From positions 1,376,001 to 1,440,000 of the forward strand of contig OZ219787.1 in assembly GCA_964291285.2 (NCBI GenBank): a stretch of DNA of 64,000 nt, in the 5' to 3' direction. Within the stretch, counting starts at the first letter, position 1, and each line of letters opens with the position of its first letter. This DNA is from Alphaproteobacteria bacterium (lineage in GTDB: Bacteria > Pseudomonadota > Alphaproteobacteria > Bin95). Positions 1-64,000 of the stretch are shown here, one piece after another. Below the pieces are notes generated by a model that did no database searches, was not told where the DNA came from, and was given only the letters and a program-made list of their open reading frames with translations. A program made the position numbers and the translations under genes.

Positions 1-549
1 GGCGTTGACGCGGATGCCGTGGGGTGCGAGCCCCAGCGCGGTGGCGCGCGTCAGGCCGACGAGGCCGGCCTTCGAGGCGGCGTAATGCGCCCCGCGCGGA
101 GACGAGGTGAACGCCGACCGCGACGAGATGTTCACGATGGCGCCCTCCCGGCCGGCAGCGGCCATGCGCCGCGCCGCGGCCGACGAACAGAGGAACGGCC
201 CCTTCAGGTTCACCCCGAGGAGGCTGTCCCAGTCGGCTTCCGTCATGTCGAGAAAGGCCGTGCGCGGGAAGATCGCGGCATTGTTCACGAGAATATCGAC
301 GCCGCCGAGGCCGTCGCCCGCCGCCATGAGGCGCTCGACCTCCTCCGGCTGCGAAATGTCGGCCTGCACGGCCACCGCATCCGCGCCGGCCGCCTGCGCC
401 GATGCAGCGACCTCGGCGGCGGCCTCTTCATCGTCGAGATAGTTGACGATGACGGACGCGCCCGCTTCGGCCGCAGCCCGTGCAATGGCGGCTCCGATGC
501 CCTGTTGCGCGCCCGTGACGACGGCAACCCTGCCTGCAAGAGCGCCCAT
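1..549 (-). CDS. Short-chain dehydrogenase/reductase, 3' end outside the window
   Basis: Manual translation MGALAGRVAVVTGAQQGIG (TGxxxGIG), NNAA, YAASK; not in the supplied ORF list because it runs off the edge. Confidence 0.9.
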   Translation of the reverse strand, partial: MGALAGRVAVVTGAQQGIGAAIARAAAEAGASVIVNYLDDEEAAAEVAASAQAAGADAVAVQADISQPEEVERLMAAGDGLGGVDILVNNAAIFPRTAFLDMTEADWDSLLGVNLKGPFLCSSAAARRMAAAGREGAIVNISSRSAFTSSPRGAHYAASKAGLVGLTRATALGLAPHGIRVNA

Positions 550-823
550 CTGTCGAACCCTCCTGATTGCCCCCAATGTTGCGGGATATTTTGAACCTTC
601 TATACGGACTTGATTTTACTGGTTTTTTCTGGCCTCAGGCAAATCAAGCCTGTTTCCAGATAGCGGCCCGAGACCGGATCGATCCGAAAAGAGGCGTTGC
701 CGGCTCGCGCATGCCGACAAACGGTCCATCGCCCGAAGGTATCCGTTCGGGTTCCGGGGGATGGTATGCCTCCACGGATTTTCTGACTGGTAACTACTTC
801 GCGCATGCGCTACGGTCTCGCGC

Positions 824-2980
824 ATGGCGGTTTTCGACGCGGATTTCTGCACCGACCTGACGCTGGCCGAGGGGGACGACACCTTGTGGTCGCCTCCCAT
901 GGTGATGCCGGCGTGCGAGCCGCTCGACTGGGCGTCTGTGCTTGAAGAGGCAGAGGCGCGGATCGAGGAGGAACGGGGGCGCGCACGCGTGGCGGAGTTG
1001 CGCCGCGAGGAACTGCGCTGGTCGGAGAGGGACGCCTGTACGCGCGTGCGTTCTCTGGAGAGGCAGCTTGAGACTTGCCGGTTCAAGCTCAAGTTGGCCG
1101 TAACCAAGACCGCGTCGCGGGCCATGAAGGCGTTGGAGCGCAGGGTCGAGTATCAGGACGACGAGATCGTCGGTCTTTACCTCTCGTTGCGCCGGTCTCA
1201 CGAGCACCGGGAGCGGGTCGAGGCGCGCCACCGGGACGAGATCAACTGGTTGAAGCAGGACATCGACCGGGAGCGCTCGCGGCTCGCGAAGGTGCACCGC
1301 GAGGGCGAGCGTGTGGCCGAATCTCTGCGCGGGCGGTTCGACCGGCATCTCGCGGCGGCCAGGCGGCTGGTGGAGGCCCGGGAGGGCACGATCGCGTGGC
1401 TGCGCGCGCAACGACCGGCTGCGGGCGGCGGTCGTGCGGGCCACGGAGCTGATCGGGTCGCTGCGGGAGAAGAATGCCGGGCTGCGCGCCGAGGTGCGGG
1501 ATCTGAAGGGCGAGAACGCCGCGCTGGCCGTGCGGGTCGAGAAGCTGGAAGGCGACCTCGACAAGCTGCGCTCGACCCGCAGCGTCCTGTCGAAGGCGCT
1601 CTACGGCAGCAGGAGCGAGCGGCAGAAGAAGCCGGGCGCGAGCGCGGCCAGCAGCGCGGCGCCGCCGGGCACGGCCGCACCCGGCGCCCCGGGCTCAGGA
1701 AGAAGAAGGAGACGCGCGACCCGCCGGAAGATGCGCGGATCTGCCCGCGTTGCGGCAAGCCCTATGTCGCCAACGGCGAGCGGCGCACCACCCTCTTCGA
1801 GATCGATGTCGAGGCCTGCGAGCGCACCATCGTCCGGTCGCGCTGGCGCCGGGCTTGCGACTGCGCCTCCGCGCCGCGGGAGGTGGCCGCGCCGCCGGCG
1901 GTGCGACTGTTCGAGACCACGCCTTACGGGATCAGCGTCTGGACGTGCATGCTCTACGAACGGTTCGTCTGCTGCCGGCCGCTGCATCGGGTCGCGGCCT
2001 GGCTGGCCGACATGGGGCTGACGATCTCGCCGGGCACCCTGGCCGACAGCATCAAGCGCTTCGTGCCGCTGTTCGAGCCGCTGGCCGAGGCGATCCTTGC
2101 GCACCAGAACACCGCGGCCCTGCGCCATGCCGACGAAACATCCTGGCGCGTTCAGGCCTGGCGCGAGAAAGGCCGGTCGAGCCGCGCCTGGCTGTGGACC
2201 TCGGTGAGCCCGGACGCGGTCTATTACCACATCGATCCCTCGCGCAGCGCCGAGGTCGCGATGAAGCTGTTCGGTTCGACACAGGGCATCGTGGTTCTGG
2301 TCTGCGACCGGTTCAGCGCCTACAGAAAGCTGGCCCGCGAACTCGCCGGCAAGGTGATCCTGCAATGGTGCTGGGCGCACCAAAGGCGCTCGTTCATCGA
2401 CGGCGCGGCCGGGCGGGTGCGGCTCAGGCGCTGGTGCCAGAGATGGATCGAGCGGATCGCGGAGATCTACCGGCTCAACGAGGCGCGGCTGGAGCATTAC
2501 GACCCCGCTCACCCTCTCGAACGCCAGACGCCGGCGTTCGACGTCGCGCACGCCAGGCTGAAGAAGGCGGTCGACGAGCTGTTCGCGACCGCCGAAGCGG
2601 AACTGGCCGGGCTGACGGACAGGGCGCGCAGGGCCAGGCCGCTGCGCTCGCTCCTCAAGCACCGCGAGGGGCTGTGCGTCTTCGTCGACAAGCCGTTCGT
2701 GCCCATGGACAACAACCGCGGCGAACTCTCCCTGCGCTTCGCGGTCATCGGGCGACGGCTCTCGTTCGGCTCCGACAGCGAGAAAGGCGCCGGGTTCACG
2801 GCAACGATGTACTCGGTGGCCGGCACGCTGGCGATCAACGGCATCGACGTCCGGCGCTGGCTCGGTGAATGGCTGACCGCGTGCGCGGAGAACGGCGGCG
2901 AGCCGCCGGAAGACCTCTCGCCCTGGCTGCCGTGGTCGATGAGCGAGGCGCGCCGGCGCGAACTCGCGGCGGCGGGATGA
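824..2980 (+). CDS. IS66-family transposase with long N-terminal coiled coil; probable pair of compensating frameshifts at about 1410 and 1637
   Basis: CPRCG zinc finger, HADET, CDRFSAY, CWAHQRR, PMDNNRGE; the coiled coil/LYGSRSE segment lies in the alternative frame (ORF 1311..2021). Confidence 0.85.
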   Translation: MAVFDADFCTDLTLAEGDDTLWSPPMVMPACEPLDWASVLEEAEARIEEERGRARVAELRREELRWSERDACTRVRSLERQLETCRFKLKLAVTKTASRAMKALERRVEYQDDEIVGLYLSLRRSHEHRERVEARHRDEINWLKQDIDRERSRLAKVHREGERVAESLRGRFDRHLAAARRLVEAREGTIAWLRAQRPAAGGGRAGHGADRVAAGEECRAARRGAGSEGRERRAGRAGREAGRRPRQAALDPQRPVEGALRQQERAAEEAGRERGQQRGAAGHGRTRRPGLRKKKETRDPPEDARICPRCGKPYVANGERRTTLFEIDVEACERTIVRSRWRRACDCASAPREVAAPPAVRLFETTPYGISVWTCMLYERFVCCRPLHRVAAWLADMGLTISPGTLADSIKRFVPLFEPLAEAILAHQNTAALRHADETSWRVQAWREKGRSSRAWLWTSVSPDAVYYHIDPSRSAEVAMKLFGSTQGIVVLVCDRFSAYRKLARELAGKVILQWCWAHQRRSFIDGAAGRVRLRRWCQRWIERIAEIYRLNEARLEHYDPAHPLERQTPAFDVAHARLKKAVDELFATAEAELAGLTDRARRARPLRSLLKHREGLCVFVDKPFVPMDNNRGELSLRFAVIGRRLSFGSDSEKGAGFTATMYSVAGTLAINGIDVRRWLGEWLTACAENGGEPPEDLSPWLPWSMSEARRRELAAAG

Positions 2981-3858
2981 CCGGCGCGGTCGAGTGTCGC
3001 TATTACGGGCGCGACTTCACCGAAGATGAAATGGCGCTGCTGCGTGCCCTGATCGCCGATCCCGCCCCGCTCTCCCGCCGCGCCCTGTCGATCGAGTTCT
3101 GCCGGCGCATCGGCTGGCTCAAGCCCGACGGCGGACTGAAGGACATGATGGCCCGTGTCGCCATGCTCGCCATGCACAAGGACGGGCTCATCGAGCTGCC
3201 GCCGCCGAGGGGGCGGCAGCACCGGCCCAGGCCGGTCCAGTTCGGACCCGACACCGAACCGCCGCTGTTCCCGGCGCCCACGACCCTCGACGAGGTCCGC
3301 CCGCTCGACTTCCGCACCGTCGTGCACAGCACCCGCGAAGGCAGGCTCTGGAACGAGTTCATCGCCCGCTACCACTATCTCGGACACAAGACACTGGTCG
3401 GCGCCCAGATGCGCTATGCCGTCCACGACCGCAACGGCTGGCCCGTCGCCATGCTCGGCTTCTCCACCGCCGCATGGAAGCTCGCCCCGCGCGACCGCTT
3501 CATCGGATGGACGCCCGAACTGCGCGAAAAGAACCTTCCTCTCGTCGTCGACAACCCGCGCTTCCTGATCCTGCCCTGGATCGAGATCCCCAACCTCGGC
3601 TCGCACATCCTCGCCATCGTGCGCCGCCGCCTGCCCATCGACTGGACCGGGCGCTACAACATCACGCCGGTGCTCATCGAGACCTTCGTCGAAACGCCCC
3701 GCTACACCGGTGCCGTATACCGCGCATCGGGCTGGACCCGCGTCGGGACCACCCAGGGCCGGGGACGCTACGACAGGCACAACAAACGAGACCAGCCGAA
3801 AAAGGACATCTGGCTCCGCACACTGCGAAAAGACTGGCAACGCACCCTCAATCGGTAG
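2977..3858 (+). CDS. DUF4338 (Druantia DruA-like) domain protein
   Basis: WNEFIARYHYLG, RDRFIGW, NPRFLILPW, NLGSHIL, ETFVE...YRASGW..VG.TQGRG; ATGA overlap with transposase stop. Confidence 0.85.
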   Translation: MTGAVECRYYGRDFTEDEMALLRALIADPAPLSRRALSIEFCRRIGWLKPDGGLKDMMARVAMLAMHKDGLIELPPPRGRQHRPRPVQFGPDTEPPLFPAPTTLDEVRPLDFRTVVHSTREGRLWNEFIARYHYLGHKTLVGAQMRYAVHDRNGWPVAMLGFSTAAWKLAPRDRFIGWTPELREKNLPLVVDNPRFLILPWIEIPNLGSHILAIVRRRLPIDWTGRYNITPVLIETFVETPRYTGAVYRASGWTRVGTTQGRGRYDRHNKRDQPKKDIWLRTLRKDWQRTLNR

Positions 3859-3937
3859 AAGCACAACCGTCGCCCCGGTGTGAAAATGCCGACAAGCGGA
3901 TAACCCAATCCTCATCCCCAGGAACCCGAACGGATAC

Positions 3938-4504
3938 GTCGAAGGTGATGTGCCCGGACGACTCGCCTTGCGGCGCATGGACCAGACGGATGCGCTCGTC
4001 GGTGCAGAGCAGGCCCGTCGGAACGCCGGTTTCCCGCAGCAACCGTTCGAACCGGGCATGACGGCTCGCATTCCAGCCGGCATCGTCGGGCGGTTGGTCG
4101 AAATCGGCGCCCTCGTCCTCCCTCCGGACGAGCATCGTCCATTCTGCGTCCGCGTCCCGATCGCCCGGTACCGCCCAGGTGGGGGCGAGCATGACCTGCA
4201 ACTCCGGCAAGGCAATCTCGAGCGTCTCGCGATGATCGGACGCACTCACGAGATCGCCGTCCTCCCAGCCCAACCAATCCGTGAACACCCGGCGCAGATC
4301 GGGCGCTCGCCAGCGGACCGTGGCGCCCTCCCCATCCTCCTCGAGCAGTGCGCGAAAGTCGCGCTGGCGCCCCGAGACATTGCGGTCGGGGACCACCTGG
4401 GCGTCGACCATGACGGTCGGCGCGACGACGAGGCCCACCGGCTGAACGAAACCGAGCCATTCCTGATGGGCGAAGATCAGTTTGCCGCGTTCGCGATCCG
4501 CCAT
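3938..4504 (-). pseudogene. drmMI: N-terminal fragment of DISARM DrmMI-like adenine methyltransferase, truncated by the IS66 end
   Basis: HQEWLGFVQPVGLVV start, RFERLLRETGVPTGLL, RLVHAPQGESSG; directly downstream of drmD-like gene; homology stops at IR 3937. Confidence 0.65.
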
Positions 4505-4507
4505 GGT

Positions 4508-6885
4508 CTACCCCGTTCGCGGCCAGAGGTAGACGAGACCGAGCGGATCGACACGGACGGCGCGCACCTTGTACGCATCCGCGATCCGGGCCGGCTCGGT
4601 CTCAAGCTCGGTCTCGATGGCTTCCAGGCGCCGCGTCCAGGCCCGGCGGTCGGCTTCGCGCTGGCGCCGTTCGGCCTCGTCGAAATCGAACATCATCTGC
4701 CGGTCTTCCCTGCCGGCCGCCTCGGCGATCCTCCTGCGCTGGCGCTTGAGCAAATCGATCATGCTGTACTGTTCGGTTTTCGACCGTTGGGCAAGCCGTT
4801 CCTTCGCAAGCTCCGCGAAGTCGTCTGGCGGCGCTCCAGATGCGGAAGCAGATCGGCGATATCGGTTGGCGCCGAAGCCGCGAGACGCGTCCGGACCGGA
4901 TCGGGCACGCTGTTCCGCCCGGCTTCGTCGAGCGCCGTCTGCAAGGAAGCCAGGGTCGTCTGCTCGCCGGCCCGGCCGTAAGGCGCAAGTGCGTTCTGTC
5001 GCTGCACGGGATCGATCCAGCGCGCCGTCACCGGCACGATCTCCTCGTGCAGGCGTGCGGCGCATGGTCCGTAGACGGCGAGCCGGCCGAGCAGCACAAC
5101 GCGCGGGATTGCATTCGGGGCGACCGTAAGACAGGCCTTGGACAAGTCGTGGTGGATCAGGCCCTGCGCGGCGAACCGGCCAAGCAGGCGCCGGACCACA
5201 CGGTGTTCGAGATGCAGGTGCACGGCGTTTTCGCCAAGACGTCCGGTGTCTTCGAAAGCCACGGGCCGGATGGCCGCCCGACGGCGCCACGCGCCCAGGG
5301 ACTCGCCGCTCTGCCGTCGCGCGCGCAGAGAATCAAGTGCTGCGGTCCAGCCGGGATCGCTCGCAAGCGCACGGTCGGCGGCGGGAAAGACGAAGCGGCG
5401 CGGAGCGTCAGACACCGGCTTCTCCTGCCCGTCGGTCTCGGCGATTGCGGGAGCCCCGGCGAGCTCCAGGCTCATCGACAGGGCCTGACGGAACTGCGGC
5501 GCGGTAAGACCGATATGGGTGCGCGACCGCTCCAGGCGGGTGCGCAGGCTATCCACGTCCTCGCGCAGCCTGTCCTGGCGCAGACGCGCGTCCTCGAGCT
5601 CGTCCTCGACGGTGCGCCGCCGTTCTCCGGCCGACAGGTCCCGGATGGAGGCTGCGAGACCATCGATCCCGTCGCGGCGCATGCCTTCCTTGCCGATGGT
5701 CCGTGCAATGCGCGCTTCGAGCACCTTCGCGGCGCTGCCAAGCTCCTCGCGAATGCGTTCCACCTTGTTCACCAGCACCTGCAGGACACGGTCTTCCGGC
5801 CGTTGGACAAAGACGAAGTACCGGCAGAACACTTCGTCGGCGGGCTGCAGCTTGCGATCGATGCGGCCGTTGCGCTGGTCGAGACGGCTCGGGTTCCAGG
5901 GCAGGTCGAAGTGAAACAGATCATGACAGTGGCGCTGCAGATTGAGGCCCTCCCGTGCCGCGTCGGTGGCGATGAGAATGCGCAACGGGTGGTCGCCCGG
6001 CTCGGCATTGAAGGCGTGCTTGACGTTTTCCCGCCTGTGCCGGGAGGTCGTCCCCGTGAAGGTCGCGATCCGTTCGCCCGCCTTGTCAGAATGCGCGATG
6101 GCCTCGTTCAGGCAGCGCTCGAGCCAACGGCGCGTGTCCTCGTATTCGGTGAAGATGAGGAGGCGGCGCTCGTTCCACTGCGGAGGCCCGGCCCCGAGCG
6201 CGGATCGAACCGGGCACATGTTGGCGTCGACCCACTCGATGATCCTGTGTACGCGCGGGTCGGCGTCATGGCGTCTTGCCTCGGCGACCTCGCGCATCTC
6301 GTCGACGAGCGCGAGTTCGCGCATCAATGCGGTCCGTGCTTCCGCGCGTCGGCTGTCGGTCGATAGCGCTGTCGCCGCCGCCATCAGCTCGGCGAAGTCG
6401 AGTTCCGAAGGATCGGATCGTTCCGGATCGTCGGGCGCTTCGGCTTCGATATCGCCGTCACCACCGGTTGTGCCGTCGCCCGTTTCCTCGCCGACGATCA
6501 GCCGTTCGAAGTCGGCCTGCAAGTCGTTGGAAACCGCGATGGCTTCGGTGGATCGCTCCAGCGCGCGTTCCACGCTCCTGCGATGTACCGCGAGCGTCTT
6601 CGCGAAGGCCTCGATGGACGACAGCAGACGCTTTTGCAGCCCGCCGATCACCAGCGCGCCCGCAGCCTGCTTGGATCGTGTCTCGTCCTTCAGACGCTTT
6701 TCCCGCTCGGCCCGGTAGGCGTCGAGCATTCCTGGCAGGACGAGTTCGGGCGCGACCGGCGGCAGACCGTCGATCTTGACCGGAACCACGGTACGCCTGG
6801 GAAAGCCGCCTTCGAGATCCCGGATATCGGACTTGAGGCGGCGGACCAGCACTTCGTCGAGTTGTCCCTTCAGCACACGGACCCC
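4508..6885 (-). pseudogene. drmD: C-terminal part of DISARM SNF2-like helicase, 5'-truncated and frameshifted near 4830
   Basis: VRRLKSDI, LLIFTEYEDT, ATDAAREGLNLQ, DLPWNPSRLDQRNGRIDR; C-terminus GLVYLWP in second frame; Walker A/B half missing. Confidence 0.75.
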
Positions 6886-7002
6886 CCACCTTTGGTGCTA
6901 ACCATCTGACATGATTGTGGATTTTCTCCGTTTCCGGTGCAACCGGGCGCGGCATCGAACCCGGTCTTGCACGGGAGTGCAACAGATCGGGGAGCCGCAA
7001 TC

Positions 7003-8130
7003 TTGGCAGCCATCCGCCTCACCCAGCGCCGGGTCGATACCCTCCGGCCCCGCAAGTCCGTCCGCAATGTCCGGGACGCCGGACTGAAGGGCTACGGCGT
7101 GCGCGTCATGCCTTCGGGCGCGAAGCGCTACTTCATCCACAGCCAGCACCGGGGCCACCGGGTCTGGAAGATCGTCGGCGACGCGGCGGTCATGACCGAG
7201 GCCGACGCGCGCGCCCGCGCCCGGTCCATGCTGGCCGCTCTCCGCGACGACAGGGACATCGAAGCGGAAGCGTCCGGGGCCGCGCTGTTCGAGACCGTCG
7301 CCGAGGAGGTCTTCACGCGCTACGGCAGGCGCTGGAAGCCGCGCACGCTCGCCGTCAACCGCTGCTATCTCCACAACCAGATCCTGCCCTTCTTCGCGGG
7401 CCGACCGATCGCGGAGATCGACCGCGAGGAGGTGCAGCATTGGTTCCGCTCGCTGCATGCCACCCCGGCGGCGGCGAACCGGTCGGCGCCGATCCTGTCC
7501 GTCATCATGCAGCAGGCCGAAGCCTGGGGGTATCGCCCCGATGGCGGCAATCCCTGCAAGGGCATCCGGCGCTACCGGCAGAAGCGGTCGGAGCGCTTCC
7601 TGTCCCCGGAGGAATACCGCCGCCTCGGCAGGGCGCTGGACCGCCATGAGGCCCGGCAGCCCTTCCGGGTCGCGGCGCTCCGCCTGCTTCTGCTGACCGG
7701 CTGCCGCAAGTCGGAGATCGTCACCCTGGAATGGCGCTTCTACCGCGATGGCAGGCTCTACCTGGTTGATTCCAAAACCGGTCCCCGCACGGTCTGGCTT
7801 TGCGAGGCGGCGCGGGAGGTCCTCGACGGGCTGCCGCGTTCGTCGCGTTTCGTGTTCCCCATCGGAGACCGTCGCACGCCCTGGAGCTGGCTGGACGCCT
7901 TCTGGATGCAGTTGCGCGCCGAGGCGGGCCTCGAGGACATGCGCCTGCATGACATGCGCCACAGCTACGCCAGCATGGCGCTGTCGGGCGGCGAGACGAT
8001 CCGCACGGTGGGCCGGCTGCTGGGCCATGAGAAAGCGGCGACCACGCTGAAATACGCGCATCTCTCCGACGCGACGGTCAGGGAGACGGTCGAGGCGCTG
8101 GCGCCACTGCTCTCGGGAGCACAGTCGTGA
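7003..8130 (+). CDS. Tyrosine recombinase/integrase with arm-binding N-terminus (pair 1, gene A)
   Basis: TGCRKSE, DSKTG, HDMRH, LLGH, KYAH catalytic motifs; TTG start after GGGGAG. Confidence 0.9.
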   Translation: MAAIRLTQRRVDTLRPRKSVRNVRDAGLKGYGVRVMPSGAKRYFIHSQHRGHRVWKIVGDAAVMTEADARARARSMLAALRDDRDIEAEASGAALFETVAEEVFTRYGRRWKPRTLAVNRCYLHNQILPFFAGRPIAEIDREEVQHWFRSLHATPAAANRSAPILSVIMQQAEAWGYRPDGGNPCKGIRRYRQKRSERFLSPEEYRRLGRALDRHEARQPFRVAALRLLLLTGCRKSEIVTLEWRFYRDGRLYLVDSKTGPRTVWLCEAAREVLDGLPRSSRFVFPIGDRRTPWSWLDAFWMQLRAEAGLEDMRLHDMRHSYASMALSGGETIRTVGRLLGHEKAATTLKYAHLSDATVRETVEALAPLLSGAQS

Positions 8131-9241
8131 CGGGCAGGGCAAGGAAGGTCCGCCTGACGGATGCAGGCGTCGCAAGATTGAAGCCCGGCAGCACCGAATA
8201 CATCGTCAGGGACATTCGGGTTGCCGGTCTGGGCGTGCGGGTCCGTCCGTCCGGACATCGCGGTTTCGTGTGGCACGGGACCGTGAACGGCAGGATGGTG
8301 CGGACGACCGTAGGCGCGGTCGCGCTGATGACGGTGGAGGAAGCCCGGGTCGCATGCCGGGCCCTGCTGGACGGCTCGCATCCGCTCTGCGCCGCAGACC
8401 CTGCCGCCCGGACTGCCGTTCCCCTCTTCCGGGATTTCGTCATGGAGGACTGGTTGCCGGCACGCCGGGGTCATTGCAGCCCGGCCTGGGGCGAGCGCGT
8501 GGAGCATGTGATCCGGCACCGGCTTCTGCCCGCCTTCGGGGCGCTTCGCCTCGACCGCATCGCCAGGCCCCATGTCGAGCGCTGGTTCGACGCCATGAGC
8601 CGCAAGACGCCGGGCGCCGCCAACATGACGCTCGCCGTGTTGCGCCAGATCGTGACCGCCGCCAGGGCCGCTGGCCATGTCGGCGCCGATCCTGCCGCAG
8701 GCGTCAGGCCGAACCCGGGCCGGAAGATGACCCGCTTCCTGTCCGCAGAAGAGATCGCCAAGCTTCACCGTACCCTGGACCGGCTGGTGCGGGAACGGCC
8801 CTCGCGCCGCCCGCAGGCCGACATCATCCGCCTGCTGCTGCTGACCGGCTGCCGAAAAAGCGAAATCCTGACACTTCGATGGTCGGAGGTCGATGGCGAC
8901 GTGCTCAGGCTGGCGGAGACCAAGACGGGGCCGCGCACGGTATGGCTGAGCGGGGCGGCGCAGGCCGTGATCGTCCGCCAACCGCGAAACGGAAGCGCCT
9001 TCGTGTTTCCCTCGCCCGGAGACCCGGCAAGGCCGCAATCCGGCAATCTCGGCCTCTGGCTCCTGGCAAGGCGGGAAGCGGGCATCAAGGATGTCCGCCT
9101 GCACGATTTGCGCCATACCGTCGCAAGCCAGGCCGTGGCCCGCGGCGTGCCGCTGTGCGGCGCGACAATCAACTTGAGACTTCCGCGTCAATCAGGATGA
9201 GACGAGGGAAGGCGGCGGCCCGGAACGGAGGGAGGGCGTAG

Positions 9242-11691
<2,450 letters not shown>

Positions 11692-12422
11692 CCCGAGGCC
11701 ACCAGCTCGGCCGAACTGCCCTCACACTCACGGCCCGCGGGGATCGCCTCCGCGGGCCGCTTCATCTCCGGCCCACCGGACCGCCGCGACAATCAAAAAT
11801 CCTCGGAACCTGTCGCGCCGCGACAATCAAAACCAAAAACCGCTTGCAATCCCCGCCGCGCGACACAATCCTCTCCCTCGTCGCTGCCGCCGGGAATCTC
11901 ATCCTGATTGACGCGCGGCTCTCATCCAGATTGTCGCGCTATACCGCTGCCCACCGTCGCCCGGATGCTCGGTCATGCGCAGCCGACCATGACGCTCAGA
12001 TACGCCCATGTCGGGGATCATGAGGTCGAGGACGCCGCAGAGCGCATCGGGACGAGAATCGCGGCGGCCATGACAGCGCGCTGAAGACCCCCTTGCCGAA
12101 CATGCGTGGTCTCCCGGGCTGCGGCTGGCTTGACCATGAGGAGGTGGACCGGGCGGCATCGGAGGTAGAAGGCCGGCTGGATTCGCTCGGGTCTCCGGGT
12201 CCGGAGCGGCCGGGTTTCCGCTCCCTCACGCGGTCGAAGGACCCGTATCTGGCGATCCGTCCGGTTACGGATGAGCGTTCGCGCCTCCCGGCCGATCTGA
12301 GGTCGGAGACCGGGGTCGTGGTGAGGCGCGGGAATGAGTAGAAGATGTCGCCATCGGCCTGCGGCCCTTGTTCCCTCCACCGGCGCTGGCGGTGTTGTGT
12401 CTGCCTTGGCGGTTGGGGCGGT

Positions 12423-12902
12423 TCATCCCCCCCCCCCCCGCGCCAGCGGGGAACGCGCAATGAAGAGCATGAGTTCGGCCAAGGTGGACGGTTCATCCCC
12501 GCGCCAGCGGGGAACGCACTGCCACGGCTGGACCGTCTGCGCCGGCGGACGATACCCGCGAATCCGGGCCTTGGCGTGCCCGTGCATGACCGGATTTTCG
12601 ACGCAGACCCGCGGGATCGGGGCATTCAGGAATTCGGCGAACAGAGCGCAGGCATCCTGAAGCTCGCTCCAGAGATTGCACTCATGCAGCCAGCGCACGC
12701 CGCTGTTGGCCAGCCGCGTGCATGGCGGATGGGCGATCAGCATATCCCACTCGCCGGAGAGCAGGTCGCGCGCATCGCCGACAATGTGACGCTCGGGGCG
12801 GCCCTCTGTCTCCTCCAGGTCGCAGGACCAAGCGTCATGGCCGCGCCGGAGGAAGGCATCGCGGACGGTGCCGGAGTACTCGCAGGCGACCAAGACCCTC
12901 AT
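12423..12902 (-). pseudogene. Phage-like C5 cytosine methyltransferase N-terminal part (about 128 codons) inside the long spacer; frame reads on through repeat and spacer
   Basis: MRVLVACEYSG, AWSCDL, IAHPPCT (motif IV PC), ENP (motif VI); recognisable homology ends at QPWQ, exactly at repeat 12517. Confidence 0.7.
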
Positions 12903-13261
12903 TCCTGGCCGCCGAAGGGCTCATCGTGCTGCATATCCCGCGCATGCATCCAAGTGTCGTGCAGGCACTCCATATAGGGCTCGTCATACGGCTTTTTGGC
13001 CGCCGCAGCGTGTTTGAAATTGTCGTAGACGATGTCGGCCACCGCATTGGCGAGCAACTCTGCGAACTCCTTCCGGTGCAGCGTGGTGCGCCAAGCATAG
13101 TCGGCCTTTGGCGTGTGCTCAATCTCGTAGGGGTTTGTCGGCAAGTAGGCGGCGAGGACGGCGGTCAAGTGGGCTTCCGTGCGCGCCCGCACCAGCAGCA
13201 TGTCCTCATGCTCCCGGTGTTGCACTACAGAGATAAAGCCGAAGGGTGTGTAGAGCCACAT
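12899..13261 (-). CDS. Complete 120-aa phage-like hypothetical protein inside the long spacer
   Basis: MWLYTPFGFISVV...LLVRAR...ADYAWR...YDNFK; GGGAG upstream; ATGA coupling to the next ORF. Confidence 0.7.
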   Translation of the reverse strand: MWLYTPFGFISVVQHREHEDMLLVRARTEAHLTAVLAAYLPTNPYEIEHTPKADYAWRTTLHRKEFAELLANAVADIVYDNFKHAAAAKKPYDEPYMECLHDTWMHARDMQHDEPFGGQE

Positions 13262-13718
13262 GGTGTCATTTCTCCCAGATGTCGTCGGTTCATCCCCGCG
13301 CCAGCGGGGAACGCGGAACCCGGACAAGGACGCCGCCTATCAACGTCGGTTCATCCCCGCACGAGCGGGGAACACTCCTAATGATCTGCTCGTCCTCCGA
13401 TGGCAACCGGTTCATCCCCGCACGAGCGGGGAACACATTGAAAGGTCGAGTGCTAGCCAGCAAATGGCCGGTTCATCCCCGCACGAGCGGGGAACACGGG
13501 GGGAGGAACGCGGCGCTGGGGTTCCCCACCGGTTCATCCCCGCACGAGCGGGGAACACCTTCCATCCTGCCAATTGGTCGACGCCAGTACCGGTTCATCC
13601 CCGCACGAGCGGGGAACACCGTAAGCCTTCGGCGTAGACCGCCTGTCGCCTTTCTCCGGGATCTGGGAGGGTATGCGCTCGGATGTGGGCGCGCGTCGCA
13701 GGTGCCCACCAAGGATAA

Positions 13719-14138
13719 GTGGACACTATGCGGATGTGGGACGCAGCCGAGCATGCAGGCTCCGGGGTCGACGGTCGGGGGCGCCGCCTTCGCCGTCGGT
13801 GGAGCGAGGCGCGCAAGCGCCTGATCGTTGCGGAGAGCTACCAGCCCGGGGTTTCGGTTTCGGTGGTGGCGCGCCGACATGACGTGAACGCGAACCTGGT
13901 CTTCAAGTGGCGGGGCCAGTATCGGGAGCTGGCGCGCGTGGTGGGCGGCTTCGTCCCGGTGGTTGTCTCTTCGACGGAAGGGGCGGAGCCGGCGAAGCTG
14001 CTGCCGGCGCCGGAGGCCGAACCGTCTTCCTCCGGACGGATCGAGATTGCGCTGGCGGACGGCTCGCGCGTGACGGTCGACCGGGATGTGGACGCGGCGG
14101 CGCTGTCGCGGGTTCTCGGGGTTCTGGGGCGGCGATGA
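13719..14138 (+). CDS. tnpA: IS66 accessory HTH protein
   Basis: RRRWSEARKRLIVAES...VARRHDVNANLVFKWR. Confidence 0.9.
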   Translation: MDTMRMWDAAEHAGSGVDGRGRRLRRRWSEARKRLIVAESYQPGVSVSVVARRHDVNANLVFKWRGQYRELARVVGGFVPVVVSSTEGAEPAKLLPAPEAEPSSSGRIEIALADGSRVTVDRDVDAAALSRVLGVLGRR

Positions 14139-14482
14139 TCCCGGTTCCGAGCGGGGCGCGGGTCTGGCTTGCGACGGGCGTGACGGACATGCGTCGCGGG
14201 ATGAACACGCTGGCGCTGCAGGTCCAGCAAGGTCTCGGCCGCGATCCGCATGCGGGCGATCTCTTCATATTCCGCGGACGCAAAGGCGATCTCGTGAAGA
14301 TCCTCTGGACTGACGGGATCGGGACCTCGCTCTACGCCAAGCGTCTGGAGCGTGGCCGGTTCCCCTGGCCGGCTGCTTCGGGCGAGGCGGTGTCGATCAG
14401 CGCGGCGCAGCTTGGCTATTTGCTGGAAGGGATCGACTGGCGGAACCCGGTCCGGACCTGGCGGCCGTCGCGGGCCGGCTGA
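14135..14482 (+). CDS. tnpB: IS66 accessory protein
   Basis: MIPVPSGARVWLATGVTDMRRG...KRLERGRFPWP. Confidence 0.93.
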   Translation: MIPVPSGARVWLATGVTDMRRGMNTLALQVQQGLGRDPHAGDLFIFRGRKGDLVKILWTDGIGTSLYAKRLERGRFPWPAASGEAVSISAAQLGYLLEGIDWRNPVRTWRPSRAG

Positions 14483-14553
14483 CGGGCGGCAAATGGACTC
14501 ATCCGACAGGATTGTCATGGCGGCGGGGCGGTTGTTGTGATTCGCTTCCGGGC

Positions 14554-16200
14554 ATGCCGGACGGATCGGACATCGATGCTCTGAAGGCGGCGCTGGCTGC
14601 GGCGGAAGTCAAGGCGACCGAGGCCGAGGAGCGGGCCGCAGTTGCGGAGGCCGAGGCTTCCAACGCCGTGGCGAAGGTGTCGGACGCGGAGGCGCAGATC
14701 GCCTCCCTGAAGCTGATGATCGAGAAGCTCCGTCACGCGCTCTTCGGCCAACGATCGGAGCGCAAGCAGCGCCTTCTCGACCAGATGGAGCTCCAGCTCG
14801 ACGAGCTCGAGGCGAGCGCTACCGAGGACGAGTTGGCGGCCGAACAGGCGGCTACCGGCACGACGCAGGTCAAGGCGTTCACCCGCCGCCGCCGGTCCGG
14901 GCGCAAGCCGTTCCCCGAACATCTGCCGCGCGAGCGCGTGGTGGTGCCGGCGCCGAGTGCCTGTGAGTGCTGCGGCTCGCAGAAGCTCTCGAAGATCGGC
15001 GAGGACATCACCGAGACGCTGGAGGTCATTCCGCGCCAGTGGAAGGTGATCCAGACGGTGCGCGAGAAGTTCACATGCCGGGACTGCGAGAAGATCAGCC
15101 AGCCGCCGGCGCCGTTCCACCCGACGCCGCGCGGCTGGGCGGGCCCCAACCTGTTGGCGATGATCCTGTTCGAGAAGTATGGGACGCACCAGCCTCTGAA
15201 CCGCCAGCGCGACCGCTATGCGCGCGAGGGCGTCGATCTCAGCCTGTCGACCCTGGCCGACCAGGTGGGCGCCTGCACGGTGGCGCTGAGGCCGCTGCAC
15301 GACCTGATCGCAGACCATGTGCTGGCGGCCGAGCGTCTGCATGGCGACGACACGCCGGTGCCGGTTCTGGCCAGGGGCAAGACCGACACCGGGCGGGCCT
15401 GGGTCTATGTCCGCGACGACAGACCGTTCGGCGGTCCGGACCCGCCGGCGGCCCTGTTCCACTACTCGCGGAACCGCTCGGGCGATCATCCGGTCGAGCA
15501 TTTGCGGAGCTACGCCGGCATCCTGCAGGCCGACGCCTTTGCCGGATATAACCGGCTCTACGAGCCCGCCCGATCGCCGGGGCCCGTGACCGAAGCTGCC
15601 TGCTTCGCCCATGCGAGGCGCAAGTTCCACGAGCTCGCCGACATCGCGGCCGGCAAGAGGCGCGGCAGGAACGCGCCGCCGATCTCGCCGCTGGCGATGG
15701 AAGCCGTGAAGCGGATCGATGCGCTGTTTGACATCGAGCGCGGGATCAACGGCGAGATCGCCGAGCGCCGCCTCGCGGTGCGCCAGGAACTGAGCGCGCC
15801 GGTCCTGGCCGAACTCGAGACCTGGATGAAGGCCGAGCGCGCAAAGCTCTCCCGCCATTCCCCCGTGGCCAAGGCCATGGACTACATGCTCAGGCGATGG
15901 GACCGCTTCGCCCGCTTCCTCGACGATGGGCGCATCTGCCTGTCAAATAATGCCGCTGAGAGGGCGCTCAGAGGTATTGCCCTGGGTCGGAAGTCATGGC
16001 TGTTCGCCGGCTCCGACCGCGGCGGCAGGCGCGCCGCAGCCATGTACACCCTGATCGGCACCGCCAAGCTCAACGATGTCGATCCCCACGCCTGGCTCGC
16101 CGACGTTCTCGGCCGGATCGCGGGAACCCCGCAGAACCGGCTCGACGAACTTCTTCCCTGGAATTGGGTTCCGGAGAAGATGCTCGATCAAGCCGCATAA
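14554..16200 (+). CDS. tnpC: IS66 transposase
   Basis: LFGQRSE, CECCG, HGDDTP, QADAFAGY, CFAHARR, SNNAAER, ELLPWNW. Confidence 0.95.
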   Translation: MPDGSDIDALKAALAAAEVKATEAEERAAVAEAEASNAVAKVSDAEAQIASLKLMIEKLRHALFGQRSERKQRLLDQMELQLDELEASATEDELAAEQAATGTTQVKAFTRRRRSGRKPFPEHLPRERVVVPAPSACECCGSQKLSKIGEDITETLEVIPRQWKVIQTVREKFTCRDCEKISQPPAPFHPTPRGWAGPNLLAMILFEKYGTHQPLNRQRDRYAREGVDLSLSTLADQVGACTVALRPLHDLIADHVLAAERLHGDDTPVPVLARGKTDTGRAWVYVRDDRPFGGPDPPAALFHYSRNRSGDHPVEHLRSYAGILQADAFAGYNRLYEPARSPGPVTEAACFAHARRKFHELADIAAGKRRGRNAPPISPLAMEAVKRIDALFDIERGINGEIAERRLAVRQELSAPVLAELETWMKAERAKLSRHSPVAKAMDYMLRRWDRFARFLDDGRICLSNNAAERALRGIALGRKSWLFAGSDRGGRRAAAMYTLIGTAKLNDVDPHAWLADVLGRIAGTPQNRLDELLPWNWVPEKMLDQAA

Positions 16201-17638
16201 GCCGGCTCACGCTCAAAACCACCCCGCTCCGCACGCACTCGCCGCAAAGAAGGGCCTACCTACCCCTGCGGTCTTCGGCGGACGCATACGGAACACCTCA
16301 CGAATGAGCCTGGCGGCATGGAGATGAGCGGTTCATCCCCGCACGAGCGGGGAACACGTCTCCTCATCGAGCGCCAGGTCGTCGCCGAACGGTTCATCCC
16401 CGCACGAGCGGGGAACACCCTGGCCGTGATGCTGCTGGGCTTGCTCGCGGCGGTTCATCCCCGCACGAGCGGGGAACACTTCTTCCACATGCCTTCAGCA
16501 TGGATTTCCGCCGGTTCATCCCCGCACGAGCGGGGAACACTAGGCTACCTGCGTCTGGGCGATGAGCGCGTTCGGTTCATCCCCGCACGAGCGGGGAACA
16601 CTCGGTCGGATCGGGAATCGACGGCCCGCTGCCCGGTTCATCCCCGCACGAGCGGGGAACACCCCCTGCCCTCGCCCAGCGCAACCATGGCCGCCGGTTC
16701 ATCCCCGCACGAGCGGGGAACACGCGCACGCGACTAGAGGCGGTGTGTGCTCCCCCGGTTCATCCCCGCACGAGCGGGGAACACTATCAGCGCCGCGTGG
16801 AGGTCCAAATTGCGGGCGGTTCATCCCCGCACGAGCGGGGAACACCAGCGCGCCGGCGGGGTAGTATTTCGCCGTGTCGGTTCATCCCCGCACGAGCGGG
16901 GAACACGGGCGCGGCGCGGCTGCGATCCTCAAGGGCGGCGGTTCATCCCCGCACGAGCGGGGAACACCCGTTGCTGAGCGTGACGATCCCGCTCAAGCGC
17001 GGTTCATCCCCGCACGAGCGGGGAACACGCGAGGTCGGCGGCGGTGGTGGTGGTGTCGGTCGGTTCATCCCCGCACGAGCGGGGAACACTCGGCGAGGTA
17101 GGCCGCGTCGCGCTCGGCGCGCGGTTCATCCCCGCACGAGCGGGGAACACCATGGTCTCGCGTTGTCCGCCGACGCCACGATCGGTTCATCCCCGCACGA
17201 GCGGGGAACACGAAAGCGGAGGATGTGGTTTGGGGGCTGGAAGCGGTTCATCCCCGCACGAGCGGGGAACACGTGGTGGCGGTGGTGGCGGTGGCGGTGC
17301 TGCTCGGTTCATCCCCGCACGAGCGGGGAACACGCCGTCAGAACTTTGTAGCCGGCGGCCTCGGCCGGTTCATCCCCGCACGAGCGGGGAACACCTCCAG
17401 CCGATGTTGCGGAAATTGATTTGGGCCGGTTCATCCCCGCACGAGCGGGGAACACCGGCGATAGCGATGCTGCTCATATCTGGTCTCCGGTTCATCCCCG
17501 CACGAGCGGGGAACACGTGTGCTGTCTGGCGTGCTGTGCGTCTGTCTGTGGTTCATCCCCGCACGAGCGGGGAACACTGCGAAAAAAAAGTTTTCAACGA
17601 TTTCAACGACGGTTCATCCCCGCACGAGCGGGGAACAC

Positions 17639-17699
17639 TCTTTCTGGAAGAGCTTGATATGGCAGGCATTTTACGATGTCAAACAGCGCACCGGCCAAA
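17639..17699 (-). promoter_or_regulatory. Short CRISPR leader with IHF-like site
   Basis: AT-richer 61 bp between cas2 stop and first repeat; minus strand TATCAAgctcTTC at 17647-17659, close to WATCAANNNNTTR. Confidence 0.65.
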
Positions 17700-18957
<1,258 letters not shown>

Positions 18958-18961
18958 GCGT

Positions 18962-19666
18962 TCAGAGCCTCCGGATCAACATGAGCCCGCAACCGAAGGC
19001 TTTGGCCGGACCGAATCCGCGCGCGATGGCGGACGGCAACAGATCCGGATCCTGCACCTCCAGAACGCCTTCGAAATCAAGGGAAGAGAACGACAAGGCG
19101 CTTTTGCCGGCACCGCGGTCGATGCGGTGCTGGCGGTAACCCTCGCACAGCAACTCTTCCCCCCGTATCTCGAAACCGGCCTTGCAGCCCTGCCTGGCGA
19201 GCCAGTCGAAGCCCTTTCCCCGGATGGCGGCCATGCGGTGTTCGGCGCGCGAACCGTCCCGCAGCGGGTGAAGCGTATCCATCACGACATCGTGCCGGGG
19301 CGCATGGCGCTTGCCCGGCTCCTTTGCCTTGCGGACCGTCGGGTTGGCCCGCAGCGAGAACCGCAGCCGGTCGCCTGCCGCCAGGACGGGGGCGAAGGTT
19401 TTGGGTTCGTCGATCTCGAACAAGCCATGACGGTCTTCAGGAGGCCGCGCCGAAAGCACAAGAAAGGCGCCGTCATCCATCCGTCGCCAGAGAAAATCGC
19501 GGCGGCGGTCCGGCCCGTCTGCAAACAAGGACCAGACCAGGCGCCGGTCCACATCGACGGAACGGTGGCTGCCGGGTCCGGCGTCCTGTTGCAGCAGGGG
19601 CATCAGGGCCTTGACGGACGCAGCGCTTCCGAGCCGGACACGGGACAGCCAGCAGGCGTCAGTCAT
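18962..19666 (-). CDS. cas6e: Cas6e/CasE crRNA endonuclease
   Basis: FSLRANPT; glycine-rich loop GFGPAKAFGCGLM. Confidence 0.95.
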   Translation of the reverse strand: MTDACWLSRVRLGSAASVKALMPLLQQDAGPGSHRSVDVDRRLVWSLFADGPDRRRDFLWRRMDDGAFLVLSARPPEDRHGLFEIDEPKTFAPVLAAGDRLRFSLRANPTVRKAKEPGKRHAPRHDVVMDTLHPLRDGSRAEHRMAAIRGKGFDWLARQGCKAGFEIRGEELLCEGYRQHRIDRGAGKSALSFSSLDFEGVLEVQDPDLLPSAIARGFGPAKAFGCGLMLIRRL

Positions 19667-20427
19667 TCCCCATCCCCCAGGTCGATCACCACCCGCTCTT
19701 CCCGGTCTCTAAACTGCCATCGTGTGCGGCTTCCGATGCCGTCGCGCCGACGTTCGAGGAAACCGCCCGCCGGCGCTCCCGGGGCATCGGCATCAAAAGC
19801 GATCTCCCGCCCGGCGGGCAAGCCGCGGCGAAGCCGTTCCAACGCCCATGCTTCCAACGCGCCGGGCCCTTCGCCGCCGTTTTCGGCGGCAACTGCCGGG
19901 CGCCGAAGCGCAAGGGCGTCCATCAAATTGGCCGTTTCGACGATTTCCGGGTCGAGGGGCAGTCCGAGCGGAGCCGATTTGCGGCCCAGGTAGAGCGTGA
20001 AACGGGGCCGGCGCAGCGCTGCGGCGATCTCATCCAGATCGACCGCGCCGCCGGAGCGCAACCAGAGTGCGGCCGTGAAACAGGCATCCGAACGCCATTC
20101 CCGGCTGGAAAGCACCGTGTTGATCCGTTCGGCCTCCAGTTCCTCACGGCGAGTCTCAAAGCTCTGGCCCCGCCGCGCCGCGGGAGTCTGAGCCGTATGG
20201 TAATCGATGAAAGGGCGGCCGGGCGCGTCTGTCCTGACGGCGTAATGCAACCCCTCTTCCAGCGCACGATGGGCATCATCGTCGCTCCGTTCGATCCCCA
20301 GCGCGGCGGCAACCAGCCCGAGGACGGCGGAGCGTCCCGGCCGCGACCAGCCCATGCGTCGCTCCCCGATGGCAATCTCGCCCAGGGAACACATCGGCGC
20401 GTAGAGCGTGAAGAGCAGGAACCGCAT
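19663..20427 (-). CDS. cas5e: Cas5e/CasD
   Basis: MRFLLFTLYAPMCSLG, PGRSAVLGLVAAALG, DYHT, LYLGRKS. Confidence 0.95.
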   Translation of the reverse strand: MRFLLFTLYAPMCSLGEIAIGERRMGWSRPGRSAVLGLVAAALGIERSDDDAHRALEEGLHYAVRTDAPGRPFIDYHTAQTPAARRGQSFETRREELEAERINTVLSSREWRSDACFTAALWLRSGGAVDLDEIAAALRRPRFTLYLGRKSAPLGLPLDPEIVETANLMDALALRRPAVAAENGGEGPGALEAWALERLRRGLPAGREIAFDADAPGAPAGGFLERRRDGIGSRTRWQFRDREERVVIDLGDGE

Positions 20428-20431
20428 GGCG

Positions 20432-21484
20432 TCAGGCCAGGGCGAAATCGATGAATTCCGCGAGGGTCCCTTCGCCTTTCGCAACGTCCACAGACAGGCG
20501 ATCCGCGGCGCAGGGCCCGTAGGCCCGGTCGAGTTTGTCCCTGAACTCCTCCAGCGCATGCACCGAAGCCTCGCCCTGGTCAGCGCCGGAGACGGGCTTC
20601 AGGAATGCGGCGGCGAGACTGCGCGGCTGGGCATTTCCCTTTTCTGCTAGTGCGTAGAAGGCGCGTGCGTGGCTGGCGAAGCTTGCCTGCTTGCCGCGCG
20701 GTGCCACTGTCGCGGCGGCCTCGGCCAGCGCGGCGACGCTTGCGTTGCCCACGACCCGGTCCCCGCCGAGGTTTTCCAGCAGCAATCCCCGGTCCACGCA
20801 GAGATAGAGGTAGAATACGCCCGCGCCGAACTCCTGGACGCCGACGAATCCCGCTCCGGCGTCTTCCGGCTCGTCACGCGACTTGAGGTCGTCCACGGCG
20901 GTATAGTAGTCGTCTTCCGCGATCGCGCGGTGGGTGGTGATGGCGTGCGCCACTTGCACCGCGGCCTCGCGGTTGAATTTGGGGTCATCCGCCAGCATCC
21001 GGCCGAACATGGCGATATCCGCGGCCGTATCGGTTCGGCGCAGTACGTCCTCGGGTTCAGGTGCTGCCGGTTCTTCGCCAGCGAGTGCGCGATCCGCCAG
21101 CGCGAACGCTTCCGCGCGCTCCTCCGGCGAAACGAAGGCCAGTTGTTCGATGAAGGCCGGGTTCCGGTCCGTCTCCGGCTTCAGCTTTCCGAAGACATCG
21201 GCAATTTTCCGGGCGGCCGCGAGGGCTTCCTGTTCGCCTATGCCGCCCTCGATCAGGTGCCGGTGCAGATCCTCACCGAGCCGCTGCGTGCGTCTGGCGA
21301 GATGGCCGTCAAGCTTGCTCTGGAATACATCGGAGGTCCGCCAGGCGCGCTTCAGGCTTTGCGAGGAGATGCGCAGGCGCGGGGCGCCGCCGAACAGGAC
21401 GCTTTTCGGCCGGCCGGTATCGTCGCGGTTCAGGTTGGACGGGCCGAAGGCCGTCAGCAGGTGCAATTGCAGGAAATCGCTCAT
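20432..21484 (-). CDS. cas7e: Cas7e/CasC
   Basis: SNLNRDDTGRPK, RISSQSLKRAWR, DIAMFGRM, QVAHAITTH, DYYTAVDD. Confidence 0.97.
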   Translation of the reverse strand: MSDFLQLHLLTAFGPSNLNRDDTGRPKSVLFGGAPRLRISSQSLKRAWRTSDVFQSKLDGHLARRTQRLGEDLHRHLIEGGIGEQEALAAARKIADVFGKLKPETDRNPAFIEQLAFVSPEERAEAFALADRALAGEEPAAPEPEDVLRRTDTAADIAMFGRMLADDPKFNREAAVQVAHAITTHRAIAEDDYYTAVDDLKSRDEPEDAGAGFVGVQEFGAGVFYLYLCVDRGLLLENLGGDRVVGNASVAALAEAAATVAPRGKQASFASHARAFYALAEKGNAQPRSLAAAFLKPVSGADQGEASVHALEEFRDKLDRAYGPCAADRLSVDVAKGEGTLAEFIDFALA

Positions 21485-22023
21485 GCAGCGGAGTCTCCCT
21501 GTGGAGCGGTTGAAGAGTTGGATGGCGCGGCGCGACCCACACCGTAATAGTTGAAGATCCAGTGCTTCCTTACGCCGTCGCCCCAATAGAGGACGGATCG
21601 GGACAAGTCCCGCACGTTGACTGTCCCGCCGGCCAGACGCACGAGGCGGCGCATCGCATCCATGAGCTCATCGTTACGCTCGATCTGCAGCAGGCGACGG
21701 AAGCGACCTTCGGACATGACCGCTTCCGCATCGTCGAGCGACCTGCGACCTACGGCGCGGGCGACGGGCCGGTCCTCATCATCCCGGACCCACGCGAGAA
21801 TGCCGGCAAGCGCGGCCACCCGGTCCTTGTTGTCAAAATGGGGCAAGCGCTGGATCAGGCGCAAAGTAGCCGTCTCCCGCATGGCTTCGAGCGGCGTTCC
21901 AGCCCGGCGCAAATGTGCAAGCGCCGCTTTCTGCGAACCGGTCTGCACGCCGTTCTCCGGGTTCAAATCCCGCCACCATGCAGCGGCGATGGAACCGGCC
22001 CCTTTGGGAATCGAATCGGTCAT
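21481..22023 (-). CDS. casB: Cse2/CasB small subunit
   Basis: ALAHLRRA, MSEGRFRRLL, LYWG...W...YY; position between cas8e and cas7. Confidence 0.9.
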   Translation of the reverse strand: MTDSIPKGAGSIAAAWWRDLNPENGVQTGSQKAALAHLRRAGTPLEAMRETATLRLIQRLPHFDNKDRVAALAGILAWVRDDEDRPVARAVGRRSLDDAEAVMSEGRFRRLLQIERNDELMDAMRRLVRLAGGTVNVRDLSRSVLYWGDGVRKHWIFNYYGVGRAAPSNSSTAPQGDSAA

Positions 22024-22670
22024 GCGGCCTCCTGCCTGTTGACGGCGCCGACAGGTTCGGGCGCCGGGATGCCGAGTTCGCCGAACAGCGCCCTGCCGTC
22101 CTTGCCCCGCCCGCCGAGTGCAAGATGCAGATAGAAGCGCGCCCGGACATGGCGTTCCATGCTCCGGTTCTCCAGTGCCTCGCCGGGTGCGACTTCGTCG
22201 AAAAGGCGGAGCGCGGGCGCTTCCATCCGCTTCGCCCAAGCAAGGCGCGCTTCCAAACTCGGATCGTCGGGATCTGCGCCGCTGCGCGTGCGAGTTGCCG
22301 TTTGGACGTCGAAGAATGCCTTGCGGAAAGGTGCCTCGGTCTCCCGGAAGAAGCATTCCGCAATAAAGCCGTAGTCGCCGGCTGCATCGGCAGGCCGGTC
22401 GTAGAGAGCTGACTTCACCGCGCGAACGAGCAGCCGCGAAACCGTTTCCGCGCCCCTGACTGCCTGATGAATGAAGCTCTCCAGACACTCGCGCGTTTCC
22501 TCTTCCGCGAGCAGCGGTAGAGGCCATTCCCCCTCGATCCATGCGCGCGCCTTCATATTGTCCATGTCGTAACCGAAGGCGGTGAACCGGGGCTTTTCGT
22601 CCATCGCGAACTGTCCGCGTTCGGCTATAACATGGCGGATAACCCGTGCGGGCTGCCGCAACCCGTCGGC
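22020..22670 (-). pseudogene. casA: C-terminal fragment of Cse1/CasA (Cas8e), truncated by ISAs1
   Basis: AFGYDMDNMKARAW motif; only about 216 codons remain before the IS end at 22671. Confidence 0.85.
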
Positions 22671-22732
22671 CAGGGAAAATTTTTAGTCGAACCGCGGGCT
22701 TTGTCTGAGTGATGTCGGTCTGGCTGCCGGTG

Positions 22733-23144
22733 TTTGCCGTGAAAATTGTTGGGGATCGGGCGCAAAAAAAACCTCCCCGCCAAAGCACTGCTCCCGAGGC
22801 GTCCGATACTCGCCATCTGCGGCGCCCGTCTTGCGGACCCTGACCGGTAGGCAACCCCGTAAAAGCCCGAAGTCCCGCCCGCGCGGCCGGCACCTGTTTT
22901 CATGATACGGGGTGGCCGACCCGCCCGACAATGAAGGTTTTGCCGTGAAAATTGTTGGGGATCGGGCGCAAAAAAAACCTCCCCGCCAAAGCACTGCTCC
23001 CGAGGCGTCCGATACTCGCCATCTGCGGCGCCCGTCTTGCGGACCCTGACCGGTAGGCAACCCCGTAAAAGCCCGAAGTCCCGCCCGCGCGGCCGGCACC
23101 TGTTTTCATGATACGGGGTGGCCGACCCGCCCGACAATGAAGGT
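22733..23144. repeat. Tandem duplication of a 206-bp unit
   Basis: 22733-22938 and 22939-23144 appear identical on reading. Confidence 0.92.
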
Positions 23145-23285
23145 TTTGGGGAACCCCAGACGTTTCTGGCCGCCGTCATGGTGGTTTCTTGATGCCGCGG
23201 TCCAGTGTTTTCGTCCTCGACGGGCGCAGTTGTTTTGCTGCGCCGTTCTTCGGCCCGAGCCTGTATTGCGGTGGGGGGTGGGGTA

Positions 23286-25082
23286 TCAGCCTCTGGGCGC
23301 GATCATAATCGCGTCGAGGGCCTCTTGGGCGCGGGCGGCGTAGTGCCGGTTGGCCTCGGGTACATATCGGAAGCGTCCGTCGCAGCGCACGATAGCGATG
23401 GCCGCGTTGCTCAAGCAGGCCAGATTTCCGGGCAGGTGGCGCACATATGCCCGGCAACGGTCTTCGTCATAGGTGAAGTCACGCACATAGTGCACACGGT
23501 TCTCAATGTGCCAGTGGTTGCGCACCAGATCGAGAAGCTCCTTGGGGCCGGCTCGCTCTGCGCCAAGCGACGTCAGGCTCCAGGTGACCTCGATGCTGCG
23601 CTTGCCGGTTTTGAGCATCTTGCGCTCGCGTTCCATGCGCATTGCCTGGCGGCGCCCGTGAAGGTGGGCGTAGCCGTCCCACTCGGCAGCGCAGAGGTCG
23701 ACGACGGCGCAGCGTCGGCGCTCAATGCGACCATGGCCCTTGTCGACGGTTTCGTGCCAGGGCGCATCGCTGAAGTCGATCGCCTTGAGGTCTTCGAGGA
23801 TGGTCTGCTGGTTGCCCTTCACCGCGCTGACCACGTAGTCGGCACGGCGTTCGAGCAGGCAACGCGCGGTCTCGTGCTGGGCGTGCATCGCATCGATGGT
23901 GACGATCCGGCCTGTGAGGTCGAGACCGCTGGAGAGTTCGCGCACGGCCGGGATTTCGTTGCTTTTGGAGCTGACTTCGACCTGCCCGAGGACCACGCCG
24001 GTGTCATGCGCCACCGCAGCGACCATCCTCCTGCGCCGGTCTTCGCTCTGCTTCGAGGCACCGCGCAAATCCTTTCCGTCCATGGCCACAGGCGCGTGCG
24101 CACTGCTGTGCTGTCCGGCCCACTGGCCGATGGCATTGTCCAGGGTCTGTGGCGGCAGGGCGGCGAGGATGTTGTGGAAGGTGGTGACCGCCGGCGGCGT
24201 GTAGCACTGCCTGGATGGGCTCCAGAAGGCGCCCACCGCCTTGAGTTGCTTCTGGGAGAGCAGGGCGGCGAACTGGGCGAAGGCGTTCACACCCCGGTAT
24301 CCGGCAAGCCGGGCGGCAACGGCCAGCGTCAGAATGGTGGTGAGCGCATAGCGCTTGCCCCGGGCATGGCGGTATTCGGGCACCTCGCCCAAACACTCGA
24401 ACAGGCTGCGCAGCCGGGGCGCCGCCATCGGCTCGGTGTGCTGCTCAGCGTTCCAGTCTGCCGGTATCTCGGGATGGCTCAGCGCCTCGGGGGCGCCGTG
24501 TGTCAGTTCGAACACGAAGACCTCCTTGGGCTGGCCGTGGTGACGCCAGCGCGCCACCCCTCCGGGCTCGCGGGCAAAGCCGCGCGTCAGACCCAAAGAG
24601 CGCCAGTTGGCCGCGCGGTAGCAGGTGCCGGCGAAGCGCGAGACGTCCACAAACGTCTCCGCCACAACAGCCGGATAGCCATGCGCCGCCCGCAGGTCCT
24701 GCGACAGCCGCCGCACGCTCAGCCCCAGCACCCGCGAGGCAAGGTTGGGAACCCGCTCAGGCGTCAGGATGACAAAGCGCGAGTTGTTGGCAACCAGATG
24801 CAGGCGACGGAACTGCTGCTCCGCCGACCACCCGATCCAGCGGTCCCGCGCTCCCACCTTGAACGCTCCAGGCTGCCAGCCAACCAGGGCAAGCCAGGCC
24901 TCGCCATGAACCGCGACATGGCGCAGACCCTTGCCGATGATGCCGTGGAACCGCAGATAGTGGTGCGCCGCTACCAAATCGTCCCAGCGCCGGTGCTCCC
25001 GTGCCCCCCAGGTCGGGCGCACCGTGACCGCGCGAAGATCAACCCAAACACCCGCAAACAGAAACCTCGCCATGACCGGCAC
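23286..25082 (-). CDS. ISAs1 transposase fused to an N-terminal DUF4338 domain
   Basis: HHYL...RDRWIGW...NLASRVL...ETFVD...YRAANW followed by AMDGKDLRG, KSNEIP, TIDAMH, GHGRIERR, RNHWHIEN. Confidence 0.92.
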   Translation of the reverse strand: MPVMARFLFAGVWVDLRAVTVRPTWGAREHRRWDDLVAAHHYLRFHGIIGKGLRHVAVHGEAWLALVGWQPGAFKVGARDRWIGWSAEQQFRRLHLVANNSRFVILTPERVPNLASRVLGLSVRRLSQDLRAAHGYPAVVAETFVDVSRFAGTCYRAANWRSLGLTRGFAREPGGVARWRHHGQPKEVFVFELTHGAPEALSHPEIPADWNAEQHTEPMAAPRLRSLFECLGEVPEYRHARGKRYALTTILTLAVAARLAGYRGVNAFAQFAALLSQKQLKAVGAFWSPSRQCYTPPAVTTFHNILAALPPQTLDNAIGQWAGQHSSAHAPVAMDGKDLRGASKQSEDRRRRMVAAVAHDTGVVLGQVEVSSKSNEIPAVRELSSGLDLTGRIVTIDAMHAQHETARCLLERRADYVVSAVKGNQQTILEDLKAIDFSDAPWHETVDKGHGRIERRRCAVVDLCAAEWDGYAHLHGRRQAMRMERERKMLKTGKRSIEVTWSLTSLGAERAGPKELLDLVRNHWHIENRVHYVRDFTYDEDRCRAYVRHLPGNLACLSNAAIAIVRCDGRFRYVPEANRHYAARAQEALDAIMIAPRG

Positions 25083-25279
25083 ACTGCCATATCAAGAAAA
25101 AAATAGCCACCCCGGACCCCACCTCAACATGGCCCAAAGGCAGACAATTAATTCGCCCTGCCCGGCGCGCCCCGTTTGTTGACAGCCCGGAGCGGTCTGC
25201 CTATCGTCGATCCGGGACCCCGCCGCCGGCGCCCGCCAACGGCCCGCGCCGGCGGCGCCCCTTGTGGAGGCCTGTCCCC

Positions 25280-26182
25280 ATGTCGATGAAGCCGCGCGAC
25301 CGCATCGACTACTCGGCCATAGTCGACCGCGCGCCGCTTGCGCTACCCGACGGCAAGCGGGTGGCGGTCTGGGTCATCGTGAACATCGAGAACTGGGACA
25401 TCGGGAAGCCCATGCCGCGCACGGTGCTTCCTCCCCCCGGGCACCAGGTCCACATCCCCGACATCCCCAACTGGTCCTGGCAGGAATACGGCATGCGGGT
25501 CGGGTTCTGGCGGTTCCATGAGGCGCTGGTCTCGCGCAACATCCCGGTCACCATGTCAGTGAACGGGTCGGTTTGCGTCCAGTATCCCCGCATTGCCGCC
25601 GCTGCGTGCGACGCGGGCTGGGAGTTTCTCGGCCACGCGTACCGGCAGCGTCCGACCCACCTGATAGAGGACCAGCGCGAGGACATCCGGAAAACCATAG
25701 AGACGATCCGGGATTTCACCGGCCGTCCGCCCAGAGGCTGGATGAGCCCCGGCCTCACCGAGACCTTCGAGACCCCTGACTACCTCGCCGAGGCGGGCAT
25801 AGAATATGTCGCGGACTTCCCGATGGACGACCAGCCGTTTGACATCCGGACCGAGCACGGCGTGCTCACATCCATCCCCTATACGGTGGAATTGAACGAT
25901 ATCCCGATGATGTTGATCCAGCACCACAAGGCGGCGGAGTTCTACGACCGTTGCATGGATGCCTTCGAGCGCCTCGAGGGGGAAGGAGAACGGAACGCCC
26001 GCGTGATGGCGATTGCAGTGCATCCCTACATCTCGGGCACGCCGTTCCGCATCAAGTATTTCGAGAAGGTGCTGGACGCAGTCTCCGGCGCCGGCAGCGC
26101 CGTCCTCTGGACGGTAAGCGACATTCTGGACTGGTACCGAGCCGCGGCCGGCAGCGCGTCTGCGGCCGCGGCAGACGATTGA
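25280..26182 (+). CDS. Polysaccharide deacetylase family protein (PuuE/allantoinase-like)
   Basis: NWSWQEYGMRVGFWR, WEFLGH, PRGWMSPG, DDQP, PYTVELND, VHPY. Confidence 0.88.
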   Translation: MSMKPRDRIDYSAIVDRAPLALPDGKRVAVWVIVNIENWDIGKPMPRTVLPPPGHQVHIPDIPNWSWQEYGMRVGFWRFHEALVSRNIPVTMSVNGSVCVQYPRIAAAACDAGWEFLGHAYRQRPTHLIEDQREDIRKTIETIRDFTGRPPRGWMSPGLTETFETPDYLAEAGIEYVADFPMDDQPFDIRTEHGVLTSIPYTVELNDIPMMLIQHHKAAEFYDRCMDAFERLEGEGERNARVMAIAVHPYISGTPFRIKYFEKVLDAVSGAGSAVLWTVSDILDWYRAAAGSASAAAADD

Positions 26183-26267
26183 GCGGGACGAATGGCGGCG
26201 CCGCGCAGCTGGAAGCGAGCCGAACGACCCGCATGACAGTCCGGCGCAATAGCAGGGGAACGCGCTC

Positions 26268-27122
26268 ATGAAACCTGCCCCATTCGCCTATGTCCGGGCA
26301 GAGAGCCTCGGGGACGCCATCGGCTTGCTGGAGGAGCACGGCGACGGCGCCAAGGTCCTCGCGGGCGGCCAGAGCCTGATGGCCACGCTCAACATGCGGC
26401 TGTCCGCGCCCGAACTGCTGGTTGATATCGGCCGCGTGCCGGGCCTTGCCGGGATCGAGGCGTCCGGCAACGGTCTTCGAATCGGCGCCATGACCCGCCA
26501 TGCTGAGGTGGAGGCTTCGGCGCTCATCGCGGCCCGTGCGCCACTCATCGCCAGCGCCATGCCGCATATCGCCCATCCGGCGGTTCGCAATCGCGGCACC
26601 TTCGGCGGCTCCGTCGCGTTCGCCGACCCGGCGGCCGAACTGCCGGCCTGCGCGGTCGCCTTGGGCGCGCGGATGGAGATCGCGGGCAAGAACGGCACCC
26701 GGACCGTGGATGCGGACGAGTTCTTCCAGGGACTCTACGAGACGGCTCTCGATCGGGACGAGATCCTCACCGCGCTCGAGGTTCCCGGGATTGAAGCCGG
26801 CTGGAAGTCGGGCTTCCTGGAGTTCGCGCGGCGCCAGGGCGACTATGCGATGATCGGACTGGCTGCCCATGTCGAGGTCGAGGACGGGATATTCGGCGGC
26901 GGACGCCTCGTGTTTTTCGGCGCCGGCGAGCGGCCCGTCTCCGCGGTTCGGAGCGCGGCGCTGCTGGAAGGCGAGCGGTGGTCGGATGCGCTCGACGCCG
27001 GGATAGCCGAAACGCTGAAGGAAGAACTCGACCCGTTCGAGGACCTGAATGCAGACGCGGCGATGCGCCGCCATCTGGCCGGCGTGCTCGTCAAGCGGAC
27101 TCTGGGCGCGCTCGCGGCCTGA
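26268..27122 (+). CDS. Xanthine dehydrogenase family FAD-binding subunit (CoxM-like)
   Basis: MKPAPFAY, AGGQSL, RNRGTFGGS. Confidence 0.93.
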   Translation: MKPAPFAYVRAESLGDAIGLLEEHGDGAKVLAGGQSLMATLNMRLSAPELLVDIGRVPGLAGIEASGNGLRIGAMTRHAEVEASALIAARAPLIASAMPHIAHPAVRNRGTFGGSVAFADPAAELPACAVALGARMEIAGKNGTRTVDADEFFQGLYETALDRDEILTALEVPGIEAGWKSGFLEFARRQGDYAMIGLAAHVEVEDGIFGGGRLVFFGAGERPVSAVRSAALLEGERWSDALDAGIAETLKEELDPFEDLNADAAMRRHLAGVLVKRTLGALAA

Positions 27123-27134
27123 GGGAGGGACTCG

Positions 27135-27617
27135 ATGGACACCAACGTCGAAGTCAGCGTACGGGTGAACGGGGAACCTGCGATCCGCCGCGTCGAGGCG
27201 CGGATGAACCTGGTGGATTTCCTGCGCGAGGAGCTTGGCCTCACCGGGAGCCATGTCGGCTGCGAGCACGGCGTGTGCGGAGCCTGCACCGTGCGGGTGG
27301 ACGGGCGTATCGTGCGCGGATGCCTCATGCTGGCCGCGCAGGCGGACGGCGCGGATGTGTGGACCATCGAGGGGTTGAGCGACACGGGTGAGATTCGGGG
27401 CCTCCAGGACGCGTTCGTCGAGCGCAACGCGCTCCAGTGCGGATATTGCACGCCGGGCATGCTGCTCACCCTCGCCGAGCTCATGGAACGCAATCCCTCC
27501 GCGAGCCGGCGCGAGATTCGCGAATTCATCTCCGGGAACTACTGCCGGTGTACGGGCTACCAGGCGATCGTGGATGCGTTCGAGATGGCCCGCGCGCGCG
27601 GAGGAGGCTCGTCATGA
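27135..27617 (+). CDS. [2Fe-2S] subunit (CoxS-like)
   Basis: GCEHGVCGAC, QCGYCTPG, CRCTGY. Confidence 0.95.
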   Translation: MDTNVEVSVRVNGEPAIRRVEARMNLVDFLREELGLTGSHVGCEHGVCGACTVRVDGRIVRGCLMLAAQADGADVWTIEGLSDTGEIRGLQDAFVERNALQCGYCTPGMLLTLAELMERNPSASRREIREFISGNYCRCTGYQAIVDAFEMARARGGGSS

Positions 27618-30001
27618 CCGATCTCGCCGCGGATCGCTGGCTCCTCGACCGCCCGAACTCCTATATCGGCCGGTCCGTCCCGCGCCCCAACGCGCCTCGC
27701 TTGGCGAAAGGGCGCGGCACCTTCGTCGATGACATCGAGCTCGGCAAGCGGGCGGGGCATGCGGCGTTCGTCCGCTCTCCCCATGCACATGCCCGGATCC
27801 GGTCGATCGATGCGGAAGCGGCGAAGGCGGTCCCGGGGGTGATTGCGGTCGTGACCGGACCCGAGCTGGCCGAGATTCACGATCCTTGGGTCGGGGTGCT
27901 GACCCACCTCGAGGGCCTCAAGTCCGCGCCGCAATATGCGCTGCCCCTGGAGACGGCGACCTGGCAGGGCGAGGCGGTGGTGGCGGTAGTCGCCGAGAGC
28001 CGCGCCAGGGCGGAGGATGCGGCGGAGCTTGTGGAGATCGAATGGGAAGTGCTGCCCGCCGTCACCGACGCCGAGACCGCGCTCGAACCCGCCACAACCG
28101 TCATCCATGAGAGCCTCGGCGACAACCTCGCCTGGCGACGCAACGCAAACTTCGGTGACGTCGAGGCGGCATATGCGGAAGCCGACCATGTCGTCGAGGA
28201 GACGTACATCTTTGCCCGGCACACCGGGGTGTGCCTTGAGCCGCGGGCCATCCTCGCCGACTGGAATCCCGGCGACGAGCAGCTCACCGTGTGGCACAAC
28301 ACCCAGTGCCCGCACATGATCCAGAACATCCTGGCGACCCACTTCCGCCTGGACGAGCACCGGGTTCGTGTGATCGCACGCGATGTCGGGGGCTCGTTCG
28401 GGATCAAGGTCCACACCTATGCCGACGAAATCGCGACCGTCGGGCTCTCGCTTCTGCTCAAGCGGCCGGTCAAGTTCGTGGCGGACCGGCTGGAGAGCTT
28501 CCTGTCCGACATCCATGCACGCGACCAACGGGTCCGGGGAAAGATCGCGGTCAGGGACGACGGCTCCATTCTCGGCTTCGAGATCGACGCGCTCAGCGGG
28601 ATCGGCCCTTATTCCATGTATCCGCGCACGAGCGGCATCGAGGTGAACCAGGTCGTGAACCTGATGGGCGGCCCTTATGAATTCGAACACTACCGGGCGC
28701 AGGCGACCGTCGTTTTTCAGAACAAGAACATGATGTGCCAGTACCGTGCGGTCGGACACCCAATCAAATGCGCGGTGGCCGAGGGGCTCGTGGATGCGGC
28801 GGCGCGCGCAACCGGCCTCGATCCGGCAGAGCTTCGCCGGAGGAACCTTCGTGCGGACGATTCATATCCGTGCCGGTCGGTGCAAGGGCTGCCGTTCGAG
28901 AACCTCTCCCACCAGGAGAGCCTCGCGAAGCTTCTGGAGGCGATGGACTACGAAGCACTGAAAGCGGAGCGCGACGCCCTGCGCATGCAAGGTATTTATC
29001 GCGGCATCGGCCTCGCGAGCTTCATCGAGGTGACGAACCCCTCCGCCATGTTCTACGGCGTGGGCGGCGCACGCATATCCGCTCAGGACGGGGCGACCTT
29101 GCGCCTCGACGCCAAGGGCAACGTCTTCGTCGCGACGGGAGCGACGGAGCAGGGCCAGGGCATGGAAGCGGTGATCTCGCAGGTCGCGGCGACGGCCGTC
29201 GGCGTTCCTCCCGAACGTCTCAAGATCGTCACCGGCGACACCGAGCACACTCCCTATGGAGGCGGCACATGGGGGTCGCGGGCTGCCGGCATCGGCGGGG
29301 AGGCGGTAGCCCAGGCAGGCCGCGCCCTCCGGAACCGGATTCTCCACGCGGCGGCGGTCATGCTTCAGGATGAGGTGGAAAACCTCGACATCCGGGGCGG
29401 GGTGGTGGTGGACGCGGAGACCGGCACGGAACGCATCGGCCTCGATGAAATCGGGCGCATCTGTTACTACCGGCCCGATACGCTGCCGGACGGTTTCCAG
29501 TCTGAGTTGGTCGTGACCCGGCATTACGTCCCGCGCAAGTACCCCTTTGCGTTCACCAACGGTGCGCAGGCGTCCTATCTTGAGGTGGACGTCGAGACCG
29601 GCTTCATTACCCTGCTTGACCACTGGTGCATCGAAGACTGCGGCACGGTCATCAACCCGTTGCTGGTCGACGAGCAGATCCGGGGCGGCGTCGTGCAGGG
29701 GCTGGGCGCAGCGCTCTGGGAGCAGTGCGTATACGATCGCGACGGTCAGATGCTGAACGCCAACATGGCCGACTATCTGGTGCCGATGGCAGCGGAACTG
29801 CCCGACATGCGATGCGGCCACGCGGTTTCGCCGACCTTCGAAGCCGATCTCGGGGCCAAGGGCGCGGGAGAGGCAGGCACTTGCGGCGCGCCGGCCGCGG
29901 TGATGAACGCTCTCAATGACGCGCTGGCGCCGTTGGGGGCGCGGCTCACCGACATGCCCTTCACCCCGCAGAAGGTGCTGCGCGCGCTCGGTACAATTTG
30001 A
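27614..30001 (+). CDS. Molybdopterin-binding large subunit, xanthine dehydrogenase family
   Basis: RSPHAHA, GGSFGIK, QYRAVGH, GQG, GSR, KGAGEAG. Confidence 0.93.
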   Translation: MTDLAADRWLLDRPNSYIGRSVPRPNAPRLAKGRGTFVDDIELGKRAGHAAFVRSPHAHARIRSIDAEAAKAVPGVIAVVTGPELAEIHDPWVGVLTHLEGLKSAPQYALPLETATWQGEAVVAVVAESRARAEDAAELVEIEWEVLPAVTDAETALEPATTVIHESLGDNLAWRRNANFGDVEAAYAEADHVVEETYIFARHTGVCLEPRAILADWNPGDEQLTVWHNTQCPHMIQNILATHFRLDEHRVRVIARDVGGSFGIKVHTYADEIATVGLSLLLKRPVKFVADRLESFLSDIHARDQRVRGKIAVRDDGSILGFEIDALSGIGPYSMYPRTSGIEVNQVVNLMGGPYEFEHYRAQATVVFQNKNMMCQYRAVGHPIKCAVAEGLVDAAARATGLDPAELRRRNLRADDSYPCRSVQGLPFENLSHQESLAKLLEAMDYEALKAERDALRMQGIYRGIGLASFIEVTNPSAMFYGVGGARISAQDGATLRLDAKGNVFVATGATEQGQGMEAVISQVAATAVGVPPERLKIVTGDTEHTPYGGGTWGSRAAGIGGEAVAQAGRALRNRILHAAAVMLQDEVENLDIRGGVVVDAETGTERIGLDEIGRICYYRPDTLPDGFQSELVVTRHYVPRKYPFAFTNGAQASYLEVDVETGFITLLDHWCIEDCGTVINPLLVDEQIRGGVVQGLGAALWEQCVYDRDGQMLNANMADYLVPMAAELPDMRCGHAVSPTFEADLGAKGAGEAGTCGAPAAVMNALNDALAPLGARLTDMPFTPQKVLRALGTI

Positions 30002-30896
30002 GCCAGGTACGCCGGAGCCAGGCCGCCCACTCGACGAGGTTGCCCGCGTCTCCGAGAATGGCCATCAGGCAGGCGTGCCTCTCGCCGACATTGCGGAAGC
30101 CCCGCTTGCCCGGCTCCTCCTGGAGATTGAGCGCCGGCTGCATGCTGGTCGCACCGCCGTCGACCACCATTTCGCCGCCGGTCATGTAAGAGGCGGCATC
30201 CGATGCAAGAAACAGCACTGCCGCGACGACCTCGTCGATCGTCCCGATACGTCCCATGGGGACCCGGGACACGCGCTCGGCCAACACTGCCGGCTCGGAC
30301 AATGCGCTGCGCAGCATTTCGGTGTCTATCGGGCCGGGAAGCACCGCGTTGCAGCGGATGCCGTCCCCGGCATGCTGCGCTGCCGTCACCTTGGTGAATA
30401 TCCGCACCGCCCCCTTGCTTGCGGCATAGGCGGGTTCCTGATGAGTCGACTGGCCGATGCCGGCCACCGATACGATATTGACGATCGAACCGCCGCCGGA
30501 CGCCCGCATCGCCGGTATCGCATGCTTGGTTCCGAGAAAGACGCCGCGCGCATTCACGGCCTGCACCCGGTCCCATTCCTCCACCGTCCGATGCTCGATG
30601 GCGGCGCGGGCAATAACGATCGCGGCATTGTTCACCAGGATGTCGAGCCGGCCATGCGCATCCATCGCGCAGCCGACTGCGCGGCGCCAGTCGTCCTCCT
30701 GCGTCACATCCAGATGCAGGTATGCCGCAGTCCCGCCCGACGCCTCGATCCCGGCCTGAACGGCCGCGCCTTCCTCCTCGAGGATATCGCCGAAAACGAC
30801 TGCCGCGCCCTCTGCCGCAAAGGCTCGCGCCTCCGCCGCGCCCTGTCCGCGGGCCCCGCCGCTGATCAGAACGACCTTGCCATCGAATCCGCCCAT
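29961..30896 (-). CDS. SDR oxidoreductase; 3' end overlaps the large-subunit gene
   Basis: ISGGARGQG, NNAA, YAASK, YMTGGEMVVDGG. Confidence 0.88.
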   Translation of the reverse strand: MGGFDGKVVLISGGARGQGAAEARAFAAEGAAVVFGDILEEEGAAVQAGIEASGGTAAYLHLDVTQEDDWRRAVGCAMDAHGRLDILVNNAAIVIARAAIEHRTVEEWDRVQAVNARGVFLGTKHAIPAMRASGGGSIVNIVSVAGIGQSTHQEPAYAASKGAVRIFTKVTAAQHAGDGIRCNAVLPGPIDTEMLRSALSEPAVLAERVSRVPMGRIGTIDEVVAAVLFLASDAASYMTGGEMVVDGGATSMQPALNLQEEPGKRGFRNVGERHACLMAILGDAGNLVEWAAWLRRTWLKLYRARAAPSAG

Positions 30897-31303
30897 GCCG
30901 GCTCCTGTTTGCAGCAAATTTGCAGGAGGCGTGAGCCTAGCGCGTCCCTGGCCTCGACGGAATGGCGTATGCCCGCGGCTGGCTCGATCACTGCCAGGCC
31001 TTCCCGGTTGACGGGGGTCCAGATCCGGGTCTGTCCCGCTCTCAAAGCTGTCAGTGGCTCATGCAGCCGGATGCCGGCGGATGAAGGACGATTTGGAGGC
31101 CGTACAGCGCCAGGTCATTTGGGATGTCGCGATCCGGATGTGCCCGGAACCCGCCTCCTCGTTGCCATCCGAAGCTACCTGTTGTCCGGCGCAAGATTTC
31201 CACGCCAACCAGCATCACGGATCATTGAATTTCCGGGATTCCAAGAGCTCGGGCGCATGGCCTGACAACAGGTCCGTGTCGAGACCCTAGCACGCGGCAA
31301 CAG

Positions 31304-32074
31304 GTGTTCCCCTGGGCGCGGTTCCGGTCGACCAAGGCGGCGGTGAAGCTGCATACGCTGCTCGACCTGCAGGGGGCGATCCCGAGTTTTGTCCACATCT
31401 CCGACGGCAAGTTCCATGACGTCAACCTGCTCGACCTTCTGGTCCCCGAACCCGGCGCCATCTACGTCATGGACCGCGCCTATGGAGACTTTCTGCGGTT
31501 CCATCGCCTGCACCGGGCCGGCGCGTTCTTCGTCACCCGGGCGAAGAACAATCTGGATGCCCGCCGGGTGTATTCCTGGCAGCGCGACCCGGCCAACGGC
31601 ATCCTCTCCGACCACATCATCCGGCTCGGCGGCGCCCATAGCAGAAAGCGCTATCCCGAGTTCCTGCGCAGGGTCCGCTTCCGAGACCCGCAGACGGACC
31701 GGGTGCTGGTGTTCCTGACCAATCACATGGACTTCGACGCCCTCACCATCTGCAATCTCTACAAGTCGCGATGGCACATCGAACTGTTCTTCAAATGGAT
31801 CAAGCAACACTTGCGCATCAAACGCTTCTTCGGCACCTCCGAAAACGCCGTCAAAACCCAACTCTGGATCGCCGTGTCCGTCTATGTCCTGATCGCGATC
31901 ATCCGAAAGAAGCTCGAACTCGATACCCAACTCTACAGAATGCTACAGCTCCTCTCCGTCATGCCCTTCGAAAAAATCCCCATAAAACAAGCACTTGGTA
32001 CAACCGTTCCCCAAAACCAAAATCCCGACATCCATAACCAATTGAATCTGTTCAACAATTCAACCGGACACTAG
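31304..32074 (+). pseudogene. IS4-family transposase, 5'-truncated
   Basis: AVKLH, YVMDRAY, YKSRWHIELFFKWIKQHL (YREK motif). Confidence 0.88.
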
Positions 32075-32910
32075 GTCGTGTACCCATAAGGGGTTTCTTC
32101 TTCAGCGAAGCTGTGATTCAAGCTCCCAACTTCAGGGAGCGAGGACATGGGCCGGTACGATCTGACGGACTTCGAATGGCGGGTGATCAAGCCGTTGCTG
32201 CCGAACAAGACCCGTGGGGTGCCGCGGGTTGACGACCGGCGGGTGTTGAACGGCATTCTGTGGGTGCTTCGCGCGGGGGCGCCGTGGCGAGACCTGCCGG
32301 AGCACTACGGGCCTTATACGACCTGCTACAACCGGTTCAACCGCTGGCGCAAGAAGGGCATCTGGGATCAGTTGATGGATGCGGTGGTGGAGGCTCACGA
32401 CGGCAATGTGCAGATGATCGACAGTTCGAGCGTCCGGGTTCACCAGCATGCGGCGGGGTCAAAAAAGGGGGTCCGGATCGTTGCATGGGCCGTTCCCGTG
32501 GCGGACTGACCACGAAGATCCACGCCGTGTCGGACGTGAGCGGCCTGCCGGTCCGCTATGACCTCAGCCCCGGCCAGGCGCACGACACCACGGCCGCCGG
32601 TGCCATGCTGGCGACCCTGCCGCCCGACAGTTTCCTCGTCGCCGACAAGGCCTATGACGCCAAATGGATCCGTGACCTGATCGAGCAACACGATGCCGTC
32701 CCGATCATCCCCGACCGCGAAGGCGCGAAGACCAGGCACGCTTTCTCCAAACCCTTGTATAAATTGCGAAACCGGATCGAACGCGCCTTCAACAAACTCA
32801 AGCAGTTCCGCCGCATCGCCACCCGATACGAAAAGCTCGCGGCCAACTTCCTCGCCATGATCAAGATCGCTACTGTAAGGCTCTGGCTACGCGCTTATGA
32901 GTCCACGGCC
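32074..32910 (+). mobile_element. IS5-family (IS427-like) element; two ORFs joined by frameshift (32147..32913)
   Basis: IRs ggtcgtgtacccataag / cttatgagtccacggcc; TA duplication; slippery A6G4 at 32461-32470. Confidence 0.92.
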
Positions 32911-33199
32911 TAATGATGATATGTCATGTTGTGCCAACTGAGGCTGAATTATCGCATTTTTACAGGGGGTTAGTAATTTTTGAACTAAGGCCGTCTTCAT
33001 AGCGCAAGCGGATTCGCCCAAACCGCAGTCGTTGCCTGTCCGGCCGGCCTGTATCGATTCTGACCGCCCGTAACGGTCATAATGGCCAATTGTCATCTGC
33101 CGTCGCGCATCGTCGCTGATCGATGCGAGATGGCGAAATGCCCTTAGAACTGGCGAGCGTACCACCGGCTGACAGAACATCCCTGCCCGCCGGCTGCAG

Positions 33200-33517
33200 T
33201 CAGGCCACCGCCCCGAGGCCGTTCTTCGCCACCAGCGTCAGCAACTTCAGCGAGGAGCCACGCGGGCGCTTCTCGCCACGCTCCCACTGGCTCACCAGAC
33301 CCGTCGTCACGTTTAGATAGCGCGCGAACACCGCCTGGCTCGCACGTTCACGCAGCCGCAACTCGCGGATTGCCTCCGGCGTCATCTCCTCGACGGGCGT
33401 GAGGCACATCTCGTCGAACTTGCGCATAGTCCGCTTCGACATCACGCCGGCCTCCGCCAGACCAAGCGCCGCCTCGTGCGCCGCCGCCAGCGCTTCACTC
33501 CTGTATTGCTTAGTCAT
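33200..33517 (-). CDS. XRE-HTH antitoxin (HigA-like)
   Basis: SQAVFARYLNV...VSQWERGEKRP. Confidence 0.88.
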   Translation of the reverse strand: MTKQYRSEALAAAHEAALGLAEAGVMSKRTMRKFDEMCLTPVEEMTPEAIRELRLRERASQAVFARYLNVTTGLVSQWERGEKRPRGSSLKLLTLVAKNGLGAVA

Positions 33518-33884
33518 CGCATTTCACCTCGATAATGGCTCCCGTGGCCCGCGCGGTCACAAGGCCCGCCGCGTCCAGCGACAGATACTCATCGGCCAAC
33601 AGCCGGTAGGTTGCCAACTCGTCCCGGCGCAGGTTCTCGCGGCCACTCTTGGCGAACCCATAGACGAAGAACGCCAACTCGCCCCGGCGGAACAGCACGA
33701 TTGTGCGGAACCCGCCGGACCGGCCACCGCCCCTGCGGGCAATGCGCTGCTTGATGACGCCGCCGCCAAGGTCGGCGTCGACCAGCCCCTCTCCGGCGCG
33801 CCGGACGGCCTCGCACAGCACCGTATCCTCCAGCCCTTCGCGGTCGGAGAACCGCGCGAACGCCTTGGTCTTGAACGTCTGCAA
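33510..33884 (-). CDS. RelE/HigB-family toxin
   Basis: DADLGGGVIKQRIAR, GRSGGFR, FFVYGFAK; toxin-first order. Confidence 0.88.
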   Translation of the reverse strand: MQTFKTKAFARFSDREGLEDTVLCEAVRRAGEGLVDADLGGGVIKQRIARRGGGRSGGFRTIVLFRRGELAFFVYGFAKSGRENLRRDELATYRLLADEYLSLDAAGLVTARATGAIIEVKCDD

Positions 33885-34501
33885 CCCGGACCTCGCCAGC
33901 GTCGGCCTTCATGTCTCCTTTGTAATACCAGGTGTGGTGTTTTTCAATCCACCCGCGCGGTCTCCGACCAGCCATCGTAAGCAGCGGTACCACTTGAGCC
34001 GCCCCACCCCCGTAAACCATCGCCGAATCCAGTCCCGCTGAAGCCGGGAACCTCCCCGCGATAAACACGGCAGCTAACTTGCTAAGTTGTACAGTACGTC
34101 CTTGCCGCGACCTCCAAGGGCGCGGTTGGTCGGGTTTACCTCGTACCCCCCGAAACTCGCCAGCAGTCGAACCTCCCGGTCATCGAGCACCCCGGCCCTC
34201 TTCTTCGCGGGCAGTCCGAAGAACCCTCCCCTGACCGCGCCTCCGTCATCCGGGAAAGCCGTTTTCGGCGGCTCCGGCAGCCGACGCTGCGCACATGAAG
34301 ATCCGGGTGGGGCCAGCGACCGAAGCCCGGGTCGGACGAGGCGGCGTTCTGCGCCTTCCGCCGGGCGCCGCCGGGTCCCTGCCTTCGCGTCATGGCCCGT
34401 CTCCCTGTCCTCCGGCCCCGGAAGACCTTCACGGTCTCCGGGGTAGACGGTAGAAGGAGCCATCGATAAGGGTTCCCGTCATTAGGGGAAAGCCGGTCCG
34501 C

Positions 34502-35353
34502 ATGACCTGTCCGTCTTCACGACCCGATGCCGGCGTGGTGAATTCCGCGATGGTCAAATGGTACGATCCGTCGAAGGGTTACGGTTTCCTCGTTCCCGAT
34601 GACGGCTCGCCCGACATCTACTGCCGGGACTCGGCATTGGCCGCGGTCGGCCTCGACATCCTGCTCGCCGGCGCGACGGTCGCCTGCGAGACGGTGCAGG
34701 GTCTTCGTGGGCCCGAGGTCTCGCGGATTCTCGGCGTCGACTTTTCCACGGCACCGCCCCGGACCGCATTTCACGCCCGGACGCCCTGCAACGGGACGAT
34801 GGCGGTCGCACCCGGCGCGGGGCAGGCCGGTCCTGCCGCTTCCGGCCGCGAGGTCCGGGCAATGGTCAAATGGTTTCACGCGGACAAGGGTTACGGCTTT
34901 CTGGAGTGCGAGGATGGGTCCGGGGACCTGTTCTGCCACATGAGTGTCGTGCAGGCGTCGGGACGGGACACGCTCCCCCAGGGCGCGACGGTCACCTGCG
35001 AGATCGTGCAGGGCGACCGGGGTCTCCAGGTATCGCAGGTCCTCTCGGTCGAGGCCCCGGCCGCGGGACCCGGCTCCGCTGACCGCGGCCGGCTCGTCGA
35101 CGCCCGATATCCGGGACCGCAAGGCGGCGCACCGCCGTCTCCCGTCAGGGAGCTGCCGGGCACCGTCAAGTTCTTCGATCCGGCGAGGGGCTTCGGCTTC
35201 GTCGTGCCGGACGAAGGCGGCCGCGAGGTGTTCGTCCACGCCAGCGTCGTGTTCCGCTCGGGCATGACCGACCTGTTGCCCGGACAACGCGTCTTCGTCC
35301 GCGCCGAGAGCGTGTCGCGCGGGCTCCAGGCGACAGAGATCGAGCCGCTCTGA
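34502..35353 (+). CDS. Cold-shock-domain protein with three CSDs
   Basis: VKWYDPSKGYGF, VKWFHADKGYGF, VKFFDPARGFGF...VFVH. Confidence 0.9.
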   Translation: MTCPSSRPDAGVVNSAMVKWYDPSKGYGFLVPDDGSPDIYCRDSALAAVGLDILLAGATVACETVQGLRGPEVSRILGVDFSTAPPRTAFHARTPCNGTMAVAPGAGQAGPAASGREVRAMVKWFHADKGYGFLECEDGSGDLFCHMSVVQASGRDTLPQGATVTCEIVQGDRGLQVSQVLSVEAPAAGPGSADRGRLVDARYPGPQGGAPPSPVRELPGTVKFFDPARGFGFVVPDEGGREVFVHASVVFRSGMTDLLPGQRVFVRAESVSRGLQATEIEPL

Positions 35354-35439
35354 GCAAGCCGCGCACGAACGGGGAGCCGCCGTAACGGAGGAGACGGCAG
35401 GGCCCCGTTCCGGCCGGACGATCATCACAGGAGGAAAGC

Positions 35440-35721
35440 ATGGACCAGCGGGACGCGCCGCAGTCGGCGTCAACGGAAGAGGAAGCCCGGATCGGCGAGA
35501 TGCCGGCGGTCTTCGCCAACAAGGTTTATGTGTCGCCCTTGCCGGGCGGCGCGAAGATCACATTTGCCGAGGCGCGGCGGGGGTCCGGCGAGGAGCTGGC
35601 GTCGCCGCGGGTGGCGGTGTTCCTGCAGCACGCCGACCTTGCCGCCCTGCGCCGCCTGCTCGACTGGACGGCGGGCGCCTCCGATACGCCGCCCGAGCGC
35701 TTCGGCGGCTCGATGCACTGA
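35440..35721 (+). CDS. Small hypothetical protein
   Basis: AGGAGG RBS; co-oriented with the CSD gene. Confidence 0.6.
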   Translation: MDQRDAPQSASTEEEARIGEMPAVFANKVYVSPLPGGAKITFAEARRGSGEELASPRVAVFLQHADLAALRRLLDWTAGASDTPPERFGGSMH

Positions 35722-35814
35722 AGTTCGCCGGGCCTTGGAATGCGAAGGCCGGACGATACCCGACCGGCATCCCGAACCGCGCCGCCAACCCGTGACATGG
35801 ACAGAGTGCGGCCG

Positions 35815-36250
35815 TCATCCGCCGTCAGAGTCACGACCCGGTAGCCATTGGAGAGGATCAGCCGGCTTGGCCCAGGTCAGCATCACCTCGCCGGCACCCG
35901 GTTCCGCCGCCAGGTTCTGCGGTACCGACGGGACGTTGTCATTGCCTGTAATGGTGACCGTGACGAGGCAGCCGTCCTCGTCGCAGGCGGTCGTCCCGTC
36001 TGCTTCGCGAAAGCTCAGCCAATCGGGCAGCGACTCCCGTTCTGCGATCCGAACGGCGAAGTCTTCGTCGGCTTCGGCGGCCGCGTCGTCGGGAATGGTC
36101 AGCTCCACCGTCTTGCGCGCTTCAAAGACCGGCCCGTCGGCCGTGAAATCCCCCGGTTGGAACAGAACCGCGGTCTCGATCGGTTCGTAGTCGTTGCCCG
36201 ACGTAGCGCCATCCGCGCTCGACGTCACCGATACGGCGAATCCAGCGCTC
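35815..36250 (-). pseudogene. Fragment of Calx-beta plus fibronectin type III adhesin-like gene
   Basis: ATSGNDY...TIPDD...EADEDF...VTVTITGND, then PSVPQNLAA.PG.GEVMLTW.KP. Confidence 0.65.
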
Positions 36251-36592
36251 GCCGTCGACCGGGGCGCCGATTTCGACGTCGGCCTGTCGGGGGTGCGCTG
36301 CCGTTCATGGGCGCGGGCCATGCGGAGAGCCGGTTCGTGTTAATCGGCGACGTCCATTTCGTTGGTCGTGGACCGGGACGGGAACCTCGCCGCGGGCGAG
36401 GGATTCGAGGGCAACCGGGGCTGGGCGGAGGGCCGCCTGGAGCTGCGCGTCTTGGGCGACCGGACGGTGCGCAGCATTGGTTGGCAGGACCTCGCGCGCC
36501 AACTGGGCGTGACTGCCTTGGCGTCCGGGTACAGGGGCTGAGGCGCCGGAGATGAAGGTGTCGGGGCTGCGGGGTCGGGTCGTCGGGGTTGG

Positions 36593-36775
36593 TCAGGGGA
36601 TCAGCTTGACCGCGGCCACGAGTAGGGCGTTGACGGCGGCCATGAAGCCGATAAGCCGCCATGTCGGGCGGGTTTCCAGCGCTGCCAGTTCCGTCTTGAG
36701 TCCGCCTACAGCGACGTTGAGCTCGTGGCGCGTTACCGGTTCGCCGGCAGATGCGACGCCATCAGGTGGCGCCAT
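36593..36775 (-). CDS. Small coiled-coil protein with C-terminal membrane anchor
   Basis: VTRHEL...LKTELAALETR..WRLIGFMAAVNALLVAAVKLIP. Confidence 0.55.
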   Translation of the reverse strand: MAPPDGVASAGEPVTRHELNVAVGGLKTELAALETRPTWRLIGFMAAVNALLVAAVKLIP

Positions 36776-37116
36776 TCTTCTCAGAGTCCGTTTGAGAATT
36801 TCCCGTGACGGCGACGACCCAGAGCACCCATGGCATAATCGGGAGGATCAGTTGCCACAATGCTCCTGCCGACCACAGCGTTCCCGTCGCGAGCAGCCAG
36901 ACGGCGGCGCGCGGCCCTCAGCGCAAGCTGCAAGCCGTCCGCCGCGGTCAACAGCAGATCGTCCCAGGCCCGCGAGCGCGTTGTCGCCGGGAGACGACAG
37001 GAAGTCCGATACGGCCTGCACGTTGTCGGCGAAGCCGACTCCAGCCAACGTGCTGAAGACAGGCCGTATGGACCGGCCGTTCTCCTGATGCCTTTACGGT
37101 GCCTTTCCTGCGCGGG

Positions 37117-37941
37117 TCATTGTTTCGCGCCCCATGCAGCGTCCACCTTCCAGAAGACCGGCGCACAATTGGACGAACATCCACCGAACCCGTCGGTATT
37201 CGCCGTCACTTCAGCTTTATTTTTCTTCCACTCGGCCTCGACAAGGTAGAACTTGCCGCCGATCCCCTCGGCGTTCGAACCGTAGAAGTGTCCGGAGATT
37301 GCGGCGTCCCGATACATGCGCCGAAAATTCCAGTGGTATCGCTCCTTGGCAGGCCGGGCGATCCCGCCGGGGTCCTTGTCGAAGGAGAAGGAATTGTCGT
37401 TGTGACCTATTGAACCGTTGAACCACTGACTAGGAAGGCTCACCGGGGTCGTGCCGTTGGTCCTCGGGTGAACCCTGATATCAGTGAAGCCGATGCTCAA
37501 TTGCACGCCCCTCGTGGAATCGGAGAGTTCCGCATCGAAGTTGACATTGGCGCTCACGGATCCCGTCACCGGGTAGAGCAGGCCCTGATGGCTGTCATTG
37601 TCTTCGATGGATCCGCGGCCCCACATGTGGCCGCTATAGCTGGCGGTCCCGGAGACCGGCATGTCGGAGCCCGGCGTGTGGGTTCCCGTGATGCCGAATA
37701 GCGACCGCTGGCCGCCGGTGAGCCCGATCGTGAACGGGTCGCCCCGCTGCTGGTCGTAGAGATCGACGTGAACATCCGTCCAGTAATTCGCAATCCAGTT
37801 CCCCCAGCACTCATAATCGTAGGGATGGTCGGCCTGCGACCAGTTGCAGGCCGCCATCGCCGGGGACGGCGGGAAGGCGAGGCAGACAAGGGCGAGGAAG
37901 CCCATTGTCAAGCCGAAGAAGCGGGTAGATCTGAAAGTCAT
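37117..37941 (-). CDS. Secreted protein with transferrin-binding-protein-like beta-barrel
   Basis: Signal peptide ending AMA; MPVSGTASYSG; ISGHFYGSNAEGIGGKF; terminal AAWGAKQ. Confidence 0.7.
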   Translation of the reverse strand: MTFRSTRFFGLTMGFLALVCLAFPPSPAMAACNWSQADHPYDYECWGNWIANYWTDVHVDLYDQQRGDPFTIGLTGGQRSLFGITGTHTPGSDMPVSGTASYSGHMWGRGSIEDNDSHQGLLYPVTGSVSANVNFDAELSDSTRGVQLSIGFTDIRVHPRTNGTTPVSLPSQWFNGSIGHNDNSFSFDKDPGGIARPAKERYHWNFRRMYRDAAISGHFYGSNAEGIGGKFYLVEAEWKKNKAEVTANTDGFGGCSSNCAPVFWKVDAAWGAKQ

Positions 37942-39524
37942 TATTCGCTGCACCTCCATCGTGCGCTGCCGGATTGGCCGCGGCTGTCTATCCGGAGCCG
38001 TCCTGTCGCGCGTCCCCAATATCGGGTAGATTCCGAGAGAAATTCGTTCGGGGCACCGGCTCCGGAATCGACTTCCGTTATGGGACGTTTGTCGTCAGGC
38101 GCGATTTTTCCATAGCCGGTCGTCGCGCCGCGATTTTTCGTTCGCGGAGGTTCGCTGCCTACGAGAGGCCTGTTTGCCAGCCATGGTCCGCAAGTTTCCC
38201 TTGGCCCGGTTCTCCCCGGCGGAAGCCACCAACACCGCTTCGGTATTGGTCGCTTGAGCAGGGATCCACGATCCCTGGATAGGTCCGTCGCCAAGCTCTC
38301 GCTTCCGTCCGTGGTCGGCGCGGCGGCCGCCAACCTCATGCCTGGTCCGGTGCAGTTCCCGAGTGCCGGTTTCAGCGGCGTGCCCGGACGCGATAAATCG
38401 CTCCGGCGAACAACTCATTCCACGTGCATCATCGGGAACCGGGTCCCGGCGAGGGGACACCGGTGATCGCCCATTTTCAGGCGCGGTTCTTTTCCCCTTC
38501 CCTTGCTGATTGCCGATTGACCGCGGCCCCACCTATGCCGTCCGCGGCGCCATCGCCTCTTCGCGCATGAGGCGGAACCCGGAGCCACCGGACACTAGGA
38601 TGTTTCCCTTCGATCCGCACAGCTCGTCGAACAGGGCGGATGCGACCGGCCAGCCCGCATCGTCGAACGCGGCCGCGTGCAGGGCCTTGAAGGCGCGCCC
38701 GAACAGGTCGTCGCGGTCCCCGTCGCCGGACCGGCCTCCGGTGCAGGTTATGGCGGCCGGCGACTTGAATTTCCGTATTCGCCGCGGCGGCCGGGATGTG
38801 CCAATCCCGGCGCCATGTCCGAACGGTGGACCGGTCCCGTGGGGTCCGTCGCTCCGGCATGCGGCGCGGGCATGAATTCGGCTTGCATCAGCATTTTTTT
38901 CGAGTTCGGGCAGCTGTTAGGGGAGTCGGTGGAATGCGCGGCGGTTCGGAGACTGCCGCCGGAGGCAGGGCCATGATGGGGTGGCGGGCACAGGAGACGC
39001 GGACATCCGGGACCGGACCGACCCCCGGACTGGCCCGACGCGCCGGGCGTCGCGGCGATCGTGCAGTACAAAAGAGAGGCCGGACGGCAGAGCGCGCTCC
39101 GGCGGGGCTACGCGTTTCCAAAAAATCCTCTGGAATCAGACAGTTGTGCCGGAAATGCCGCGGTTCAGACCGGCCTCGGCCGGCCCGGTTTTGCTCGCGA
39201 TAACTTTCATTATCAGGAGTAATGTTGTCAATCCGGTTTCGATTCTGCGCCGCCCCGCCCCTGACGCAGGGCGCCGCGGGTCACGAACGCCGCAACCCGT
39301 TGAATGGCAGGCGTTTTCCGGGACGCGAAGCGGCTCCGGCGGACACTGTCGGCGCGCGGCCGCGCAGACCTGGTCGGCGGATTATTGCTCACGATAACTG
39401 TATCGTGAATCCACCCCTCGCGGGGCGCCCGCGATCCGAATCCGGCCGGCCGCCAAGCGTGGATGCCCCGCCGTCCGACACGCGATCCTAGCCGGATCCG
39501 CGCCGCCGGGCACGCCTGCGCGGT

Positions 39525-39790
39525 TCAGCCGCGCCGCTGCAGCCGGGCGAGCTGCGCGGCGCAGCCCCTGCGGGCCAGCAGCCGCTCATCGCCGTAACGG
39601 TTGACCATGGCGGTCGACTTCCAGCGCCCGGCCTGCAGGATCGCCGGCAGCTCGATGCTGGCACAGACCCGGGCGCTGTGCCCGGAAAGGCCCTCGACCA
39701 CCGCCGACGGCAGGCCGGCCCGGCGCGCCATCGCCTTGAGGATGCGCGGCACCTGGTTCGGGTCGGGGCGCCCGCCGAGCCTGCCGCGTT
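39525..39790 (-). pseudogene. C-terminal fragment of a Cre-like tyrosine recombinase
   Basis: LSGHSARV...LPAILQAGRWKSTAMVNRY. Confidence 0.75.
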
Positions 39791-40016
39791 CAACGTCGGG
39801 TCGCTTACGGATGAGTGCCAAATGACACTCTGAGGAATTCCATGGGCGGCCGGAGGAATGCGGCGCCAGGGTGCGTGCCCGTGGAAAAAATCTCCGAATC
39901 TCCCCAATCCTGGGGACGCGCAGATATGTCCAACAGGCATATCTTTCCGCCCAATTATTGGAGGCTGTTCCCGTCTGGGGGGGGGCGGCTCCGTGCTGCT
40001 TGTTGGGGGGAATAGC

Positions 40017-41414
40017 GATCGTGCCCCCGCGGGTGGTGTAAGAGCCTGGCGTCCGTAGCGGTGTCCGGCGGGTAGGGCCGGAACGCTCAGGCTGCCACGG
40101 CGGGCAACTTGACGGTTGTATTGTCGCTCACGGGAGCGATGGATTCCAGCGTCATGTATCTGGCTCTCTGGACTGCCCATTCATCGTTCTGCTCGAGCAG
40201 GATTGCGCCGATCAGCCGGGTGATGGCGTCCTCGTTGGGGAAGATGCCGACGGTGTTTGTGCGCCGCTTGATCTCGCCGTGGAGGCGTTCGAGCGGGTTT
40301 GTCGAGTGCAGCTTGGCGCGGTGCGCGGCCGGGAAGGTCATGTAGGCGAGAACATCGTGCTCGGCCTCGTCCATGATGGCGGCGAGCTTTGGCGCCTTGG
40401 GCCTGAGCTGGTCGGCGACCTGGCGCCACTGGGCGGAGGCGCTGTCTGCATCCTCCTGGGCGAAGGCGGTAGTGACGAAGGCGGAGACGACGCGCCGGCC
40501 CTGCTTGCCGGCATGGGCGAGCAGGTTGCGCATGAAGTGGACGCGGCATCTCTGCCAGGTGGCGCCGAAGATGCGGGTGGCGGCGGCCTTCAGGCCCTTG
40601 TGGTCGTCGGAGATCACCAGCTTGACGCCGCGCAGGCCGCGGCGGGCGAGCGAGCGCAGGAAGTCGGTCCAGAAGGTCTCGGCCTCGGACGCGCCGATCG
40701 CCATGCCGAGCACCTCGCGCCGGCCCTGATCGTTGACCGCCACCGCGATGGTGACCGCGACCGAGACGACGCGCCCGGCCTCGCGCATCTTCACATAGGT
40801 CGCGTCAAGCCAGAGATACGGCCAGTCGCCCTCCAGCGGCCGGTCGAGGAAGTCGCGGATCTTGTCGTCGATCTCGCCGCACAGCCGCGACACCTGGCTC
40901 TTGGAGATGCCCGACATGCCCATCGCCTGCACCAGGTCGTCCACCGAGCGGGTCGATACGCCCTTGATGTAGGCCTCCTGGATCACCGCCGTCAGCGCCT
41001 TCTCCGCCATCCGCCGCGGTTCAAGGAAGCCCGGGAAGTAGCTCCCCTTGCGCAGCTTCGGGATCTTCAGTTCGACCGTGCCGGCCCGCGTCTCCCAGAC
41101 CCGGTCCCGGTAGCCGTTGCGCTGCGTGATCCGGTCCGGCGAGCGCTCGCCGTGCGCGGCGCCCGCAAGGCCCTCAACCTCAAGCGCCATCAGACGCGCG
41201 GCCGTGAACCCGATCATCTCGCGAAGCAGGTCGGCGTCGGAACTCTTCTCCAACAGCGCCCGCAGGGTCATCATGTCGGTGGTGGTCATCGTGGTACTCC
41301 TCCGGTCAGGTGGACTGTGACAGCCCAACCCTAACCGGCACCGCGATGGCCTCCGCTGTGGGTAAGTGGCCCGCCGCCGCCTGACTCCAGACGGTCGCGG
41401 CGGCGGGCCACTTA
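40017..41414 (-). mobile_element. IS256-family element; upstream IR truncated by IS630
   Basis: End gatcgtgcccccgcgggtggtgtaag; GC-rich hairpin at about 41368-41409. Confidence 0.85.
40087..41289 (-). CDS. IS256 transposase
   Basis: [34 protein letters not shown]. Confidence 0.95.
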
Positions 41415-42581
41415 TACCAGCGGTTGAGGGTTGAGACTCATTGAGGGGATTCCCAAGGTTATCGAGTTCTGACTCAATAGCGATTCTGCGATTGGAGGGT
41501 CGTTATGAGGGCAGCAATCCCCTTGAGGGAGGATTTTGATGCGGCGCAGTTGCGCGGCTTGGCGCAGCGGAGCCGGGATGGTTCGCAGAACCGTCGCCTT
41601 CTTGCGCTTGCGGTGATTTACGACGGTTACCGTCGTTCGGATGCGGCGCGTTTTGCGGGGGTGGGCTTGCAGATCATCCGGGACTGGGTTCTTCGCTTCA
41701 ACGCGGAAGGCCCGGAGGGATTGAAGGATCGCAAGGCCTCAGGTCCGCCGCGCAAGTTGAACGGGGAGCAGCGCGCGGCGCTGGCGGCGGTTGTGGAGAG
41801 CGGTCCGGACCCGGCGATCCACGGCGTGGTGCGGTGGCGGCGCTGCGACCTGGCGGCATGGCTCAGCGAGCAGTTCGGCATCTCGTTGGCGGAGACGACG
41901 GTCGGGCGGGAGTTGCGCCGGATGGGCTACGCCAAGCTCTCTGCGCGCCCGCGCCACTATGCCCAGGACGAAGCCGCGCTGGCAGGGTTCAAAAAAACTT
42001 CCCCGACCGCCTGAAGGAGATCCGCGCTGCACTCGGCGACGGCGTCGAGGTCGAAGTCTGGTGGCAGGACGAGGCGCGCGTCGGGCAGAAGAACAAGATC
42101 ACCCGGCGATGGGCTAAACGCGGCACCCGACCGTCAGCGCCCAAGGACCAGAGAACCATCTCGGCCTACATCTTCGGCGCCATATGCCCGCAGAAGGGCA
42201 AGGCCGCCGGCCTCGTCATGCCCCACGCCAACACGGAGGCACTCAACGCCCACCTCGCCGAGGTCGCCCTCACCGTTGAACCCGGAGCCCATGCCCTCGT
42301 CATGCTCGACCGGGCCGGATGGCACACATCCCCGGCCCTCAAAGTCCCCGACAACATAACCCTGATGCCGCTCCCGCCCCGGTCCCCCGAGCTCAATCCC
42401 GTCGAGAATGTCTGGCAGTTCATGCGCGAAAATTGGCTCTCGAACCGCGTCTTCCAGAACTACGACGACATACTCGATCACTGCTGCCAGGCCTGGAACA
42501 ATCTCGTCTCACAACCAGAACGCATCGCCTCCATCGGAACCCGAAAATGGGCCAATGGGTTCTGAACTATGCCCGCTGGTA
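41415..42581 (+). mobile_element. IS630-family element with frameshifted transposase (41505..42565)
   Basis: IRs taccagcgg / ccgctggta flanked by TA; A7C slippery site at 41991; WQDEAR, LDRAGWH, SPELNPVE. Confidence 0.92.
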
Positions 42582-42606
42582 TAACATTGGCAATATGGAT
42601 TTCTCT

Positions 42607-43119
42607 TCACTTTATAGCGGCGAGCTCTCGATTCTTTATCTGTTTGGAATTAAGCTTGATTTTTCGTGCAGAGAAGCAGCGATCCAGAAACGGAAGACCC
42701 TTGGACCAGTGTATTCGAAAATTGACACTGAGATTATCGGTGTTTTTGAACAGAATTTCAAGGCATCGAGTCTGACCACCAGGCACCTCCAAAAACACAA
42801 GCTTCTTTTCTTTACACTCCGACGACAAATTCTCATAAGTAAGCACAGTGTCAACATAAACACTGGCATCCGCCCGGGTGATAATTATACATTCAGCTCT
42901 GGGTGAGAGAACTTCAACGTAATCGAGAACGAGCAGTCGACTTGTCGGGTTGGACACGCTCAGTTTGTACTTGTATTTATCGCTCTCGTGGCAGACCAGA
43001 AACTCGACGGTCGGAACTTCCCGTGAGACGACTCTGGCGAAGCCGAGCACGGCAACGACAGCTGCCACGGAAGTTATGAAAGCTGCCGCGAAAGACATAA
43101 TGAGACTCAGAAATTCCAT
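42607..43119 (-). CDS. AT-rich hypothetical protein with N-terminal transmembrane segment
   Basis: Open frame with hydrophobic N-terminus; composition visibly differs from the flanks. Confidence 0.6.
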   Translation of the reverse strand: MEFLSLIMSFAAAFITSVAAVVAVLGFARVVSREVPTVEFLVCHESDKYKYKLSVSNPTSRLLVLDYVEVLSPRAECIIITRADASVYVDTVLTYENLSSECKEKKLVFLEVPGGQTRCLEILFKNTDNLSVNFRIHWSKGLPFLDRCFSARKIKLNSKQIKNRELAAIK

Positions 43120-43195
43120 CACGAAAATCCCTGCATATAATTTACAAATCGCAATATGAAGCCGTGCCGTGACTCGCTGCATGCAAGCCAGTCAC

Positions 43196-43393
43196 CTAAC
43201 TGGCCGAATCATGCCCGGCACCTGAGGCAGCAACCGGACGCGCAGGAAGGCGGACATACTCCCGGCCGGACTTTTCCTGCATTGCCCGGATGTCCTGGAA
43301 GATGGCTGCCATGTCATGGTCGAAGCGGGCCGCATGCGCATCCCGTATCGCCCACACTTCAGAAATGATCGGATCAACCGGGGTCTTGTCCAT
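43196..43393 (-). CDS. Small protein, putative partner of the PIN protein
   Basis: DPIISEVWAIRDAHAARF; overlaps the PIN gene end. Confidence 0.7.
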   Translation of the reverse strand: MDKTPVDPIISEVWAIRDAHAARFDHDMAAIFQDIRAMQEKSGREYVRLPARPVAASGAGHDSAS

Positions 43394-43868
43394 GGTTTGC
43401 CTCCATCAGTTCGTTCGGCGTGCAGATCACCGGCGGTTCGCAACCTGCCCCCCGGCAAACCTGTTCGATCCTGGCGCGCATTGCGGCATTGGCAATATGT
43501 CGGAAGTTCCACGTCACCAGAAAATCGATGCCATTGGCAGCAGAGATGGCGATATGTGCTGCATCGTCCGCGGCCTGCCGTGGAACAGCGCCGGCTTCGA
43601 TAAGAGAATGTGCGAGATTCTCCGCCTCCGGTGTCGCATCGAGAAACGCGACAGATTCCAGCGCCTCCAGCCGGCTGCGCGCAGCCTCAGGGTCGCCCGC
43701 TCCGGCTTCCGCGACGACAAGGGCCGACGCAACAAGGTCGAACCGGTCAGGAGCGTTGCGCCACCACTCCCTGGTGATCTCTTGATATGCCGCGATAATC
43801 ATATCTCGCGACGGTCGTGCGGTCAGGTAGCTCACGACCGATGTCTCGATATACGCCGTGGGTCGCAT
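43374..43868 (-). CDS. PIN-domain (VapC-like) protein
   Basis: YIETSVVSYL, DAAHIA, LVTWNFRHI, ICTPNEL. Confidence 0.88.
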   Translation of the reverse strand: MRPTAYIETSVVSYLTARPSRDMIIAAYQEITREWWRNAPDRFDLVASALVVAEAGAGDPEAARSRLEALESVAFLDATPEAENLAHSLIEAGAVPRQAADDAAHIAISAANGIDFLVTWNFRHIANAAMRARIEQVCRGAGCEPPVICTPNELMEANHGQDPG

Positions 43869-43878
43869 CGCGACGGCC

Positions 43879-46800
43879 TCACGGTCCACCGGGGCCGGAT
43901 CGGCTGAGGCTGGCCCCTGTGAGCAGGAGGATTGAAGCGATCCGCCGCGCCGTATCGGCAAAGTGCTGCACTTCCCCGGGCAACAGGGGTCGGCCGAGGA
44001 CGGCTCGTTCACGGTAGGACAGCCATTTCTTGAGCACCTGATAGCCGCCCAGGCGGTAGGTCCACACGGCGGCGGGGACACTGCGCCAAAACGCGTCGCC
44101 GTTGAGGTAGATGTCGAAGGTGGTGTCGCCGAGAGCGGGCAATATGTCGCCTAGGTAGGCGCGTTCGGCGGGGGTGAAAGCGCGCTCGACGGCGCGGCCC
44201 TGGCCCGGCATCACCGCGTCGCCCTGACCGTAGTGGCCCCAACCCGCCGTCACCGCGAAGTCGGCACCCGCCATGTTGCGCCCGCCCACGGTGGCGGGGA
44301 CGGCGAGGGCGGCGGCCTCCGGGCGCAGAGGTGCCTGCGTCACGCCGGGGACCGGGGTGTCGGGATCGAGCAGCACGGCAAGTTCGCGCCCGCGCGCCGC
44401 CGACCGAGCGAGTTCTTCTACCGCGCCCTCATCGACGCCATCCGGCCAGCCCGGCAGCGGGATGCGCGGCCACCCCATACGCAATGCCCCAGCGTTCGCC
44501 TCACGGTAGGCCGGATCGTGCAGGGTGGCGAGGACATGGTGAAACAAGTCCTCGACGCCAAGGCAGAGATATCGGAGGTAACAGTGCGCCGCCTCGCTCA
44601 GATTGGCCCTGTGCGTGCCGACACCGTTGCCGCCGAGATCGTCGTCACGAAGCCAGGCCGGGAACAAATGGGCTCCCCGCTCGATCAGGTGCAGCGAGCC
44701 CATGTGGGAAGTGACATACGCTTGAGGTTCCGTCGCTTCTTTGCGGAGATAGCGCGCAGCGGACAGCCAGAGATTCCCCTCGAACACATGCGGCCGGTAG
44801 TTTGCGCGTTTTTCGTCGAGCAGCTTTGTGTCCTTCTCCCAGTAAAGCCACCGGATATCGAAGGGCCGATAGGCGAAGCGGATGAAACCGCCTTCATTCG
44901 GTCCTCCGCGCTTGAGCAGCCCGTCCCGCACCCGACGGGCCTCGAAACGCGCGGCATCGGTCATGGCCACTGGATAGCGCCGGGCGATATCTTCGTGGCT
45001 CAGTTTCGGGTCGAAATAGTCGGCAATCCTCGCCTTGAGCCGATCCAGATCGACATCGACCAGAAATCCGTTCCGACTGGTCTTGACACCCGGAAAGGAT
45101 ATCGGGAACAGATCGGGCAGAGACGGCCAGTCGGTCCAGTCGGCGCTGACCGCCGTTCGCACGAACGGAAGGCCGAGTGGCAGGGCTGGATCGATCCCTT
45201 CGTAGAGCACATCCGGCTCCATCTCAGCCGTCGTGGCGAGTTCCGCGCGTTTGGCCTGCCCCCAGAGATGCCGGAATTCCACCGTATCGGTGGGCCGATG
45301 ATCGGCCTTGCGCACCAGCGTCGCAATCGCCGTGCCGACCTGGATGCCCACCGGATCGCCCCCGGTGGAGAAGATGCTGGGATCGGGCGTACCGTCCGGC
45401 GCGACCTTGCCGGTCCTGTACTTGTCACCGTTCAGGCAGTCGATGCGGATCGTATCGAACGCCTCCAGATAGCGCTCCCGCATCCCGGTGAAGGAGAGGC
45501 CGTCGAGCCACGAGTAATTGGAGATGAAGCAGACCACGCCTTGCCCGGTCTTCTCCGCGATACGCCGTTCGGCCATGCGGAAGAAGCGCACATAGAGGTC
45601 GTTCAGCCCTTGCCCCTCGGGCCGGCGTACCCGCTGCGTCGTGCGGTAGGCTTCGGAGAGTTCCCGTTCCTCGTCCACCGCCATGCCGGCAAAGCCGTTG
45701 TAGGGCGGGTTGCCGAGGATGACGAGGACCGGCGCGTCCTGCTTCACCCGTTCCGCCCGGTCGCGCTCCTCCTCCAACTCCGGGAACGGCAGCGGCTTGG
45801 TCGTGCGCGGCTCCCAGCCGGTCAGCGCGTTGGTCAGGAACACCCCGGCGCGCTCGGTGTCGTCGGCGAGCGGCGCGTCGAGTTCCTGCATGGTGAGCCC
45901 AACCTGAAGATGGGCGACGACGAAGGGCGCGGGCATTATCTCGAAGCCGAACACGCGTTCCGCCGCCGCCTGCCTCACCCGCGCCCCGGCGAGCGCGCCC
46001 AAGCCCTGCCCTTCCAGATTAGAGGCGATGCGGCGCAGCACCTCCGCCAGATAGGCCCCGGTGCCGCAGCACGGATCGAGCACATAGACATGCTCCGCGG
46101 CCAGTCCGTCGGCTATGCCCAGATCGTCCCTCAGCGCCCGGTCCACTCGCGCCACCATGTAGCGCACCACCTCCGCCGGCGTGTACCAGACGCCGAGCTG
46201 TTTCCTGAGCGCCGGATCGAAGGCTTCGAGGAACGGCTCGTAGAAATAGGGCACCGCCTCGCCCTCGCCGAAGCGGGCAAAGAAGGCGGCGCGGTCCACC
46301 CGGTTGAGCGCCGCCGCCGTCCAATCCAGCACCTCGACCAGGCCGAGTGGCTGCAGGCGGCCGGGATCGGAGAGTTGCTGGAACAGTGCTCTGAGCACCG
46401 GCGCGCGCAGATGCCAGACAGCTTCGCGCCAGCGAAATGAGCCAACAGGCGGTGAAACCTGTCGCGCCCACAACACCCAGGCGGAGAAGACGCCGTAGAA
46501 CAGCGTCTGCACCAGCGTCGACCGAAAGAAGCGCGCGCCGCGCTCGCCCTCAAAGCGCACGCCGAGCGCTTCCTCCAGCGCCTGGCGTACCGCCGCCAGT
46601 TGCGGCGCATCGCCCGCCGCCTCGACCCGGGCGAGCCCGTCGCGGGCGTAGGAGGCGAGCAGCCACGCCAGATCCTTCGGCTCGGCCAGCGCGGCGCGGT
46701 GCGACAGAGCGCGGGCGAGATATTCGCTGAGGCCCGCGCCAACATCGCGGGCGAAAGCGCGGGGCTTCCCGATCCTGCGCCGGAAGTCGTCGGCGCTCTC

Positions 46801-47247
46801 AGCCAGCCGCAAGGTCTCGAGTTTCGCCGACCGGCCGGCGGCGTCCTCGCCCAGCAACACGAAGTCGCGCAGGTTAGTCACCAGCACCAGGCGATAGCGG
46901 CCCCAATAGCGGCTGACCTGATCGCCCGAGGCCGTCAGCCACGCATCGTCGGCGAGCGGTTTCACCTCGACGACGCCACACTCCGGCAACTGGCCTTCGC
47001 GAGGCCGGCCCTTCTGCATCTGGCGCGCCGCATAGAGCGCGAAGTCGGGATGCCCCGCGCCTTGGTCGGCAGGCTCCTGAACGCAGTGCACCTTCGGCCT
47101 GAGCGCTGCACCAACGGCATTCAAAAGTCCGTGAAGCGGACCGTAGCTCGACCGCTCGCCGGTAGCGCCGCCCGAGGCGTACACACGACCGAGGTCAGCG
47201 AAGTATGTTTCCGCCGCTGCCGTCAGTTTCTTGTTCGTTTCCGCCAT
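43879..47247 (-). CDS. Single-polypeptide restriction-modification enzyme (N6-adenine MTase, type ISP-like C-terminal specificity domain, no helicase)
   Basis: PD...EVK nuclease-like N-terminus, GVWYTP, LDPCCGTG, GNPPY, YRPFD, GGYQVLKKWL. Confidence 0.88.
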   Translation of the reverse strand: MAETNKKLTAAAETYFADLGRVYASGGATGERSSYGPLHGLLNAVGAALRPKVHCVQEPADQGAGHPDFALYAARQMQKGRPREGQLPECGVVEVKPLADDAWLTASGDQVSRYWGRYRLVLVTNLRDFVLLGEDAAGRSAKLETLRLAESADDFRRRIGKPRAFARDVGAGLSEYLARALSHRAALAEPKDLAWLLASYARDGLARVEAAGDAPQLAAVRQALEEALGVRFEGERGARFFRSTLVQTLFYGVFSAWVLWARQVSPPVGSFRWREAVWHLRAPVLRALFQQLSDPGRLQPLGLVEVLDWTAAALNRVDRAAFFARFGEGEAVPYFYEPFLEAFDPALRKQLGVWYTPAEVVRYMVARVDRALRDDLGIADGLAAEHVYVLDPCCGTGAYLAEVLRRIASNLEGQGLGALAGARVRQAAAERVFGFEIMPAPFVVAHLQVGLTMQELDAPLADDTERAGVFLTNALTGWEPRTTKPLPFPELEEERDRAERVKQDAPVLVILGNPPYNGFAGMAVDEERELSEAYRTTQRVRRPEGQGLNDLYVRFFRMAERRIAEKTGQGVVCFISNYSWLDGLSFTGMRERYLEAFDTIRIDCLNGDKYRTGKVAPDGTPDPSIFSTGGDPVGIQVGTAIATLVRKADHRPTDTVEFRHLWGQAKRAELATTAEMEPDVLYEGIDPALPLGLPFVRTAVSADWTDWPSLPDLFPISFPGVKTSRNGFLVDVDLDRLKARIADYFDPKLSHEDIARRYPVAMTDAARFEARRVRDGLLKRGGPNEGGFIRFAYRPFDIRWLYWEKDTKLLDEKRANYRPHVFEGNLWLSAARYLRKEATEPQAYVTSHMGSLHLIERGAHLFPAWLRDDDLGGNGVGTHRANLSEAAHCYLRYLCLGVEDLFHHVLATLHDPAYREANAGALRMGWPRIPLPGWPDGVDEGAVEELARSAARGRELAVLLDPDTPVPGVTQAPLRPEAAALAVPATVGGRNMAGADFAVTAGWGHYGQGDAVMPGQGRAVERAFTPAERAYLGDILPALGDTTFDIYLNGDAFWRSVPAAVWTYRLGGYQVLKKWLSYRERAVLGRPLLPGEVQHFADTARRIASILLLTGASLSRSGPGGP

Positions 47248-48007
47248 GCTGTCTGTTGTCGCCGACGACGGAGCGACATGCAACCACTACCGACACTGAG
47301 ATGCCGCTCACGCGATCAGCATAGCACACCCGCCGGCGGTGGACGCGAATGCGGCAGGTCCCGACCTTGATCGCTAACCACCCGGTAGTTCACGCGGGTC
47401 GGGCCGCCGTCGAATCTGCGCTCCGGCCTGTATCGTCATGTCCGCCGCATCGAAGTGACCGTGCAGCGACATGCGCACGACGCGGTTCGCCACTACAGGC
47501 AGCCATGGAACCGCGATTGTATATCGGCCGGACCGGTCGAGCCCGCACCGCCGCCGACGATACGGGCCGACCGAATGACGCTGCCGATGAACGGGACTTC
47601 GCGCATTGATTTGTTCCCTCGTGCTTCCTATAGTGCCGTTCGGAAGCCGCGTGGCGGTTCGCAGGACTGTCTCCGCAAGTGCGCGGCGGGCGCTGTCGCT
47701 CATGCGCCGCTCGGGCTGAATGCCGATGGCACAACGGCTTTCATCGCCCGACGGGTAGAGCGGTCAGGAAGCGCGATTGGAACGCCCTTCGGCGCGGTGG
47801 TTTTCACACCCGACGCATCCTTGATGCAGGGAGCGAGGCCCGGCCGGTCTGCATCGATCGGCAGTTTTCCGTTGCGTGACAGACGGTTGGGCCTGGCCCG
47901 GCCTCTGACCGCGGTTTCGCGCGCGGGTCGCGTTGTCCGTTCAGGAGCGCCGTTCCGTTCCCCCGGGACGGACGGCGCCCGAGGGAACAGACAACGGAGA
48001 CACGCCC

Positions 48008-49144
48008 ATGCGCATCCATGCCCCCGTCAACGAGCGGACGGTCCGCCGCACCTTCAGGGAGAAGAAACCCGGACGATACGGCCTGACCGTCATCGACAGG
48101 GACCTGCCCGCCTTCGGCTTCACCGTCGCCGGGAACGGGACGAAGACCTTCTTCGTCCGGACCTCGCGCCAGTTCGGCGCGCCCAGGGCGATCCTCGGCA
48201 CGACCGACGACATGACCGCCGCCGAGGCGAGGGAGAAGGCCATTGCCGCCATCGCCGAAGCCAAAGCCGACCGCGAGACCGGGCCGCTGTTCGCCGACTT
48301 CGCGGCCGACTTCATGCGCCGCCAGGGGCGGCGCTGGAAATCCTCCACGAGGAAGGCAAACGCCCATCTGGTCGAGCGCCGCCTCCTGCCCTTCTTCGGT
48401 GCGATGCCCGTCGCGAAGATCGACCGCGCCGATGTGCGGCGCTGGTTCGATTCCCTCAGCGGAACCCCCGGCAGCGCCAACCGGACCCTGCCGGTGCTCT
48501 CGGTGATGATGCGGCAGGCGGAGCTGTGGGACCTTCGCCCGCAGGGTTCCAACCCCTGCCGCAACATGCGGCGCTACAGGACGGCGCCGCGCGAGCGGTT
48601 CCTGTCGCTGGAGGAACTCAAGCGCCTCGGCTTCGTCCTCGACCATGCGGAGGACCGGCAGGCCGCCGCCGCCATCCGCCTGCTGCTGTTCACCGGCGCC
48701 CGGTCGTCCGAGATCGCCAGCCTGCAATGGGACTGGATACGGGACACCCGCGCGGTGTTGCCGGACTCCAAGACCGGGCCGAAGGCGCTCCAGCTTCCCC
48801 CGCCCGCGCGGGCCGTCCTGAATGGCCTGCCGCGCGAGGGACGCTTCGCCTTCCCGAACGGGAAGGGCGACGGCCCGATGACCGACCTCGGCCTGCGCTG
48901 GCAGAAGCTGCGCGGTCTCGCCGGGCTGGACGATGTGCGCATCCATGACTGCCGGCATACCTTCGCCTCCCATGCCGTGATGAGCGGCCTCGACCTCTAC
49001 ACCGTCGGCCGCCTGCTCGGCCATGCCGATACCGCCTCCACCGAACGCTACGCCCATCTCGCCGACGAGCATGTCCGCGAGGCGGCCGGGCGCATCTCCG
49101 GGATCGTCCACGAGGCCATGACCGGGAAGGAGAGCGGGCGATGA
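48008..49144 (+). CDS. Tyrosine integrase (pair 2, gene A)
   Basis: TGARSSE, DSKTG, HDCRH, LLGH, RYAH; GGAGA RBS. Confidence 0.92.
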   Translation: MRIHAPVNERTVRRTFREKKPGRYGLTVIDRDLPAFGFTVAGNGTKTFFVRTSRQFGAPRAILGTTDDMTAAEAREKAIAAIAEAKADRETGPLFADFAADFMRRQGRRWKSSTRKANAHLVERRLLPFFGAMPVAKIDRADVRRWFDSLSGTPGSANRTLPVLSVMMRQAELWDLRPQGSNPCRNMRRYRTAPRERFLSLEELKRLGFVLDHAEDRQAAAAIRLLLFTGARSSEIASLQWDWIRDTRAVLPDSKTGPKALQLPPPARAVLNGLPREGRFAFPNGKGDGPMTDLGLRWQKLRGLAGLDDVRIHDCRHTFASHAVMSGLDLYTVGRLLGHADTASTERYAHLADEHVREAAGRISGIVHEAMTGKESGR

Positions 49145-50490
49145 GCGGCGGCAGGCATCGTGTCCGGCTCACCGTGAAGGCCGTCGCCGCCGCCAAGCCG
49201 GCGGAACGGGAATACACCCTGTGGGACAATCTGCTGGCGCATTTCGGGGTGCGGATACAGCCCTCCGGCGTCCGGTCCTGGATCGTCCAGACCCGCGTCC
49301 GGGGACGCATGCGCAAGATCACCCTCGGGCGCTTCCCCGAACTGCCTCTCGACGCAGCCCGCCGGGAAGGCGCGGCCGTGCTCGCCCGCCTGTGGGGCGG
49401 CGAAGACGTGACGCCACCGCGCAAGGAGAAGGCGCCGCTGTTCCGGGACTTCGCCGCCCGTTACCGCGAGCGGCGGAAACACCGCTGGAAGCCGTCCTCG
49501 CTCAAGACCTTCGATAGCTACATGAAGAACCGCCTGATGCCGCATTTCGGCAGGCTCCGGCTCGACGCCATCGACCATGCGCGGGTCTCGGCATGGTTCG
49601 ACGCCGCCAGCGCGGACAGGCCCGGCGCGGCCAACCGCGCCTTCGAGATACTCCGCGCCATGCTCGGGACGGCCCGGCAGTGGGGCGACCTCGGCGAGCA
49701 TGTCCCCGATGCCTGCGCCAACATCGTGAAGAACCCCCGCAAGCCCGTCGCGCGCTACCTCAGCCGCGAAGAGCTGGAGCGTCTCGGCGCGGTGCTGGAT
49801 CGACACCGGGAGCAGCACCCCTGGCCGGTGGCGGCCATCCGGCTGTTGACGCTCACCGGAGCGCGGCTCTCCGAAGTCATCAACCTCAGGTGGGACGAGA
49901 TCGGAGAGCTGGGCGGAGACGGCGCGAGCGCGCGCATCGAAGACTCCAAGACCGGGCCGCGCACCATCTGGCTCGGACCCGAAGCGGCAAGGCTGGTCGA
50001 AGCGCTGCCGCGACCGGATGGCCGGGAGCGGGTGTTCCCCGAGACCCTCACATCGGCAAGGCTCTACACCTTCTGGTGCGGTATCCGCGACGAGGCGGGG
50101 CTTCCGGGCCTTCGCATCCACGACTGCCGCCATACCTGGGCCTCGCAGGGCGTCATGAACGGCGTCGGGCTCACCACGGTCGGACGGCTGCTCGGACACC
50201 GCAAGCGGGAGACCACCGCGATCTACGCCCATCTCGACGACAGCGCGCTGCGCGACGCCGCCGCGCAGGCCGCCGCCGTCATCGCGCGCGCCATGGGATA
50301 CAGGGCGGAGGCGCCTCCAATGCCGGACGAGGCGGAACACGGCGATGTGTCGGCTGCCACGCCCGGGCTCCCGGGTCCCGGAAAGCCAATTGCGCCAGAG
50401 GGGGAGGGGGTTCCTCTTCGGAGCAGAACCGGGGATCCGGAGCGATCGGATGCAAGCATCCGCCGAAGACCGCAGGGTATAGAGATCTGA
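49141..50490 (+). CDS. Tyrosine integrase (pair 2, gene B)
   Basis: TGARLSE, DSKTG, HDCRH, LLGH, IYAH; ATGA coupling. Confidence 0.92.
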   Translation: MSGGRHRVRLTVKAVAAAKPAEREYTLWDNLLAHFGVRIQPSGVRSWIVQTRVRGRMRKITLGRFPELPLDAARREGAAVLARLWGGEDVTPPRKEKAPLFRDFAARYRERRKHRWKPSSLKTFDSYMKNRLMPHFGRLRLDAIDHARVSAWFDAASADRPGAANRAFEILRAMLGTARQWGDLGEHVPDACANIVKNPRKPVARYLSREELERLGAVLDRHREQHPWPVAAIRLLTLTGARLSEVINLRWDEIGELGGDGASARIEDSKTGPRTIWLGPEAARLVEALPRPDGRERVFPETLTSARLYTFWCGIRDEAGLPGLRIHDCRHTWASQGVMNGVGLTTVGRLLGHRKRETTAIYAHLDDSALRDAAAQAAAVIARAMGYRAEAPPMPDEAEHGDVSAATPGLPGPGKPIAPEGEGVPLRSRTGDPERSDASIRRRPQGIEI

Positions 50491-50544
50491 GTTTGTCGCG
50501 GACGTCGAGCTGATCGGGGAGCGCCAGGCAGGGTCTTTGGCCAT

Positions 50545-50712
50545 GCGCCCTGATCGGGTTGCCGGTCGTCCCGCCAGTTCCAGGGAAAGGGCCCGTCGAG
50601 CCGGCTCTGCGGCGTTCCGGCGATGCGGGCGGGCACATCGACGAGCCAAGCCTGAGGATCGGCCTTGTTGAGCCTAGCGGTGCCGATCAGGGTGTACATG
50701 GCCGCGGCGCGC
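50545..50712 (-). pseudogene. IS66 TnpC C-terminal remnant
   Basis: AAAMYTLIGTARLN.DPQAWL...RIAGTPQ.RLD...PWNW, similar to 16030-16170. Confidence 0.8.
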
Positions 50713-50824
50713 CTGATTGCGCTCAACTCATTGCAATAAATAGCTCATACTACCATCCGCACACCTCCCAGATCGCCGATCAGGAACATCAAAACAGGCC
50801 GAAGTGGTTCGCAAGGGCGCTCTA

Positions 50825-51648
50825 GGCAGAATCGACATTCATCGCATCCAGAGGATAGCAGAAGCGATGTGTATGAAGGCGAGGAAGTATATTGCTTTTC
50901 GGTCGTATCGGGTTGCGATGCGGCGGAAGTGTTTGATCTTGTTGAAGTAGCGCTCGATGCGGTTTCGGTGTTTGTAGATTTCGGCGTCATAGCCGATGAG
51001 GCGCTTTCGCGTTGGATTGCAGGGGATGACGGCCTCGGCCTCGATGTCGGCGATGCGGTTGCGGATGGCATTGGCGTCGTAAGCAGCGTCGGCGAGCACA
51101 TGGCGGGGCCGAAACCCCTCCATCAACGCCAGGGCCCTTGGCGCGTCGCCGGCCTGTCCGGGCGAGAGGATCACGCGGAGCGGTCGTCCGAGAGTGTCGC
51201 AGGCGATGTGTATTTTGGTCGTCAGTCCGCCTCTGGAACGCCCCAGAGCCTGATCCCGGCCCCCCTTTTCCGGTCGCCGCCTGTTGATGCGCGCGCACGA
51301 TGGTGCTGTCGAGCATGAGATAGCCATTGTCGCGATCCGCCGTTAGGGTATCGAACACCCTCTCCCACACGCCCACTTTGGCCCAGCGTGTGAAACGCTT
51401 GTGCACCGACTTCCACTTCTCATAGCGCGGCGGCAGGTCGTGCCAGTGGGCGCCCGAACGAAGCACCCACAGAACCGCGTTGACGAACAACCGGTTGTCT
51501 GCTCCCGAACGCCCCGGATCGCCCGGCTTGCCCAGAAGCAGACCTTCGATGCGGACCCACTGCGCATCCGTCAGCTCATAGCGCTTCACCATACGCCCAA
51601 CTCCAACCGAAAATCAGTTGGAGCGTCATGAATCACATAATGTCTTCC
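50825..51648 (-). mobile_element. IS5-family (IS427-like) element; frameshifted transposase 50839..51592
   Basis: RYELTDAQW, LDSTIVRAHQ, GRSRGGLTTKIH, ADAAYD, FRRIATRYD; CTAG on both flanks. Confidence 0.88.
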
Positions 51649-51760
51649 TAGGTCCTGTGGACGGATTTGATCAAGATGAAGGCAGCGGCGAGTGCGACGA
51701 AGGAGCTGAAGTTTGTGGCGGTCTTTTCGCAGCGCAGGGCGATGCGTTTGAAGCGTTTGA
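51649..51760 (-). pseudogene. IS5-family transposase C-terminal remnant
   Basis: KRFKRIALRCEKTATNFSSFVALAAAFILIKSVHRT*. Confidence 0.7.
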
Positions 51761-51964
51761 TTTGAATGGCATGACGGATGATGGGTTGAATTAATACAGC
51801 AATTACAATCCATTACAGTGAGAACACAGGATATTTCCAGAAACGTATCAACACTATGTCATCACGAAGACCGCATCGTCGCGGAAAGCTGTGCGGGGAA
51901 GGCAACCCGCGGGTCTCATAAGGCTCGTGTTGCCCGGCGACCCTCCAGCATTGAGAATGCGGAC

Positions 51965-52160
51965 ATGTGTCTCTGGAGCATTCATCCCGGGCATCTTGCC
52001 CCCCGCGGGCTGGCCGTGCTGTGGAGGAGTTGTCACGCGAGGCGGAAGCCCTGCGCGGACGCTCGAACGACCGGCAACAGCCGGATTCCCGGCGCCGCTC
52101 AGGCCTGCGCTGCCGACAGGGCCGACGAACGGCTCCCTGAGCCGAACCGGGCCGTATGAA
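51965..52160 (+). pseudogene. Degraded pyrimidine-dimer DNA glycosylase-like gene
   Basis: MCLWSIHPGHLAPRGLAVLWR resembles the family start MRLWSLHP.YLD..GLVALWRE; similarity then collapses. Confidence 0.5.
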
Positions 52161-52346
52161 CGGCGGATTGGCGGAAGGTTGGGTACCTCTGTCGGAATTG
52201 GGACTGCCGCAGCGCTCCTATGGCAAGGGCCGTCTCTTCGCTCGGCATGATCGGGACATGGAAAGTGCGATATAGCATTTGCTATGTCGCACGAGATGGT
52301 CTAATCCTTGCGCCCCATGTAATCGAGAAACGACGGGCGACCGGGA

Positions 52347-55300
52347 ATGGGCGACATTCCGGAAGACTATCCACTCCGGGTCAAGGACTTGCGTGGGCGG
52401 TTGGGGCTCACGCAGGCGCAGATGGCGGAGCGCGTCGGCGTGTCGTTCGCGACAGTGAACCGCTGGGAGAACAGCCAGTCCAGGCCCGGGCGCCTGGCGT
52501 GGCGCGGGATCGTCGATCTGGAAGCCGAGGTCCGGCACTTGACCCGGCCGGCCGAGCCGCCCGCCGCTTCGGCGACGCCAACACTCGACTTTGGCTCCGA
52601 GCCGGCAGCGGTGGCTGCCGTTGCGGCGGCGACGCGGCTCGCCTACGGCCACCTGTCCAACCCGGCTTTCGCCAGCGAGATATCCTCGATCGACCCGTTG
52701 CCGCACCAGCGTATCGCCGTCTACGAGCACATGATCGGCCAGTCGCCGCTGCGGTTTCTCCTTGCCGACGACGCCGGCGCCGGAAAGACGATCATGACGG
52801 GGCTGTATCTCCGCGAGATGCTCGTGCGACGGCTGGTGACCCGTGTGCTTGTGGCGGCGCCGGCCGGGCTGGTCGGCAACTGGGAACGCGAGATGCGCAC
52901 GCTGTTCCGCCTCCCCTTCCGCATCGTGCGCGGTCCCGACGCCCGCGCCGGGAACCCGTTCGTCGGGCCGGAGAGCGACCGCGTCGTCGTCAGCGTCGAC
53001 ACGCTTGCCGGCGAACGCATGTTCGGGCGCCTGCGCGAGGCGGTGGAAACGGGCGCCGCGCGGCCCTATGACCTCGTGGTGTTCGACGAGGCCCACAAGC
53101 TGGCCGCCGCCCGCGAGCAGGATTTCCGAGTCCGCAAGACCGGCCGCTACCGCCTCGCCGAGGCGCTGGCCGGCCTGCCCGCCAACTGCGCGCGCTGGCG
53201 ACTGGGCTGGTCGGCACCCAACATCCTGCTGCTGACCGCGACGCCGCACATGGGCAAGGACTTCCCCTACTACTGTCTGTGGCGCCTGCTCGCGCCGGAC
53301 GCGCTGGCGACCTTCGAGGCGTTCGCGGACTTCCCCGAAGCGCAGCGCCGCCGCCACTTCATCCGCCGCACAAAGGAAGAGATGGTTCACGCCGACGGCC
53401 GCCCCCTCTACCCGCAACGCAAGTGCGACACCCTCAGCTACGTGCTCGCCCCGGCCGAACAGGAGCTTTATGACGCGACCACGCAGTACATTGAGGAAAC
53501 CTGCAACAAGGCGCGCATTCTGAACCGTTCCGCGGCCCGTCTTGCGATGAGCGTGTTCCAGCGTCGGCTCGCCAGCTCGACCTATGCCGTGATGCGCTCG
53601 TTCGAGCGCCGCCTCGCCCGCCTGGACGAGGCCGTCGCGCTCGTCCGGGCGGGCCGCAGCGAGGAGCTGGAGCGGGGCCAGACCCGGCTCGGTAAGACAC
53701 CGGATTTCTTCGAATCCCGCACCGCCGACGAGGAGGCGGACGACAGCGGCGAACGGGAGCGCCACGAGGAATTCGAAGAGGCCGCGCTCGGCGGTTTCGC
53801 CGCGCTCACCCTGACGCAACTCCGGGAGGAGCGGGCGGAGGTCGAGGTCCTTCTGTTCCAGGCGCGCCGCCTCGCCGAAGCTGGCGAGGACTCCAAGTTC
53901 GAGAAGCTGCGCGCGGTCATGGGCGATCCGGCCTTCGCCCGGGAGAAGCTCATCGTCTTCACCGAGCACCGCGACACGGCGGCGTTTCTGGTGCGCCGCC
54001 TGGAAGGTCTCGGCTTCGCCGGGCGGGTCGCCCTGGTCCACGGCGGGCTGGACTACCGCGCGCGCGAGGCGCAGGTGGAACTGTTCCGGCGTCCGGCGGA
54101 GCGCGGCGGCGCCAGCTATCTGGTCGCGACCGATGCCGCCGGCGAGGGCATCAATCTCCAGTTCTGCTGGCTGATGGTGAATTACGACCTGCCCTGGAAC
54201 CCGGCGCGGCTGGAGCAGAGGATGGGGCGCATCCACCGCTACGGGCAGACGCGCGACCCGGTGGTGATCGTCAACCTGGTCGCCGGGGAGACGCGCGAAG
54301 GCCGGGTCCTCAAGGTGCTGCTCGACAAGCTCGAGGCGATCCGCAAGGAACTCCGCTCGGACAAGGTGTTCGATGTCGTCGGGCACCTGTTCGAGAATCT
54401 GCCGCTCAAGGACTATCTGGAGCAGGCGGTGACGGAGGCTGGCGCCCGCGCCGCTGTCGAGGCGTTCGAGGCCAATCTGACGCCGGAACGGGCGGTCGCC
54501 ATTGAAGCGCGGGAGCGTGGCCTCTACGGCAGCGGCGAGGTCCGCGCCCGCCTTCCCGAACTCAACGCGACCATGGAGCGGGAACAGTATCGCCGCCTGC
54601 TCCCCGGCCATGTCCGCCACTTCGTCGAGACCGCGGCCCCCTTGATCGACCTGCGGCTGGAGGGCGACGCGGGCGGCGTGTTCGACTTCGTGCCCCAACG
54701 CCCGCGCGCCGCCGACGATATGCGCGCCGCGATGGACGTCTACCCCGAAGCGATGCGGGGCCGGTTGACGTTCCAGCGTCCGGAATCTGGCGGCGACACC
54801 ATCTGGATGCATCCCGGCGAGCCGGTGTTCGAGTGCTTTCACGCCGCTCTGCTGGCGCGCCACGGCGGCGAGGCGCTGCGCGGCGCGATATTCGTCGATC
54901 CCCACGCCGAGGAACCCTACCTCTTTCACCTGGCCCGGGTCTCGGTGGTGCGGCGCGGCCGGAACCGGGTGGAGACGGTCGAGATACGCCCGGTCGGGCT
55001 GCGGCAGGAGAGCGACGGCGCCGTTTCGCCCTGCCCGCCGGAGCATCTGCTCTTGTTGCGCGGCATTGGCGGCGTCGCGCCCGGCAGCATACCGCTGGCC
55101 CGCGCGGCGCACAGGCTCACGGAGAACGCCAGGGCGTCGCTGAAGGAGACTGCACTGCGCATGGCGGCGAAACATCGCGTGCGCCTTGAGGAGGCGCTGC
55201 CGGAACGGCGCCGTTGGACCGCGCGCGGCTACGACTACAAGACCGCCGAATTGATGACGAGGCGCCGGAGCATGAGCGGGGAGGCCCGCCAGGGCGATTC

Positions 55301-55901
55301 GCAAGCGCAAGCGGAGCTCGCCATCGTGAAGGAAGAGCAGAACCGCCTGGTCGCGGAGCAGCGCTGCCATCTGGCGGCGCTGGAGGCGGAGCCTGCCTCG
55401 ATCGGGCCCGGCGAGGCAGCGATGATCGCCCATGCACTGGTCCTGCCGACCGGTGACCCGGAAGAGCGGCAGCGGCACGACGCCGAAGTCGAGGCGATCG
55501 CCATGGCCCATGCGCGCGCCCATGAGGAAGCGGCGGGGGCTTCGGTTCGAGACGTGTCGCGGCCCGCGCTGGCGCGGCGCGCCGGCTTGGGCGACTGGCC
55601 CGGCTTCGACCTTCGTTCGCTGCGCCCGGCCGGAGCGGGCGGGCCGGCCGAGGACCGCGCCATAGAGGTCAAGGGCCGCGCCGGATCGGGCGCGGTGGAA
55701 GTGAGCGAAAACGAATGGGCGGCGGCCTGCAACCTGCGCGAGCGCTACTGGCTCTATGTCGTCTTCGATTGCGCCGGGCCGCGCCCCCGCCTGGTCAGGG
55801 TGCGCGACCCCTTCGGCCGCCTGCTGGCCCGGACGAAAGGCGGCGTCGTCATCTCGGCGTCGGAAATCTTGTCGGCAAGCACGGACGAGAGGGTGGCGTA
55901 A
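52347..55901 (+). CDS. XRE-HTH + SNF2 helicase + DUF3883 nuclease-like fusion
   Basis: LTQAQMAERVGVSFATVNRWE; LLADDAGAGKT; DEAH; TATPH; ATDAAGEGINL; EQRMGRIHR; GFDL...IEVKG...SENEW. Confidence 0.92.
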   Translation: MGDIPEDYPLRVKDLRGRLGLTQAQMAERVGVSFATVNRWENSQSRPGRLAWRGIVDLEAEVRHLTRPAEPPAASATPTLDFGSEPAAVAAVAAATRLAYGHLSNPAFASEISSIDPLPHQRIAVYEHMIGQSPLRFLLADDAGAGKTIMTGLYLREMLVRRLVTRVLVAAPAGLVGNWEREMRTLFRLPFRIVRGPDARAGNPFVGPESDRVVVSVDTLAGERMFGRLREAVETGAARPYDLVVFDEAHKLAAAREQDFRVRKTGRYRLAEALAGLPANCARWRLGWSAPNILLLTATPHMGKDFPYYCLWRLLAPDALATFEAFADFPEAQRRRHFIRRTKEEMVHADGRPLYPQRKCDTLSYVLAPAEQELYDATTQYIEETCNKARILNRSAARLAMSVFQRRLASSTYAVMRSFERRLARLDEAVALVRAGRSEELERGQTRLGKTPDFFESRTADEEADDSGERERHEEFEEAALGGFAALTLTQLREERAEVEVLLFQARRLAEAGEDSKFEKLRAVMGDPAFAREKLIVFTEHRDTAAFLVRRLEGLGFAGRVALVHGGLDYRAREAQVELFRRPAERGGASYLVATDAAGEGINLQFCWLMVNYDLPWNPARLEQRMGRIHRYGQTRDPVVIVNLVAGETREGRVLKVLLDKLEAIRKELRSDKVFDVVGHLFENLPLKDYLEQAVTEAGARAAVEAFEANLTPERAVAIEARERGLYGSGEVRARLPELNATMEREQYRRLLPGHVRHFVETAAPLIDLRLEGDAGGVFDFVPQRPRAADDMRAAMDVYPEAMRGRLTFQRPESGGDTIWMHPGEPVFECFHAALLARHGGEALRGAIFVDPHAEEPYLFHLARVSVVRRGRNRVETVEIRPVGLRQESDGAVSPCPPEHLLLLRGIGGVAPGSIPLARAAHRLTENARASLKETALRMAAKHRVRLEEALPERRRWTARGYDYKTAELMTRRRSMSGEARQGDSQAQAELAIVKEEQNRLVAEQRCHLAALEAEPASIGPGEAAMIAHALVLPTGDPEERQRHDAEVEAIAMAHARAHEEAAGASVRDVSRPALARRAGLGDWPGFDLRSLRPAGAGGPAEDRAIEVKGRAGSGAVEVSENEWAAACNLRERYWLYVVFDCAGPRPRLVRVRDPFGRLLARTKGGVVISASEILSASTDERVA

Positions 55902-57835
55902 TGCCGTGGAATGACGATTTACACGGTGCCGCGCTTAACATTGCTGCGTCAGACGCATCACCCCTGCGTGTACGTGCAGGCCCTGGCACCGGCAAGACTT
56001 TTACGTTGATGCGCCGGATCGCGCGTTTCCTGGAGCAGGGAATCGAACCAGAGCGCATTCTTGTATGTACATTTACTCGGACAGCCGCGGCTGATCTGAA
56101 AGAAGCCGTCGTTGCGTTGAATGCGCCTGGAGCAGATAGTGTAAAAACGACTACCATCCATGGCCATTGTTTCGGAATCCTCATGCGAGATGATGTTTTG
56201 GCTTCGACCTCTCGGGTTCCTCGGCCGCTATTGGAGTTTGAGCGGCGCTTTCTCTTGGAGGATCTACCGGGAAACGCCTTCGGCACGATCCACGGCAAGC
56301 GGAAACGGCTCATGGCCTTTGAGGCGGCTTGGGCGAGACTCCAAGACGAGCAGCCAGGTTGGCCAAACGATGCAACGGATAAGGCTTTCCAAGCCGCGCT
56401 TCTTGATTGGTTGCGCTTTCATGGGGCAATGTTGATCGGCGAACTTGTACCGGAAGTCTTGCGTTATCTTCGGAACAACCCCGCGGCACGGGACTTTGAT
56501 CAGTTCACGGAGATTCTCGTTGACGAGTATCAAGACCTGAACGTCGCCGAGCAGGAGGTGATCGATCTACTTGCCATAGACGCGAAGTTGACAGTTATTG
56601 GTGACGAAGATCAATCGATCTATTCTTTCAAGTGCGCACACCCGGAAGGGATCGAGGAGTTTGACCTGAGAAATACCGGAACTGCAGACGAAACGTTGGA
56701 GGTATTTCGGCGGTGCCCAACCACAATTGTCGCACCGGCCAATGAATTAATCAGCAACAATAACGATAGAGTCAATCGATCTCTGTTGCCGCATGTGGAA
56801 AACGGCCAAGGGGAAGTCCATATCGTCCAATGGACAGATATCGAGGCGGAGGCGAACGGGTTAGCTCAATTCATCCGACAGCGTATCGTCGATGAACGAG
56901 TCCATCCCGGTCGGGTTCTCGTTCTCGCTCCACGCCGGGTGTTCGGCTATGCGGTTCGTGATGCCTTGACGGCGCTAGATGTGCCGGCCCACAGCTTCTT
57001 TCAGGAACAGGCGCTCGAAGGCGATCCAAAGAGCAGGGACGGTAGCAAGAAGCAGCAGGTATTTACCCTTTTGACGCTTGCGGCCGATCCAACTGACGCA
57101 GCAGCGCTTCGCTGCTGGTGCGGTTTCGGCAATCACTCTCTTCACGCCCCCGCTTGGGGACGGATTCGCGAATTGTGTCAGCAACCGGACCATTCCCTAA
57201 CGGATGTGCTTGAAGGCATTCGGGATGAGCGCATTTCGTTGTGTTATGGCAACTCTCTCCGCGACAGGCTTTCTGAACTTCGACAGCGGCTACAGGTTCT
57301 TGAGAATTTGGTTGGCCAAGCTTTTGTGGATGCATTGTTTCCAGCGGACGACTCCGACTTTGAGGAGCTTCGCGAACTGACTTCTAGTCTTCCTGAGGGT
57401 GCCGATGCCAAATCTCTCCTGGATATACTTCGCACACGCATCACCCAACCTGAATTGCCGACAGATGTCAATTATGTTCGCGTAATGAGTCTGCACAAAT
57501 CAAAGGGTCTGACCGCCGATCTCGTAATCGTGATGGGTTGTGTTGAAGGACTAACTTCACACGTTGGTGATTCGCTATCGGAGGCAGAGAAGAACAAGGA
57601 TCTCGAAGAACAACGGCGACTGTTCTATGTTGCCGTGACTCGTTCACGTGATACACTAATTCTGTCGAGCGTCACACACTTGCCTCGAAACTTGGCTTAT
57701 CAACTTAAAGTGCGTATAACCGGTCGAAAGAATGTTGTTCCGACCATTACCTCACGCTTCATCCACGAGCTGGGTCCTAGAAGACCGAATCCGGTCAAAG
57801 GCGCGCAACTGCTCGAAACAGGGATTGGCGTATGA
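55901..57835 (+). CDS. UvrD/REP (SF1) helicase, lower GC than neighbours
   Basis: AGPGTGKT, DEYQD, GDEDQSIY, SLHKSKGL, EQRRLFYVAVTR. Confidence 0.92.
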   Translation: MPWNDDLHGAALNIAASDASPLRVRAGPGTGKTFTLMRRIARFLEQGIEPERILVCTFTRTAAADLKEAVVALNAPGADSVKTTTIHGHCFGILMRDDVLASTSRVPRPLLEFERRFLLEDLPGNAFGTIHGKRKRLMAFEAAWARLQDEQPGWPNDATDKAFQAALLDWLRFHGAMLIGELVPEVLRYLRNNPAARDFDQFTEILVDEYQDLNVAEQEVIDLLAIDAKLTVIGDEDQSIYSFKCAHPEGIEEFDLRNTGTADETLEVFRRCPTTIVAPANELISNNNDRVNRSLLPHVENGQGEVHIVQWTDIEAEANGLAQFIRQRIVDERVHPGRVLVLAPRRVFGYAVRDALTALDVPAHSFFQEQALEGDPKSRDGSKKQQVFTLLTLAADPTDAAALRCWCGFGNHSLHAPAWGRIRELCQQPDHSLTDVLEGIRDERISLCYGNSLRDRLSELRQRLQVLENLVGQAFVDALFPADDSDFEELRELTSSLPEGADAKSLLDILRTRITQPELPTDVNYVRVMSLHKSKGLTADLVIVMGCVEGLTSHVGDSLSEAEKNKDLEEQRRLFYVAVTRSRDTLILSSVTHLPRNLAYQLKVRITGRKNVVPTITSRFIHELGPRRPNPVKGAQLLETGIGV

Positions 57836-57902
57836 CCGCGCGCCGCAAGATTCTGATCATCACCGGGCCGACCGGACCCGCACAGCCGCGCGGCGCCGCC
57901 CC

Positions 57903-60900
57903 ATGACCGCCGAGCGCGACACCCGCCTGATCGAGGTGGATTTTCCGCTGGAGCGGGTCTCGATCGACTCCGTGCATGAGAAGAACGTCCGGCACGGGCA
58001 TATCTCGACCCTGCATATCTGGCCGGCGCGGCGACCCTTGGCGGCGTGCCGGGCGGCGCTGGTGGCGACGCTGCTGCCCGATCCCGGTGATGCGGCGGCA
58101 CGGCAGGCCCTCTACAGCCGGCTGGCGGGCGAGGTCATCGAGACGGTCAAGGCCGAACGCCGCGGCGGCCGCGCGTTGGATCAGCACCGACGCGAGACCT
58201 CAGGCGGCCTGCTGCACTGGGGGCGCGAGGACGGCCCGGACCTGCAATGGTTCCGCGAGCGCATCCGCCAGGCCCATGGCGGACGCGCGCCCAGGGTGCT
58301 GGACCCGTTCGCCGGCGGCGGCGCGATTCCGTTGGAGGCGATGCGGCTGGGCTGCGAGGCCACCGCCATCGACATCAACCCGGTCGCCTGGTTCATCCTG
58401 AAATGCACGCTCGACTATCCGTACCGCCTTGCTGGCGAGGCCCTCCCGCTGCCTGATTTTGCGCGCGCCGACAGCGACTTCATGGCGGCGTTCCTCAAGG
58501 CCAGGGGGTTCAAGGGCAAGGCCCTGGCCCGCCAACTTGCCGCGCTCGGCCTAGGCGAGGACGCTGGCGATGCGGAGCCGGGGCTGCTCGACGACGCCCC
58601 GGAAACCGGCGGCGATCTTCTCCAGGCCGACCTCGCCTGGCAGTTGCGCGCCTGGGGCCGATATGTGCTGGCCCGCGTCCGCGCGGCGCTGGCGGAGCGC
58701 TATCCCACCTATGCCGAATTCCAGGCGCTCGTGCCCGGCGGCAAGTCCTGTGAGGAACGGCCGCTCGCGCTGCTGGCGCCGGATGAAAGGGGCGAGACTG
58801 ACGCCGGGCCATTGAACGACAGGTTCGACGGGGCACATCTGGAGGACCCGCGCAACCCGCGCTGGGTGCCGAAACCGACAGTGGCGTATCTGTGGGCGCG
58901 CACGGTGCGCTGCAAGGGCTGCCGGGCGACATTGCCCCTGCTCAAGACGCGCTGGCTCTGCAAGAAGGACAACAAGCGTATCCTGCTCACGATGGCGTCG
59001 AACGCGGACGGCACCGGCGTCGATTTCGGCGTCGAGACCGACGTGCCACGGGCTGGCGGCAATGCGGCGCAGCAGCGCGAGCACGACAAACGGCTCGGCG
59101 CAGGCACGATGAGCCGCAGCGGTGCGCGCTGCCCTTGCTGCCCAACGATCATGACCATGGAGGATATCCGCCTCGAAGGCCGCGCCGGGCGGCTGGGCGC
59201 TATCATGACCGCCGTGGTCGTGGACGGGCCGAAGGGCAAGGAATACCGGCTGCCGCAAGACGAGGAACTGCGCGCCGCGGAAGTCTCCGCCGACGAACTG
59301 GAAGCGCTGTATGCCGACATTCCCTTCGGGCTGCCGATGGAGCTAACACCGCGCCAGGGGCGGGGCGCTGCCCGCGCCTTCTCGGTGGAGAATTACGGCC
59401 TCGACCGCTGGGGCAAGCTGTTCACCGACCGGCAGCTTCTGGCGCTGGGTTCGGTGCTGCGGGAGATGCGCCGGTGCGCCGACGCGATGGCGGACCTCCC
59501 GCCAGAATGGCGGGAGGCTATCCTGGCCTGTCTGGCCCCGTCGCTCGGCCGCCTCGCCGACCGGGGCAGCGCGCTTGCGACCTGGACCAACGACCCGGAG
59601 AAAATCCGCAGCACGTTCGCTCGTTTCGCGCTGCCCGTCGTCTGGGACTTCGCCGAATCCTGTCCGCTAGCCGACACCACCGGCGGCTTCGTCCAGGCCG
59701 TCGAGTGGATCGCCCGCGTCGTCGAACATCTGCAAGACGCGACAAACGGCGCGCCCAGCGTAACGGTGCTGCGGCAGTCGGCCCTCGCATCCGTTCCCGG
59801 CGGTTTCGACGCCATCGTCACGGACCCGCCCTATTACGACGCCATCCCCTATTCGGACCTGATGGATTTCTTCCATGTCTGGCTGCGCCGGGCGCTGCAT
59901 GGCGTCGTGCCGGACGCCGAACCGGCGTTCGCCGACCCTCTCGGCCCGAAATGGAATGCGGCCGGCAGCGACGGCGAACTGATCGACGACGCCAGCCGGT
60001 TCGGCGGCGACCGGGCGGCGTCCAAGCAGGCCTATGAAGACGGCATGGCCCGCGCCTTCCAGGCCTGCCACGAGGCGCTGAAGCCGGAGGGCCGGCTGGT
60101 CGTCGTCTTCGCGAACAAGTCCCCCGACGCCTGGGAGACCCTGGTCGCGGCGCTGATCCGCGCCGGGTTCGTCGTCACCGGCTCCTGGCCGATCCAGACC
60201 GAGATGCAGACCCGGCAGCGTTCGCTGTCCTCTGCCGCCCTCGCCTCCTCGGTCTGGCTCGTCTGCCGCAAGCGCCCGCCGGCCCGGCCGGGCTGGGACA
60301 GCGCGGTGCTGGCCGAGATGCGCGAGAACATCGTGCGGCGGCTGCGCGGCTTCTGGGATGCCGGCATCCGCGGGCCGGACTTCGTGTGGGCCGCGACGGG
60401 GCCGGCGCTCGAAGCCTTCTCCCGGCATCCGGCGGTGAAGAAGGCCGATGCGCCCGGCGAGACCATGGCGGTCTCCGAATTCCTGCGCGAGGTGCGCCGC
60501 ATGGTGGTCGATTTCGTCGTCGGCCGGGTGCTGACCGGCGACGGCGACCCCGAGGCGGTGCGCGGCCTCGATGATGTGACGACCTATTACCTGCTGCACC
60601 GCGGCGATTTCGGCCTGGGCGAGGCCCCCGCCGGGGCCTGCATCCTCTATGCGCTGTCCTGCAACCTGTCCGACCGCGACCTCTCCGACCGATTCGCCAT
60701 CCTGTCACGACCTGGCCGCGTCCAATCCGACGAATCAGATGACGACGGGACCGGCGAGGAAGACGAGGACGGCGGCGGCGCTGCGGGTGCCGGCGGCGGG
60801 GGCGGCAAGGCGAAGCTGCTGCCCTGGAACCGGCGCAAGGCCAGAGGGCTGGGACTCGAAGGTCCGGGCGGGCGCCCCGCGCCGCTGATCGACCGGGCGC

Positions 60901-61124
60901 ACCGGCTGATGCAGCTCTGGCGCGCGGGCGACGAGGCGAAGGTGAACGCCTATATCGACGACAGCGGCCTCGCGCGCCACGCCCTGTTCGCGCGGCTGCT
61001 GCAGGCGCTGATCGAACTGGCGCCAGCCGGCTCGGAGGAACGCGCGATCCTCGAATCCCTCTCCAACCACCTCGCCACCCGCGCCGGCCTCGCCGCCCCG
61101 CGCCAGGCAAGGCTGGAAGTCTAA
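57903..61124 (+). CDS. DUF1156-containing adenine DNA methyltransferase
   Basis: TLHIWPARRPLAACRA, DPFAGGG, two CxxC pairs, TDPPYY. Confidence 0.93.
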   Translation: MTAERDTRLIEVDFPLERVSIDSVHEKNVRHGHISTLHIWPARRPLAACRAALVATLLPDPGDAAARQALYSRLAGEVIETVKAERRGGRALDQHRRETSGGLLHWGREDGPDLQWFRERIRQAHGGRAPRVLDPFAGGGAIPLEAMRLGCEATAIDINPVAWFILKCTLDYPYRLAGEALPLPDFARADSDFMAAFLKARGFKGKALARQLAALGLGEDAGDAEPGLLDDAPETGGDLLQADLAWQLRAWGRYVLARVRAALAERYPTYAEFQALVPGGKSCEERPLALLAPDERGETDAGPLNDRFDGAHLEDPRNPRWVPKPTVAYLWARTVRCKGCRATLPLLKTRWLCKKDNKRILLTMASNADGTGVDFGVETDVPRAGGNAAQQREHDKRLGAGTMSRSGARCPCCPTIMTMEDIRLEGRAGRLGAIMTAVVVDGPKGKEYRLPQDEELRAAEVSADELEALYADIPFGLPMELTPRQGRGAARAFSVENYGLDRWGKLFTDRQLLALGSVLREMRRCADAMADLPPEWREAILACLAPSLGRLADRGSALATWTNDPEKIRSTFARFALPVVWDFAESCPLADTTGGFVQAVEWIARVVEHLQDATNGAPSVTVLRQSALASVPGGFDAIVTDPPYYDAIPYSDLMDFFHVWLRRALHGVVPDAEPAFADPLGPKWNAAGSDGELIDDASRFGGDRAASKQAYEDGMARAFQACHEALKPEGRLVVVFANKSPDAWETLVAALIRAGFVVTGSWPIQTEMQTRQRSLSSAALASSVWLVCRKRPPARPGWDSAVLAEMRENIVRRLRGFWDAGIRGPDFVWAATGPALEAFSRHPAVKKADAPGETMAVSEFLREVRRMVVDFVVGRVLTGDGDPEAVRGLDDVTTYYLLHRGDFGLGEAPAGACILYALSCNLSDRDLSDRFAILSRPGRVQSDESDDDGTGEEDEDGGGAAGAGGGGGKAKLLPWNRRKARGLGLEGPGGRPAPLIDRAHRLMQLWRAGDEAKVNAYIDDSGLARHALFARLLQALIELAPAGSEERAILESLSNHLATRAGLAAPRQARLEV

Positions 61125-61125
61125 C

Positions 61126-63852
61126 ATGCGCACCAGCGGCGAGAGACAACGCAAGACGAAGGCGGCGACCAGTCCGACAATTGCAGGATCCGAGCCATTG
61201 GAAGCCGCCCGGCTGCTGCCGAACGGCGCGCGCTTCTACCGCTGCGCCCTGCAGGTCAATCCGTTCGCCTATCTCGAGCGCCACGGCAAATCGACCAACT
61301 TCCGTTCGGAGGCGGACTACAATGCGGCGATCGTCCGGGCTTGTTGCAAGGCCGGTATCGAAGTCGTGGCGGTCACCGACCACTACCGCGTCGAGACGTC
61401 CCGGGCGCTCTTGCGGGCCTGCCGCGAGGCCGGCCTTTTCGCGTTCACCGGCTTCGAGGCGGTTACGAAGGACGGCGTCCATTTCCTTTGCATTTTCGAC
61501 CCGGAGCAGGAAGCAAGGCTGGAAAGAGTGATCGGGGACTGCGGCGTCCACGATTCGAGCGCAGCTTCTCCCGTGGGAAGCCTCGACTCTCTTGAATTAC
61601 TGGCGAAGGCGCGTGAGTGGGGCGCGGTCGCCATCGCCGCGCATGTGGCTTCCAATGGCGGATTGCTGAAAACCCTCAGCGGGCAGCCCCGGATCAATGC
61701 CTGGACCTCGCCGGATCTGCTTGCCTGCGCGCTGCCGGGAGCGACCGTGAAGGCGCCGGATGGGATCCGACGAATCCTTGAGAACAAGGATCCCCAGCAC
61801 CGGCGCACCCGCGCGGTAGCGGTTGTCAACGCCTCGGATGTCAACGACCCGGCGGATCTGGAGAAAGACAGCGCATCCTGCTTCATCAAGATGTCGAAAG
61901 TCTCGGTCGAGGCATTCCGCCAGGCGTTCCTCGATTCGTGGTCGCGAATCCGGTTGCACAGCGACCCACCGTCTGAACCCCATGCCGAACTGGTCGCCGC
62001 AGCGTGGGAAGGCGGGTTTCTGGACGGCGTGTCCGTTCGCTTCAACGGCAATCTCAACACGTTGATCGGCGGCCGCGGCACCGGCAAGTCCACGGTGATC
62101 GAGAGCATACGCTACGCGCTCGGCCTCGACCCCCTGGGGGACGAGGCGCGCAAGATGCATGAAGAGACGGTCAGGCATGTCCTGAAACCGGGAACGAAGG
62201 TCTCGCTTCTGGTCCGCTCGCATCACCCGTCCGAAGCGCATTATGCAATCGAGCGCACCGTGCCCAATCCGCCGGTCGTCAGGGACGATGCGGGCAACCT
62301 GCTGGCCATGGCGCCGAGAGAGCTGATGCCGGGCGCGCAGGTGTTCGGCCAGCACGAAATCTCCGAACTGACAGGGAGCCCGGAAAGACTGACAAGCTTT
62401 ATCGAGCGCCGTGCGGGACGCGATGCATCGCTCTCGGCCCACAAGGCGGAAATGAGGTTGGTGCTCGAGAAATCGCGCCTGCGTATCGTGGAAACCTGGC
62501 GGGAAATCGAGGAATTGATGGCCCGGCTTGACGCCCTGCCCGGCCTGGAAGAGACACAGAAGCGCTTTCGCGAAGCGGGGCTGGAAGAGCGGTTCAGGGA
62601 GCGAAGCCTCCTCGTCAGGGAGGAGCGGCTGTTCTCGATTCTGGACGAACGGCTCGAACCCTTTCGGGCGTTGCTCAGGGCGTTGGGGGAGGATCTTCCC
62701 ATCGACGCCGCATTCGTTTCCGCCAGGGCGCTGGCCTCTCTGCCGAACGCGGATATCTTGCGCGAGACGGGCGATGTCCTGCAAACCCTGGGCGCACGGC
62801 TCGACGAGGCCCGCGCCGGGTTCGCCGCTGCCCTGACCGAGGCCGATGCGGCGATTACAGATATCCGGGAACGCTGGGACGAGCGGCGCGGCGCTATCGA
62901 AAGCGCGTATGAAAAACTGCTGCGCGATCACCAGAAATCCGGCATCGACGGCGCGGAATTCATCGAGCTGCGCAAGCAGCTCGAATATCTGCGCCCGCTG
63001 AAGGACCGGCTGGAACATCTCCGCAAGGATATGGAGATGCACGAAGCGCACCGCCGCGATCTGGTTTCGGAATGGGAGGATATCAAGGCACGGGAATATC
63101 GTGCGCTGGCGAAGGCGGCGAAGGAGATAAACGGCAAGCTCCGCCAGCAGGTCAAGGTCGAAGTCAGAATGGCGGGCGACCGCGAACCTCTGGAAAATCT
63201 GCTTCGGACGGTCGTCGGGGGAAACCTTGCGGCCGCGCTTGAGCGCCTGCACAAGTCCGACCCGTTATCGCTGCCCGGGCTTTCGCAATGCTGCCGGGAA
63301 GGCAAGGACTCCCTGATCTCGACTTACGACCTCCCGCCGGGCGCTGCGGAACGGATCGCCGACGCCGGCCGGGACCTGCACATGAAAATCGAGGAGCTCG
63401 AACTACCCGCGACAACCCATATCGAATTGAACACGGCTCCCAAGGGCGAACCGGAGGCATGGCGCCCGCTGGAAGCGCTCTCCAAGGGGCAGAAGGCGAC
63501 GGCGGTCCTGCTGCTTCTGCTGCTCGACGCCGAGGCGCCTCTGGTGATCGACCAGCCTGAAGACGATCTCGACAACAGGTTCATCACCGAGAGGATCGTT
63601 CCGATCGTGCGGCGCGAGAAGCGGCGGCGGCAGTTCGTTTTCTCGACGCATAACGCCAACATTCCCGTCCTCGGCGACGCCGAACTGATCCTCGGCCTCG
63701 CCGCGTCCGGCGAGGCCGGCGGCGGTCAAGCGAATATCGCGCCCGAGCATATGGGATCCATCGACTCGGAAGCTGTCCGTGAACTGGTCGAGGAGACGCT
63801 GGAAGGCGGCAGGAACGCCTTCGAGATGCGCCGCTCGAAATACGGGTTCTGA
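61126..63852 (+). CDS. PHP-domain + SMC-like ATPase (TrlF/Ppl-like)
   Basis: VTDH, AAH, ASD PHP motifs; GGRGTGKS; long coiled coil; LSKGQ, IDQPEDDLD, STHN. Confidence 0.88.
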   Translation: MRTSGERQRKTKAATSPTIAGSEPLEAARLLPNGARFYRCALQVNPFAYLERHGKSTNFRSEADYNAAIVRACCKAGIEVVAVTDHYRVETSRALLRACREAGLFAFTGFEAVTKDGVHFLCIFDPEQEARLERVIGDCGVHDSSAASPVGSLDSLELLAKAREWGAVAIAAHVASNGGLLKTLSGQPRINAWTSPDLLACALPGATVKAPDGIRRILENKDPQHRRTRAVAVVNASDVNDPADLEKDSASCFIKMSKVSVEAFRQAFLDSWSRIRLHSDPPSEPHAELVAAAWEGGFLDGVSVRFNGNLNTLIGGRGTGKSTVIESIRYALGLDPLGDEARKMHEETVRHVLKPGTKVSLLVRSHHPSEAHYAIERTVPNPPVVRDDAGNLLAMAPRELMPGAQVFGQHEISELTGSPERLTSFIERRAGRDASLSAHKAEMRLVLEKSRLRIVETWREIEELMARLDALPGLEETQKRFREAGLEERFRERSLLVREERLFSILDERLEPFRALLRALGEDLPIDAAFVSARALASLPNADILRETGDVLQTLGARLDEARAGFAAALTEADAAITDIRERWDERRGAIESAYEKLLRDHQKSGIDGAEFIELRKQLEYLRPLKDRLEHLRKDMEMHEAHRRDLVSEWEDIKAREYRALAKAAKEINGKLRQQVKVEVRMAGDREPLENLLRTVVGGNLAAALERLHKSDPLSLPGLSQCCREGKDSLISTYDLPPGAAERIADAGRDLHMKIEELELPATTHIELNTAPKGEPEAWRPLEALSKGQKATAVLLLLLLDAEAPLVIDQPEDDLDNRFITERIVPIVRREKRRRQFVFSTHNANIPVLGDAELILGLAASGEAGGGQANIAPEHMGSIDSEAVRELVEETLEGGRNAFEMRRSKYGF

Positions 63853-63854
63853 GC

Positions 63855-64000
63855 ATGACGACACGGACAGAGCTTCTGGAGATCATTGCGAACGGCGAGA
63901 ATTCCGGCGTCGAGTTCAAGCGCGACGATGTACGAAACCACGATCTCGCCAGGGAACTGGTCGCATTCTCCAACCTCGAAGGCGGCATGGTCCTGCTCGG
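63855..64000 (+). CDS. Schlafen/AlbA_2 domain protein, partial
   Basis: MTTRTELLEIIANGENSGVEFKR...LVAFSNLEGGMVLL. Confidence 0.85.
   Translation, partial: MTTRTELLEIIANGENSGVEFKRDDVRNHDLARELVAFSNLEGGMVLL

Follow-up and report, generated by a model that had tools for sequence, protein, structure and literature searches.

A 768-bp fragment of a phage, or of a similar mobile element, occupies one spacer slot of a type I-E CRISPR array in the chromosome of an alphaproteobacterium, where it is real and inherited. It sits between two identical, intact repeats, and both of its junctions coincide exactly with the repeat borders. Quite possibly, Cas1-Cas2 integrated it as an over-long prespacer of which only one end had been trimmed. 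The array lies in a 64,000-nt stretch of contig OZ219787.1 (hereafter the window), and its features are listed in Table 1.

Table 1. Features of the CRISPR locus, in window coordinates.
Feature	Position	Strand	Length	Remark
Terminal (oldest) repeat	12419-12456	-	38 nt	R' type, degenerate
Oldest spacer	12457-12488	-	32 nt
Intact R' repeat, trailer side of insert	12489-12517	-	29 bp
Phage-derived insert in spacer slot	12518-13285	-	768 bp
DNA-methyltransferase-like gene	12518-12902	-	first 128 codons (~60%)	flush cut at repeat
120-aa ORF, complete	12899-13261	-	120 aa	large uncharacterised family with phage members
Segment upstream of the 120-aa ORF	13262-13285	-	24 nt	reading of sequence
Intact R' repeat, leader side of insert	13286-13314	-	29 bp	identical to 12489-12517
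One 32-nt spacer, then five main-type repeats and four 32-nt spacers	13315-13619	-
IS66-family element	13621-16289	+		at repeat/spacer junction; separate, ordinary event
Younger array part, 22 main-type repeats, 21 spacers (32 nt each)	16329-17638	-
Leader region between cas2 and first repeat	~17639-17699	-		by position only
Type I-E cas2, cas1, cas6e, cas5, cas7, cse2	17700-22893	-
cas2	17700-18023	-
cas1	18004-18957	-
cse1, C-terminal part	~22206-22664	-

The CRISPR locus

The locus combines 29-bp palindromic repeats and 32-nt spacers with cas1, cas2, cas6e, cas5, cas7 and cse2, and thus belongs to type I-E. Profile searches recovered Cas2 (Cas_Cas2CT1978, E 2.5e-34), Cas1, Cas5 and, by TIGR02548, Cse2, and the matches to CRISPR_assoc and CT1975 are those that we take to be Cas6e and Cas7, respectively. 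A degenerate repeat pattern matched 29 times in the window, against 0 matches expected from shuffles. The minus strand encodes cas2 and cas1, and the leader lies between them and the array; the array was accordingly read on that strand, which places the insert in the second-oldest slot. All 27 of the other uninterrupted spacers measure 32 nt, as does the spacer split by the IS66-family element once reconstructed, and the preliminary description of this DNA, which had set two identical repeats around 768 bp against 32-bp spacers elsewhere, was accurate in this respect. The three oldest repeats form a variant, R': 3 of its positions do not match the main repeat, and forms intermediate between the two are absent. 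In the terminal one, a run of 13 C instead of 4 brings the length to 38 nt.

Cas1 and cas2 are intact and adjoin the leader. The operon contains neither an intact cse1 (cas8e) nor cas3: the N-terminal part of cse1 and cas3 were located on another contig (C2:533987-534994 and C2:453701-454954, respectively), and a transposase gene is found at the cse1 break. With cse1 split, cas3 on another contig and an IS66-family element within the array, the CRISPR locus is decaying.

Assembly check

Two separately assembled contigs cross the whole repeat-insert-repeat structure. The first, a Logan contig of run X1, has 1182 nt and a depth of 107, covers 12194-13374 with 0 mismatches apart from one more C in the terminal repeat, and is flanked by contigs of depth 98-108. 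The second, from run X2, has 973 nt and a depth of 8.9, covers 12401-13374 and differs from the window by one SNP, at 13268; X1 and X2 are runs of two samples from one study, and the source sample itself may be that of X1, which keeps the two contigs from being fully independent. An assembler path through phage reads via two spacers, the artefact against which the preliminary description had warned, is a known risk in short-read metagenome contigs and may hold for some of the similar inserts surveyed below (e.g., L020). For the insert itself it is hardly credible, because contigs from two runs span the structure at chromosomal depth; moreover, the genome is assembled in only 5 contigs (6.1 Mb), and no extra depth over the insert hints at free phage.

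Anatomy and foreign origin of the insert

The repeat on either side of the insert reads CGGTTCATCCCCGCGCCAGCGGGGAACGC, with the two copies identical at 29 of 29 positions and in register. The insert has no second copy in the genome, and its GC content (63.3%) is close to the mean of the spacers (64.1%) and below that of the genome (68.1%). It carries no IS ends, no target duplication and no transposase gene, and the inverted repeats that reach its ends are only the CRISPR repeats' own palindromes, in agreement with what had been described at the outset. An origin as an IS or transposon was accordingly rejected. Long inserts of that kind, such as the IS66-family element here or the IS21 in survey locus L067, likewise break the 61-bp spacing of an array, but they carry transposase genes, of which the insert has none. 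The ends of the IS66-family element also show terminal inverted repeats and an 8-bp target duplication (GGAACACC, at 13613-13620 and 16290-16297) and lie off the repeat border, none of which applies to the insert.

The cut points are arbitrary relative to the genes: one follows codon 128 of the methyltransferase-like gene, the other lies 24 nt before the 120-aa ORF. Those 24 nt contain a GGGAGA motif resembling a ribosome site and read as the last 5 codons and stop of an upstream gene. The stop of the 120-aa ORF overlaps the start of the methyltransferase-like ORF (ATGA), and the ORF coordinates thus confirm both the complete first ORF and the coupling proposed earlier. The second ORF, of 128 codons plus 1 nt, runs straight into the repeat, and the C-terminal part of its gene is missing from the window and from the genome; the insertion of a mini-array into a prophage methyltransferase gene was rejected on that account. 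Promoter and terminator consensus searches of the insert, as well as Rfam and tRNA scans of its region, returned nothing.

The methyltransferase-like ORF matched phrog_757 'DNA methyltransferase' (positions 15-147 of 247, E 2.5e-37) and shares 59% identity with a 215-aa protein of Sinorhizobium phage phi3LM21 over residues 1-135 of the latter. Pfam returned no family at E up to 0.1 and phrog_757 was the sole match. The gene is methyltransferase-like and cut flush at the repeat, as first described; the C5 subtype assigned to it then finds no support in these matches. The 120-aa protein belongs to no Pfam or PHROG family, and the protein atlas placed it among 'hypothetical protein' clusters only. 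Its fold is predicted with confidence (pLDDT 94.8), with no match in the PDB at E up to 0.001 and two unnamed viral proteins matched in BFVD. An exhaustive HMMER search gave 2860 homologues, the best non-self ones at 46-49% identity. The gene upstream of the methyltransferase gene was unrelated to the 120-aa ORF in all three relatives considered, so it is the ATGA overlap alone that points to a native adjacency of the pair. The phrog_757 match, the phage and plasmid homologues and the phage members of the 120-aa family bear out the earlier view of the insert as phage-like foreign DNA.

Search for a source

Neither a collinear source nor a close relative of the insert turned up in the collections searched. 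Phage records gave 11 weak partial matches, the best with 51% coverage and 64.6% identity and restricted to the methyltransferase part; plasmids gave 6 partial matches, none of them collinear, and 61 related genomes only chance-level matches of 30-45 nt. Queries of IMG/VR and of GTDB genomes with the 120-aa protein confirmed no source, and a word search of 5.8 billion proteins recovered only the protein itself. None of the species representatives of the genus or the family carries the array. Protospacers of the other spacers were likewise absent from the genome itself, from phage records and from 37 genomes of the family; the PAM was therefore assumed to be AAG, a choice based on type I-E systems in general and on the survey described below.

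Integration of an over-long prespacer

In type I-E adaptation, Cas1-Cas2 attaches the 3'-OH ends of a prespacer at the two edges of a single repeat, and this repeat becomes duplicated. Exact borders with an identical repeat on each side are the pattern expected from such an integration, and they argue for it here together with the arbitrary cut points and the lack of the missing gene end anywhere in the genome, the absence of the transposon hallmarks that the IS66-family element shows in the same array, the foreign and unique character of the insert at a spacer-like GC content, and the intact cas1 and cas2 beside the leader. We infer the enzyme, the one-sided failure of trimming and the timing of the event along the following lines. 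One 3' end of the prespacer would have been processed normally, while the other would have kept a long tail that escaped exonuclease trimming; the distal 3'-OH of this tail would then have made the second attack on the repeat, and gap filling would have produced the second R' repeat and a copy of the tail. At the time of the event, R' would have been leader-proximal, early in the history of the array. The insert would not yield a usable crRNA, and it may owe its persistence to its position, with a single older spacer downstream.

The I-E integration complex is a strict length ruler, and this, along with the uniform 32 nt of the remaining spacers, argues against the integration by Cas1-Cas2 that we tentatively favour. 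We know of no integration by Cas1-Cas2 of a fragment of this size, and phrase searches of the literature returned no report of one of ~768 bp. The difference between R' and the main repeat, with no intermediate, also indicates that the trailer module may have a separate history, for example through recombination with another array or a phage-borne mini-array. Of the Cas1-type capture envisaged in the preliminary description, the exact borders and the identical flanking repeats are thus observed, and the mechanism is our reading of them.

Internal-PAM test and survey of similar inserts

The exact borders and the collinear phage fragment would also result if two adjacent, co-oriented 32-nt spacers had recombined with the same target phage, by double crossover or gene conversion, so that the intervening repeat was replaced by the 704 bp between the two protospacers. 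Primed adaptation tends to yield neighbouring, co-oriented spacers against one phage. Such a recombination predicts the PAM, assumed to be AAG, with ATG also accepted, 33-35 nt from the trailer-side end of the insert. At this position (-35 to -33) the window reads TCG, with no AAG one base to either side, which speaks for integration by Cas1-Cas2 and disfavours, for the window, the two-spacer alternative that had been offered at first. It follows that normal processing would have taken place at 13285, on the leader (PAM) side. The recombination would further need two crossovers of 32 bp each, a length at the lower limit for homologous recombination. A strain bearing the leader-side 32 nt as a spacer is not hinted at in run X2 either, where most of these nucleotides fall in one 61-base depth bin, which kept the depth of the insert-bearing strain, a comparison to be read in the knowledge that contigs drop rare variants; at the trailer-side end, contigs that carry the repeat confound the X2 bins, which are uninformative on that end as a spacer. 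All considered, we regard the recombination of two spacers as an unlikely origin of the insert.

A small survey covered 152 locus-strands with at least two repeats of this family, in which inserts of 100-7000 bp were sought between bordering repeats differing by at most 1 nt. Thirteen inserts qualified, 2 of which were IS, and the other 11 include the window. Most of the examples come from short-read metagenome bins, in which chimeric paths through spacers are possible, and the only long-read example, L157, is a remnant locus without type I-E cas2. Phage-type genes occur in 6 of the 11 inserts (the window, L020, L124, L174, the 1491-bp insert of L180 and, weakly, L157). Source copies of the L157, L180 and L124 inserts were absent from their own genomes, and close relatives were found neither in IMG/VR for the L020 and L180 inserts nor in phage records for those of L157 and L020.

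AAG was present at -35 to -33 in 3 of the 11 inserts (~0.2 expected, P ~0.001), against 0 of 20 in a mirror control, and ATG stood at the trailer-side PAM position in one of the 10 inserts other than the window. These counts indicate that a class of PAM-anchored inserts exists, which is in itself a point for the recombination of two spacers. That process would, however, give AAG in nearly all 11, and the mixture of anchored and non-anchored inserts fits a failure of trimming on one side of the prespacer, whichever side that is. We put forward, as a possible but on balance doubtful generalisation, that type I-E Cas1-Cas2 occasionally integrates kilobase-scale DNA, PAM-anchored at only one end, when one 3' tail of the prespacer escapes trimming.

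Most of the survey inserts lie at trailer ends, and some arrays have a single isolated repeat at their distal end. Such lone repeats, the HicB-like gene in the L167 insert, which could be ordinary flank, and the mobile-element debris that makes up the trailer flank of the window are all compatible with two independent arrays, namely the main one and a two-repeat mini-array (12419-12517), separated by decayed chromosome or prophage. For the window we consider this very improbable, given that the bordering repeats are identical and in register, that the phage gene stops exactly at the repeat border and that no further array was found in the genome. In addition, 12419 is marked as the array end by a related strain in X2 that has the same flank and the same terminal repeat; its copy lacks the C expansion (loose end at 12430).

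Implications

Should Cas1-Cas2 be able to insert DNA the size of a gene while duplicating the repeat exactly, its molecular ruler would not be absolute and CRISPR arrays would be an occasional entry route of phage genes into chromosomes. Giant spacers carrying whole phage genes would then recur across the arrays of many taxa and survive mainly at trailer ends, where few spacers are silenced by them. They would have been overlooked because array finders cap spacer length, and callers with such a cap would split these arrays or miss them. If spacer-guided recombination were the true cause instead, the inserts would represent, fixed in nature, the products of a process that is not known to have been described outside laboratory staphylococci. 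The internal-PAM test sorts PAM-anchored from non-anchored inserts by sequence alone and is applicable to all long-read genomes. The further suggestion that the array works as a gene-capture device found no support: one of the two genes is truncated, the insert lacks any promoter or terminator consensus, the IS66-family element lies between leader and insert, and the interference module is broken.

Comparison with known systems

In E. coli, the last base of the type I-E repeat is a G that derives from the AAG PAM. The last repeat base on the transcribed strand is G in the window as well, and, as in canonical acquisition, one repeat ends as two copies that adjoin the foreign DNA exactly on either side. 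Canonical acquisition differs in adding 32-33 bp, whereas the insert has 768 bp with a whole gene and part of another and no normal crRNA. The normal prespacer is described as ~33 bp long, with a 3' overhang of about 4 nt (PMC9699676).

The insert also resembles, in phage DNA that is joined to an array at a spacer and directly abuts a repeat, the spacer-guided recombination between phages and CRISPR loci that Varble et al. reportedly described in staphylococci in 2019, in which single crossovers are said to let phages carry CRISPR loci. That work is not known to include a fixed, kilobase-scale insert in a chromosomal array, and the window is without the internal PAM that it would lead one to expect.

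Prophage integration into CRISPR repeats is documented for PhiAP1.1 of Streptococcus pyogenes, where a whole prophage with an integrase entered a type II-A array, using an 8-bp att core that is part of the repeat (10.1101/2020.10.09.333658). Phage DNA between two repeat copies and a disrupted array are common to both cases; PhiAP1.1 differs from the 768-bp fragment in being complete and in having an integrase, and the window insert, with its flush-cut gene, has neither an integrase nor phage ends beside an att site within the repeats. The insert could nevertheless be the relic of a larger element that entered via the repeat, by site-specific integration as in PhiAP1.1 or by homologous recombination with a phage-borne repeat or mini-array, and was later mostly deleted. 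Two tandem tyrosine integrase genes just past the trailer would suit such an origin, yet they are part of a defence island that also contains DruA and a helicase, and an IS21 interrupts one of the two. A gene cut flush at a repeat is, moreover, unlike an att junction or the product of an internal deletion, the collinear, ATGA-coupled genes leave no internal junction visible, and no att-like hybrid is present inside the insert.

Virus-borne mini-arrays and solitary repeat units, reportedly described by Medvedeva in 2019 and Camara-Wilpert in 2023, consist of repeats within phage genomes; the window shows the reverse, a phage fragment within a chromosomal array beside cas genes. A variant of the relic explanation derives the R' trailer module from a phage-borne mini-array, and the dissimilarity of R' and the main repeat agrees with it, while the exact R' sequence was found in 0 of 172 fetched loci apart from the window's own. 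Taken in either form, a relic of this kind seems to us improbable. In its favour, this repeat family does occur on 52 IMG/VR viral contigs, as single repeats or mini-arrays, and phage DNA and such repeats therefore do meet.

Array structure and support for the insert

The array in the window is the only type I-E array of the 6.1-Mb, five-contig genome, and the degenerate repeat pattern matched 29 times in the window where 0 matches were expected. In agreement with the preliminary description, identical repeats (CGGTTCATCCCCGCGCCAGCGGGGAACGC) enclose the 768-bp insert, while every other uninterrupted spacer (27/27) is 32 nt long. Because the cas genes lie on the minus strand directly past the repeat closest to cas2, the array is read on that strand, and the insert therefore occupies the second-oldest slot. 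The three oldest units carry a variant repeat that differs from the main one at three positions, and the terminal copy contains a run of 13 C (12427-12439) vs. 4 C normally, and 14 C in a contig of X1, a public sequencing run. A second run of the same study, X2, holds a related, more abundant strain with the same trailer flank (old end) and a terminal repeat lacking the C expansion; its loop, GCGCGAGC, differs by one change from either of the repeat types found in the array.

Both junctions of the insert are crossed by single, separately assembled contigs of these two public runs: in X1 by 1182 nt (12194-13374; depth 107, 0 mismatches; flanking contigs at depth 98-108), and in X2, a different sample, by 973 nt (12401-13374; depth 8.9, one SNP at 13268). 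Read depth over the insert is not raised in a way that would suggest free phage. These contigs give good support, if not entirely independent support, since X1 may be the source sample of the genome and both runs come from one study. An assembly artefact, named earlier as the reading to adopt should no single read span repeat, insert and repeat, is hardly credible.

Features of the array, its insert and its surroundings (C2, another contig of the same genome)
Feature	Position	Strand	Remark
First tyrosine integrase gene	6937-8130
Second tyrosine integrase gene	8127-9200 plus 11908-12084		IS21-interrupted; istB at 10852-11691
221-bp element	12111-12331		trailer flank
75-bp element	12315-12389		just outside terminal repeat
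Terminal repeat	12419-12456		variant
Oldest spacer	12457-12488
Repeat	12489-12517		variant
Insert	12518-13285		768 bp
Second ORF	12902..12518	minus	128 codons; ATGA overlap with 120-aa ORF; end flush with repeat
120-aa ORF	13261..12899	minus	complete
Ribosome-site-like motif and apparent last codons of upstream gene	within the 24 nt ahead of 120-aa ORF	minus
Repeat	13286-13314		variant
IS66-family element	13621-16289		at repeat/spacer junction, between leader and older array part
HTH_Tnp_1 ORF	13719-14138		in IS66-family element
DDE_Tnp_IS66 ORF	14512-16200		in IS66-family element
Newest spacer	17578-17609
cas2	17700-18023	minus	adjoins array beyond repeat 17610-17638
cas1	18004-18957	minus
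cas6e, cas5, cas7, cse2		minus	same side of array as cas2/cas1
cse1, C-terminal part	within 22206-25082
Transposase gene	23286-25082		at cse1 break
cas3	C2:453701-454954
cse1, N-terminal part	C2:533987-534994

Gene content of the insert

The sequence bears out the complete 120-aa ORF and the coupled ORF cut at the repeat. The latter matches phrog_757 "DNA methyltransferase" (positions 15-147 of 247, E 2.5e-37) and shares 59% identity with residues 1-135 of a Sinorhizobium phage phi3LM21 protein (215 aa). Its earlier designation as C5-methyltransferase-like thus stands for the methyltransferase-like part, by the phrog_757 match, and not for the C5 subtype, for which there was no Pfam match. The missing C-terminal part of this gene is absent from the window and from the genome. 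For the 120-aa protein, 2860 matches at E ≤ 0.001 (best non-self identity 46-49%) make up a large unnamed family, with members in five phage records; the protein's predicted fold is confident (pLDDT 94.8) and resembles two unnamed viral proteins, with no match among solved structures at E ≤ 0.001. Three of three relatives of the methyltransferase gene were preceded by a gene unrelated to the 120-aa ORF, hence the case for native adjacency of the pair comes down to the ATGA overlap and to both ORFs starting at the usual first residue of their family.

The insert is unique within its own genome at DNA and protein level, and its GC content (63.3%) is close to that of the array spacers (64.1%) and below that of the genome (68.1%). 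That it has no IS ends was confirmed by the absence of terminal inverted repeats, and a search of the insert for promoter and terminator consensus found none. Two arrays separated by decayed DNA would be a very improbable account of this structure. No source phage or close relative was found among phage records, plasmids, 61 related genomes, IMG/VR, GTDB genomes and protein collections.

Mobile elements and decay of the system

An IS66-family element accounts for the sole other long gap in the array (13620-16328). Its 8-bp target duplication reads GGAACACC (13613-13620 and 16290-16297), and the spacer split by the element adds up to 32 nt once rejoined. The trailer flank is made up of multi-copy short elements and an integrase gene into which IS21 has inserted. 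Past the trailer, a defence-island-like stretch (2869-12084) holds a DruA-domain ORF, a helicase and two tandem tyrosine integrase genes. The 75-bp element, with at least 25 genome copies at 87-92% identity, resembles a miniature mobile element or a solitary IS end.

The type I-E system is decaying and its interference is broken: of cse1, the locus retains just the C-terminal part, with a transposase gene at the break, while its N-terminal part and cas3 lie on C2, about 80 kb apart. A further copy of the 221-bp element lies some 600 bp from this displaced N-terminal part of cse1. Nothing supports the earlier idea of the array as a "gene-capture device", given that one gene is truncated, IS66 sits between leader and insert, and interference is broken.

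Long inserts in related arrays

The core of the repeat family was scanned in IMG/VR (52 contigs) and in GTDB species genomes (at least 120 loci of 8 kb each). Among the matches listed, 152 locus-strands with two or more repeats contained 20 N-free inserts of 100-7000 bp between consecutive repeats; in 13 of the 20 the flanking repeats differed at no more than 1 nt, and two of these 13 were IS elements (IS66 in the window, IS21 in L067). The other 11 include the window insert. In several survey inserts, as in the window, open frames reach the very edge.

Survey inserts other than IS elements, flanked by repeats with no more than 1 nt of difference
Insert	Length (bp)	Content
L020	4123	head-closure and head-tail adaptor genes
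L124	1372	Phage_Mu_F fragment
L157	2017	weak methylase match; 65-nt match to phage methyltransferase
L174	500	PBECR3 domain
L180 A	1491	phage major tail protein fragment
L180 B	1326	no match
L167	816	HicB-like
L091	307	no match
L127	139
L181	509

Ordinary flanking DNA may account for the L167 insert. L180 is a cas2-adjacent 38-repeat array in a metagenome bin, with its two long inserts (1145-2470 and 3537-5027) between intact repeats. L157 comes from a 6.58-Mb single-contig assembly without type I-E cas2, and its array is a remnant. At 2761-3285, an ORF with a Cas3 HD domain (E 1e-20) stops roughly 20 nt short of the first of the three repeats of this array, the frame reading into the repeat, with no leader or other cas genes in between; as in the window, a gene is cut off flush at a repeat, this one being the cell's own DNA.

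If an insert arose by recombination of a phage with two ordinary spacers, its last 32 nt (crRNA sense) would have been a spacer, whose PAM, assumed to be AAG, would be kept inside the insert at -35..-33, which allows a test without the source. Among the 11 non-IS inserts of the matches listed, AAG occurs there in L020, L157 and L167, ATG in L127 and neither in seven; against an AAG background of 0.4-2.5% in the inserts, the binomial P for 3/11 is ~0.001, and the mirror position gave 0/20. This excess indicates that a PAM-anchored class exists and that the test has power, although most survey loci come from short-read metagenome bins, in which an assembly chimera running through a spacer would produce an identical PAM signature. 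With TCG at this position, the window insert is, on its sequence, outside that class.

Possible origin of the insert

Cas1-Cas2 is, to our knowledge, the sole activity that joins arbitrary 3' ends exactly to both repeat borders with duplication of the repeat. An over-long prespacer could have one end processed and the other left with a long untrimmed 3' tail before integration by Cas1-Cas2; an untrimmed PAM-side tail would leave an internal AAG, an untrimmed tail on the other side no internal PAM. Since such a one-sided tail yields either class of insert, and no other such activity is known to us, we tentatively favour this origin for the window insert.

Phage-CRISPR recombination was reportedly treated by Varble et al. 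in 2019. Recombination of a phage with two ordinary spacers, the alternative offered in the preliminary description, appears unlikely: an internal PAM would be due in nearly every case, whereas it occurs in 3-4 of the 11 inserts among the matches listed, and the window has TCG instead. Less probable still is that the insert was left over from repeat-mediated entry or stems from a phage-borne mini-array; prophage integration into type II-A CRISPR repeats is described in a preprint (10.1101/2020.10.09.333658). The remaining weight falls to unknown causes. An exact-phrase search of an open-access subset of the literature returned no report of gene-sized (long, giant or oversized) spacers or of arrays broken by phage genes, a phenomenon that may nonetheless have been published.

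The window insert occupies a last or second-last slot, as do those of L124 (after repeat 71/72), L167 (48/49), L157 (2/3, plus a degenerate terminal repeat), L181 (12/13) and one of L180 (36/38); the other L180 insert (18/38) and L127 (10/14) lie further in, in a small sample whose 8-kb loci lose the leader-side part of arrays. Tolerance would plausibly explain the trailer-end position, as only crRNAs downstream of the insert would be blocked. The 52 IMG/VR viral contigs with this repeat family (L014-L065) carry mostly mini-arrays of 2-9 repeats or single repeats, and in L065 degenerate copies lie 1.7 and 2.5 kb apart within a 41-kb viral contig.

Follow-up and report, generated by a model that had tools for sequence, protein, structure and literature searches.

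How does a stretch of phage DNA as long as a gene come to lie in a single spacer slot of a CRISPR array, and is anything made from it there? The question is raised by a type I-E array in the window (the whole stretch of 64,000 nucleotides that we analysed), in which 28 of the 29 spacers are exactly 32 nt long and one, spacer 28, has 768 nt. The original prediction held that the genes inside this spacer run in the direction of the pre-crRNA and could be translated from it, an RNA of about 797 nt thus being a crRNA and an mRNA at the same time. The reading that we prefer, with a probability of roughly 0.55, is that the insert is an over-length spacer made by the adaptation machinery, and that it persists as a relic, either silent or expressed at a low level, for which no function has been selected.

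The array is the only one in this genome. It lies on the minus strand downstream of cas2e and contains 30 repeats and 29 spacers (Table 1): cas2e ends at 17700, the 61-nt leader comes next, and the 29-nt repeats follow with a period of 61 nt. The canonical repeat is GTGTTCCCCGCTCGTGCGGGGATGAACCG, the second repeat of the array ending in A instead, and the repeat pattern is matched 29 times in the window versus 0 times in 100 shuffles, with all exact repeats on the minus strand. The canonical repeats are followed, at the distal end of the array, by three repeats of a variant form, in which C replaces T at position 2 and the loop is TGGC (UGGC in the RNA) as against the canonical TCGT (UCGU). 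Folding predicts one and the same 7-bp stem, capped by a tetraloop, for the variant and the canonical repeat (-14.2 versus -15.0 kcal/mol), and a hairpin of the Cas6e type is predicted in both repeats that flank the insert. The variant repeat occurs neither in the other 36 genomes of the family nor in the species-genome collection, and a loop that is intermediate between both forms, TCGC, was found in two genomes of the same genus. Since the later repeats are all canonical and this intermediate loop exists, the data fit the notion that the distal repeats are ancestral and that the capture event is old, 27 spacers having been added afterwards.

Table 1. Positions of the array, the insert and the adjoining genes in the window, listed from the cas genes to the leader-distal end of the array
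Feature	Position	Strand	Basis or remark
cse1 C-terminal remnant, Pfam profile positions 303-449 of 450	22206..22664	-	cut by ISAs1-family element
cas2e, cas1e, cas6e, cas5e, cas7e, cse2, intact	17700..22042	-	NCBIfam equivalogs, all above cut-offs
Leader	17639..17699	-	between cas2e stop and first repeat
Leader-proximal part of the array: 22 canonical 29-nt repeats and 21 spacers of 32 nt	16329..17638	-	
IS66-family element, 2,669 bp, tnpA/tnpB/tnpC, inserted in repeat 23	13621..16289	+	Pfam HTH_Tnp_1, TnpB_IS66, DDE_Tnp_IS66
Five canonical repeats (high ends 13619, 13558, 13497, 13436, 13375) and spacers 23-27, each 32 nt	13315..13619	-	
Variant repeat GCGTTCCCCGCTGGCGCGGGGATGAACCG, leader-proximal side of the insert	13286..13314	-	
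Insert in spacer slot 28 of 29, 768 bp, phage DNA	12518..13285	-	
Probable 3' end of upstream phage ORF: DIWEK, TGA at 13268-13266	13266..13283	-	frame translation; gene end inferred
GGGAG, Shine-Dalgarno-like motif, 10 nt before the ATG at 13261	13272..13276	-	
Complete 120-aa ORF (P0001)	12899..13261	-	
5' part of phage DNA methyltransferase gene, 128 codons + 1 nt	12518..12902	-	
Variant repeat, leader-distal side of the insert	12489..12517	-	identical to 13314-13286
Last spacer, 32 nt	12457..12488	-	
Terminal variant repeat, G4 run expanded to G13 (38 nt)	12419..12456	-	

The insert sits exactly between two identical 29-nt repeats (13314-13286 and 12517-12489), and its leader-proximal border reads ACGACATC. 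It is present as a single copy in the 6.1-Mb genome and has a G+C content of 0.633 versus 0.68 genome-wide. The layout on which the original prediction was built can be found in the sequence as described: both insert ORFs lie on the minus strand, which they share with the leader and the cas genes, GGGAG is found at 13276-13272 ahead of the ATG at 13261, and the length of about 797 nt is the correct sum of 768 and 29. Read along the minus strand, the insert consists of an ORF tail (18 nt), the GGGAG, the 120-aa gene, an ATGA overlap and 128 methyltransferase codons; the 16S rRNA of the genome has the 3' end ...CACCTCCTT. The stop codon, the GGGAG and the ATG at the 5' end are spaced as closely as in a phage operon. 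That both genes are of phage type and tightly packed argues that the insert is one contiguous phage fragment.

The downstream gene overlaps the stop codon of the 120-aa gene with its own ATG (12902), as ATGA. Residues 1-128 of its product align with profile positions 15-147 of 247 of phrog_757, annotated 'DNA methyltransferase' (E 4e-37), and relatives are encoded in 587 of the 595 pattern-matching IMG/VR stretches. The best 80 of these viral loci show 49-69% identity and carry a gene of 190-250 aa in 80/80 cases (median 209), compared with 128 residues here, so the second ORF is truncated as had been claimed. In an alignment with 14 viral relatives, ..Q(S/T)(V/I)QPW(Q/W) is followed by F or Y and then by G in 14/14; the gene in the window reads ..QTVQPWQ up to its last full codon, and the repeat begins one base after the Q codon. 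Going by this alignment, the truncation of the methyltransferase, after about 61% of its length, coincides exactly with the repeat border, and because the homology runs to the last full codon, the distal junction lies at the repeat border itself with no remnant of an old spacer. The missing part, about 40% of the protein, includes a conserved C-terminal block, so that no full-length domain is present and the fragment is predicted to be unable to act as an enzyme. The frame does stay open, as the original prediction had noted, as CVPRWRGDEP across the repeat at 12517-12489, then through a 32-nt spacer to a TGA at 12425-12423 in the last repeat, and 31 residues from repeat and spacer would form the tail of the fragment. 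The match to phrog_757, the viral relatives in IMG/VR and the lack of a second genome copy together establish that this spacer originates in foreign DNA, in agreement with the earlier assignment of the insert to captured phage DNA.

The 120-aa protein matches no Pfam or PHROG family. By homology it is nevertheless a member of a large uncharacterised phage-associated family: an exhaustive search returned 3,281 cluster representatives at E <= 0.001 (289 of them at E <= 1e-10), and a word-based search found three relatives with 37-39% identity among 12 candidates. The closest relatives are only 47-50% identical, and the protein is full-length against its relatives. An alignment of 60 sequences has 13 invariant columns, all of which are kept here together with 2 near-invariant ones; the frame is intact and preceded by a plausible ribosome-binding site. 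The structure prediction that had been proposed as a check gave a confident AlphaFold model (pLDDT 95.2, pTM 0.86). No PDB sequence match was found below E 0.1; Foldseek returned 0 matches of the model to the PDB at E <= 0.001, and VIA-align placed 0/48,161 chains at Z >= 5. In BFVD two unnamed viral proteins match with TM 0.77-0.78. Relatives are encoded in eight cultured-phage records, where the labels are all hypothetical, the Atlas neighbours are likewise all 'hypothetical protein', and ten longer relatives have no Pfam domains. One phage neighbourhood is made up of particle-associated proteins, which is uninformative. No relative of the protein was seen within the fetched flanks of the 80 viral methyltransferase loci or of the locus L002. 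The survival of an intact gene in the second-oldest spacer, with its conserved positions kept and a pLDDT of 95, is compatible with selection for expression as well.

The insert is missing from the other 36 genomes of the family; one of these gave a 45-nt match (E 9e-4). The source phage was not found with the 120-aa protein as a query against IMG/VR, GTDB species genomes and JGI metagenomes, and the junction, searched as a DNA pattern in metagenomes, had no relative. The blastn hits in cultured phages (11 records, ~64-80% identity, <=51% of the query) are confined to the methyltransferase part. For the other spacers no convincing protospacers were found in the genome itself, the viral loci or the phage records; the spacer matches in the phage records are other arrays or low-complexity sequence.

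The same DNA was recovered in the Logan contigs of two runs, both of which bridge both junctions of the insert. Run X1 has a contig of 1,182 nt over 12194-13374 with 0 other letters and one extra homopolymer base, and run X2 one of 973 nt over 12401-13374 with one substitution at 13268. X1 is possibly the genome's own sample, and X2 comes from another sample within the same study. A further run, X3, has no cover over 12403-13206, which proves nothing, as these Logan data are contigs and able to show neither transcription nor absence.

Which of these features exceeds chance? The original prediction had itself cautioned that with one example the orientation could be a coincidence, and rightly so, as a single insert lies in the direction of the array in 1 of 2 cases; at the base composition of the genome, 32 codons in a row stay open with P = 0.50. 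Neither the co-orientation nor the open frame is beyond chance. What exceeds chance by far is the 768-bp interval itself, with both of its ends exactly at repeat borders. In this placement the insert agrees with a type I-E spacer, while in length it has 768 nt instead of ~32-33 nt.

Two junctions that fall on repeat borders to the base, with identical flanking repeats, are what Cas1-Cas2 characteristically leaves behind, since it attacks a repeat at both of its borders and duplicates it; random breakage would seldom have this result. On this ground we infer that Cas1-Cas2 was the agent. Cas1-Cas2 would have integrated an untrimmed prespacer, ~24 times too long, at the repeat that was leader-proximal at the time, and the integration would have duplicated that repeat as in every acquisition; 27 ordinary 32-nt spacers would have been added afterwards. 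The phage's own ribosome-binding site and the ATGA overlap would have been carried in passively, and the direction of the genes would be that of the pre-crRNA simply because one of two orientations had to occur. The strict ruler by which the type I-E integrase measures prespacers counts against capture at over-length. In a literature search that lay largely outside the subscription journals, we found no report of in vivo integration at such a length, nor of gene-sized spacers.

The second half of our reading, that the captured DNA is silent or weakly expressed, follows from the 2.7 kb of antisense IS66 that would have to be crossed and from the broken cse1. The IS66 element carries an 8-bp target duplication, GGTGTTCC, at 16297-16290 and 13620-13613, and has further copies elsewhere in the genome. 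It separates the leader from the insert, and its genes are antisense to the array and point away from the insert. By eye the leader contains TTGACA (17682-17677), 17 nt and TATCAA (17659-17654), which is a candidate promoter, and to the eye it is the sole place where promoter-like sequence appears. The consensus scan demands T at position 6 of the second hexamer and thus does not list this site; it gave 0 promoter-like sites in 12300-14000 and 0 in 13500-17800. A scan for terminator-like sites gave 0 in IS66, so that read-through is possible; both kinds of consensus scan are weak in a genome of 68% G+C. A polymerase starting from the leader would cross 21 spacers and the 2.7 kb of antisense IS66 before it reached the insert, and the element probably exerts a polar effect on the distal part of the array.

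The effector genes support the same reading. Profile positions 1-303 of cse1 lie on another contig (C2), beside another copy of the ISAs1-family element, and the only match to cas3_core above the cut-off is on that contig too, so that the locus does not hold a complete Cascade set with cas3. Because cse1 is split, the effector is incomplete and the locus, as judged from its gene content, is decaying: an intact Cascade cannot be expected to form from it. A selected function of the insert is therefore probably lacking as well. Mobile elements are abundant at this locus, namely IS66, IS21 and the ISAs1-family element.

A different origin would dispense with any misbehaviour of the integrase, and it is a possibility, although a rather unlikely one. 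The array may once have held two neighbouring 32-nt spacers taken from the same strand of one phage at sites ~704 bp apart, and a double crossover or gene conversion with DNA of the infecting phage then joined them, with the spacers as homology arms and the intervening phage sequence replacing the repeat between them. Such a route would account for the exact repeat borders and for the contiguity of the phage DNA. Recombination between spacers and their phage targets has reportedly been seen in staphylococci, and in type I-E, primed adaptation preferentially takes up multiple spacers from a single strand of a single target; both speak for this route. On the other hand, arms of 32 bp are short for RecA, and the state with two spacers was seen in no strain, although contigs cannot show absence. 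The last 32 nt of the insert follow directly on TCG, and no AAG is closer to the end than 52 nt; this speaks weakly against two former spacers, provided that the present system shares the AAG PAM of type I-E in E. coli.

The reading put forward in the original prediction concerns not the origin of the insert but its use, and we consider it unlikely. It supposes that the pre-crRNA extends through the distal array, that the 797-nt RNA released by Cas6e is an mRNA from which the 120-aa protein is made, perhaps to the benefit of the cell, and that the same RNA may template a very long Cas7 filament. An RNA transcribed from the leader could be cut by Cas6e to 797 nt and then be translated; the product of the cut would start at AUGAACCG and end in the repeat hairpin, carrying an 8-nt handle at its 5' end and a hairpin at its 3' end. 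Anatomically, an RNA that is both crRNA and mRNA seems possible. The genes are co-oriented with the array, GGGAG stands 10 nt before the ATG, the first gene is intact with every conserved residue of its family, cas6e and cas7e are intact, and the flanking repeats should fold like the canonical one. Moreover, IS66 has no terminator-like site in the consensus scan, and the same insert recurs in a second sample with one base changed. In the available text of two studies, Cascade takes lengthened spacers together with extra Cas7 subunits (PMC5009729, PMC5159557). Yet the direction of the genes is a matter of even odds and the frame is open with its P of 0.50, the 2.7 kb of antisense IS66 stand between leader and insert, the scan of 12300-14000 lists 0 promoter-like sites, cse1 is split, and the second ORF encodes a shortened enzyme that ends in junk sequence. 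In addition, Cas5 and Cas7 bound to the 5' handle and the spacer would probably compete with ribosomes.

Quite unlikely, in our opinion, is that the insert is what remains of a prophage, or of some other element, which arrived without Cas1-Cas2, either with the repeat as an attachment site or through illegitimate recombination, and was then reduced by deletions. Integration of phages into CRISPR repeats is documented in what is accessible of bioRxiv 10.1101/2020.10.09.333658, the accessible part of PMC11837452 describes Tn7-like elements that target CRISPR repeats, and the locus is full of mobile elements. The insert itself, however, has no integrase, no match to a transposase family, no terminal inverted repeats and no att-like duplication beyond the repeats. 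Its methyltransferase gene breaks off within the frame, at the very border of the repeat, where an attachment site would not lie, and the deletions would have had to end at both borders to the base, for which random ends would give ~(3/61)^2 by a rough estimate. Finally, 0 contigs carry the repeat in IMG/VR, a collection in which the source phage was not found.

That the insert is an artefact, whether a chimeric assembly or ~13 decayed repeat-spacer units misread as genes, has a negligible probability: the terminal-repeat homopolymer differs by one base between the window and the X1 contig and so marks a region with some sequencing noise, but the homology to phage proteins is strong. An error of assembly is improbable and was rejected because each junction is spanned by contigs from two runs. 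The reading as decayed repeat-spacer units was rejected likewise, as the insert contains no residual or degenerate repeats and its length is not a multiple of 61 (797/61 = 13.07).

As we deal with a single example, what is established is the anatomy. The over-length spacer matters nonetheless. On the accepted view, a molecular ruler in Cas1-Cas2 sets the length of type I-E spacers, and a natural spacer 24 times too long would mean either that the integrase acts on gene-sized DNA in vivo or that spacers serve as recombination arms for phage DNA; either origin bears on the evolution of arrays and on the proposed descent of adaptation from casposons. A much bolder generalisation, that the adaptation machinery occasionally captures gene-sized DNA, that a co-oriented phage gene can be expressed from the array, and that the 120-aa protein is such a cargo here, strikes us as very improbable. 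Its logic is that transcription of the array and cutting by Cas6e would deliver each unit as a discrete, end-protected RNA, which would make a captured gene expressible. If gene-sized units were expressed, phage genes would have in arrays a way of entry that has so far escaped notice, and if both capture and expression held, a host could make a phage gene its own in this manner, which would also be a natural echo of a casposon-like past of Cas1.

With an ordinary type I-E spacer acquired by Cas1-Cas2 the insert shares that it is foreign DNA between full identical repeats, on the strand of the array and beside cas1e and cas2e. It differs in having 768 nt as against 32 nt, and in holding a whole gene with its ribosome-binding site. 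Insertion sequences also enter arrays, and the same array has an IS66 in repeat 23, but the insert bears no marks of an IS. Casposons are Cas1-driven transposons, in which gene-sized DNA is placed by an integrase of the Cas1 type with a target duplication. The insert shares with them the gene-sized DNA and a duplicated target, which in its case would be the repeat. Unlike them, it has neither a casposase gene nor terminal inverted repeats, and it looks like a random piece of a phage operon rather than a mobile unit. A Streptococcus pyogenes phage, as far as the accessible text of bioRxiv 10.1101/2020.10.09.333658 goes, uses the CRISPR repeat of a type II-A array as its attachment site, and transcription of the array is affected. 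Phage DNA flanked by CRISPR repeats inside an array is common to both cases; that report, however, concerns a whole prophage, while the insert is 768 bp long, has a gene cut at its border and lacks an integrase.

The remaining comparison is with the laboratory. A published survey gives type I-E spacers a length of 31-33 nt (PMC5159557), and in the available parts of the same paper and of PMC5009729 the spacer length sets the number of Cas7 subunits, laboratory-extended spacers giving longer Cas7 backbones. The constructs described were longer by a few nucleotides (6 nt in PMC5159557), whereas the insert is longer by 736 nt and sits at a locus where cse1 is broken; the known extension of the Cas7 backbone says nothing about 768 nt, and no known case comes near that length. 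We regard the insert as a spacer of gene size.

The 120-aa open reading frame inside the giant phage-derived spacer, P0001, belongs to a family of 3,281 cluster representatives, in which residues M1, W2, S11, V13, R25, R27, D54, Y55, R58, N81, F82, K83 and W104 are strictly conserved. The structure of the protein was modeled with confidence, and no match of the model to a solved fold was found. Neither Pfam nor PHROG yielded an entry for P0001; it is therefore a candidate for a new domain family in phages.

The second frame, in which the truncated methyltransferase is read through a repeat and the last spacer, depends on the terminal repeat, since the length of the G run in this repeat determines where the fused frame stops. 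The run, four G in its unexpanded form, counts 13 G in the window and is one base longer in the contig of run X1 that covers the insert. Thus its length is either unstable or difficult to sequence.

The repeat loops form a series: TGGC, the loop of the variant repeat, in the three distal repeats, TCGC in two genomes of the same genus (G008 and G013) and TCGT in the other 27 repeats of this array. The exact variant repeat was found in no other species genome among those searched. The second repeat ends with A instead of G, and the newest spacer is AT-rich and contains a run of eight T, while the rest of the genome has 68% G+C. Spacers 6 and 10 are of low complexity, with ACC/GCC repeats; both match the host genome as well as tail and capsid genes of phages, with numerous hits that are all weak.

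Coordinates of the features discussed
Feature	Window	Remark
IS21-family element	9156-11943	2,788 bp; ~480 bp past array end
219-bp element	12114-12331	between IS21-family element and array end
Terminal repeat	12419-12456
P0001	12899-13261
Variant repeat	13286-13314
IS66 target duplication	13613-13620, 16290-16297	8 bp, GGTGTTCC
Spacer 10	17029-17060
Spacer 6	17273-17304
Newest spacer, second repeat	17549-17609
cse1 break by ISAs1-family element	22206-25160	also C2:533987-537495
Tandem copies	22730-23150	~207 bp each

Mobile elements surround and interrupt the locus. Repeat 23 houses an IS66 element flanked by a target duplication, and a near-identical copy, itself interrupted, is present on another contig (C1). 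The IS21-family element likewise has several near-identical copies. An ISAs1-family element, present in 12 copies in the genome, interrupts cse1 at position 303 of the Pfam profile. The N-terminal part of cse1 lies on a separate contig (C2) and adjoins a further ISAs1-family copy, which suggests that the cas operon was rearranged via the insertion sequence. The sole cas3 core above the cut-off is located ~80 kb from this displaced piece. The 219-bp element shows 88% identity to three other places, one of them immediately upstream of the displaced piece. Tandem copies stand at one end of the ISAs1-family element that interrupts cse1, and their relatives are dispersed across all five contigs.

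The last 8 nt of all repeats (AUGAACCG) constitute the predicted 5' handle, with which every crRNA of the array would begin with an AUG; no more than a short frame starts at this codon in the giant unit. The prediction assumes that Cas6e cleaves as it does in E. coli.
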